NCBI GenBank assembly: GCA_964013405.1
Contig: CAXGWI010000030.1
Location: 1 to 28,501, forward strand
Origin: an uncultured Myxococcales bacterium
GTDB taxonomy: Bacteria > Myxococcota > UBA4151
Reading direction: 5' to 3'
Length of the DNA: 28,501 nt
The notes under the pieces are model-generated. The model saw nothing but the letters and a program-made list of their open reading frames with translations, was not told the origin of the DNA and made no database searches. Both the position numbers and the translations under genes were made by a program. Below, piece by piece: positions 1-28,501 of the stretch (the first letter of the stretch is position 1; each line of letters begins with the position of its first letter).

Positions 1-69
1 ACCGAGTACAACCGCCGGGTTCGGGAACTGACCCGTCGGGCTGCCCAAGCCGCACAACCCCGCTACTAG
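1..69 (+). CDS. 3' end of an upstream gene (partial, ...TEYNRRVRELTRRAAQAAQPRY*)
   Basis: Frame 1 is open from the window edge to TAG at 67-69, 16 nt before the next start. It is too short to identify. Confidence 0.4.
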   Translation, partial: TEYNRRVRELTRRAAQAAQPRY

Positions 70-85
70 TTCGCGAGCCGGCACC

Positions 86-1174
86 GTGGAGATCCACAGA
101 TTCCGTGGTGAGCCCCGGGATGTGGGGCGAGCGCACGGTCAGCGCTTTCAGCAGCCGATACGCGAGCTCGCCGCGTTGCGGGGCCGTCTGGCCATGGACC
201 GCATGGGCCTGGAAAGCCGGACAGAGCTCGTGCTCCTTGCGAACCAGCATGTTGATGTCCTCGCGCGAGCAGACCGGGATCTCTACCTTGAGTTCATCGG
301 ACTGTGCGAGGGCTCCGGGGTCAGCCCGGCCGACATGGTCATCCTGAACAACTACACCGATCTTCGGGATTTGACTCGCGAAGGCTTGTTTCCCGATGGG
401 GATGCCGGCTGCTCTGCGATCTTCCTGCCAGGGGATCCTCCAGTTCTGGGTCAGACATGGGACATGCACGCCTCGGCCCAGAGCTACGTAGAGGTCATGG
501 AGTTCGCCGTTGATTCGGCCCCCCGTTGCCTTGTGTTTTCGCTGACGGGCTGTTTCGGCATGGCCGGCGTCAACGAGGACGGCGTGGCGGTCACGATCAA
601 CAACCTCAATACCCTCGGTGCTCGCCCCGGCGTGCTTTGGCCGGCCCTGGTCCGTATGATGTTGCGGGCCTCCACCGCGGGGGAAGCAGTGGAGATCCTT
701 CGGCAGGTGGGCGTGGGGAGCGGGCATCATTATCAAGTGGCCGATCGACACAGTTTCTACGGGGTGGAAGCTCTGCCCCAGCAACAGGAAACCATCGCCC
801 GCTGGACCGCCTTTGGCGACGAGCCCATGACCTTGACCACGCCGGCCGGCGCGTTTCACACCAACCATTGCCTCGCTCCCACGAATGCGGAGACGGAGCG
901 TATTCCGAGCGTCAGCACCACCCATCGACGCTGGCGAGCGCTGGAAGCGCGTTTCCGCAGTGAGGTTGATCCCCGTCCCATCTCCCTGTGGCAACTGCTG
1001 GGCGATCGGCAGATCAGCATGCCAGCGGACCCGAATGAACCCCACAAGAGTGCGACCTGTGGCGGATTGGTGGTCGACTGGTCCGGTGAGCTACCGGAAC
1101 TTTGGGTCTGTCGGGGGCCGATGACCCATGCAGATGAGGTCCGGGCTCGGTTCTCGGAGCCTGGCTCGGCTTAA
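86..1174 (+). CDS. Peptidase C45 family / acyl-CoA:6-aminopenicillanate acyltransferase-like Ntn-hydrolase
   Basis: Family pattern: N-terminal G-x-P-x-x-x-G-x-x-HG, autoprocessing site G|CSAI about 108 aa in, then GQTWD, GVNEDGVAVTINNL, HTNH and S-x-x-R. GTG start. Confidence 0.85.
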   Translation: MEIHRFRGEPRDVGRAHGQRFQQPIRELAALRGRLAMDRMGLESRTELVLLANQHVDVLARADRDLYLEFIGLCEGSGVSPADMVILNNYTDLRDLTREGLFPDGDAGCSAIFLPGDPPVLGQTWDMHASAQSYVEVMEFAVDSAPRCLVFSLTGCFGMAGVNEDGVAVTINNLNTLGARPGVLWPALVRMMLRASTAGEAVEILRQVGVGSGHHYQVADRHSFYGVEALPQQQETIARWTAFGDEPMTLTTPAGAFHTNHCLAPTNAETERIPSVSTTHRRWRALEARFRSEVDPRPISLWQLLGDRQISMPADPNEPHKSATCGGLVVDWSGELPELWVCRGPMTHADEVRARFSEPGSA

Positions 1175-4100
1175 GACAGTCGCCGCTGCAATAGGTCGAG
1201 CCCCCGGGCCAGTTCTTCGCTTGTCACATTGAGGGCCGGCACGATGGAGAGACCCGTGCGGCGTTGTTTGACGACCAATCCGGCCGCAGCCAACTCCTCG
1301 GTGAACTCTTGGGGGGCGTCGCAGGGGACGAAAGCCTGCAGACCGCAGGACGTCGCACCGGGCAGGCCCGCCATGGCCTCGGCGAGCTGATCGCTGCGCT
1401 GCTGGAGGTCTTCCCGCAAGCGATAGGCCCCCCGAAGGTGGTGATTACACCGGATCATACTCAGTTCATCACCATCCCAAGTACTGATGAGTTGCAGTGG
1501 TTTTTCGACCCAGGCCTCGTCGGCGCAAAAGACCAGGCCAAGCTGGCCTCCGGTGTACCACCAGACCTGGCTGGGCTGGAGCGGGGTGGCATCGCTAAGG
1601 AAGCAGTGCTGCGCCGAGCCGCGAAAGCCACCGGTGCTGGTCTCGACAACGCAAACCTTGAGGCCGGCCTGGCGTCGGGACTCGAGCCCTTCGAGGTAAG
1701 CGTCGCTAAGTTGGAGGCCGCTTTCCTCGCCAAAGATTTCGCAGACGAGGGCCAGGACTTTGCCTTCGTGGGCCTGGAGCGCTGTATCGAGCGCCTCTAA
1801 AGCCGCGGCGGTGCCCACCGCGGCTGGATGGGGAAGGCTGGGCCAATTAAAGTAACCCTCGCGCCCCCAACTGAGACTCCGGGCCGCAGCGGTGGTGTGA
1901 CCCACGTAGGTGCCTTCGAGACTGAAGACCACCTGGCCTTCCCGGTGATTGTACTTGAGGGCGCGTAAGCCCTTGTCGACCATCTCGTCTCGGCCGCTGG
2001 TGTAGAGAACGTGGTCACAGCCGCGGGGGCGGAGGGCCTGGAGCGTTTCGGCGAAGCGAATGGTATCTGGGGTGCTGAAGTTACACAGACTGAGTTTATT
2101 CGAGATGGCACCGCCGAGACTGCCCCGGTTGGCTGCTGCGACCAACGTGGGCGGGCGCGGACCCAGGGGGCGCTGCAGCCCATGGGCTAGATCGATGCCA
2201 TCGAAATCGCTGGTTTCTGGGATCTCGATCGCGCCGGGACGAAGGGGGATCCGGTAGTAGTCACTTTGGCCCTCCGGTTCGCCATATTGGCCATCCAGTC
2301 TTTGGACGAGGTGGGCGCCTACGCTCCGGTTGAGGGGCGCCATTTCCCGGGTCCCTCCCACTCGGTTGCGTCCGACCACCCAATCGAAACCCGCCTGATA
2401 GGCCGCATCGAGTTGGGCTGATTTGAGAACTCTTCCAAGGCCTTGCCCCCGGAAGCCCGCGCCCGCGAGCATCTCTAGGGAGTAGAAGCTCGTGCCTTGG
2501 CCCCAAGTCGGATCGCTGTTGCAGCCGTCGACGCCTGGAAAGCCCTCAAGCGCTGCGCCCATGGAGAAGGCAGCGAGTTCGCCGCCGGGCGCGAGGATGA
2601 TGTGACCGATGAATCCCGGCAATTCAGCGAAGCCTGTCAGTCCGGCTGGTGTTTCCCGCCGGGCTGGCTCGTAAGCTTCGGCTTCGAGAACCATGACCTG
2701 GTCCATAAGCTCGTGAAGTCTTGGCAGGCTGAGTTCCTCAAGGCGGAAGCCGCCGGGGAGACCGCTTCGGGGCGGACGCCATGTCCCCCGGGCTTGCCAG
2801 GGGCTCGGTGCTAAGGTCGCTACGGCTTCGGCGAAGGCCGCCGGGTCGTTGAAGCCACCGACGTCGTCGATCATCTGCTGAAGACTCTCACGCAGGGCGG
2901 TCATCAGATCGGTCCACTGGGCCTCGGTCATGGCTGCGTTGAGGCGAAAGCGGAGGGTGTTTTGCCCGGCGATGTAGGTGAGGTAGCCCCGCCAAAACCG
3001 CTCGCTAAGCATTCGGTTAATCACGGCCCCTGACGGCAGGTCGATGGCCCAAGCAAGACCTCTTCCGCGGACTCTTGTAATCAATCCAGCGGGAAGGCTT
3101 GATGCCAAATCATCGAGCCCTCTCGATGCAAACTCGGCAATAGCCTCCGTGGGTGTCGCTTCAAAGATCTCAAGGTGGGCGAGCCCACGACGGGCGCTTG
3201 CCGCCTGGACTTCCCCGGGTTCCGGATCAGGCCAACGGCTCAGCACCACACCCAATTGGGCCTTCTTCGCCAGGCTGACGAGATCCGGTGCGTCCGCTTC
3301 CCCGTTTTCATCTTCGAGGGCCAGCGCTGCGTGCCAGAACAACTCGCCAGAAAGGCCCATGCCCGTTTGGACTTCGTCGACGATGAGGGGCACATCATGG
3401 CGACGGCAGAGGGCCAGCAGGCCGCTCAGAAACCGGGAGCTCAGGTGATTGTCGCCGCCCTCGCCTTGCATCGCTTCGATCAGCACTGCGAAGACCGATT
3501 CTGAGGCGAGGGTCGCCTCGGCCTTGAGGAGGATCGCAACCTCCTCCTCGAAAAGGGCAGCAGCCGATGGATCGAGCGTGCCGATAAAATCCTGCCAAAG
3601 GGCGGGCTGACTCGAGGCAGTGATCGGCTTCGTTCGCCAGGCTTCGACCCAGCCTTCCGGCATGGGCGGGATGATCTCCGGCTCGATCTGGCGGGGGTAG
3701 GCCAGCCAGCAGGCTTCGAAGCCGGCCAGTTCAAAGGGTTCTCTTTTGACCGGATTCCAAGTGCCGTGGAGGGGGAGGAGGGTCCGGCCGTGGAAGCTGC
3801 CTTTGAAGGCCAGGAGTTTGTGCCCACCACGCCCTTGGCGGCGGGCGATGTGCAATGCTTTCTCATTCGCCTCGGCCCCCGAGTTTGCGAAGGCGACGTG
3901 GTCGAAATGACCATGGGCTCGAATCTTGAGGGCGTTGGCGAAATCCTCGAGAGCATCCACGGTCTCGTCGGTGGGGTCGGGATTGGCAATGGGCTCGTCG
4001 CCGAAGCGCCCCAAGGCCATGCTCTCGAGGACGGCCGGCGGGTTGAGCCCCCACGCATGGGTCGCGATCTGAGAAGATGCGTCGAAGAAGACCAGTGGTT

Positions 4101-4509
4101 CCTGGTCGATGGACGCGAGCAGGGGGCCCGAGGAGCGACCATGGTCGATGACCGCCGGTTTGCGCTCGTTCAGCGGCGAAAAAGCCATGTCCCCGTAGTA
4201 ACGTTGAAGCCACGCTTCTGAGCGCGGCATCGCCTTTGGGCTGTGGGGGCTCGTCACCGGGCGCAGTCGAAAAAGGCCCGGGCGCAGCTCGGCCAAGGCT
4301 TCGATTCGGCCCAGCAATCGGTCCAAATCCGCTGGGCTGGCCAACTCGGCTCGAGGGATCCGTGCGAGCCCTGCATTGTCCAGCAATCGCCCGGCCTCGG
4401 CCGATAGGCGATCCCACTGTAGAAGGAGGTCACCGCCTTGGGTTTCCACCAGTAGACCGTAGGCCTGACAGGCCTCGGCCAATTCCTGCTCAAGGATCAA
4501 CGAGTCCAT
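1171..4509 (-). CDS. Fusion protein (1112 aa): class-III PLP aminotransferase (lysine 6-aminotransferase/GABA-AT-like) + GNAT acetyltransferase + degenerate second aminotransferase domain
   Basis: Aminotransferase motifs FANSGAEANEKAL, FKGSFHGRT, EAMQGEGGD, DEVQTG (3361-3378) and DLVSLAKKAQ (PLP Lys at 3265-3267). GNAT motif A is FRGQGLG (~2434-2454). A C-terminal aminotransferase-like repeat follows. Start moved from 4803 to ATG 4509 because AGGAG lies 7 nt upstream and this removes the overlap with the divergent gene. Confidence 0.85.
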   Translation of the reverse strand: MDSLILEQELAEACQAYGLLVETQGGDLLLQWDRLSAEAGRLLDNAGLARIPRAELASPADLDRLLGRIEALAELRPGLFRLRPVTSPHSPKAMPRSEAWLQRYYGDMAFSPLNERKPAVIDHGRSSGPLLASIDQEPLVFFDASSQIATHAWGLNPPAVLESMALGRFGDEPIANPDPTDETVDALEDFANALKIRAHGHFDHVAFANSGAEANEKALHIARRQGRGGHKLLAFKGSFHGRTLLPLHGTWNPVKREPFELAGFEACWLAYPRQIEPEIIPPMPEGWVEAWRTKPITASSQPALWQDFIGTLDPSAAALFEEEVAILLKAEATLASESVFAVLIEAMQGEGGDNHLSSRFLSGLLALCRRHDVPLIVDEVQTGMGLSGELFWHAALALEDENGEADAPDLVSLAKKAQLGVVLSRWPDPEPGEVQAASARRGLAHLEIFEATPTEAIAEFASRGLDDLASSLPAGLITRVRGRGLAWAIDLPSGAVINRMLSERFWRGYLTYIAGQNTLRFRLNAAMTEAQWTDLMTALRESLQQMIDDVGGFNDPAAFAEAVATLAPSPWQARGTWRPPRSGLPGGFRLEELSLPRLHELMDQVMVLEAEAYEPARRETPAGLTGFAELPGFIGHIILAPGGELAAFSMGAALEGFPGVDGCNSDPTWGQGTSFYSLEMLAGAGFRGQGLGRVLKSAQLDAAYQAGFDWVVGRNRVGGTREMAPLNRSVGAHLVQRLDGQYGEPEGQSDYYRIPLRPGAIEIPETSDFDGIDLAHGLQRPLGPRPPTLVAAANRGSLGGAISNKLSLCNFSTPDTIRFAETLQALRPRGCDHVLYTSGRDEMVDKGLRALKYNHREGQVVFSLEGTYVGHTTAAARSLSWGREGYFNWPSLPHPAAVGTAAALEALDTALQAHEGKVLALVCEIFGEESGLQLSDAYLEGLESRRQAGLKVCVVETSTGGFRGSAQHCFLSDATPLQPSQVWWYTGGQLGLVFCADEAWVEKPLQLISTWDGDELSMIRCNHHLRGAYRLREDLQQRSDQLAEAMAGLPGATSCGLQAFVPCDAPQEFTEELAAAGLVVKQRRTGLSIVPALNVTSEELARGLDLLQRRLS

Positions 4510-4614
4510 GACCCTGCTCCTAGGATGGCCCGGCTTCCATGGAGGCCCAACTGCCCGTTGTCCAGCCCCAAGCACAAAATCACGGGGGGCTGGTGCAGTC
4601 GCGCCGGGAACCTG

Positions 4615-4620
4615 TATGAT
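4615..4620 (+). promoter_or_regulatory. Candidate sigma70-type -10 hexamer (TATGAT) for the Cys-rich lipoprotein gene
   Basis: TATGAT lies 19 nt upstream of ATG 4640, ahead of a GGAG RBS (4630-4633). No clear -35. Confidence 0.35.
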
Positions 4621-4639
4621 GGTCCGGCTGGAGTTCCCC

Positions 4640-6598
4640 ATGATACGTCGAGCCTTGCCACTTGTTTTGTTGTTGGGATGTGTGTCTGAACAGGTGGTCG
4701 TGCGCGAAAGGGCGGCCACCTGCGGCAACGGTGAAATCGAAGAGGGCGAGGCCTGTGATGACGGCAACAAGGAAAACACGGATCTGTGTACCAATGCCTG
4801 CACCTTTGGTCACTGCGGTGACGGGGTCACTCGGAGTGACGCACTTCCCGGCGACGAGCATTTTGAGATGTGCGACGACGGCAACGACGATGACAGCGAC
4901 GCCTGCCTAACCCATTGCATCCTCAGTCGTTGCGGTGATGGCTTTTTGCGGATGGACCTCGCCGAAGGTGAGGACGGCTATGAAGCCTGCGACGACGGCA
5001 ATGAAGATCATGGCGACGAATGTACCAACGATTGTCTCCCGGCTTTTTGCGGTGATGGGATCCGTCGCACCGATCGTCAGGAAGGCGAATCCGGGTTCGA
5101 AGCTTGCGATGATGGTAACGACTTCGACCTCGATGACTGCCTGAGCGATTGTCAGTTGCACCGCTGTGGTGATGGTGTCCTCGGGCCCGATGAAGGCTGC
5201 GACGACGGTAACGAGGACCCCACAGACGGTTGCATCAACTGCGTGCCCGCAGAGTGTGGTGACGGCGTCGTTCAGTTGGATGAGCTCTGCGATGACGGTA
5301 ATGTGGACGACACGGATGGTTGTCGGGCCAACTGTACCCCGGCCCGATGTGGCGACGGGGTGGTACGGGCCGATGATCTGGCCGAGGCCTGCGATGATGG
5401 CAATCAAGATGACCAGGATGGGTGCACGAGTGGCTGTGTCGTCGCCCGTTGTGGCGATGGGATTCAGCGGGTGGACCTTGAGCCCGGCGAGGAAGGCTTC
5501 GAGGCCTGCGACGACGGGAACGATGACTCGACCGATCACTGTCTAGAGTCCTGCGTCTTGGCCTTCTGTGGCGACGGCATCGTGCGGGCCGATGGCGAGG
5601 CAGAAGCCTGTGACGATGGCAACCAAGAGGACCTGGATGCCTGCACCAGCGCATGTGTTCCAGCTCGCTGTGGTGATGGCATTCAGCGAGCCGACCTGGA
5701 GCCTGGTGCTGAGGGCTTCGAGGAATGCGATGACGGTAACGATGATGCTTCCGATCACTGCTTGAACGGTTGTACCCTGGCCCGCTGCGGCGACGGTGAG
5801 ATCTGGGCGGGACGGGAGGAATGTGATGATGGTAATCAGATCAATGTGGATGACTGTACCAATGCTTGTCGCCTCGAGCGCTGCGGCGATGGTCAACTCC
5901 GGGAAGGCATCGAAGTCTGCGATGATGGCAACGCCCAGGACGATGACGCTTGCACCAATGAATGCCTGCCAGCTCGCTGCGGTGACGGCATTCTCCGCCT
6001 CGATCTTGCCGAGGGTGAAGCGGGGTTTGAGATTTGCGATGATGGCAACCGGTCTAACAACGACGACTGCTTGAACAACTGCCAAGAGGCGGTGTGTGGT
6101 GACGGTGTGATCCGACAGGATTTAGAGGCCGGCGAGTTTGGTTTTGAGGCCTGTGACGACGGGAACGGGTCGAACGAGGATGAATGTCTGGTGACCTGCC
6201 AGCCGGCCCGCTGCGGTGATGGTTTTGTGCGCGCGGGAATCGAACAGTGCGATGAGGGGGCCAACAACGGCAACGGGAATTGCCGGGCCGATTGCACCCT
6301 CAACTGGCAGCCGCCCGCGGTCGGGCAGCAGGGCTGTGACGGGCGTCTGGAAGGTGATTGTTGGCGGGTGTGTCGAGCCGATGCCAACAGTGCGTGGCTG
6401 GCGGCAAACAGTCGGGGGACGTACAACGCCCATCAAGCCTGCCAGTCCGTCGGCTATGCCCGGGCCAGTTCCAAAGGCGGGACCTGTGGCACGGTCTGTG
6501 GTTATTGTGGCAACGTGGGCAGGGAACATTACGACGGGGCCGGCGGGGACTTAAACCGCTTTCGCTACACCGTGCACTGGCGTTGCGAGCGTAATTAG
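4640..6598 (+). CDS. Lipoprotein (652 aa) with 15 Myxococcus-type cysteine-rich repeats (DUF4215-like) and a ~95-aa Cys-rich C-terminal tip domain
   Basis: Signal peptide and lipobox MIRRALPLVLLLG|C, then 15 CG[DN]G..E.CD[DE]G[NA]....C...C units. GGAG RBS 6 nt before ATG 4640, preferred over the track start at 4508. Confidence 0.9.
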   Translation: MIRRALPLVLLLGCVSEQVVVRERAATCGNGEIEEGEACDDGNKENTDLCTNACTFGHCGDGVTRSDALPGDEHFEMCDDGNDDDSDACLTHCILSRCGDGFLRMDLAEGEDGYEACDDGNEDHGDECTNDCLPAFCGDGIRRTDRQEGESGFEACDDGNDFDLDDCLSDCQLHRCGDGVLGPDEGCDDGNEDPTDGCINCVPAECGDGVVQLDELCDDGNVDDTDGCRANCTPARCGDGVVRADDLAEACDDGNQDDQDGCTSGCVVARCGDGIQRVDLEPGEEGFEACDDGNDDSTDHCLESCVLAFCGDGIVRADGEAEACDDGNQEDLDACTSACVPARCGDGIQRADLEPGAEGFEECDDGNDDASDHCLNGCTLARCGDGEIWAGREECDDGNQINVDDCTNACRLERCGDGQLREGIEVCDDGNAQDDDACTNECLPARCGDGILRLDLAEGEAGFEICDDGNRSNNDDCLNNCQEAVCGDGVIRQDLEAGEFGFEACDDGNGSNEDECLVTCQPARCGDGFVRAGIEQCDEGANNGNGNCRADCTLNWQPPAVGQQGCDGRLEGDCWRVCRADANSAWLAANSRGTYNAHQACQSVGYARASSKGGTCGTVCGYCGNVGREHYDGAGGDLNRFRYTVHWRCERN

Positions 6599-6625
6599 GC
6601 AAAGGGGAGCCGGTGAGGGCTCTCG

Positions 6626-7144
6626 ATGCACCCTAAGAATTCCTTTCATTTACGACTGTTGTTTCGAGTCGCGAGCGGCTTGTTCCTCTTGGTGGGCCCC
6701 TGCGTCGCCTACAACCTCTACGATGCCCAGGCCCTCAACGGCCAGTTGGTCGCCGAAGGTCATGAAGTCGAAGGGGAGGTCCATGCTTTAGCCGATGTGA
6801 GTGGCACGGGTGGCGTCCAGTACTCCAAAGGCAAGGACCGCTGCGCATTTACCGCACGCTTTCGTCCCTCCGAACGGGGAGACACCGTATTGGAGTGTCA
6901 GGAGACCTTTGATTATCCCTGCCCAGCCCTCGATGATGTTCGGGAAAGCACCGTGACCTTTTTGCCCAGCGACCCGAGTCGGTGCCGCATTCTGCGCAAG
7001 GCTGCCATCGCCGCAGACGGTGAAACCGGCAGTTCTCTGACAACCTTGCTTTGGATTTTGGGTCTTGCACTCGTGGCCTTCCTGGCCTCCTTCATTGCCC
7101 CAAAACCCGGTCAAACGACGGACGACTCACCAGTCGAAGGTTGA
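6626..7144 (+). CDS. Hypothetical membrane protein (two TM segments flanking a Cys-containing beta-rich domain, DUF3592-like topology)
   Basis: Hydrophobic segments near both termini (LLFRVASGLFLLVG; LLWILGLALVAFLASFIA). It fills the gap between two co-oriented genes. Confidence 0.65.
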   Translation: MHPKNSFHLRLLFRVASGLFLLVGPCVAYNLYDAQALNGQLVAEGHEVEGEVHALADVSGTGGVQYSKGKDRCAFTARFRPSERGDTVLECQETFDYPCPALDDVRESTVTFLPSDPSRCRILRKAAIAADGETGSSLTTLLWILGLALVAFLASFIAPKPGQTTDDSPVEG

Positions 7145-7175
7145 ACCCTCGCAGGGGCTCGGTTATCGCCTAAAT

Positions 7176-7192
7176 CCGGCATGGGGCTTGCT
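7176..7192 (+). promoter_or_regulatory. Candidate sigma54 (-24/-12) promoter upstream of top6B
   Basis: CCGGCATGGGGCTTGCT versus consensus YTGGCACG-N4-TTGCW, with exact GG-N10-GC spacing and TTGCT. It is intergenic, with a predicted TSS near 7203, ~16 nt before ATG 7219. Confidence 0.6.
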
Positions 7193-7218
7193 CGTGTCTG
7201 GGCAAAACGGGGGGACTG

Positions 7219-9228
7219 ATGGATCAACAGGGGCGTTTGGAGTTGATCGAGGCGGAAGCGGACGAGGGCGCCACTCCTGTTGGCGACGGGTCCGAGACCA
7301 GTCCGGCCCCTGTAGATTCCACCGACGCCGACTTGGGCGAGCGCGCAAACGACAGCCAGCCACCGGTCGCCGCAAAGCCGGCCCAGAGCCCGCCGAAGCG
7401 TCGGGCAAGTGCTCGGAGCATGGGGGGAAAGCATCGAGCGATCTCGATCAGCGAGTTCTTTACCAAGAACCGCCACCTTCTGGGCTTTGACAATCCAGCG
7501 AAAGCGCTTCTGACCACCGTCAGAGAGGCCGTCGACAACGCCCTCGACGCTTGTGAAGAGGCGGGCATCCTGCCGGATCTCACCGTCGAGATCGACCCGG
7601 TCGAAGGTTACGATGATCGCTACACGGTCCTCGTTCGTGACAATGGTCCGGGTATTATCAAAGCCCAGATCGGCAAGGTCTTCGGCAAGCTCCTCTATGG
7701 CAGCAAGTTTCACCGCTTGAAGCAAAGTCGCGGTCAGCAGGGGATCGGTATCTCCGCGGCCGGGATGTACGGCCAAATCACGACTGGACGCCCGGTGACT
7801 GTGATCAGTCGAACCGGAAAGCGCAGGCCAACCCATCGCATCGTGTTGCAAATCGATACACGCCGAAACGAACCCAAATACCTTAGTGAGGAACAACTGG
7901 AGGATTGGGATTGGGATCACGGCACTGAAATTATCCTGACCATCGCCGCAACCTTCAAGGGCGGTCGGCACAGTGTGGATGAGTACATGCGCCAGACGGC
8001 CATGAGTAATCCCCATGCCCATATCATTTACCGGAACCCGCGGGGGGTGGATTTGGTCTACGAGCGCCAAGTTCACGAGTTGCCCAAAGAGCCGGAAGAG
8101 ATCCAGCCCCATCCCCACGGTATTGAGCTCGGCATGCTCATGCGCATGCTGCGGGAGACAAAGCGCCGCAATCTCACGGACTTTTTGAAAGAGGAATTCT
8201 GTCGGGTCAGTCAGCGCAATGCGGAAGAGATCATCACAGAAACCGCCAAACGGGTTCCCGATCGGCAGCGCAACCAGATGCTACGGCGCAACCCCAAAGC
8301 GATGGAGCGCCATGAGGTCGAGGCCCTGTTCCAAGTCCTGGGCGAAACCCGGTTGCATAGCCCCCCGACCAACTGTCTGAGCCCCATTGGACACGAAGAC
8401 ATTCGCACGGGGCTTTTCGCCCTCTTCGACCCCGGCGACTACGATCCCAGTGAGTTCTTTGTCACCGGTGAAACTCGGCGGCCGGCTGTCTATCGGGGCA
8501 ATCCCTTCCAGGTCGAGGTGGGCATCGTCTACGGCAAGGGGCTGGAAGGGGACACCAGCGCAGAGGTCTATCGCTTTGCGAACCGGGTGCCTCTGCAGTA
8601 CCAGGCCGGAGCCTGTGCGATCACGAAAGCCGTGCAGTCCCTCAACTGGCGCCAATACAACCTGACCCAGCCTCGAGGCAGCTTTCCCGTCGCCCCCATG
8701 GTGGTCAGTGTTCACATCTCCAGTGCTTGGGTGCCCTACACCTCCGAGTCCAAGGAGGCCATCGCTCACTACCCAGAAATCCTGAGTGAACTACGTCTGG
8801 CTTTGCAGGTTTGTGCTCGCCGTTTGCAGCGTCATATCCGGCGGCAGCGTAAGCAGCGGGATGCGGAAAAGCGAAAGCAGTACCTCGAAAAGTACCTCGA
8901 TCCCATCAGTGAAGCCCTGCAAGAAATCCTCGGCTTCGATGAACAAGAAAAAGCCCGGGTTTCGGTGCAACTCACCGAGCTCATCGACCCCCAGGAGGTC
9001 GAGGAGGAATCGGAGGAGGAACTCGAGGTCGACGAAAACGTGGGTCGGCCAAGAGGGCGCACAGAAGTGGTGGCGGACCCGATTCCGGAGACAACTCACC
9101 TGGCTGAGGATGGGACCCCGGTAGGGACCGAGGAGGCTGTAGCGGAAGCAGAGACCGTTCCCGAGGCAGTGAAGCAGGAAGCGCAGGCGACGCTGGGGCT
9201 CGACCTGCCCGAAGGAGGTGAGGACTGA
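7219..9228 (+). CDS. top6B: DNA topoisomerase VI subunit B
   Basis: ISISEFF.KN...LGF; GHKL motifs EAVDNALDA, DNGPG, GSKFH..QSRGQQGIGISA and GTEI; transducer motifs RFANRVPL and SESKEAIA. Low-complexity N-terminal extension and acidic C-terminal tail. Confidence 0.97.
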   Translation: MDQQGRLELIEAEADEGATPVGDGSETSPAPVDSTDADLGERANDSQPPVAAKPAQSPPKRRASARSMGGKHRAISISEFFTKNRHLLGFDNPAKALLTTVREAVDNALDACEEAGILPDLTVEIDPVEGYDDRYTVLVRDNGPGIIKAQIGKVFGKLLYGSKFHRLKQSRGQQGIGISAAGMYGQITTGRPVTVISRTGKRRPTHRIVLQIDTRRNEPKYLSEEQLEDWDWDHGTEIILTIAATFKGGRHSVDEYMRQTAMSNPHAHIIYRNPRGVDLVYERQVHELPKEPEEIQPHPHGIELGMLMRMLRETKRRNLTDFLKEEFCRVSQRNAEEIITETAKRVPDRQRNQMLRRNPKAMERHEVEALFQVLGETRLHSPPTNCLSPIGHEDIRTGLFALFDPGDYDPSEFFVTGETRRPAVYRGNPFQVEVGIVYGKGLEGDTSAEVYRFANRVPLQYQAGACAITKAVQSLNWRQYNLTQPRGSFPVAPMVVSVHISSAWVPYTSESKEAIAHYPEILSELRLALQVCARRLQRHIRRQRKQRDAEKRKQYLEKYLDPISEALQEILGFDEQEKARVSVQLTELIDPQEVEEESEEELEVDENVGRPRGRTEVVADPIPETTHLAEDGTPVGTEEAVAEAETVPEAVKQEAQATLGLDLPEGGED

Positions 9229-10358
9229 TGGCTCGCAAAAAGACAATCGATCCGGAAAAAGCCGACGAAATCACCATCGATACGCTGGCAAAGCTGGCGA
9301 GGGGGATTCATCAGTCCATCAGTCGGGGCCGGTACCCAGAGCTCATCAGCCCCGTGCGCTCTCTTCAGAACGTGAAGGAGTTTCGTAAGCGGGTTGGCTA
9401 CCTTGAGATCGGTGAGAAGATCAAAACTCGGACCCTGTCGGTCAACACGGTCAAAACTTTTGCCCAGACCTTAAAGATGATGAGTCTCTCCAAGGACCTG
9501 GTTGAGACCAACGACTTCGCAACGAAGAGGGATGCTTATTACCAGTCCAAGAACTGGGGGCCGGCGGCTTTCAAGGATCAGCCTGAGTCGGACACGGTGA
9601 TGGATGATATCGAGGCGATGGTGAGTCGTTATGGTTTGGGGCGCGAGCATCTTCGCTACATTCCGGACGAGCACGGTGGCAGTGTCGCCGGTGCCCTCAA
9701 GGTCCACGATAAGGACCTTGAGACCGGTGAGCCCGAGGTGATCGATTGTACTCGCTTTGGTAGCGGCGCTTACTCCATCCCCAGTTGGGTGGAGCACCTA
9801 GACTTTGAGACGGACGCTGACTTTGTCCTGTGCATCGAAACCGCTGGTATGTTTCAGCGGCTTCAGAGCCACAAGTTCTGGCGCAAATACAACTGCATTC
9901 TTGTCAGCCTCGGCGGTGTGCCGAGTCGAGCCTGCCGCCGGTTCGTTCGGCGTCTGAGTGAACAGGCGAAGATCCCCGTTTACGCCTTTGTCGATTGCGA
10001 CCCCTATGGTGTCGCCAATATCTATCGGTCCCTGAAGGTTGGTAGCGGGAATGCGGCCCATGTGAACCATCTCTTCTGCGTCCCCCAGGCCCGTTTCCTC
10101 GGCGTGACACCCAAGGACATCGTCGATTACAAACTGCCGACCCATCCGCTCAAGGATCGGGATATTAAGCGGGCCAATGATGCCCTAGCCAACGACCCCT
10201 TCTTCCAGGCCCATCCCAAGTGGCAAAATGAGATTCAGCGATTGCTCGATATGGGCGTTCGCGCTGAGCAGCAGGCTCTTGCTCGTTGGGGCTTGAACTA
10301 CGTCATCGACGAATACCTCCCGGCGAAGCTGAAAAAGACCGGTAGTTTTCTCCCCTAG
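9228..10358 (+). CDS. top6A: DNA topoisomerase VI subunit A (Spo11-like)
   Basis: Catalytic-Tyr motif TKRDAYY, FxDQPESD, Toprim Glu motif IETAGMF, DxD motif DCDPYG, and AEQQAL. Translationally coupled to top6B through a TGATG overlap at 9226-9230. Confidence 0.97.
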   Translation: MARKKTIDPEKADEITIDTLAKLARGIHQSISRGRYPELISPVRSLQNVKEFRKRVGYLEIGEKIKTRTLSVNTVKTFAQTLKMMSLSKDLVETNDFATKRDAYYQSKNWGPAAFKDQPESDTVMDDIEAMVSRYGLGREHLRYIPDEHGGSVAGALKVHDKDLETGEPEVIDCTRFGSGAYSIPSWVEHLDFETDADFVLCIETAGMFQRLQSHKFWRKYNCILVSLGGVPSRACRRFVRRLSEQAKIPVYAFVDCDPYGVANIYRSLKVGSGNAAHVNHLFCVPQARFLGVTPKDIVDYKLPTHPLKDRDIKRANDALANDPFFQAHPKWQNEIQRLLDMGVRAEQQALARWGLNYVIDEYLPAKLKKTGSFLP

Positions 10359-10441
10359 TTGCCGGTGATTCTCGGGCGCTTCGAGTCCATGAGATTCCAC
10401 CTGGCTGAGACCTCGCACTACATAGCCGGGGGGCCCCCCCT

Positions 10442-10469
10442 TTGCGGCCAAAGGTTGTTCGGGTAGACT
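10442..10469 (+). promoter_or_regulatory. Candidate sigma70-type promoter (TTGCGG-N16-TAGACT) for the tandem beta-helix lipoprotein genes
   Basis: Intergenic -35/-10-like hexamers about 40 nt upstream of ATG 10509. Confidence 0.35.
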
Positions 10470-10508
10470 GCCGCGGGTCATCCCTACGGGATGTAAAGGT
10501 GGAAGCTT

Positions 10509-13500
10509 ATGAAGAACCGACTCACAATCGCTCTAACCACAGTTCTGTTGGCAGCCTGTCCTTCCGATCCGGTCGACGACCCGCCACCGGTTATCGGTGG
10601 CGGTGGTGGTGGTGGTGCCGGGCCAGTCGAGCCTGTCGTGGAGCCTTGCCCGGAAGCCCAGGTGCGGGATCCCGTTGCGCAGACCTGTGTCGGCGCTCGG
10701 GGGGAAGGAGTGGTCCCGGCAGAGGGCTACTTCCGGACGGAGCATCCCTGGATCGCCCAGGCCCGTGGGAGCGCCGAATCAATTCGCTATCTCTTAGCCG
10801 ATGCGGCGGCCGGCGGTGACGGCCGGCTAGAAGCCCCGTTTCGAGATTGGGGTGCGGCCCTTGCTGGCTTGCAAGACGGTGATGATGTGACCTTTGTCAT
10901 CGGTCGAGGTGTCGTCGAGGGCGCGGCCTCCTTCAGCGGACTTGGGCGGGTCACCATCGTTGGTAACGCAGCCTCAGTCACCACGCTAAGCACCGAGGAT
11001 GAGCCTGTGATCGAAGCCGTCGGCACCGCTTGGTTGCGGGTATGGGGCGCCCGGCTCACTCGGACCGGCGAAGCCGTCGGTCCTGCTCTGCATCTCGAAG
11101 GTACAGGCCGAGTCCATCTTGCCCAGGTGCGTGTGGCAGCCACGGCCGGTGATGGTGTTCTTGCGACGGAGGCGGGCGCGGATGGCTTTATCCTCGGTTA
11201 CAGTACCTTTGAGAGCATCGCTGGGTCCGGGCTCAACGGTCAGGGCGCCCTGGGCTGGTGGACCGTCGATGAAACGGTGTTCCAAGGCCCCCTCGGTGCC
11301 GACGGGATCTCCCTCGTTGATTTCGGTGGTAGCCAGTTCCGAGTGTTTTCCTCTGAGTTTGCCGGCAACATTGGCGGTGACGGGATCTCATTGGTCGACT
11401 TCGGTGGTAGCCAGTTCCGGGTTTCTGAAAGCCGCTTCGCAGGGCCCATCGGTGGCGACGGCGTGTCTCTGGTGGACTTTGGCGGCAGCCAGTTCCGGGC
11501 GAGCGAGAATGTGTTCCAAGGGCCCCTTGGCGGAGATGGGATCTCCCTCGTCGACTTTGGCGGCAGCCAGTTCCGAAGCCATGACAATGTCTTTCAGGAG
11601 ATGGAGGGAAGTGCCCTTCACAGCGCCGGCGGTCAGGGGACGTTCTTGATGCAGAATGACCGAATGGAAGGCCCAATCGGTCGTGATGGTGTGACCATTA
11701 CCGGCTTCCAGGGTGAGGCGGTCACCATGAAGCAACTCCATCTCGGCGTCGTGAACCGCGTCGGGATTTCCGGCTCAGAATCGGCGGGCTGGTGGACGAT
11801 TGATGGGGCCAACCTTCAAGGCCCCATCGGCTTCGATGGAATCAGCCTTCGTGGGGTGGGTGAGGACAACGCTCGGGTCAAGATCTCCAGTGTCGAGGCT
11901 GAAGGCATCGGTCGAGTCGGTATGCGTTTGACCGAAGGTTTGGGCTGGTGGACCGTGGATGAAACCGTGTTTCGCGGCACGGGCGGAACCGGTGTGATGG
12001 CCCAGGGCTTTACGGCGAACAGCAGCCTTGAAATGAGCGGCGTAAGCGTGACTGGAGCCCATGGCGTAGGCATGGTCTTCGATGCCAATTCGGCAGCTAT
12101 CGAGGTGGCAGACGCGGAGATCTCTGAAACCGTCGGCCAAGAACAAGGTGGGGCCAACAGGCCCGGCCCCGTGCTTGGTTACGGTCTGCTGGTGATGGAC
12201 AGCGCCCACCTCGCTGTCTTGCGGAGTCAATTCATTCGCAATGCCGGCAGCGGTCTTCTCATCGACCTCCGGGGCTGGGGTGCCCGGCGTGATCGACCCG
12301 ACCTCAGTGGTGAAGCAACCATCCGCTTGGACACGGTCGAGATCGAAAAAGAGCCAGGCGCAGCCGAGAACCAACCGGAAGCGCAAGCGCAGAATGTTCC
12401 GGAGGGCGTGAGTATCGCCGGTATGGGCGATCGACCGCCGGGTCCTGAGGCACCGGCCCAAGACCTGCCGCAGCCGATGGAGGCAGAAGAAGCCGGTTGT
12501 GGCGATGGCGTCGTCGATGCGGCCATTGAGGAATGTGACGATGGCAATCAAGATGATGGCGATGGCTGCACCCGATTGTGCAAGGCCAATATTTGTGGCG
12601 ATGGCATCGTCAACCGGGGCGTTGAGGACTGTGACGATGGGAATGACATCAATCACGGCGATGGCTGTTCCAATGTCTGTGTCGCACCCGACCGAATCCC
12701 TTATGATGGGGGCGTCTTCAATATGGGGAATGTGGGCGTCGATGCCCGACCGTTCAACGTGACCGTGCAACCCTTCAGCCTCTCCCGGACGGAGGTCACT
12801 TGTGACGAATACAGTGACTATCTTCTTGAGACAGGAGCGGCTTTCGATGTGATGAAGGACGGTTCCGTCGAAGATAACCTTGAAGCAAACGTGCCTTCTT
12901 GGAATATGCTTTACGGTGGTGATTGGCAGGGCTCATGTGCGCTGCCGGACGGCTGGCCTCATGCGAGATACAGTGCCAACGCACCGGCTGAAGACGGGTA
13001 CATCGTACCGCTCGGGACACCGGCAGCAAGCCAAGAATTGGATTTGCCCGGGGCCGATACATTGCCGATGGACACGGGCGGCAATGGCGCCACTCGGCCT
13101 TTCGAGTATTATTACTTAGTGCGGCGATTCTATACGGGGCGAGTGGTTTCTGGGGCTTATCTCGATATCTACCATCCCAACGCCGCGATCGCTGTCTACG
13201 TGGGCGGTCAATTGGTCCACACCTCGGGTATGGCGAGCCCGGCCTGTGACAGTGCGCTGACTCAAGTCAGCCCAGAGGGGGCGACTCGGGTGCTGCTCAA
13301 ACAAGCTGACCTCAATAATTTGAATCACTACTATCGCTACCACCAATACGTCGCTGTGATGCTGAGGCCCCTGAATCAGGAGGTGGACGAGCTCGGTTTC
13401 GCCATGCGCTTTCGTGCCTGGGGTGCGAGCGTTGGTGAGAACCCCTTACCGTGGATGGATGGGGCCCATCACCGGTTGAGCGCTGCCGGCCAGGCGTTGT

Positions 13501-14048
13501 GTGGTGCGGGCGACTACCCCATGGCGCTGGACTGGGACAAAGCCCGGGAATTCTGTCGCTGGTATGGCGGCGACCTGCCCACTGCAGCCCAATGGGAGTA
13601 CGCTGCCCGTAATGAGGGCGAGCAGACCGCGTACCCGTGGGGTGACCGACCGACGATCGATCGGTCGCCAGCTGGGGACAGTCAAGCCTGTCAGTACGCC
13701 AACAGCAGTGGGCCGGGCGGGCGTAATGCCTGCGAGCACGTGGGCCTAAGGACGCCGGTTTGCGCCTATCCTCTTGGTCATACCGAGCAGGGAGCCTGCG
13801 ATATGATCGGCAATCTCGCCGAGTGGACCCTTGATGGTGAAGGGGCCATTGCTGCCCATGGTGAAGGTGGTGATCGGCCCCAGCGCACCCCCCATTTCTG
13901 GGACCCCGAGGCTACCTTTACGGTTCGGGGGGGATCGATGGTCAAGACCCGGTCTGCTCATACGGCGACCAGCGAGTTCCGTCGACGTGATGGCGACAAT
14001 GATGATGCCGCCTACGACGTGGGTTTCCGCTGTGCATGGCCCCGTTGA
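10509..14048 (+). CDS. Large lipoprotein (1179 aa): parallel beta-helix repeats + 2 Cys-rich repeats + FGE-sulfatase (SUMF1/CLec-fold) domain interrupted by a jelly-roll insert; paralogue A
   Basis: Lipobox LLAA|C and beta-helix cap motif GDGRLEAPF. Contains 4x DG[IV]SLVDFGGSQF and 2x CGDG/CDDGN. FGE motifs: FNMG, RTEVT, W..A..FC.W.GGDLPT.AQWEYAAR, YPWG, G.CDMIGNL.EW, RGGS, GFRC. Confidence 0.88.
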   Translation: MKNRLTIALTTVLLAACPSDPVDDPPPVIGGGGGGGAGPVEPVVEPCPEAQVRDPVAQTCVGARGEGVVPAEGYFRTEHPWIAQARGSAESIRYLLADAAAGGDGRLEAPFRDWGAALAGLQDGDDVTFVIGRGVVEGAASFSGLGRVTIVGNAASVTTLSTEDEPVIEAVGTAWLRVWGARLTRTGEAVGPALHLEGTGRVHLAQVRVAATAGDGVLATEAGADGFILGYSTFESIAGSGLNGQGALGWWTVDETVFQGPLGADGISLVDFGGSQFRVFSSEFAGNIGGDGISLVDFGGSQFRVSESRFAGPIGGDGVSLVDFGGSQFRASENVFQGPLGGDGISLVDFGGSQFRSHDNVFQEMEGSALHSAGGQGTFLMQNDRMEGPIGRDGVTITGFQGEAVTMKQLHLGVVNRVGISGSESAGWWTIDGANLQGPIGFDGISLRGVGEDNARVKISSVEAEGIGRVGMRLTEGLGWWTVDETVFRGTGGTGVMAQGFTANSSLEMSGVSVTGAHGVGMVFDANSAAIEVADAEISETVGQEQGGANRPGPVLGYGLLVMDSAHLAVLRSQFIRNAGSGLLIDLRGWGARRDRPDLSGEATIRLDTVEIEKEPGAAENQPEAQAQNVPEGVSIAGMGDRPPGPEAPAQDLPQPMEAEEAGCGDGVVDAAIEECDDGNQDDGDGCTRLCKANICGDGIVNRGVEDCDDGNDINHGDGCSNVCVAPDRIPYDGGVFNMGNVGVDARPFNVTVQPFSLSRTEVTCDEYSDYLLETGAAFDVMKDGSVEDNLEANVPSWNMLYGGDWQGSCALPDGWPHARYSANAPAEDGYIVPLGTPAASQELDLPGADTLPMDTGGNGATRPFEYYYLVRRFYTGRVVSGAYLDIYHPNAAIAVYVGGQLVHTSGMASPACDSALTQVSPEGATRVLLKQADLNNLNHYYRYHQYVAVMLRPLNQEVDELGFAMRFRAWGASVGENPLPWMDGAHHRLSAAGQALCGAGDYPMALDWDKAREFCRWYGGDLPTAAQWEYAARNEGEQTAYPWGDRPTIDRSPAGDSQACQYANSSGPGGRNACEHVGLRTPVCAYPLGHTEQGACDMIGNLAEWTLDGEGAIAAHGEGGDRPQRTPHFWDPEATFTVRGGSMVKTRSAHTATSEFRRRDGDNDDAAYDVGFRCAWPR
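11301..11576 (+). repeat. Four in-frame coding repeats (78-nt period) encoding DG[IV]SLVDFGGSQFR
   Basis: Units start at 11301, 11379, 11457 and 11535. Differences within the core are almost all synonymous. Confidence 0.95.
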
Positions 14049-14090
14049 TTCCGGCTTTACGGGCCGTTTGAACCCTAGGGAGTATTGGGG

Positions 14091-17000
14091 GTGATCATTC
14101 GAAGGATAGCTGTTCCGTGGGTCTGCATCCTGCTCATCGCAGGTTGCTCGGGCGAATCTGCGGACCTGGCCCTTGGGGGCGAGTCCGGTCGAGCTCCTGG
14201 TGAGTTACCTGGAGGCACCAATGGCATAGATGTTGGTGACCTGCCTGCGGACCCCTTTGATGAGCCCTGCGTCGAGCCTCTGGTGCATGATCCGATCGCT
14301 GGCTACTGCGTGCCCGCTCGCGGTGAAGGGCTCAGCCCCCAGGAGGGGCCTTTTCGAACCCGCCATCGGTGGTTGCAGGAAGCGCAGTCAGCGCAGGAGG
14401 TGATCCGATACGTCGTCCCCGGTCTTCCTCCGGGTGGGACGGGCGCGCCAGAATCACCTCTAGGTAGTTGGGCCGGAGCGACCGATAACCTTCCTGCCGG
14501 CGCTGATGTCACATTCCTTGTGGGCCGAGGGCGGGTCGACGGGACCCTCGAGCTCTCGGGACTGGGCCGCGTGTCAGTGATTGGAAACGCGGCTGCGGTC
14601 ACAGCCCTGCGAGCCGATAATGGGCCCGTTTTGGCTGCGGAGGAAGTGGGCGCGTTGCGACTCTGGGGCCTGGCGATTGAGCGAGTGGGGGATGATCCGG
14701 GGCCTGCGTTGGAGCTTGCGACGACGGAAGCATTTCTGGCGGGCCAGATTCGGCTCGTCTCCAGCAGTGGTGATGGCATCGAGTTCCGCGGGGGCGGTGA
14801 CGGTGGCCTTCAGATCAGCCACAGCCATTTCTTGGCGATCGCTGGCGATGGTCTGCGAGGGGTGGAAGCACTCGGCGGTTGGACCATCGATGAGACCGTC
14901 TTCCAGGGGCCTTTCGGTGGTGATGGGATCTCTTTGGTCGACTTCGGTGGTAGCCAGTTTCGCTTCTCAAACAGCGAGTTGAACAACATCGGTGGTGATG
15001 GGATTTCGTTTGTCGATTTCGGCGGCAGTCAGTTCCTCGTGGACAATGGCACGTTGAATTCAGTGTCTGGTGACGGCATCTCCTTGGTCGATTTCGGTGG
15101 CAGCCAGTTTCGGGTGATGAACAGTCAGTTCGAAGGCCCCATCGGCGGCGATGGGATTTCGTTGGTCGATTTCGGCGGCAGCCAATTTCGCAGTCATCAA
15201 AACCGTTTTGCCAGCATCGATGGCAGCGGGATCTCGAGCCGCGGCGGGTCCGGCACATTCACGATTGAGGAAAGCCAGATGGATGGCCCGATCGGTCGCG
15301 ATGGAATCACGATCGTCGGCTTCTCCGGTGCGCGGGCCCATATTGGATCGATCGAGATGAGAACCATTGGACGGGTCGGTATTTCAGTGCGGGATGCGCT
15401 GGGCTGGTGGACTGTCGATGGTGCCAATTTTCACGGCCCAATCGGCTTTGATGGCCTGCAGTTCATCGGGGTTGGAGAGACCGGCAAACGGGTGAAGCTC
15501 ACCAATCTTGGTGGTGATGGGGTCGGCCGTGTCGGGATGCGGTTACTCGATGGCCTGGGCTGGTGGACCGTAGACGGTGCGAACTTTCGCAACACCGGTC
15601 AAATGGCGGTTCAGATCTCGGGCTTCTCGCCAGAAGCGGCCTTCGACCTTCATCGGCTGTCTGTTGAGGGGGCGAGCGGAATCGGTGTCATGATCGACAG
15701 TACAGCGGCGTCGATCGAGTTGAGCGACAGTGACATCGACGAGACGGCAACCCGGCCCCAGGGGGGGGCTCAAGCACCGGGCCCGGCATTGGGCTACGGG
15801 CTTCTCGCCAAGGACGTGGGCCAACTGGCTGTGCGTCGCAGTCAATTTCGCGGCAATGGAGGCACAGCCATCGTTGTGGACTGTCGTGGTTGGGGCGCCC
15901 GGCGGCGGCGGGGCGATCTCCAGGGCAGTGTTCGCTTGGAACTGGACGATCTCGTGGTCGAAGACAGTGAGGGGACACCGGTGGGTGGCTCCGCGATGAG
16001 AACACAGAATATGCCCGCTGGAACCGAGGTCTGGGTCGACGGAACCCTTCGCCGGGAGCAGTACGAGGACGCGGCCCAAGAAGAGATGCCTGAGCTCGAG
16101 ATGGGGCTGCCGGGCTGTGGCGATGGTGTCGTCGACGAGATGATCGAGGAATGTGATGATGGTAACGACAGCGACAACGACGCTTGCACGGCGAACTGTT
16201 TTCTCAACGTCTGCGGTGATGGATTACATCACGTAGGCTTCGAGGAATGTGATGATGGCAATGAAGTGCATCACGGCGACGGTTGCAACAATGACTGTGA
16301 AGCGGGGGACCGGGTTGTTATTCCTGGCGGCTCTTTCGTCTATGGAACGATATCCAATGCCTTCAATGGGCTGCCGGAAACCCAGGTGGATGGCTTTTTC
16401 ATGAACCGCCATGAGGTGACCTGCGAAGAATTTGGTGCGTACTGGTCCGCCTCCGGTTCGACGCGTGTGGTGCTTTCAGACGGTAACAATGGAGCTGGCG
16501 ACCATTCTTGGTATTTGGATCCGCATGAGGGTGTGGTTCCGACGGGCTGGCCCTTTGCGACATTCGATGCTGCCAGTCCGCCGGAGGATGCCGCGTCGAT
16601 GCTTTCGACGCCTGCGCAAGAAGCAGTCTTCCCGCAGAATAACGTTGTGGCTGGCGAGGGTGAACGGTGGGAAAAATATTATCTTTTCCGTCGCTTTCGA
16701 CACAACCGGCGCATTAGTGGTGGTTTTATCGATGTCCACCACCCTGGGGCTGCTATCCGGGTGTATTTAGCGGGGCAATTGATTCACCAAGCCGGTTGGC
16801 CCGAGGCCGGCGATAACTCGCCTTTGGTCCCCGAATCGACCAATGGCATGAGCCGAATTTTACTGAAGGATGAAGCCATTGAGCACCACAATGACCATTG
16901 GGGTGCATGGAAGTACATCGCCATCGAACTGAGGCCCTTCCCTCCGGGCGACGGCCATGATCAACTCGCTTTTGCGCTGACTTATAAGGTTTGGAATCAG

Positions 17001-17684
17001 ACCTTCCAAACGCCTCGCAAGCCTTGGTTTAACCAACGTGGGGAGCACATCAGCACAGGGCACGGACAGTTGCTCTGTGGTGATCCCCGGTGGCCTGTTG
17101 CGATGGATTGGCACAAGGCGCGAGATTATTGTCGCTGGCACGGTGGGGATCTCCCCACGGAGGCGCAGTGGGAATATGCCGCTCGGAACCTGGGTCAAAA
17201 CATCAAATATCCGTGGGGCAACTTACCTCGGATCACGGCAAGCTATAGTGGTGGGCAAGTGGCTTGTGAATACGCCCATACAAGTGCTGACACTGCCCCT
17301 CAGAACTGCCCAGACTCCGGCATCAAACTTGAGGTCTGCTCGCGGCCATTGGGCAACACCGAGCAAGGCCTGTGTGATATGATCGGAAACATGTGGGAAT
17401 GGACTCTGGATGGCTACAGCGAAGGACATCGGGATGGCATCGATAATGATCGAGATGGTCATGTCGATGAGCGTAATGAACTCCTTGTGCCCAGCGCATC
17501 GGGTTTGCCACTGACGAGCCGCCCTTCATTCTGGTCCGGCAGCAGTTTGTATGTTGCCCGAGGCAGTTCCTCTGCCAATACGATTGGGTCGTACACGACC
17601 GGCCGATTGGGCCGGACGGCAACTTGGTTTCAGGGCCAAGCCAGTGTCGACTTCGGTTTCCGATGCGCGTGGCCTATCGAGTAG
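14091..17684 (+). CDS. Large lipoprotein (~1197 aa) with the same architecture as 10509-14048; paralogue B
   Basis: Lipobox LIAG|C. Colinear with paralogue A throughout (ARGEG..P.EG.FRT.H.W, DFGGSQF x4, RGWGARR, CGDG x2, FGE motifs ending GFRCAWP). GTG 14091 is preferred over TTG 14085 because GGGAG lies 8 nt upstream. Confidence 0.88.
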   Translation: MIIRRIAVPWVCILLIAGCSGESADLALGGESGRAPGELPGGTNGIDVGDLPADPFDEPCVEPLVHDPIAGYCVPARGEGLSPQEGPFRTRHRWLQEAQSAQEVIRYVVPGLPPGGTGAPESPLGSWAGATDNLPAGADVTFLVGRGRVDGTLELSGLGRVSVIGNAAAVTALRADNGPVLAAEEVGALRLWGLAIERVGDDPGPALELATTEAFLAGQIRLVSSSGDGIEFRGGGDGGLQISHSHFLAIAGDGLRGVEALGGWTIDETVFQGPFGGDGISLVDFGGSQFRFSNSELNNIGGDGISFVDFGGSQFLVDNGTLNSVSGDGISLVDFGGSQFRVMNSQFEGPIGGDGISLVDFGGSQFRSHQNRFASIDGSGISSRGGSGTFTIEESQMDGPIGRDGITIVGFSGARAHIGSIEMRTIGRVGISVRDALGWWTVDGANFHGPIGFDGLQFIGVGETGKRVKLTNLGGDGVGRVGMRLLDGLGWWTVDGANFRNTGQMAVQISGFSPEAAFDLHRLSVEGASGIGVMIDSTAASIELSDSDIDETATRPQGGAQAPGPALGYGLLAKDVGQLAVRRSQFRGNGGTAIVVDCRGWGARRRRGDLQGSVRLELDDLVVEDSEGTPVGGSAMRTQNMPAGTEVWVDGTLRREQYEDAAQEEMPELEMGLPGCGDGVVDEMIEECDDGNDSDNDACTANCFLNVCGDGLHHVGFEECDDGNEVHHGDGCNNDCEAGDRVVIPGGSFVYGTISNAFNGLPETQVDGFFMNRHEVTCEEFGAYWSASGSTRVVLSDGNNGAGDHSWYLDPHEGVVPTGWPFATFDAASPPEDAASMLSTPAQEAVFPQNNVVAGEGERWEKYYLFRRFRHNRRISGGFIDVHHPGAAIRVYLAGQLIHQAGWPEAGDNSPLVPESTNGMSRILLKDEAIEHHNDHWGAWKYIAIELRPFPPGDGHDQLAFALTYKVWNQTFQTPRKPWFNQRGEHISTGHGQLLCGDPRWPVAMDWHKARDYCRWHGGDLPTEAQWEYAARNLGQNIKYPWGNLPRITASYSGGQVACEYAHTSADTAPQNCPDSGIKLEVCSRPLGNTEQGLCDMIGNMWEWTLDGYSEGHRDGIDNDRDGHVDERNELLVPSASGLPLTSRPSFWSGSSLYVARGSSSANTIGSYTTGRLGRTATWFQGQASVDFGFRCAWPIE
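14922..15191 (+). repeat. Four in-frame coding repeats (75/75/78-nt period) encoding DGIS[LF]VDFGGSQF
   Basis: Units start at 14922, 14997, 15072 and 15150. Confidence 0.95.
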
Positions 17685-17716
17685 TCGGATCCCCCGACCG
17701 GTGAGACTACAGGCCT

Positions 17717-18124
17717 TCACTCTCTTGGGGGGGTCATGGCCTGATGACGATCTCTTCCTCGTTGTGCTTCCCGGCGACGCATCCACTGACCGATGCCGAT
17801 GGCAGCCAGCCACGCGCTGGCGAGAGAGAGCCCGCCGATCTCCCGGCCGAGTTCGATGCCTGGCGATTCGGCCTGCATGGACTGGGCAAGATGGGCCCAA
17901 TCGAGAAATTGGTGATGTGCTTGGGCAAGATGACCGGCCCAGCCGGCCCCGATGGCTGCTACGGCAACGCAAAAGAATGGACCCAGGCGTGCGGTATAGG
18001 AAAAGCCAGCGAGGGCGGCGCAACCATAGAAGGCGATCCAGGGCAGGGGGTCTGGGTCATTGTACTGCAGTGCGGCAGAAAGGCCCATCAGTGCGCTGAC
18101 GACCAAGTTCAATTTCGCCCACAT
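17717..18124 (-). CDS. Transmembrane 220 (TMEM220) family protein
   Basis: Family signature A.LQYNDPDP..W...Y and C-terminal E.GRE..GL, with about four hydrophobic helices. Confidence 0.8.
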   Translation of the reverse strand: MWAKLNLVVSALMGLSAALQYNDPDPLPWIAFYGCAALAGFSYTARLGPFFCVAVAAIGAGWAGHLAQAHHQFLDWAHLAQSMQAESPGIELGREIGGLSLASAWLAAIGIGQWMRRREAQRGRDRHQAMTPPRE

Positions 18125-18207
18125 GGTGATGGCCCCCGAACCTTCAAGGTTGAGAGGCCATATGGATCTCGTGGTGACAAGTCCTGGTCGCTAGCTTAGG
18201 TGCCGGT

Positions 18208-19314
18208 ATGGCTCGCATCCTCCATTTAAGCACCGTTCATCCGGCCAGTGACCCTCGGATTCTTGAAAAGGAAGCAGCTTCCATGGCTGCGGCTGGGCAC
18301 GATGTGACGGTTTTGGCTCGGTTTGCCGAGGGGGCAATGGCTCGGGGGCGTGCGCTGGGCCTGCGGGTTGAAACCCTCGCCCAGCAAAGGAGTCGTCGAG
18401 GACGCCTGCTAGACCAGTTGGGGCTTGATGCCCGTATCGCTCGTCTGCGCCCCGACTTGGTTTTTATTCATGACCCTGAACTCCTGCCCTTTGCCAATTG
18501 GCTGAAGCGAAGGGGCTATGGAGTGGTCTACGATGCCCACGAGGACCTACCGTTGCAGTTGTTGTCCAAGCCGTGGTTGCCGGCCTGGGCCCGAATGCCC
18601 GCAGCCATGGCAACGGTAGTGGCGCAAAAACCACTGCTGGCTCGGCTTGATGGTCGTCTCGCCGCCACTCAGCCCGTGGCCGAGAGTCTTGGGCTGCCTG
18701 CGACGGTCGTGCGTAATTTTCCTGATCTGCGCCAGTTCCCGAAACCGGTGGCGCAAAAGGAGAGGCAGAAGCTTTTGGTCTATGTGGGTGGGCTCTCGGA
18801 GATCCGTGGCCTGCGGGAGATGATGGCGCTCCTTCAAAGCCTCCCTGATTATCGCCTTCGGTTGGTGGGGGCCTGGGGCTCCGAGGCCTTACGGCGTTGG
18901 GCTGAGCAGCATCCAGCTTGGTCGCGCGTCGAAGCCACGGGGCCTTTGACCCATCAGGAGGCCCTTGAGGCCATCGCACCCGCTCGGCTGGGACTCTGTC
19001 TCTTACAGCCTCGCCCAAACTACCTAGAAGCATTGCCCACCAAGCTCTTCGAATACATGGCCCTGGGGATCCCCGTACTCGCCAGTAACTTTCCCTTGTG
19101 GCGAGACATCGTGGAAGGTGCCGACTGCGGTGGCGTCGCGGACCCAAGCAAGCCGGACCAGGTACTGGCCGCTGCTCAGACCATACTGAAGGCGAGAGGC
19201 CAAGGCCGGCGGGGGCGCATTGCCGTGCGCGATCAATACTCCTGGCAAGCCGAGTCAGAGCACCTTGTTGCCTTTGTCGACGACCTTTTGGCGCTGCGCG
19301 TTAACTCCGGTTGA
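18208..19314 (+). CDS. Glycosyltransferase family 4 (GT-B fold)
   Basis: HLSTVH...DPRI..KE, HDPEL, YDAHED, YVGGL...RG, P.KLFEYMALGIPVLASNFP and YSW. A TAGCTT -10-like hexamer at 18192-18197 is 10 nt before the ATG, suggesting a short leader. Confidence 0.93.
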   Translation: MARILHLSTVHPASDPRILEKEAASMAAAGHDVTVLARFAEGAMARGRALGLRVETLAQQRSRRGRLLDQLGLDARIARLRPDLVFIHDPELLPFANWLKRRGYGVVYDAHEDLPLQLLSKPWLPAWARMPAAMATVVAQKPLLARLDGRLAATQPVAESLGLPATVVRNFPDLRQFPKPVAQKERQKLLVYVGGLSEIRGLREMMALLQSLPDYRLRLVGAWGSEALRRWAEQHPAWSRVEATGPLTHQEALEAIAPARLGLCLLQPRPNYLEALPTKLFEYMALGIPVLASNFPLWRDIVEGADCGGVADPSKPDQVLAAAQTILKARGQGRRGRIAVRDQYSWQAESEHLVAFVDDLLALRVNSG

Positions 19315-19346
19315 TTTGGGCTGAGCGTCCGCGGGAGGGTGTGGCT

Positions 19347-19598
19347 TTACTGGTGTCTTAGGACCCGTTGCATCTCGTCTTTGAGGCTGCCGTTTTCTGC
19401 GGCTTCCTGGTCGACCTTTTGCTGTACAGACAGACTGACGTGGTCGATCACCCGTCGCGCCCGGGCTCGATCATTGGCCAATCGCCGGGCTCGACTATCG
19501 TAACGCTGCTCTGTTGCAGCCTCGCGCTGAGCACGCAATTCGGCGATGCGAATGTAGGGGGCCGCTGAAGGGCCGTAGCTGACGCCTGGAAATGCCAT
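19347..19598 (-). CDS. Small hypothetical protein (83 aa, charged, helical)
   Basis: Fills the gap between the GT4 and GH13 genes. ATG at 19598 is preceded by GGAG and a sigma54-like motif. Confidence 0.55.
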   Translation of the reverse strand: MAFPGVSYGPSAAPYIRIAELRAQREAATEQRYDSRARRLANDRARARRVIDHVSLSVQQKVDQEAAENGSLKDEMQRVLRHQ

Positions 19599-19607
19599 CG
19601 GGACTCC

Positions 19608-19623
19608 AGCTACAAGAATGCCA
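19608..19623 (-). promoter_or_regulatory. Candidate sigma54 promoter (TGGCATTCTTGTAGCT) for the 83-aa ORF
   Basis: TGGCA-T with exact GG-N10-GC spacing. The -12 box is TAGCT rather than TTGCW. Confidence 0.4.
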
Positions 19624-19663
19624 CAGATTGGCAGCAACAGCCAAAGGCTGGCAAACCCCCATC

Positions 19664-21961
19664 ATGAAGACACATTTCTTACTCCCGCTGCTCCTGTTCA
19701 TTGCCTGCGATGGTGAGCCGGTCAGCCCCCCAGATACGGGTTGGGGCACAGACGCCGGTCAGCGCCTTGATGGTGGCGATGGGCCTAACCCAGTCACCGA
19801 TGGGGGGGCAGCACCGGTTGCTGATGCCGGGCCTGGTGAATGTGGTGCGGTGACCTTCTTTCTCGATACCCGTTCCTGGGATGAGCAGCCCCAGCAGGTC
19901 TTGGTGGCCGGCAGCTTTAATGACTGGGATGGCAGTGAGCACGCCATGCTCCTCGGTGATGAAGGCCTGTATCAGATCCTTTGGGATGGCCCCCCCGGGC
20001 GCTATGCCTACAAGTTTGTCGCCGATGGACGCTGGATTCGAGACCCGCACAATCCTCGTATCATCGATGATGGTGAGGGGAACGCGAACAGTCTACTCGT
20101 TCATGACTGCGAGCCCCGGCTTGAGTCGCTCTACCTGCTGGGTAAAACGCCCAGTGCTGTGGGCTGGCGACTGAACTTCTTTGCGCCGGGTCTGGACGCA
20201 TTGGCGTGGAGCCTAAACCGGGTGGCCCTAGCCGAGGAATCCATCCTGCGGACGGCGACAACGCAACAACTGAATCTCAATTTGGTCGACGGGCAGATCC
20301 ATGAAATCCGGGCGAAGTTGGGCGAAGCCCAGCGTTTGATTCATTTCAGCGAGGGCGTCAGTGAGGATTGGCGCAACAGCCTTCTCTACTATGCGGTTAC
20401 CGATCGCTTTCGCAACGGCGAGCCGGACAACGACAGTCCGATCGCCGATGTCCCCCAAATCACCAATTATCGAGGCGGGGATTTCGCAGGCCTGACCCAG
20501 GCTTTGGAGGAGGGGTATTTTACCGATCTCGGTGTGGGCGCGATCTGGATCACCTGGCCCCTCGACAACCCAGAAGAGGCAGAGACCAGTTCGATCGTGG
20601 ATGTCGACCCCTTCGAGCGCCAGTGCAATGTGAATCCCTATGATCGAGGTCTACCTCGTCAGGATCGAAGGTTCTCTGGCTTCCACGGCTATTGGCCCAA
20701 GGACTTCTCTACCCTGGAAGAGCACTTTGGGACCGTCGCTGAACTGGAGCGGTTTGTCGCCGCCGCCCATGCCCGCGGCATTCGGGTTATGTTCGACCTC
20801 ACCGCGAACCACGTGCATATCAGTGGTTCCGTTTATCGGGATCATCAGGCCGATGGCTGGTTCAATGAGCCCGCGCGGGTCTGTGGCTGGGAAGCTGATT
20901 GGGAGCTTGAGGGCGAGACCTGTTGGTTTACCCCCCAACTCCCCGACTTAGCGCTGCAGCGCCCGGAGGTGCGTGAGGCCCTCCTTGATGCCGTCTTCTC
21001 TCTGGTGGAGCAAACCGGTGCGGATGGGTTCCGTGTGGATGCGGTCAAGCACCTCCCCCGGGTGTTTTTACGGGATCTCCGTCAGGGCGTGCGGGCCCGC
21101 TTTGAGGGGGGAGGAACCGGCTCCTTTCTGACCTTGGGCGAAACCTTCAGTGGGGATGCTGCTTCGGTCGCCGCCTACGTGGGCGAAGACGCCATGCACG
21201 GTCAGTTTGACTTCCCGCTCAACATGGCCCTGTTGGAAGCTTTTGCCCTTGGTCAAATCGGGATGCGCCAACTGCATGAGCGAGTTGTAGGGATCCAAAA
21301 TGCCTATGGAGGGGCGCCGATGAGCCCCTTTGCGGGTAACCACGATATCGCTCGCTTTGTGAGCTTGGCCGAGGGTGGGTTATGCGGCGCTTGGAACATG
21401 GGCGCGAACCAGGCCATCGCCTGGCAGGATCCCCCGGCGCCGCCGGCCACCGATTTACCCTACCTCCGCCTACAGCAGGCCCTGACCTATGCCTATTTCA
21501 TCCCCGGCGTGCCGCTGCTTTATTACGGTGATGAGTTCGGCATGCCCGGGGCTGGAGATCCGGACAATCGCCGCATGATGCGCTTCGGGGCTGAACTCAA
21601 CGAGCGAGAAGCGCGCACGTTAAGGTTCGTGCAGGACCTTGGTCAGGCCCGGCAAGCGATCTTGAGAGAAGGGGCAGGCTTCCACGAGGCCTGGCGCCGG
21701 GAGTGGTGGTGGGATGGACAGGTTCTCGTGTTTGCGCCCACGCCCGATAGTTTTGTGGCTTTGAACCGGGGACCTGCGCGGCGGATCGAGTTGTCGCTGG
21801 ATCCGGATCAAAACGTTGCGGCTGGTGGTGCGTGGTCTCGTGTTGTCTGCGGGGGGCAGGACTGTGGGGGGCGCACGGAGGCATTGGAACATCGCCATGG
21901 CTCCGGTCAGACCCTCGATCTACCCACTGAATCGGCGAGCATCTGGCGGCATCGTCGATGA
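19664..21961 (+). CDS. Alpha-amylase family (GH13) lipoprotein with an N-terminal CBM48/AMPK-type glycogen-binding domain
   Basis: Lipobox LFIA|C. CBM48 motifs VAGSFNDW and YKFVADGRW..DP.NP. GH13 regions TDRFRNG, GGDFAG, FHGYW, DLTANH, GFRVDAVKH (nucleophile), LGETF (acid/base), GNHD and GVPLLYYGDEFG. Start set at ATG 19664 so the protein begins with the signal peptide. Confidence 0.93.
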   Translation: MKTHFLLPLLLFIACDGEPVSPPDTGWGTDAGQRLDGGDGPNPVTDGGAAPVADAGPGECGAVTFFLDTRSWDEQPQQVLVAGSFNDWDGSEHAMLLGDEGLYQILWDGPPGRYAYKFVADGRWIRDPHNPRIIDDGEGNANSLLVHDCEPRLESLYLLGKTPSAVGWRLNFFAPGLDALAWSLNRVALAEESILRTATTQQLNLNLVDGQIHEIRAKLGEAQRLIHFSEGVSEDWRNSLLYYAVTDRFRNGEPDNDSPIADVPQITNYRGGDFAGLTQALEEGYFTDLGVGAIWITWPLDNPEEAETSSIVDVDPFERQCNVNPYDRGLPRQDRRFSGFHGYWPKDFSTLEEHFGTVAELERFVAAAHARGIRVMFDLTANHVHISGSVYRDHQADGWFNEPARVCGWEADWELEGETCWFTPQLPDLALQRPEVREALLDAVFSLVEQTGADGFRVDAVKHLPRVFLRDLRQGVRARFEGGGTGSFLTLGETFSGDAASVAAYVGEDAMHGQFDFPLNMALLEAFALGQIGMRQLHERVVGIQNAYGGAPMSPFAGNHDIARFVSLAEGGLCGAWNMGANQAIAWQDPPAPPATDLPYLRLQQALTYAYFIPGVPLLYYGDEFGMPGAGDPDNRRMMRFGAELNEREARTLRFVQDLGQARQAILREGAGFHEAWRREWWWDGQVLVFAPTPDSFVALNRGPARRIELSLDPDQNVAAGGAWSRVVCGGQDCGGRTEALEHRHGSGQTLDLPTESASIWRHRR

Positions 21962-23430
21962 TCAAGCGCTGCACCGGGCCGATCCCGCTGGCCTTGGCCC
22001 TCTTGAACCTGGGCTGTCCTGGCCCGGCGCCCCTAGAGGGTGAGCGCTTGGTCGATAGCGGGGCGGAAGTCAGGGCCGACAGCGGTCGACTGCGGTGGGA
22101 TGCCGGGCCTAAATCGGAGGCCGGTCCGCGGCAAGACGGCGGACAGGCCCAGGATGCCAGTGTCCGGGATCTTGGCCTGACCGACGCCGGTCGCCCTCTG
22201 ATTGATGCTTCGGTCCTCGATATCGGCCCAGCGATCGCTACGGACGCCGGCCCGGCGGACCTTGGTCCCCCCGCAAGGCCTGATGGTGGGCCCGTCTGGG
22301 CCTGTGGTCCCCTGCCCATGAGCTGCCCTGAGCTGCGGACTCAGCATCATCGTATGACCAGCACGTCAGGCTGCCGCTTTGCCTTGGAACCACCCGATTG
22401 GGAGGGGGGTAACCGGCTGGTTGAGCGCTTGGTTCAGCGGGTGGGCAGCCGCCGCTCCATGGGGGAGATGCTCAGCGACCTGAACCGGGTGGGGCGTAGC
22501 CTAGGTGGCTGGTACTTGGGGCGCTCCATCGTGGGTGCGGAGGGCTTTCGCTGGAACAGCGGCGATGATGATGTGCGCTACTGGATGCCCCAGGGCGTTT
22601 CGGGGAGTTCGGATGCTTGGGCCCTTGGCCGAGTGAATGGGCGCCGGATCATCGCGGTGGCTTGGTACGACAACGGTGAGGGGGCCGGGGCGAACCGGGG
22701 CGTCCGGGTGACTTTTGCTGATCATACGCTGGGTACGGTCCGCTACCGGCACGCCTTGTTGGTGGAGCCGCTGCCAACGGCCATCCCGAACTTTCGGGGC
22801 ATCGATTCCCATGCCGGGGGCATCGTTTGGTACGGAAACTATTTGTATGTGGCTCAGACCCGAGTCGGTTTCCGGGTCTTTGATCTCAACAACATCATGC
22901 AGGTGGAGACGGACCAAGACGAGATGGGATACGTCGATGGCCGTTATTATGCCCGCCGCTACAAATACATCATCCCCCAGATCGGTCTCTACCGTCTCCA
23001 CGAAGACAGTTGTGCGGTGAAGTTTAGCTTTGTCGCGCTCGATCGAAGCACGATGCCCCACCGGTTTTTGAGTGGCGAGTACCACGCGGGCGACCATTCA
23101 GGCCGGCTGATCCACTGGCGCATGGCACCAAATACCCACCGCTTGGAACTTCGAGAAGGTCTCGCACGGGGCGAAGGTGCCGCCTTGTCCGGTGAGACAA
23201 AGATGCAGGGGGCGGTGACCTATGAAGGACGCTGGTACATTAGCAGTTCCAGTCAGTTTCTGCGTTATGGGAAACTCTACACCACCGCGCCGGGCGAAGG
23301 GGCACCCAGCGAGCGGCCCTGGCCCTACGGACCAGAAGACCTCTACATCGAGCGGGATCGAGATCGTATTTGGACCGCCACCGAGTTCCGTGGCTACCGC
23401 AAGGTGATGAATCTGCGTCGAACGCCATAA
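21958..23430 (+). CDS. Uncharacterised lipoprotein: DAG-rich linker + beta-rich (probably propeller-like) domain
   Basis: Lipobox LNLG|C and an ATGA overlap with the GH13 gene. Motifs W.PQG, YRH.LLV.P, HAGG..WYG..LYVA.T..G.RVFDL, MQGA and GPEDL. Confidence 0.75.
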   Translation: MIKRCTGPIPLALALLNLGCPGPAPLEGERLVDSGAEVRADSGRLRWDAGPKSEAGPRQDGGQAQDASVRDLGLTDAGRPLIDASVLDIGPAIATDAGPADLGPPARPDGGPVWACGPLPMSCPELRTQHHRMTSTSGCRFALEPPDWEGGNRLVERLVQRVGSRRSMGEMLSDLNRVGRSLGGWYLGRSIVGAEGFRWNSGDDDVRYWMPQGVSGSSDAWALGRVNGRRIIAVAWYDNGEGAGANRGVRVTFADHTLGTVRYRHALLVEPLPTAIPNFRGIDSHAGGIVWYGNYLYVAQTRVGFRVFDLNNIMQVETDQDEMGYVDGRYYARRYKYIIPQIGLYRLHEDSCAVKFSFVALDRSTMPHRFLSGEYHAGDHSGRLIHWRMAPNTHRLELREGLARGEGAALSGETKMQGAVTYEGRWYISSSSQFLRYGKLYTTAPGEGAPSERPWPYGPEDLYIERDRDRIWTATEFRGYRKVMNLRRTP

Positions 23431-23452
23431 TTTCAAAAAGCCGCCAAGGTGC

Positions 23453-24427
23453 GTGTATCCTTGGTTCACGATTTCGGGGGATAGACTCGTAAACTACGTT
23501 GCCGCCATTTTGCTTCTTGCGACGTCGGGGGGCGTATCTGACGCGACTGAGGGCGCCGAGAAACACCAGGTGGTGGCGACAAGCTCTGCTGAGACTGAAG
23601 CCAATTCGGGTCAGGCTTCCTCACCGTCAGAGGTCGCTGCACCCTCGGTCCTAAGTTCGGAACCGTCGCGCGCCTCAGAAGCAGAGTCTGTTGCTCTTGA
23701 GGCTCCGCCCGATCGGTGGCCAGCGACCTTTCGATATGCCCGGGCCGGAGGAGCCGTCGGTGCTGCCGTGACTGCTATTGCCTTCGTACCCATCATCATT
23801 TCGGCCACTCAACCCTGCTCTGGGTTTATCTGCTTCTCGCCCCTGGAGGTCGCGACAGCAGGAGTCATCGTCAGCGCCATGATGGCCGTCGTCGGTGCGA
23901 CGGTTTACGGAGTCGTGGGGTACCGGAGTACAGAGGCGGTCGCTCGGCGCTACAACGAGCGATCCACCGATCCGGCACAGCGGCAGCCCGTCTCCCGCTA
24001 CGGCTGGATGCAGTTGCCGCTGGTTTTAGGGCCTTTCGCCACCGCTTACATGCAGTATGGTTATCGTGACGTCGGCTGGCGGCAGTGGCATGAAGGAGCG
24101 GAACATCCCTCCGTTGGCTTTTGGTCTCACTCGGGGAAGGCTGCCTCACTCATCCTTGCCGCCCAATCCGTCAGTTCAGCGTTTCTCTTTCATTGGGGAA
24201 GACCGATCGGTGCTGATGGTCAGCGTCAAAGTTCGTGGGGACAGGCGGCTCTGCTTGCCATGGGCAGCTTCGCTCTTGGTTTTTCATCTCCCGCTCTGAA
24301 TCGCCTGTCTCTCGGGGAACAGCCGGTTGAGTTTAAGCATCACCAGACCATTTGGAAGCAGGCAACAGTCCTTGCCGTCGCTGGCTTACTGGCGACGGAC
24401 TGGGGACTGTCTAAGCTCGCTGATTAA
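23453..24427 (+). CDS. Hypothetical multi-pass membrane protein (start uncertain)
   Basis: 324-codon ORF with a Ser/Ala/Glu-rich linker followed by several Gly/Ala-rich hydrophobic helices. No recognisable family. Confidence 0.6.
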   Translation: MYPWFTISGDRLVNYVAAILLLATSGGVSDATEGAEKHQVVATSSAETEANSGQASSPSEVAAPSVLSSEPSRASEAESVALEAPPDRWPATFRYARAGGAVGAAVTAIAFVPIIISATQPCSGFICFSPLEVATAGVIVSAMMAVVGATVYGVVGYRSTEAVARRYNERSTDPAQRQPVSRYGWMQLPLVLGPFATAYMQYGYRDVGWRQWHEGAEHPSVGFWSHSGKAASLILAAQSVSSAFLFHWGRPIGADGQRQSSWGQAALLAMGSFALGFSSPALNRLSLGEQPVEFKHHQTIWKQATVLAVAGLLATDWGLSKLAD

Positions 24428-25575
24428 AGGGGCTTGGGGGGCGCGATAAAGCGCCGGGGCCGAAAAATATCCAGAGCGCAGTTCGGGGCCTCACCTCGAG
24501 CGATCTGAGCGATGGCCTCTCCGAGCCCTGGCACCATTTTAAAGCCGTGCCCGCTGAGCCCTGCGGCCACCACCAAGCCCGGCTCGATCTCACCGACCAA
24601 AGGATGGAGATCTGGGCTCAAGGTGTACATGCACACCGCATGGTGGTTCAGTTGCTCAGTCTCCACATCGGGGAGATGCTTCTTGAGGAAAGCCTCCACG
24701 GGATCTCGGTCGTAGCTGTGGAGGTTGCGGTCGAGTTGCAGTGGATCGCTGACGTCTAAGCCCGCACTGTGACGAGCGGCCTTGAAGCCCATGCGGTCTC
24801 GGGTGGGAAAGCCGTAAAAGACGCCCCCTGGCAACTCGAAGAGCCAGACGGGAAAGCCACCGCGTTCAAGATACCGGGGCCCCGCTTCGTACCAAAGGAG
24901 CGGCTTGCGCTTCACCTGCAGGTGCTGGGCGAAGGTCTTTGGCAGGAGTTGGGAGGCCCAGGCCCCTGGGCAGAGCACCAATCGGGTGCATGTGAAGCGC
25001 TCCTCACCAAAAACCACCTCAAAGCCATCTCGGTGGGTGCCCCAGTGTGTGACTGCCGCACCCCAGCGTAGGTTGGCACCGGCGTTCGTGGCTTGGTCAA
25101 ACCAAGCCCGAACACAGTCTTCGACCAAGAGGTAACCACCATCTGGTTCGTAAACGCCCACGAGATTCGCCTCGTCGAGTCCCTTGATGCCGGGAAAGCG
25201 GGCTTCGACTTCTTGACCGGAGAGGGCTTCCACCTTCAGTTGGTGTTGGGCTGCGGCCCGTAAAACACCGGGAACGACTTCGCCGAACTCAGGTCCCAAC
25301 TCCAACACACCGCTTTGGAAAAAGAGCGATTGGCTGGTCTTCTCTTCGAGGGAAAACCAGCGCTCATAACTGCGATGGAGCAGGGGGACGTAATCGGGAT
25401 GTTCAAAGTATGCTTTACGAATCACCCGGGTGGCGCCGTGGGAGCTGCCCCGATCATGGCCGGGCTGAAAGCGGTCGAGGCCTAGGGTGCTTAGACCTGC
25501 AGCAGCCAGATCATGGCTGACCACCGTGCCCAGTCCACCCAGCCCCACGACGATCGCATCCCAATGTTGGGTCAT
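24424..25575 (-). CDS. solA: N-methyl-L-tryptophan oxidase / monomeric sarcosine oxidase family flavoenzyme (383 aa)
   Basis: Rossmann motif [23 protein letters not shown], covalent-FAD Cys motif VCMYT and GLSGHGFK. Start moved from 25863 to ATG 25575 (AGGAG upstream). Exact substrate unknown. Confidence 0.88.
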
Positions 25576-25619
25576 CTTGCCGGTTCTCCTACGGGCCCTC
25601 TGCCTGCGTGGGCCAGGGA

Positions 25620-25649
25620 TTGGCAAGGGGGCTCGGCCTTGGCTAGCCT
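25620..25649 (+). promoter_or_regulatory. Candidate sigma70-type promoter (TTGGCA-N18-TAGCCT) for the second Cys-rich lipoprotein
   Basis: Intergenic, ending 20 nt before ATG 25670 and upstream of a GGAGG RBS. Confidence 0.35.
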
Positions 25650-25669
25650 GTGCCCCACGGAGGTCGTCC

Positions 25670-28147
25670 ATGATGCGTCTGAGTTTGATCGCCAGCTTGC
25701 TGTGGCTCTGCGCCTGTTCCGAACAGGTGGTGGTGCGGGATGTGGAGAGTACTTGCGGCAATGGAGAGATCGAGGCCGGTGAGACTTGCGACGATGGCAA
25801 CGAGGACAACGCCGATGGTTGTACCAATGGCTGTGAGTTCACCAGTTGTGGTGATGCGGTCACCCGGACGGACTTGAGCCCGGGGGATGATGGCTACGAA
25901 GCCTGCGATGATGGCAATGATGTCGAGACCGATGGCTGTTTGCCGGACTGCCGCCTCGCCGCCTGCGGAGATGGCATCCTGCGGGCAGACTTAAACGAGG
26001 GGGAGCCGGGCTTTGAAGCCTGCGACGACGGCAACGGCACCGATGATGATGCCTGCCGTAATGACTGTAGCTTGGCCCGATGTGGGGACGGCATCGTCCG
26101 CCGCGATCAACTCGAAGGGGACCCGGGTTTTGAAGTTTGCGATGATGGAAATGGTGTGGACAGCGATGCCTGCACCAACAGTTGCCAAGATGCTCGTTGT
26201 GGCGATGGGATCTTGGGCCCCGGCGAGGGCTGCGACGATGGCAATGAAGATCCCACCGATGCTTGCTCCAACGCGTGTGAGCCCACGACCTGTGGCGATG
26301 GCATCGTGCAAGAGGGCGAGATCTGTGACGATGGCAATGTGGACGACGGCGACGGGTGTCTTGCCAACTGTGCGCCGGCTCGCTGCGGGGATGGGGTGGT
26401 GCGAACGGAGGTGGAAGCCTGCGATGATGGCAACGGCTTTAATCAGGACGCCTGTACCAACGGTTGTCAGACCGCCCGCTGCGGCGACGGTATTCTTCGG
26501 GTGGATTTAGCGCCTGAAGAGGATGGCTTCGAAGGCTGTGACGATGGAGGCTTGGATCTCGGCGATGGCTGTGATGACCAATGCCAATTGGAGCGCTGTG
26601 GCAACGGTCGTTTGGATCCCGGTGAAGCCTGCGACGACGGCAACGGCGAGGAGCGTGATGCCTGCAGAAACAACTGCGTTCGAGCTGCCTGTGGTGATGG
26701 GATTTTGCGCAATGATGTGGCGCGGAACGAGGCTGGCTATGAGGCCTGTGACGATGGCAATGAAATCAACACGGATGTCTGCCTCAACGGTTGCGTGATC
26801 GCTCGCTGTGGTGATGGCGTTGTCTGGGACGCGGTGGAGGAATGTGACGACGGCAACGATGACGATGTCGATGGCTGTGACAATCGTTGTTTGCTGGCGG
26901 TCTGTGGCAATGGCCGGGTGGAACTTGAGGAGGCCTGCGACGACGGTAACGCGATCGAGACGGATGCCTGTCTCAACAACTGCGTCGCAGCGACCTGTGG
27001 TGATGGTTTGGTCTATGCGGGCACGGAAGCCTGTGATGATGGCAACGCTGTCGATGAAGACGAATGTTTGAACAATTGCGAAGCAGCCTCTTGCGGCGAC
27101 GGCGTCATCCACGAGGGGGTTGAAGCCTGTGATGACGGCAATGAAGTGCAGTTGGATGCTTGTCTCAACAACTGTGTTGAAGCCCAATGTGGCGACGGGA
27201 TTCTCTGGGTCGGCGAAGAATCCTGCGACGATGGCAACGGCGACAACGGCGACGAGTGTTTGAACAACTGTGAGGATGCGGTCTGCGGCGATGGGGTCGT
27301 CCACGAAGGCGTTGAAGCCTGCGACGATGGCAACGATGAGCAGGAAGATGCCTGCGACAATGACTGCACCGAGCCTCCCCTTGGTAGCAGCGCCTTCCAT
27401 CCAGGAAGCAGTTGTCTCCAGATCCATGAGGCCCGGCCCAATGCCCCCACAGGGACCTACTGGATCGATCCCGATGGCGAAGAGGCGCTAGCGCCCTTTC
27501 AGGTGAGTTGTGACATGACCAGTCATGGGGGCGGTTGGTTGCGACTTCGTCTCGCGGACAGTCAGCAAATGGTCGCCGCCGAATGGGGCCGCAGCAATCC
27601 TTGGTATAAGTGCGGTGGTGATGAGGCTGTCTTCTATGACTGGATCAGCGAAGGCCAGGTCCAACCGGACAGCAGCCCCGATGATCACCACCAGTTTGTG
27701 ACTGAACTGGGCTATCTGAATCTGGCAGTCGATCAGGCCTTTACCGCAGAGCAAATGGCAGCGATCCGGGGCCAGATCAATGAATTAGCCCCCTCGACAC
27801 GGATGGTCGCGACCACGGCCGATGATGACGGTGGTAACTGGCAGCGGGACCAGCAGAATGGGCACGAAACCTACGTGGAGACGGCCGAAGGTGATTGGTT
27901 CTTGCTGACACCGGGGACCAACGGTGAGTGCGGTGGGAGCAGCGGCTGGGGCCAATCGGACTCGGCTCGTTATCGCTGGCACACAGACGCAGCGAATTCG
28001 GTCCCCTCTGGAAACACCGGTATCGGCGCGAACGATATGGGGGCCCTCCCCGCGGCAGCGATCCTACCCACCCGGGCCCGTCTCGAGATCTGGACGGGGG
28101 GAGGCGCATCATTCGGTTACGAGCGCCAAAACATTCTCGTTCGCTAA
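25670..28147 (+). CDS. Lipoprotein (825 aa) with 16 Myxococcus-type cysteine-rich repeats, a fibrinogen-like (YCDxxxxGGGW) module and an unrecognised C-terminal domain
   Basis: Lipobox LCA|C, 16 CG[DN][GA] units, and SCLQI....P....G.YWIDPDG......[11 protein letters not shown] (~27410-27545). GGAGG RBS at 25659-25663. Confidence 0.9.
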
Positions 28148-28501
28148 GGGCTTGGGTTTGGGTGCACCCGAACCTTCGCCACCATGGCATCGTGGTCGGA
28201 GAGATGCCGGTCATTGGGCCCAGATCGTCGTAGATCCACGAGCCAATCGCTGACTTCGAAGGTGCTGTTGCCGCCGAGAAAGATGTGATCGATTCGGCCG
28301 TCCCAATGGTAGTTTGACCGATCCGCTTCGGGGCCGACCGCCCGGGGCCCTTCGGGCACAAGATCACTGGCATTCTCGAGTTTCGGGTCATCTGAGCCCG
28401 TGAGGATCCCATAGGCCTCTGTGGAGAGGTTCGAGTTGAAATCACCGGTGATCACCAGGGGGAGTCGATTGGCGAGGGGTTGAAGCCGGCTCAAGAAGAG
28501 C
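28144..28501 (-). CDS. Endonuclease/exonuclease/phosphatase (EEP) family protein, C-terminal part (runs off the window edge)
   Basis: Motifs [16 protein letters not shown] and LSDH. Confidence 0.85.

Follow-up and report, generated by a model that had tools for sequence, protein, structure and literature searches.

A LAT-derived aminotransferase fusion in Myxococcota that probably forms a one-site pseudo-dimer and acts in catabolism of an N-acylated diamino acid

Why would a single open reading frame carry two copies of a class-III aminotransferase, one of them decayed, on either side of an acyltransferase domain, and what might such a protein do? The gene that raises this question lies in the window, the whole 28,501-nucleotide stretch of DNA that we analysed (Table 1). 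The reading frame runs uninterrupted from an ATG at 4509 to a stop codon at 1173-1171, and an AlphaFold model of the full 1112-residue chain had a pLDDT of 95 and a pTM of 0.94. Profiles, alignment and structure matches bore out the earlier note's reading of an intact class-III aminotransferase (copy 1), a GNAT domain and a decayed aminotransferase copy (copy 2) in one frame. The possibility that the fusion is a mis-assembly, which that note had raised against itself, does not hold, because we found 383 homologues of 611-1946 amino acids, one of them 80% identical over its full length, and because the fusion is carried by 27 of the 301 genomes of the phylum. Public sequencing-run contigs matching the gene were all short, and none extended across the whole of it. 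Profile searches for stand-alone halves gave 8 matches for the GNAT domain and 40 for copy 2 (E of 1e-30 or better), mostly fragments on short contigs. A 376-residue frame in genome G104 was rejected as a stand-alone half, as it ends where its contig ends, and frames of 1417-1469 residues were rejected as GNAT-less variants, the GNAT being kept in all of them. The triple-domain gene is confirmed as real and conserved. Its N-terminal domain had no column of 90 at 90% conservation in an alignment of 120 sequences, and no match in the ESM Atlas. Many homologues have an AstD-type aldehyde dehydrogenase (ALDH) fused upstream of this domain, and an extension of at least 380 residues is present in 52 of the 120.

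Table 1 Features of the fusion gene and its convergent neighbour in the window
Feature	Position	Strand	Remarks
Whole fusion gene	1171..4509	minus	1112 aa: N-terminal domain, LAT-like copy 1, GNAT, degenerate copy 2
N-terminal domain, ~90 aa	4240..4509	minus	Weakly conserved
Copy 1, class-III aminotransferase, LAT clade	2860..4239 (residues ~91-550)	minus	Lacks the partner-subunit Thr
K415 codon (PLP lysine)	3265..3267	minus	Equivalent to LAT Lys300; K in 120/120
GNAT acyltransferase domain	2236..2754 (residues ~586-758)	minus	27/168 columns at >=90%
Copy 2, class-III fold	1174..2211 (residues ~767-1112)	minus	Lacks PLP Lys, PLP Asp, phosphate-binding glycine and substrate Arg
S1009, T1010, W1011	1477..1485	minus	Invariant in 120/120; aligned with LAT S329, T330, W331 (2cin alignment)
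C45-family Ntn amidohydrolase	86..1174	plus	Convergent, stop codons overlap those of the fusion; nucleophile Cys109 kept; proposed deacylase

The earlier note connected copy 1 with lysine 6-aminotransferase (LAT) and GABA-AT by a motif, and sequence, fold and phylogeny bear out the LAT affinity. It scored 142 bits against Pfam Aminotran_3 (PF00202; cut-off 30.5), and Foldseek placed it in fold type I. The best NCBIfam match was LAT (TIGR03251) at 132.7 bits, far below that model's cut-off of 520.8; of the ArgD/AstC-family models, TIGR00707 gave 128 bits versus 410 and TIGR03246 gave 79 versus 610. In a quick tree, both copies were monophyletic and grouped with true LATs behind a branch with a support of 100. 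The PLP lysine, the Asp facing PLP-N1, the Gln, the phosphate-binding Gly, the substrate Arg and the Glu/Arg switch are all present in copy 1, and G211, F239, H240, R242, E345, E350, D378, Q381, K415 and R522 are invariant across the 120 sequences. R242 is not proof of a substrate carboxylate, since its equivalent in LAT also binds 2-oxoglutarate, according to PMC9780415. What copy 1 lacks is a loop: this stretch is 13-14 residues shorter than in LAT and has no Thr at that position. From the PLP-lysine column to R441 there are 27 residues in copy 1 (20 of 20 sequences), 40-41 in LAT (6 of 6) and 35 in copy 2 (20 of 20). The alignment of the loop depends on the method, with pairwise and HMM alignments giving a 13-residue gap in copy 1 and MAFFT instead placing S424-W426 of copy 1 at the loop, where 17 of 20 sequences carry Arg in place of the Thr.

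The C-terminal third does adopt the aminotransferase fold. A copy-2 profile built from 21 sequences matched 164 solved sequences, the best 60 of which were all members of the fold-type-I aminotransferase family, and it matched LAT with an E value of 1e-18 over profile positions 13-348. The copy-2 model superposed on LAT 2cin with a TM score of 0.84, within a range of 0.74-0.85 for its fold matches. The four decayed motifs lie at residues 836-848, 864-872, 953-960 and 979-991, and the losses that had been read from them stand: none of the 120 sequences has a Lys in residues 984-990, and position 955, which would face PLP-N1, is mostly V, I, S, L or F, with Asp not among its commonest residues. 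Copy 2 is still conserved: 49 of its 343 columns reach at least 90%.

The pattern of losses bears directly on how the two copies might work together. The LAT active site takes T330, S329 and N328 from the other subunit, as described in PMC9780415. As judged from the alignments, decay in the fusion is reciprocal: the same-subunit catalytic residues are all in copy 1, the Ser/Thr loop that a partner subunit would supply is in copy 2, and neither copy has what the other keeps, so that both copies likely form a single active site. At the LAT N328 position (residue 1008), all 120 sequences have a hydrophobic I, V or A. The earlier suggestion of a dead copy standing in for the partner subunit in cis is supported, and better founded than the argument first made for it, in that copy 2 keeps the very equivalents of LAT S329 and T330 that are absent from copy 1. 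When copy 2 was modelled alone, segments 804-810 and 1006-1010 fell below a pLDDT of 50, and in the whole-chain model the same segments reached 91 and 85-94 (block values), with alignment depth unequal between the models (120 sequences for the whole chain, 21 for copy 2 alone). The copies likely pack as a pseudo-dimer within one rigid chain, with a single predicted PLP site. The predicted packing leaves room for a swap between two chains, which would suit a different arrangement in which copy 1 homodimerises and copy 2 is a scaffold or a regulatory relic; this is improbable, given that copy 1 has no Thr in either alignment and copy 2 has the Thr in 120 of 120 sequences.

For the GNAT domain, the 1112-residue protein itself gave no Pfam match. 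Of 12 homologues scanned, 3 passed the PF00583 cut-off, and against GNAT clusters in the ESM Atlas the domain had a feature score of 0.98. The glycines of the acyl-CoA motif, G690 and G692, are present in 118-119 of the 120 sequences, and the domain is found in every complete fusion examined. It may plausibly acylate a substrate.

Genes near the fusion point to the kind of pathway in which it may act. Of 39 other fusion loci, 25 had a C45 hydrolase within 6 kb, 24 an AstD-type ALDH, 17 an omega-aminotransferase (omega-AT) and 15 a CoA-transferase. Gene presence was compared between 27 carrier and 28 non-carrier genomes, the carriers spanning seven families in which kin are not independent. C45 was present in 26 of the 27 carriers and in none of the 28 non-carriers. 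The best matches of the ALDH are AstD enzymes, and AstD-type genes occur in 25 of 27 carriers; fused copies and copies adjacent to astA form one clade (support 98). The nearest solved relative of the omega-AT is taurine:2-oxoglutarate aminotransferase. A first profile count for this gene (23/27 versus 4/28) was rejected because it mixed two sister clades; after a tree was built, the operon clade was found in 12 of 27 carriers and included none of the four non-carrier matches. The omega-AT of the present genome belongs to the sister clade and is located away from the fusion. That sister clade adjoins a methylmalonate-semialdehyde dehydrogenase in four genomes, which is the beta-alanine arrangement described in 10.1101/2021.12.09.472016. 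The best solved matches of the CoA-transferase are SCOT-type, usually acetoacetate enzymes. A sarcosine-oxidase-like gene in the window was rejected as a partner, having no match near the fusion in relatives.

The logic of the AST pathway is to acylate, transaminate, oxidise and deacylate. From the recurring genes, we infer that the fusion set likely follows an AST-like route of the same four steps. The GNAT would transfer a succinyl or acetyl group onto the inner amine, blocking cyclisation of the semialdehyde; copy 1 would move the terminal amino group to 2-oxoglutarate; oxidation of the N-acyl semialdehyde would fall to the AstD-type dehydrogenase; and C45 would remove the acyl group. The operon beta/omega-aminotransferase would then yield a 3-oxo acid, which the 3-oxoacid CoA-transferase would activate. 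Taken as a whole, a pseudo-dimer with one PLP site that serves AST-like catabolism of an N-acylated diamino acid is the reading that we favour, with beta-lysine as the most likely substrate. Beta-lysine is the beta-homologue of ornithine. As the specific substrate, processed via N3-acyl-beta-lysine, 3-aminoadipate and 3-oxoadipate, it is a tentative proposal; it fits because its length from carboxylate to terminal amine equals that of the LAT substrate and its length from N-acyl group to aldehyde equals that of the AstD substrate. The same enzyme may also serve as AstC for N2-succinylornithine. All 39 of the carriers searched have a KamA-family aminomutase gene, and 33 of them have two (carriers only were counted). 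An enrichment of KamA was rejected, high-scoring genes being present in 15 of 27 carriers and 19 of 28 non-carriers, and no aminomutase lay within 6 kb of any of the 39 loci. BKACE, found in 2 of 5 carriers, was uninformative.

Other substrates would use the same genes differently. The pseudo-dimer could replace AstC, converting N2-succinylornithine towards glutamate in arginine and ornithine catabolism, with C45 replacing AstE. AstA is present in 27 of 27 carriers against 12 of 28 others, 13 of another 16 carrier genomes also have it, and the AstD orthologue is either fused to the fusion protein or sits beside astA. Twelve of the 27 carriers have no ArgD/AstC-family match, and seven of these have AstB; G042, a closed genome, encodes both AstA and AstB, and its only class-III enzymes are the fusion, an omega-AT and one frameshifted gene. 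Even so, this replacement is unlikely as the main role: it offers no explanation for the GNAT, the omega-AT or the CoA-transferase, the tree places the ancestry with LAT rather than ArgD, astA was within 6 kb of none of the 39 loci, and AstB was present in only 8 of 27 carriers and was not found in this genome, which is 94% complete. A search for AstE (PF04952) was uninformative, because nothing was found in either five carriers or five non-carriers. The pseudo-dimer could also act on N2-acyl-L-lysine, on a path to 2-aminoadipate and then 2-oxoadipate. In favour of this are the LAT ancestry, the abundance of lysine and the distribution of canonical LAT (0 of 27 carriers, 7 of 28 others), which counts for the favoured reading as well. 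We consider this doubtful, as the LAT N328 position is altered throughout the alignment, the omega-AT looks like an enzyme of beta-amino acids, a search of five carriers gave no HglS and glutaryl-CoA dehydrogenase was not identified, the two candidates checked in this genome being of other types.

Catabolism of diamines or omega-amino acids, in which the GNAT would mono-acylate a diamine or N6 of beta-lysine and the end product would be beta-alanine, GABA or 5-aminovalerate, draws on the best GNAT subfamily matches, which include thialysine and diamine acetyltransferases but fall below significance (E 0.006-0.2). The omega-AT family fits omega-amino acids, and pocket residue 1008 is hydrophobic. 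This alternative is quite unlikely, since a dehydrogenase of AstD type points to an N-acyl amino-acid semialdehyde and, of the recurring neighbours examined, none was identified as a polyamine gene. The parallel with ectoine synthesis drawn in the earlier note is not supported. EctB plus EctA, like the fusion, combine a class-III aminotransferase with a GNAT, here in one chain, but EctB models score far below LAT. The recurring partners (an AstD-type semialdehyde dehydrogenase, the C45 deacylase, a second aminotransferase and a CoA-transferase) are catabolic, which argues for catabolism and makes a biosynthetic, EctB+EctA-like fusion very improbable. EctC, the ectoine synthase, was not found in five carriers, in a search that had no positive control.

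We found no description of the fusion or of the pathway in the accessible literature, in which subscription journals are thinly covered. In Myxococcota and Bdellovibrionota, some of them with genomes of about 2 Mb, the five-gene set would define a route of amino-acid catabolism that is so far uncharacterised. It also suggests a testable role for this subfamily of C45 hydrolases. More speculatively, the fusion could stand at the centre of a lysine breakdown not described before in these phyla, running from lysine through beta-lysine, N3-succinyl-beta-lysine and 3-aminoadipate to 3-oxoadipate, sharing its dehydrogenase with arginine and ornithine breakdown and using a class-III homodimer divided between a catalytic half and a half that donates the Thr loop, fused around an acyltransferase and often with the dehydrogenase as well. 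The two copies would be a clear natural example of a duplication followed by reciprocal loss, one that can be traced to individual residues, and would add class-III aminotransferases to the enzymes of serine palmitoyltransferase (SPT) type as a family with single-site pseudo-dimers. Class-III aminotransferases are used in biocatalysis, and a single chain with one site would let the halves of the pocket vary independently.

Compared with known systems, the fusion resembles the AST pathway (AstA-E) in its proposed order of reactions, in its AstD-type partner dehydrogenase and in its co-occurrence with AstA. It differs in that its transaminase is LAT-derived rather than of ArgD/AstC type, its GNAT is not AstA-like, its proposed deacylase is C45 rather than AstE and two extra genes would act downstream. 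LAT (TIGR03251; PDB 2cin) is the best family, sequence and fold match of copy 1, which keeps the same-subunit catalytic residues; LAT, however, is a homodimer of about 445 residues per chain with two sites, whereas the fusion splits the halves between two copies, and its pocket differs from that of LAT at K117, Q147, R256, I1008 and D1012. In the limited literature covered, we found no class-III precedent for a single-site pseudo-dimer. In the glycine cleavage P-protein, two related halves of fold type I, either fused or separate, have one PLP site; this protein is a decarboxylase and belongs to an unrelated subfamily. According to PMC6148460 and PMC5371807, the SPT1/SPT2 pair and the Coccolithovirus SPT, a single-chain enzyme, are likewise of fold type I, the PLP lysine is missing from one of the two halves and a single site is presumed; in the viral enzyme, as in the fusion, the half with the Lys comes first in the chain. 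SPT belongs to the AOS family rather than class III, has no inserted GNAT and catalyses a different reaction.

A single ORF encodes the aminotransferase-GNAT-degenerate aminotransferase fusion described in the earlier note, and its three domains were each matched. Lysine 6-aminotransferase (LAT) was both the top family and the top fold match for copy 1. The GNAT region of the window's protein gave zero Pfam matches; PF00583 was passed by 3 of 12 homologues, and the region's Atlas feature score was 0.98. The profile of copy 2 aligned to LAT along almost its entire length and its predicted model matched LAT with a TM of 0.84, which bears out the expectation that the C-terminal third has an aminotransferase fold. 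Full-length homologues were also found: 383 emerged from 7998 scored candidates. Of 301 genomes surveyed from the phylum, 27, spread over 7 families, carry the fusion, and named loci fall in Myxococcota and Bdellovibrionota. Because independent full-length copies exist, mis-assembly is ruled out as its source, on the strength of those copies and not of reads. The fusion is real, conserved and apparently uncharacterised; the open-access literature that we searched held no description of it or its pathway, which does not prove absence.

Features of the fusion and of the surrounding window
Feature	Location	Strand	Basis
Fusion ORF	4509-1171	minus	1112 aa, no internal stops
Copy 1, class-III aminotransferase	residues ~91-550 of fusion	minus	family and fold searches
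GNAT domain	residues ~586-758 of fusion	minus	homologue PF00583 matches, Atlas feature score
Copy 2, second class-III aminotransferase	residues ~767-1112 of fusion	minus	profile alignment, model
Cys/Asp-rich repeat protein, DUF4215 with 12 stretches	window 4634-6598	plus	domain scan
Two tandem paralogous ~1190-aa proteins	window 10509-17684	plus	by eye
Likely alpha-amylase-family lipoprotein	window 19592-21961	plus	by eye
FAD-dependent oxidase, DAO family, sarcosine-oxidase-like	window 24424-25575	minus	domain scan
Cys/Asp-rich repeat protein, similar-looking	window 25487-28147	plus	appearance

The available part of PMC9780415 assigns G128, A129, F167, H168, R170, E238, E243, D271, Q274, K300 and R422 of the LAT site to one subunit, and N328, S329 and T330 to the other. 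In an alignment of the best 120 of the 383 homologues, copy 1 retains the same-subunit set (G211, F239, H240, R242, E345, E350, D378, Q381, K415 and R522, each in 120/120). From its PLP-lysine column to R441 it has 27 residues in 20/20 sampled sequences; the matching stretch has 40-41 in six true LATs. In the HMMER and BLAST alignments the gap coincides exactly with the partner-donated loop of LAT; MAFFT puts it elsewhere, still with Arg rather than Thr in 17/20. The earlier note's view that the catalytic motifs of copy 2 have decayed held up: R840/D841 occupy the phosphate-binding Gly/Ala positions of LAT, position 955 is mostly hydrophobic and residues 984-990 contain Lys in 0/120 sequences. 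S1009, T1010 and W1011, aligned with LAT S329-W331, are present in 120/120. Copy 2 is still under constraint, as 49 of its 343 columns reach ≥90% conservation and its mean is 0.55 versus 0.56 for copy 1, and is therefore not drifting. At the residue level, this is evidence for copies 1 and 2 as putative complementary halves.

Prediction of the whole chain gave a pLDDT of 95 and a pTM of 0.94, so the domains are placed confidently relative to each other. Folded alone, copy 2 had a pLDDT below 50 at residues 804-810, which include the invariant N810, and 1006-1010; the matching blocks of the whole-chain model reached 91 and 85-94, with alignment depths differing between the models. It is very probable from the model that the copies pack as a pseudo-dimer with one site. 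The reciprocal residues and the whole-chain pTM thus favour the earlier proposal that copy 2 is the partner subunit in cis, and we infer the packing itself from the model. A quick tree took 15 of the 120 sequences for each copy and added 40 enzymes as outgroup and 4 omega-type aminotransferases. Each copy formed a single clade, and a branch with support of 100 set both together with the LATs, with no resolved sisterhood of the two; this fits a possible duplication of a LAT-like gene. One 601-aa protein (P0131), from a 320-kb contig, spans GNAT and copy 2 only; it could represent a natural split into a heterodimer, or else a frameshift. Genome G042 has a class-III aminotransferase in two frames (L151/L158), a frameshift or assembly error.

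In the window, a gene for a C45 amidohydrolase, a proposed deacylase, is convergent with the fusion. Within 6 kb of 39 other fusion loci, some ending at a contig edge, we found C45 at 25, an AstD-type aldehyde dehydrogenase (ALDH) at 24, a PRK06062-like aminotransferase at 17, a 3-oxoacid CoA-transferase at 15, and AstA and KamA at 0/39 each. Locus L006, from unpublished genome G311, is among the 39 and in the AstA count for further carrier genomes (13/16), and supplies one row each of alignments A2 and A3. The genes usually run in the order ALDH, fusion, C45, omega-type aminotransferase (omega-AT), CoA-transferase, and 52/120 homologues have an N-terminal extension of ALDH size. The ALDHs fused to this protein and those beside astA fall into one clade. 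In the window's genome C45 alone remains beside the fusion, the omega-AT being a sister-clade gene elsewhere; its AstD-type gene adjoins astA (L097:8870-11325, contig C28), as in other carriers whose fusion lacks ALDH, and astB was not found in that genome despite this pair. The recurring genes form a coherent, putatively catabolic set. In four small genomes (L111, L113, L114, L115) a ClpA/B-type ATPase gene directly follows the fusion in place of C45, and G108 has two omega-aminotransferase copies with equal scores, each near the start of its contig (L144/L147), which are possibly an assembly duplicate. The window's sarcosine-oxidase-like gene was rejected as a partner, having no match near relatives' fusion loci. 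Two adjoining ORFs at window 7219-10358 (plus) resemble topoisomerase VI subunits B and A, and the tandem paralogues show by eye internal near-identical short repeats, Cys-rich repeats and a possible formylglycine-enzyme-like C-terminus.

Because kin among the genomes compared (27 carriers and 28 of 274 non-carriers) are not independent, the counts stand without a statistical test: C45 occurs in 26/27 carriers versus 0/28 non-carriers, canonical LAT in 0/27 versus 7/28, AstA in 27/27 versus 12/28, AstB in 8/27 versus 7/28, the ArgD/AstC family in 15/27 versus 27/28 and high-scoring KamA in 15/27 versus 19/28. The arginine succinyltransferase (AST) pathway acylates one amine and transaminates the other, followed by oxidation and deacylation. 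Since a semialdehyde dehydrogenase, a deacylase and a CoA-transferase recur, the gene set indicates, by analogy, probable catabolism with AST logic, running from acylation of one amine and transamination of the other to oxidation and deacylation.

A role in AST-type ornithine breakdown is supported by the universality of AstA in carriers and by the 12 carriers without ArgD/AstC, 7 of which have AstB, one a closed genome; it leaves the GNAT and the last two genes, omega-AT and CoA-transferase, unexplained. The nearest solved relative of the omega-AT is taurine:2-oxoglutarate aminotransferase, and four members of its sister clade adjoin methylmalonate-semialdehyde dehydrogenase (one typed by NCBIfam, the other three 60-63% identical to it), an arrangement shared with the beta-alanine transaminase of P. 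putida in the available part of 10.1101/2021.12.09.472016. A beta-amino transaminase adjoining a 3-oxoacid CoA-transferase suggests that the product may be constrained to a beta-amino acid. Beta-lysine would suit the LAT-derived site, because its chain length is that of lysine, and AstD, because the N-acyl-to-aldehyde spacing is that of ornithine, and would yield 3-oxoadipate at the end. KamA is, however, neither enriched in carriers nor clustered with the fusion. Each of the 39 carriers covered (the 27 and a further 12 of the 16 others) has a KamA-family gene, and 33 have two copies; a beta-lysine route would need such a gene, but its presence does not establish the route, and many KamA-family genes act in EF-P modification. 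In two single cases, the fusion of G022 is followed ~6 kb downstream by a KamA-family gene (L095:18507-19586), and another lies ~3 kb from astA in G314. Beta-lysine and ornithine as substrates are mutually compatible.

The gene set shares its logic with the AST pathway but falls outside the canonical one, and the fusion itself does not qualify as LAT or AstC. Its predicted architecture resembles that of serine palmitoyltransferase (SPT)-type enzymes and of the glycine cleavage P-protein, a second case of a fold-type-I pair with a lysine-less half. Fold-type-I active sites sit at subunit interfaces, according to the available part of PMC9309667, and the available parts of PMC6148460 and PMC5371807 describe SPT1/SPT2 as a fold-type-I pair with one half lacking the lysine and the coccolithovirus SPT as such a pair in a single chain.

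What the first reader, a model, noticed from the sequence alone, without database searches (positions are those of the whole stretch)
10509..17684. Tandem pair of ~1,190-aa surface lipoproteins with an unfamiliar beta-helix / Cys-stalk / split FGE-CLec architecture
Seen: two adjacent paralogues about 40 nt apart that are colinear from lipobox to the final GFRCAWP. Each has a conserved Cys-containing N-cap, a ~500-aa beta-helix, two Cys-rich repeats and an FGE-sulfatase-fold domain without the formylglycine-generating CxxxxC pair. Established: non-catalytic FGE/CLec folds serve as ligand-binding scaffolds. Inference: a two-component or two-specificity surface receptor/adhesin whose shaft is conserved and whose distal domains have diverged. 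I do not recognise a described family with this combination.
Basis: partly seen in the sequence, partly recalled or inferred. Interest (0 to 1): 0.72.

Follow-up and report, generated by a model that had tools for sequence, protein, structure and literature searches.

The report
Myxobacterial adhesins carrying species-specific peptide words
Two neighbouring genes of a marine myxobacterium encode predicted surface lipoproteins, likely adhesins, modelled as a long beta-helix rod with a swappable binding tip, and the rods of this family carry short peptide 'words' that are near-identical among the copies within one genome, change together between species, and in one case recur in an unrelated small protein.

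Summary
Genes A (10509-14048) and B (14085-17684) are intact paralogues, 47% identical, and the sister species has the same pair in the same setting. Each has a lipobox, a right-handed beta-helix (pLDDT 92), two Myxococcus Cys-rich repeats, and an FGE/C-type-lectin head without the catalytic cysteines. The pair belongs to a family found in one Myxococcota family only (6 of 41 genomes); most other members carry RCC1 propeller heads on the same shaft. They are not targets of the genome's DGR. Best reading: modular surface adhesins or receptors; no ligand is known. The stranger feature lies in the shaft. Short rung 'words' are 92-100% identical across repeats and unlinked paralogues within a genome, yet change together between species, while their synonymous sites are near random and flanking residues follow gene ancestry. 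Two of these words also end an unrelated 175-aa DUF4476 protein. Old short-tract gene conversion may explain this; a shared trans-acting reader is not excluded.

The parts
10509..14048 (+). Gene A, 1179-aa predicted lipoprotein
14085..17684 (+). Gene B, 1199-aa predicted lipoprotein (alternative start GTG 14091), paralogue of A
10509..10559 (+). A: signal peptide ending in a lipobox-like LAA-C (Cys17)
   Evidence: read from the sequence; no signal-peptide predictor was available
14085..14147 (+). B: signal peptide ending in a lipobox-like IAG-C (Cys21)
   Evidence: read from the sequence
10644..10886 (+). A: N-cap with a Cys47/Cys60 pair and the HPW motif common in the family
10887..12419 (+). 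A: right-handed parallel beta-helix shaft, about 510 aa
   Evidence: AlphaFold model pLDDT 91.9; Foldseek hits are generic beta-helices at 14% identity or less
11244..11603 (+). A: four 26-aa rungs carrying the word DG(I/V)SLVDFGGSQF, preceded by GWWTVDETVF
14865..15218 (+). B: four rungs carrying the same word
12495..12680 (+). A: two Myxococcus Cys-rich acidic repeats (TIGR02232/DUF4215)
16113..16298 (+). B: two Myxococcus Cys-rich acidic repeats
12681..12836 (+). A: N-terminal part of the FGE/CLec fold
12837..13427 (+). A: inserted galactose-binding-domain-like jelly roll (GH2 sugar-binding type)
   Evidence: VIA-align Z 9.8, rmsd 3.1, 133 aligned to 8qqh and many GH2 domains; ESM Atlas leads at score 0.89; no Pfam or PDB sequence hit
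13428..14045 (+). A: C-terminal part of the FGE/CLec fold, no catalytic Cys pair
16299..16457 (+). B: N-terminal part of the FGE/CLec fold
16458..17000 (+). B: jelly-roll insert, 35% identical to that of A
   Evidence: B itself was not folded
17001..17681 (+). B: C-terminal part of the FGE/CLec fold, core 90% identical to the sister-species orthologue

Best explanation
A and B are intact paralogous genes for predicted lipoproteins whose modelled 500-residue beta-helix rod and two Cys-rich repeats likely hold out a non-catalytic FGE/C-type-lectin head with an inserted sugar-binding-type jelly roll, so they likely work as cell-surface adhesins or receptors for glycans or proteins on particles, prey or kin. 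Shown: gene integrity, domain order, folds (as models), loss of the FGE catalytic cysteines, and a family in which the same shaft carries an FGE head, an RCC1 propeller or no head. Inferred: lipid anchoring and surface display; the Cys repeats as a disulfide-bonded hinge; binding at the head; different ligands for A and B, because B's head is far more conserved between species than A's. The genome-specific rung words are shown as a pattern. Their most conservative cause is old short-tract gene conversion under very strong purifying selection (inferred, not established).
For: Folds. The head matches the binding proteins TvpA (Z 20.2), Mtd (Z 13.0) and Bdellovibrio Bd2740 tip (Z 7.8) as well as enzymes. 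TvpA is described as an FGE-type CLec without FGE activity and thought to bind (PMC5758913, passages). Head swapping: Pfam RCC1 families in 11 of 12 shaft homologues from G001-G005 scanned, the 12th headless; 18 of 30 family rows among the best 150 representatives carry RCC1-like motifs, 1 carries FGE. The FGE-headed genes form one clade, 100/99. Between species, the B FGE core is 0.90 identical and its insert 0.75, against 0.55 and 0.54 for A. The genome has 152 called genes with Cys-rich repeats among 3,041. Pieces of both genes lie in two marine RNA-library assemblies (transcription not shown).
Against: No ligand, localisation or phenotype is known. The head model is only moderate (pLDDT 71.6; 78 of 456 residues under 50). 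A jelly-roll fold does not show sugar binding. The top Foldseek hits for the head are PorK ring lipoproteins and for the shaft glycan-active enzymes, so fold alone does not choose a function. An adhesin role does not by itself explain why the words match across unlinked genes or occur in the DUF4476 protein.
Confidence: 0.62

Rival explanations
1. For the words: a trans-acting reader (chaperone, export factor, modifying enzyme or lattice partner) recognises them as linear motifs, so all copies in a cell co-evolve with it. The 175-aa DUF4476 protein would be another client, a decoy or an adaptor.
For: Amino-acid identity is higher between genes of one genome (0.951, 0.920, 1.000) than between genomes (0.894, 0.797, 0.858), while codon identity is only 0.44-0.51 against 0.43-0.49. 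Genes sharing a genome's word are rejected as a clade (AU p 1.9e-20, 3.6e-5, 4.3e-56, 1.1e-8). One 10-mer sits twice in tandem in different rung positions with 30 of 70 codons identical. Both words occur in a DUF4476-fold protein.
Against: No reader gene was found; neighbours are shared only between orthologous loci. The DUF4476 protein keeps Ile where A and B changed to Leu (G000) or Val (G001). It was not found in the sister genus, whose words occur only in family genes. Genus g1 holds two different word sets at once.
Confidence: 0.3
2. For the words: short-tract gene conversion among rungs and paralogues spreads new residues, strong purifying selection holds them, and synonymous sites have since decayed. 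The DUF4476 protein once captured one rung.
For: A small within-genome excess of codon identity remains (+0.058, +0.028, +0.028; permutation p 0.005, 0.044, 0.16). Ser codon families are shared among copies. Orthologous genes are at synonymous saturation (0.38-0.44 against 0.37-0.38 expected), so conversion soon after speciation would leave little trace. Exchange of repeats between loci is known in fungal NWD genes (PMC1805685, abstract).
Against: Flanking residues in the same rungs are 0.74-0.75 identical to the orthologous rung but 0.15-0.43 to sister rungs, so tracts would have to be limited to 30-50 nt with scattered codon differences. Residues that differ between species are nearly invariant within each. 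It does not explain why 5 of 6 DUF4476 homologues keep both words.
Confidence: 0.45
3. A and B form an obligate heterodimer or a lateral array in which the word-bearing shaft faces pack like on like.
For: Tandem pairs occur at 7 of 15 loci examined and the partners share words. The FGE-pFGE heterodimer and PorK rings show that this fold can oligomerise (heterodimer recalled; PorKN entries).
Against: Six loci hold a single gene away from contig ends. Words also sit on alternate rungs and in a helical protein.
Confidence: 0.25
4. The shaft is a polysaccharide lyase or hydrolase, and the jelly roll and CLec head are its binding modules.
For: Shaft fold neighbours include GH55, PL6, GH87 and AlgG. 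A sugar-binding-type domain is attached. An Asp (D586 in A) is invariant and a nearby Trp (W590) nearly so. An amylase and a GT4 gene lie downstream.
Against: Best Foldseek E is 7e-5 with TM 0.45 or less and identity 14% or less. The invariant columns are G, P, G and one D. Turns in the word rungs are 3-4 residues, with no long cleft-forming loops. Heads swap freely.
Confidence: 0.12
5. A and B are remote targets of the genome's diversity-generating retroelement.
For: Both end in an FGE/CLec fold, and the genome has RT, an Avd-like gene and a TR on contig C5.
Against: The TR matches only its adjacent target (96 nt, 13 mismatches, 10 at A); no hit on the window's contig among the 25 rows listed at E up to 10.
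Confidence: 0.03

Closest known systems
FGE-type C-type-lectin binding proteins (Treponema TvpA, Bordetella phage Mtd, human pFGE/SUMF2)
   Same: Head fold (Z 20.2, 13.0, 22.0); no catalytic Cys pair.
   Different: The fold is split by a 200-aa jelly roll, sits on a beta-helix rod, and is not matched by the genome's DGR template.
Bdellovibrio MAT fibres (PMC10769870, passages read)
   Same: Works like them: a paralogous family of ~1,000-aa surface proteins with a shared base and exchangeable adhesive tips, including a CLec tip (Bd2740, Z 7.8).
   Different: MATs are trimeric fibres, 13 of 21 with an S74 chaperone. These are lipobox proteins with a single-chain parallel beta-helix model, and no S74 family was hit.
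Myxobacterial TraA kin-recognition receptor (PMC3325183, passages read)
   Same: Surface protein with Cys-rich repeats and a lectin-like distal domain.
   Different: Opposite polarity (TraA: N-terminal PA14, C-terminal MYXO-CTERM), a different Cys repeat (TIGR04201 against TIGR02232), no OmpA-type TraB neighbour, and TraA has no beta-helix.
T9SS ring lipoproteins PorK/GldK
   Same: Lipoproteins with an interrupted FGE fold; best Foldseek hits for the head.
   Different: NCBIfam score 46 and 43 against a cut-off of 350; 700 extra residues; not Bacteroidota.
Pertactin/Ag43 beta-helix adhesins
   Same: Long parallel beta-helix rod with short turns.
   Different: No autotransporter barrel hit; N-terminal lipid anchor instead; 13-14% identity.
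Concertedly evolving repeat families (Podospora NWD WD40 repeats, PMC1805685, abstract only)
   Same: Repeat units are matched within and between loci of one genome.
   Different: There whole repeat units are exchanged. Here only 9-18-residue words match, with codons near random. A broad survey found repeats diverge faster within a protein than between orthologues (PMC5120217, abstract only); the flanks follow that rule and the words invert it.

Membership tests
Formylglycine-generating enzyme (SUMF1/FGE) | FGE fold | tested here: met
   PF03781 over cut-off; Z 22
Formylglycine-generating enzyme (SUMF1/FGE) | Catalytic CxxxxC copper-binding pair after the RGGS motif (motif position recalled; human FGE alignment) | tested here: not met
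   No Cys between residue 1097 and the terminal GFRC in A or B
DGR target protein | C-terminal CLec fold | tested here: met
   Z 20.2 to TvpA
DGR target protein | 3' variable region matching a template repeat except at adenines | tested here: not met
   The C5 TR matches only C5:910-1005
PorK/GldK | TIGR03525 score over the curated cut-off | tested here: not met
   46.1 and 43.3 bits against 350
TraA receptor | N-terminal PA14-like domain, TIGR04201 repeats, MYXO-CTERM, adjacent TraB | tested here: not met
   None hit in Pfam or NCBIfam (presence of those two models in the library copy was not checked); the proteins end in the FGE fold; no OmpA neighbour among the ORFs scanned
Bdellovibrio MAT fibres | S74 chaperone domain or the conserved ~130-aa N-terminal beta domain | tested here: inconclusive
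   No S74 Pfam hit, but NS74 members lack it too; the N-terminal domain was not compared
Bdellovibrio MAT fibres | Trimeric fibre | not tested
Autotransporter adhesins (pertactin type) | C-terminal beta-barrel translocator | tested here: not met
   The C-terminus is the FGE fold
Beta-helix polysaccharide lyases/hydrolases | Conserved catalytic residues in a substrate cleft | tested here: inconclusive
   One invariant Asp in 23 shafts; no close structural match
Bacterial lipoproteins | Lipobox Cys after a hydrophobic signal peptide | tested here: met
   By inspection in A, B and homologues; no predictor was run
Galactose-binding-domain-like jelly roll (insert) | Jelly-roll beta-sandwich fold | tested here: met
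   Z 9.8, rmsd 3.1, 133 aligned; the insert was not folded alone
Galactose-binding-domain-like jelly roll (insert) | Carbohydrate binding | not testable with these tools
   Needs a glycan array or calorimetry

The most novel reading that the evidence does not exclude
The rung words are a species-specific peptide password: a linear code written into many surface proteins of one cell, read by a co-evolving trans-acting factor or by like-on-like recognition, and rewritten in every copy at once as lineages diverge, without DNA homogenisation. The 175-aa DUF4476 protein, which ends in one complete rung, is a member of that system.
Probability: 0.3. Interest if true: 0.85.

Novelty: new variant of a known kind. 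Interest (0 to 1): 0.62.

Why it matters
At the least this defines an undescribed, lineage-restricted family of modular surface proteins in uncultured marine Myxococcota, with a CLec head split by a jelly roll that was seen only in this group. It gives concrete candidates for how these bacteria attach to particles or prey. If the words are read in trans, it would be a case of protein-level concerted evolution across unlinked and even non-homologous genes, which runs against the reported general rule for protein repeats, and it is directly testable by swapping words between species.

Tried and rejected
Complex prediction of the A shaft with the DUF4476 protein gave no answer (score 0.00, 0.00); this is not evidence either way. 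DGR targeting was rejected. A proteome-wide habit of shared peptide words was not seen: a 7-mer screen over 3,041 called genes gave mostly contig-end overlaps and known motifs. Sequence searches with the insert found nothing in PDB or Pfam. No counterpart of the word-bearing DUF4476 protein was found in G002-G005; their two DUF4476 genes lack the words (completeness 59-93%). No neighbour is shared across non-orthologous loci. No promoter or terminator motif upstream of A. Literature: searches returned 0 papers; one search returned 1, whose passages do not describe this family; some searches were seen as listings only and gave nothing specific. Supplements were not opened, so a mention in supplementary tables could have been missed. 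Earlier scan notes held nothing.
Full report
Observation. The window holds two long ORFs on the + strand, A (10509-14048, 1179 aa) and B (14085-17684, 1199 aa), 36-42 nt apart. They are 47% identical and colinear. Both hit Pfam Beta_helix, DUF4215 and FGE-sulfatase in two stretches and TIGR02232 twice. Both begin with a hydrophobic peptide ending in a lipobox-like Cys, read by eye. They follow topoisomerase VI B and A genes and precede a small membrane-protein ORF, a GT4 glycosyltransferase and an amylase. The same order is found in the same-genus genome G001, whose record is titled Myxococcales bacterium EAC29. A contig from a marine DNA run spans the A-B gap. The pair is real.

Anatomy. The A shaft (residues 53-660, alignment of 23 homologues) folds as a right-handed parallel beta-helix from about residue 127 to 637, pLDDT 91.9, pTM 0.89. 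Foldseek finds only generic beta-helices, best E 7e-5, identity 14% or less. The head (456 aa, 34 sequences) models at pLDDT 71.6. It aligns to pFGE (Z 22.0), PorK (21.2), TvpA (20.2) and Mtd (13.0). Its inserted part (A residues ~777-973) aligns to the sugar-binding jelly roll of GH2 enzymes (best Z 9.8, rmsd 3.1, 133 residues). ESM Atlas gave the same leads at 0.89; Pfam and PDB sequence searches gave none. No Cys lies at the FGE catalytic positions. Of 120 listed homologues of the head (144 found), one aligns across the insert (P0012, 90% coverage); one unexamined row shows 71% and the other 118 show 50% or less.

Family. The shaft was found in 6 of 41 genomes: the own genome and all 5 of the same family, and 0 of 35 others in the phylum. 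The own genome has five more shaft genes, on C125, C135 (two), C27 and C15. Eleven of 12 homologues from G001-G005 scanned end in RCC1-like propellers and one has no head. A profile search of 1.84 billion representatives gave 150 listed rows; 30 passed my motif filter as family members, of which 18 carry RCC1-like motifs, 1 carries FGE, and the rest are fragments or headless (several are the same proteins as in G001-G005). The other 120 rows were not examined further; by their lengths and many matched stretches most look like generic long beta-helix proteins. The five FGE-headed rows form one clade (100/99), with A and B duplicated before G000 and G001 split. Tandem pairs occur at 7 of 15 loci examined. 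Between species B's head is conserved (FGE core 0.90, insert 0.75) and A's is not (0.55, 0.54); between A and B the insert (0.35) and FGE C-terminus (0.32) are among the most diverged folded parts.

Not a DGR target. The genome has a DGR on C5: RT, an Avd-like gene (39 bits against a cut-off of 40), and a TR matching the adjacent gene over 96 nt with 10 of 13 mismatches at A. The TR has no match on the window's contig.

The rung words. Each shaft carries short words repeated on several rungs. In G000 the word DG(I/V)SxVDFGGSQF has Leu at x in 10 of 11 copies over three genes, one unlinked. In G001 it has Val in 8 of 9 copies, and P0003 has Ile and GGTQF in 5 of 5. A second word reads GSWTVQDN in 12 of 12 copies in G000 and GSWTLEDN in 9 of 9 in G001. 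A third reads LGPLGGEGVF in 8 of 8 (G002), LGPLGGDGVF in 7 of 7 (G004), and LGPISGEGVF in 4 of 4 (G003) and 5 of 5 (G005). The nine residues after the first word behave normally: 0.74-0.75 identity to the orthologous rung and 0.15-0.43 to sister rungs in those genes. The word is 0.95-1.00 identical within those genes and 0.87-0.90 between orthologues. Over the three word sets (20, 21 and 16 copies), amino-acid identity between genes of one genome is 0.951, 0.920 and 1.000 against 0.894, 0.797 and 0.858 between genomes. Codon identity at shared residues is 0.487, 0.511 and 0.440 against 0.437, 0.493 and 0.430, with about 0.39-0.41 expected from G000 codon use. Trees from the distal shaft reject a clade of the genes that share a genome's word (AU p 1.9e-20, 3.6e-5, 4.3e-56, 1.1e-8).

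Caveats on the words. Copies were picked by regular expressions, so degenerate copies were left out (for example the first rung of G002 C135a and G005 C16a), and the WWTVD word of A and B varies within a gene. The groups for the AU tests came from the word tallies but were named after a first tree had been seen, and the A/B rows include one word in the aligned region. Copies are not independent, so the permutation p values overstate. A small within-genome codon excess remains (+0.03 to +0.06), which fits either old conversion or shared codon bias.

An unrelated carrier. A 175-aa protein next to ileS (G000:C5:28567-29094) has a signal-like N-terminus, a Pro/Lys-rich linker and a DUF4476 fold (Atlas score 0.90, TM 0.73). 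It ends in GWWAVDGANF, a 19-residue linker and IVDFGGSQL, which is one whole rung with an insert in the turn. It is the only non-family gene among 3,041 with either word at one mismatch. In G001 the DFGGSQ pattern has 10 matches, 9 in A and B and 1 in this gene, with 0 in the reversed control. Five of 6 homologues keep both words. Against a strict link: it keeps Ile where A and B changed, and it was not found in the sister genus, where the words occur only in family genes.

How it most likely works. The lipid anchor, rod, Cys-rich hinge and head likely make a surface adhesin or receptor, with reach set by rung number and specificity by the head (inference). This works like Bdellovibrio MAT fibres, which carry varied adhesive tips including a CLec (PMC10769870, passages), and like TvpA (PMC5758913, passages), but it fails or cannot be shown to meet membership of either. 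The function of DUF4215 repeats is stated as unknown in 10.1101/2023.03.06.531300 (passages). For the words I give 0.45 to old short-tract conversion under strong selection, 0.30 to a trans-acting reader, and the rest to like-on-like packing between shafts. Like-on-like stacking within one helix cannot explain matches between unlinked genes, on alternate rungs, or in a helical protein. A survey of protein repeats reports faster divergence within proteins than between orthologues as universal (PMC5120217, abstract); the words invert that.

Verdict. The architecture is a new variant of a known kind, a modular surface adhesin family; searches found no description of it in the library held. On its own it would score about 0.45. 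The genome-specific words and their capture by an unrelated protein are unexplained and testable, and raise the interest to 0.62.

Noticed in passing
L002 (G000:C5:123-2700): Complete DGR cassette: CLec-like target gene, RT, Avd-like gene and TR; TR and VR differ at 13 of 96 nt, 10 of them at A. The target has one Cys-rich repeat before the head.
   Followed up: partly
L046:1068-1595 (G000:C5:28567-29094) and L035:7614-8141: 175-aa DUF4476 protein divergent from ileS whose C-terminus is one complete rung of the beta-helix family.
   Followed up: yes
window 7219-10358: Topoisomerase VI B and A genes (archaeal-type type IIB topoisomerase) directly upstream of A, in the same order in the sister genome.
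   Followed up: partly
window 4508-6598 and 25487-28147: Two more proteins with long arrays of Myxococcus Cys-rich repeats and different C-terminal heads (one unknown, one fibrinogen-like GGGW domain). The genome has 152 such genes with 1,172 repeats by a simple pattern.
   Followed up: partly
L001 (G000:C131:4562-5830): A second reverse transcriptase (422 aa) beside two uncharacterised ORFs; possibly a defence-type RT.
   Followed up: no
L045:1907-6717 (G000:C15) and L025: A headless shaft gene overlapping an upstream Cys-repeat protein, conserved in the sister genome; could be a split version of the module.
   Followed up: no
L042:738-6323 (G000:C125): Family member with a long N-terminal array of Cys-rich repeats before the shaft and an RCC1 head, 1861 aa.
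   Followed up: partly
window 1171-4803 (-) and 86-1174 (+): A long class-III aminotransferase fusion that seems to include a GNAT-like middle part (recalled motif, not tested), convergent with an AAT/C45 peptidase-like gene.
   Followed up: no
L033, L026, L027, L032: A further word, GVRGPLS, appears in both N-cap and mid-shaft rungs of different paralogues in G002 and G005 (9 exact copies plus one near match, 10 pattern hits in all).
   Followed up: partly
G000:C173:5033-6462: Two convergent FGE-domain genes; the genome has 14 FGE matches in all.
   Followed up: no

Follow-up and report, generated by a model that had tools for sequence, protein, structure and literature searches.

Two Tandem Genes Encode Predicted Surface Lipoproteins

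The window, that is, the whole stretch of DNA analysed (28,501 nucleotides), carries two tandem genes on its plus strand. Gene A (10509..14048) encodes a predicted lipoprotein of 1179 aa, in which a lipobox-like LLAAC (10545..10559) is followed by a right-handed beta-helix (10770..12398, about residues 88-630, limits approximate, from Pfam PF13229 and the structural model), two cysteine-rich acidic repeats (DUF4215/TIGR02232, 12495..12680) and an FGE-sulfatase-like domain of C-type lectin fold (main stretch 13506..14039, E 2e-29) with a jelly-roll insert (13059..13427, limits approximate). The insert is predicted to be galactose-binding-like and reaches Z 10-11 against GH2 sugar-binding domains, in a C-terminal model that is weak (mean pLDDT 42.6, 60-80 in the jelly-roll part). 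Gene B (14085..17684) has the same architecture and is 44% identical to gene A; it encodes 1197-1199 aa, starting at the TTG at 14085 or two codons downstream, with a lipobox-like LIAGC (14133..14147), two cysteine-rich acidic repeats (16116..16298) and an FGE-sulfatase-like domain (main stretch 17016..17672, E 4e-28). We take LLAAC and LIAGC to be the lipoboxes, and PF03781 matches the C-terminus of both proteins. As judged from their sequences, genes A and B are predicted to encode surface proteins and to belong to an undescribed lipoprotein family.

Both Genes Carry Arrays of Repeated Words

The octapeptide VDFGGSQF occurs in eight exact copies on the plus strand, four per gene, as described in the initial annotation, starting at 11316, 11394, 11472 and 11550 in gene A (periods 26, 26 and 26) and at 14937, 15012, 15087 and 15165 in gene B (periods 25, 25 and 26). 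It is preceded by the pentapeptide DGISL, reported there as almost exact and found in 6/8 copies, the other two reading DGVSL and DGISF. The resulting D-type words lie at 11301..11339 (A1, octapeptide 11316-11339), 11379..11417 (A2, 11394-11417), 11457..11495 (A3, the DGVSL variant, 11472-11495) and 11535..11573 (A4, 11550-11573) in gene A, and at 14922..14960 (B1, 14937-14960), 14997..15035 (B2, the DGISF variant, 15012-15035), 15072..15110 (B3, 15087-15110) and 15150..15188 (B4, 15165-15188) in gene B. All the third-position variants that had been named are present, but the codons are not fully free, with GGT or GGC at 16/16 Gly, AGY at 8/8 Ser and CAG at 7/8 Gln, and pairs of copies differ on average at 3.6 of the 8 codons, compared to 4.8 expected from the codon usage of the window. 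The spacers, which had been said to differ freely, in fact keep the beta-helix pattern, with Phe at one inward position in 4/4 repeat rungs of gene A and GP[IL]GG in several.

Each gene also holds three copies of another repeated word, G[WG]WT[VI]D(ETV/GAN)[FL], referred to as W-type. In gene A these are GWWTVDETVF (11253..11282), GWWTIDGANL (11787..11816) and, nine rungs away from the first copy, the same ten residues again (11943..11972); in gene B they are GGWTIDETVF (14874..14903) and two copies of GWWTVDGANF (15402..15431 and 15558..15587). This second word had escaped the initial annotation, as had the genome-specific uniformity across paralogues, the buried and non-adjacent positions and the short conversion described below.

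When all 244 contigs were scanned in six frames, DFGGSQF was found 11 times, confined to three genes, and a back-translated motif pattern gave 10 matches in the genome of the window (G000) and 0 for the reversed control; hence, the array is not due to chance. Contigs from public runs cover 11328-11493 (X2, possibly from the source sample, 0 differences), 11456-11705 (X6, 3 differences) and 11225-11413 (X7, 4 differences), a check made on contigs only and with thin cover, in which contigs from RNA runs are no proof of expression. As these contigs and the orthologues in G001, which carry the same array, agree, the array is not an assembly artefact. Joints of contigs on the window stem from paralogues and relatives, and no rearrangement was seen. 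Recent tandem duplication or misassembly would find some support in the number of rungs, which varies (in gene B, four in G000 and five in G001 and P0004), and in double rungs that were recently duplicated as a whole in two other genes (exact runs of 37 and 32 bases; G003); of the exact DNA matches of at least 30 bases across the genome, the five entries belonging to the lipoprotein family were used. For the eight copies in the window, however, this explanation is refuted by the codon differences, by spacers that are orthologous between species and by the independent contigs, and it is extremely unlikely overall. The earlier view that the array reflects protein-level selection and not recent duplication is borne out.

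The Repeated Residues Line the First Sheet of a Predicted Beta-Helix

The PF13229 matches score 36.6 (gene A) and 41.8 bits, against a curated cut-off of 25.9. In the AlphaFold model of the gene A beta-helix (pLDDT 94.5, pTM 0.90), a right-handed parallel solenoid of three sheets, the octapeptide copies form adjacent rungs, which lie mid-domain and not at an open end. The stacking of four identical rungs proposed in the initial annotation is therefore reproduced, and its invariant residues are not all buried: Val, Asp, Phe, Ser and Gln lie on the surface or in a loop, their direction being read from strand alternation and not from coordinates. Along the first sheet and in its two loops stand the invariant Asp, Ser, Val, Asp and Phe; at their outward positions, the four rungs have Ser/Val and Gln/Arg. 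The closest folds are AlgE epimerases, GH110, the RbmB lyase and the PfbA adhesin (Z 27-30), with Z 30.0 and an rmsd of 2.5-2.7 over 315-321 aligned residues for AlgE4/6, at 8-15% identity. Neither protein has a Pfam or NCBIfam match to the polysaccharide lyase, epimerase or hydrolase families (PL1/PL6, AlgE, GH28/87/110).

Beta-helix enzymes bind polysaccharide at the first sheet and its loops. The positions of the invariant residues would thus suit a species-specific periodic ligand, whereby all motif rungs bind one repeating glycan, either the cell's own exopolysaccharide or a glycan of prey or particles, and a change of ligand drags every copy along, which makes the ladder first proposed lineage-specific. 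The closest folds, the lectin fold and the predicted sugar-binding jelly roll in the C-terminal part point in the same direction, although fold matches at such low identity say nothing on function. This glycan is the main rival to like-with-like contact between rungs and would leave the same signature of selection; we consider it unlikely in view of the distribution of the words described below.

Words Are Uniform within a Genome and Differ between Species

The family was compared across six genomes from one family of uncultured Myxococcota, in which copies are not independent and most sets were chosen by pattern. L048 and L050 were dropped as motif sources, the family gene not being seen in their listed ORFs, and P0012, P0024 and P0026 were rejected as members, being unrelated cysteine-repeat proteins. 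The octapeptide is no family constant, since DFGGTQF, DFGGSGF, DFSGSGF or unrelated words take its place in other members. Conservation of the motif in homologues, on which the initial reading depended, is only partial: Leu, Val or Ile precedes the word and Ser/Thr and Gln/Gly change within it according to species and subfamily, and neither the sister genus nor one paralogue without identical rungs has it. As the word differs in this way, an Asp/Ser/Gln ladder that is fixed and serves a single universal ligand, such as ice, mineral or calcium, does not fit.

Within a genome, paralogues with an identity of only 22-48% elsewhere have exact blocks of 15-40 residues in common, whereas the orthologous blocks differ between species. 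A count made without regular expressions, over 15 within-genome and 28 cross-genome pairs, gave means of 9.0, 18.8 and 17.0 exact 10-mers shared by non-orthologous paralogues within a genome, compared to 2.8, 2.7 and 3.3 across genomes; outside the repeats, these paralogues have 19-51% identity, and the orthologues of A, B and C 63-65%. Likewise, the amino-acid difference per residue was 0.162 between orthologous copies, 0.055 between copies in the same gene and 0.083 between copies in different genes of the genome, and copies were closer within species than to their orthologues in 6/6 sets (permutation p 0.0005-0.019). Diagnostic residues were VQ in 12/12 copies versus LE in 9/9, and LG-E in 8/8, LG-D in 6/6 and IS-E in 9/9. 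This uniformity is genome-specific and spans paralogues on other contigs. It also covers buried (inward Leu/Val/Ile) positions and rungs that are not adjacent, and neither a ligand nor stacking within a single chain would tie these together. The uniform inward changes (Val/Leu/Ile), conservative as they are, hence count against the glycan, as does the finding that a single genome can carry two or three dialects, for which several ligands would be required. Uniformity is incomplete: in G001, Val is found in eight copies and Ile in one, three more Ile copies coming from L047, and the W-type word is not alike in all copies of A and B, with a Ser variant in 7/8 strains.

A ten-residue word has also been duplicated into a different loop, and the peptide LGVRGPLS is found at non-equivalent positions in four contexts. 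These observations, together with the inward positions, would be accounted for if each species had its own chaperone, exporter or modifying enzyme (e.g., a Ser glycosyltransferase) that recognised the words as linear motifs before the chain folds, in which case buried, exposed and misplaced copies would all matter; in both G000 and G001, there is a GT4 gene two genes downstream. However, no candidate was found, several dialects in a genome would need several readers, and the loci of different paralogues have no neighbour gene in common across 14 regions, which also removes a common neighbour as the partner. Such a reader thus seems very unlikely. In an atlas search, a homologue yielded a single lead, at 0.78, below the 0.9 mark.

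Silent Sites Are Not Homogenised Despite Short Gene Conversion

Sharing of silent sites is the usual mark of concerted evolution, and when a protein is shared but its silent sites are random, the usual interpretation is constant purifying selection. Across the 14 longest blocks in common (15-40 residues), the same codon was used at 137/295 positions (46%), and the 40-residue block of X and Y in G005 had 17/40 codons the same and a longest DNA run of 17. Codon identity was 0.509 between orthologous copies, 0.528 within the same gene, 0.477 with other genes of the genome and 0.460 between non-orthologous copies of different species. The within minus between difference in codon identity ranged from -0.011 to 0.031 (p 0.049-0.58), which shows that silent sites are not homogenised, with 2/14 blocks as exceptions.

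Short conversion tracts have nevertheless occurred. Two cross-contig blocks have 17/21 and 13/21 codons in common, two strains show five successive silent differences, four of which equal the neighbouring copy, and DNA runs of 20 or more bases are commoner than codon usage predicts in several sets; no exact donor of the L045 version of copy A4 was found among 23 copies. These traces favour ordinary concerted evolution, in which short-patch conversion seeded in conserved cores would combine with plain purifying selection on a structural rung, and silent sites would be random only through fast saturation, with neither selection for sameness nor a partner. In its favour as well, blocks common to proteins whose identity elsewhere is about 25% require that DNA was transferred at some stage, codon identity within a gene exceeds expectation (0.52 vs 0.445), and the paralogue without identical rungs indicates that the fold does not need sameness.

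Against this, G000 and G001 retain a silent residual of 9% over 6375 sites, so their silent sites are not fully saturated; under equal rates, this corresponds to a silent distance of about 2.4, while a neutral conversion model needs about 30 or more, about ten times the measured value. When a neutral-conversion coalescent was run 150 times at the G000-G001 distance for each of three motif sets, no more than 4, 0 and 4 runs matched the data. Should the silent rate differ greatly from site to site, the real distance could be 10-30, and the neutral model then fits the window's own motif (0.05-0.43). The Ser codon family, which is retained at 325/334 orthologous sites between G000 and G001, differs at 8/26 Ser inside identical blocks and tracks orthology, not genome, within 7-14 codons of homogenised residues. 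In gene C, it reads AGY, TCN, TCN in both species, yet three residues have changed in all three copies. No peak of silent identity was found beside the species-diagnostic codons (residual -0.01). Mismatch repair by MutS and MutL would hinder exchange at 76-80% identity, and its loss as a cause of easy conversion is rejected, as MutS was found in 5/5 genomes and MutL in 4/5, the miss being in a 59% complete genome. Ordinary concerted evolution appears unlikely.

Probable Selection for Sameness and Its Possible Partner

We favour the reading, with a probability of roughly 0.38, that the octapeptide is one rung-word of a genome-specific peptide dialect, kept identical by selection across sister surface lipoproteins, likely for like-with-like contacts in assembly or adhesion. 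The identity of the peptide within a genome, its near-random codons and its own version in each species suggest that selection likely keeps the copies alike, and possibly that sister proteins recognise each other. Taken as one process, selection for sameness, with new residues spreading by rare short conversion and parallel point mutation while silent sites drift, is probable. A new residue would arise by mutation in one copy and would reach the others partly via rare conversion of 15-40 bases and partly via parallel point mutation; silent sites would later diverge, with the peptide held fixed. A more tentative proposal is that sameness is imposed by a partner that is the rung itself, carried by a sister chain. 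Rungs of sister chains would then meet by side-by-side association or rung exchange, each dialect group (A/B/C, D1-D3, X/Y/Z, V) may constitute one co-assembling set, and the lipid anchor would keep the rod on the cell surface while the lectin-fold or RCC1 tip would bind something else. Like-with-like packing leaves the ten-residue word in a different loop and the misplaced LGVRGPLS unexplained, and conversion, which is real, may exceed what the model allows.

In a bolder and rather unlikely form of this reading, each species would have a private peptide barcode in its rungs, kept by selection for exact protein identity and not by DNA copying. Rungs with the same word would lock or swap, so that a surface layer or cell-cell adhesive would form only from members of one group and one species, as protein-level concerted evolution serving a self-recognition code in marine Myxococcota. 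A comparable code was not found in the literature searched.

The family fits neither of the usual patterns of concerted evolution or constant purifying selection, since its blocks of up to 40 residues are the same in ancient paralogues, different between species and near-random in their codons. Hence, it provides a compact and countable test case of whether selection can favour uniform gene copies, and the natural dialect swaps of one to three residues are ready reagents for probing rung recognition. If the partner is the rung itself, the words would constitute a self-recognition code; if it is a glycan, the rungs would be tunable periodic binding modules.

Comparison with Known Systems

The right-handed beta-helices of PF13229 (AlgE4/AlgE6 A-modules, PL6 lyases, PfbA, pertactin and phage tailspikes) have the same fold, with rungs of 22-26 residues, inward aliphatic and aromatic ladders and Gly/Asp turns. 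No catalytic site was identified in the proteins described here, which differ from these in their low identity (8-15%), in their exact repeated words of 8-20 residues and in being predicted lipoproteins that combine DUF4215 with a tip of FGE-like or RCC1 type. Ice-binding beta-solenoids have a flat face of Thr-x-Thr ladders, unlike the outward Ser/Val and Gln/Arg found here, and the calcium beta-roll of RTX proteins has a nine-residue Gly/Asp repeat, unlike the period of 25-26, with no such Pfam match; both readings are rejected on the basis of the residue pattern. The FGE-type lectin fold is used by target proteins of diversity-generating retroelements (DGR) and is present at the C-terminus of A and B (PF03781). 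However, no DGR template for their 3′ ends was matched in the assembly (94% complete), the DGR template of this genome, at C5, matches only its own local target, and DGR involvement is rejected for want of a template repeat. As for uniformity among duplicates, Kondrashov et al. 2007 reportedly dealt with the functional uniformity of tuf duplicates.

Prokaryotic concerted evolution by gene conversion, according to the accessible text of PMC6053082, affects silent and replacement sites alike over whole genes. As in that process, paralogues of one species are closer than orthologues, here at the motifs; unlike in the cases covered by that text, only blocks of 15-40 residues are affected, and silent sites are near random. 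By the criterion in the same portion of PMC6053082, evolution by birth and death under strong purifying selection (histone-type) leaves proteins identical and silent sites divergent. The repeat copies of the lipoproteins are alike in protein and divergent at silent sites in the same manner, but their identical peptide differs from species to species, an outcome that constant purifying selection does not produce. Selection-driven homogenisation of protein repeats is, in the available part of PMC5120217, rare and within one protein. The homogenisation is partly ascribed to protein-level selection in that case too, whereas here, in each of the six genomes, it extends across ancient paralogues located on separate contigs. 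Finally, Ag43 is a surface beta-helix whose variants, in the section of PMC8993888 available, tune self-association through polar surface residues, and, to that extent, it offers a precedent and model for the like-with-like reading, association being only proposed here. Ag43 is an autotransporter, whereas A and B are predicted lipoproteins with an FGE-like C-terminus and no match to a barrel family.

The octapeptide array and its setting

Genes A (10509-14048, +) and B (14085-17684, +) each contain four of the eight VDFGGSQF octapeptides reported in the initial annotation, spaced at a period of 25-26 residues. The codons of the copies, described there as freely varying, do vary (mean 3.6 of 8 between copies; 3.25 within one gene and 3.9 between genes A and B), but less than the 4.8 expected from the codon usage of the window. 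A six-frame scan of the source genome (G000, 244 contigs, 94% complete) gave 11 copies of the heptapeptide DFGGSQF, namely the window's eight plus three that belong to a further gene, C (contig C27), and the VDFGGSQF array is corroborated by contigs from public sequencing runs. A second repeated word, the W word, occurs three times in each of genes A and B, which are 44% identical.

Both genes begin with a lipobox-like sequence. Profile matches then assign to each a beta-helix (PF13229), followed by a pair of DUF4215/TIGR02232 cysteine repeats and by an FGE-sulfatase-like domain, into which a weak model suggests that a galactose-binding-like jelly roll is inserted (13059-13427 in A, by alignment in B). 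In other family members (P0007), RCC1-type C-terminal repeats replace the FGE-like end. The AlphaFold model of gene A (26-row alignment) is a right-handed beta-helix (pLDDT 94.5), and the solved folds closest to the predicted beta-helix are AlgE epimerase modules, GH110, RbmB and tailspikes (Z 27-30, identity 8-15%; best Foldseek E 3.5e-5). The fold and the domains are already known; Pfam and NCBIfam hold no dedicated profile for the lipoprotein family.

Side-chain directions were read from alternation along 16 rungs of A aligned by model strands, and not from coordinates. The Ile and Leu ahead of the octapeptide and its last Phe occupy positions at which 75-100% of the 12 other rungs carry a hydrophobic residue, and are predicted to point inward; Ser, Val, Gln and Arg would take the alternate, outward positions. 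The loop of the motif rung is Phe-Gly-Gly-Ser in this model-based alignment, and the Asp falls at a turn where 6 of the 12 other rungs have Gly.

Gene A is immediately preceded by topoisomerase VI B and A genes (7219-10358, +), the A subunit being 98-99% identical in G001, another genome of the same family. Downstream of gene B (17717-21961) are a small membrane protein without a Pfam match, a GT4 glycosyltransferase and a CBM48/alpha-amylase lipoprotein, the latter two syntenic in G001. The window also encodes a class III aminotransferase of 1210 aa (1171-4803, -), which has profile matches over three stretches and lacks annotation in its long central part; its gene converges with that of an AAT/C45-type acyltransferase (86-1174, +). 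DUF4215 repeat proteins are encoded at 4508-6598 and 25487-28147. By a simple pattern, 118 of the 1732 long ORFs of G000 carry at least two DUF4215 repeats, and one nine-residue word recurs in 85 copies across 57 ORFs. Elsewhere in G000, a complete-looking diversity-generating retroelement (contig C5, 910-2699) comprises a reverse transcriptase (1049-2134, -), an Avd-like ORF (2002-2460, -), a template repeat (2604-2699) and, at the end of an FGE-like ORF, a variable repeat (910-1005) with 13 mismatches to the template in 96 bases; genes A and B are not its targets. A second reverse transcriptase, a 440-aa frame with YTDD, lies on C131 (4565-5884, -).

Homologues were few: 5 matches among 7991 scored candidates, while a search of 1.84 billion representatives gave 25, and 3 of the 22 fetched from these were unrelated. 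A profile search (E 1e-25) detected these lipoproteins in each of the five other genomes belonging to the same taxonomic family as the window, and in none of the 395 other phylum genomes searched. Named relatives are labelled Myxococcales or Myxococcota, and the public runs matching the window are marine metagenomes according to their records.

Each species has its own version of the words

The octapeptide is not a constant of the family, since the word varies between species: Thr replaces Ser in all five copies of the homologue P0004, and Leu in the G000 word is Val in that of G001. A second paralogue group reads WTVQDN in 12/12 copies of G000 (three genes, two contigs) and WTLEDN in 9/9 copies of G001. 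In the sister genus (G002-G005), the GP loop word is GPLGGEGVF in G002 (8/8), GPLGGDGVF in G004 (6/6) and GPISGEGVF in G003 and G005 (9/9), and a G004 gene added later matches the word of G004. These counts use patterns tolerant at the variable positions and exclude degenerate rungs, such as the GP loop that comes first in gene Y of both G002 and G005. Independently of any pattern, non-orthologous paralogues have 9-19 exact 10-mers in common within a genome versus about 3 across genomes, and their longest common block averages 16-26 residues versus 10.5-12.

The paralogues themselves are old, because identity outside the repeats is low (A and C 24%, D3 and D1 26%, X and Z 24-29%), whereas orthologues of A, B and C are 63-65% identical and are grouped by gene with full support in the tree. 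A conserved paralogue in G001-G005 (L065-L069: G001:C111, G002:C47, G003:C57, G004:C56, G005:C24) forms a natural control: it agrees with the others in fold class, N-terminal module and beta-helix character but lacks identical rungs.

Residues follow the genome, codons hardly do

The genome label explains residues in 6/6 motif sets (p 0.0005-0.019) and codons hardly (p 0.049-0.58). Over all sets, residue differences were 0.055 within a gene, 0.083 to another gene of the genome, 0.162 between orthologous copies of two species and 0.174 between non-orthologous cross-species copies; the corresponding codon identities were 0.528, 0.477, 0.509 and 0.460, the excess for orthologous copies having p 0.045. 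In these comparisons, gene C of the G001 species is a metagenome contig (L047) assigned via cluster membership, gene C not being seen in G001 itself, and D1 and D2 are paired with Db, where synteny suggests D2-Db and D1-Da and the tree leaves the pairing unsettled. The 14 longest within-genome blocks had 137 of 295 codons identical, and a 40-residue block common to X and Y of G005, which are 31% identical elsewhere, had 17 of 40. Between G000 and G001, silent-site identity left above full randomisation was 9% (s.e. 1%; 6375 sites, 12 gene pairs, one possibly a wrong-frame ORF), which computes to a silent distance of about 2.4 under equal rates; among sister-genus species it was 2-12%.

Gene conversion occurs but fits poorly on its own

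Gene conversion has occurred in these genes. Two of the 14 blocks have 17/21 and 13/21 codons alike across contigs, and the D genes contain internal exact runs of 30-38 bases. Two strains that are 98% identical show five consecutive silent codon differences in copy A4, one allele equalling copy A3 at four of the five. DNA runs of at least 20 bases exceeded a codon-usage null (p < 0.05) in 4/15 sets, and mean run length exceeded a column shuffle in 5/15. The misplaced words of genes V, X and Y, described below, are further traces.

Conversion alone is a poor fit to the data. For three motif sets we modelled neutral conversion by coalescence, with 150 runs for each of 8 parameter pairs and with tracts that were either whole-motif or per-codon. 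The best shares of runs that reproduced the data were 1.3-2.7%, 0% and 1.3-2.7% for distance 3, 1.3%, 0% and 5-13% for distance 10, and 3%, 1-3% and 41-43% for distance 30. Silent rate variation among sites is the weak point, as the true distance could be larger, which would rescue the neutral model, and more readily for the word of the window than for those of the two further sets. Neutral conversion ranks third among the explanations and is unlikely.

Serine codons bear on the same question, as a switch between the AGY and TCN families requires two base changes (PMC6872785). Comparing G000 with G001, 97% of 334 orthologous sites retain the codon family, as do 358 of 426 in the sister genus; within identical blocks, which overlap, it nevertheless differs at 8 of 26 Ser. 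Gene C of both species has AGY, TCN and TCN across its three copies, even though in all three the Leu/Ile seven codons upstream of Ser and two W-word residues changed between species. A species-specific Ser is TCN in 1/9 and 1/4 copies. Next to the diagnostic codons there is no rise in silent identity (residuals -0.01, 0.13 and 0.04 at distance 1, 2-3 and 4+). In G001, Val at the variable position is GTY in 8/8 cases (against 307/484 Val codons in G001 loci), and the Ile-to-Val change therefore looks young, while the flanking codons differ; Ile is retained in copy B5 and, in B4, in 1/10 strains. A sweep is likely under way in this species.

What may impose sameness

The observation behind the initial annotation is real and stranger than it saw; our interpretation differs from the one given there. 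We favour selection for sameness, with infrequent short conversion events and parallel mutations as its supply (probability about 0.7). Stacking within a single chain accounts for the four neighbouring rungs in A and in B, but fails for W words nine rungs apart, for the alternating rungs of C and D and for other genes. As the cause we tentatively place first a contact of like with like, or an exchange of rungs, among sister chains, which would impose sameness and make each dialect group (the paralogues that carry one version of the words) one co-assembling set, because it covers other genes as well as inward positions and gives the groups a meaning. Self-association of a beta-helix tuned by variants is described in PMC8993888. 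A species-specific periodic glycan as common ligand, second in rank and rather doubtful, would also account for sameness in other genes, but leaves the inward Val/Leu/Ile unexplained. The gene neighbourhoods contained no neighbour indicating a partner.

Some words are misplaced. In genes X and Y of the sister genus (L037, L040, L038, L006), a ten-residue word of one rung corner is duplicated in tandem and takes the place of the loop at a second corner; each of the two copies shows the species' version. In genes V, X and Y (L036, L037, L039, L040, L064), LGVRGPLS or a one-letter variant occupies four sites that are not structurally equivalent, with differing codons, for which packing gives no explanation. 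A reader of the unfolded chain is the sole reading that explains these words, and we rank it fourth, as quite improbable.

Comparison with known systems

A literature search, mostly outside subscription journals, found no publication on the lipoprotein family or the dialect pattern. Homogenisation of repeats without change in copy number is reported to be rare and partly selective (PMC5120217). Set against the definitions given in PMC6053082, the dialect pattern shares one defining feature with classical concerted evolution and departs from it in another, and the same holds for birth-and-death evolution.
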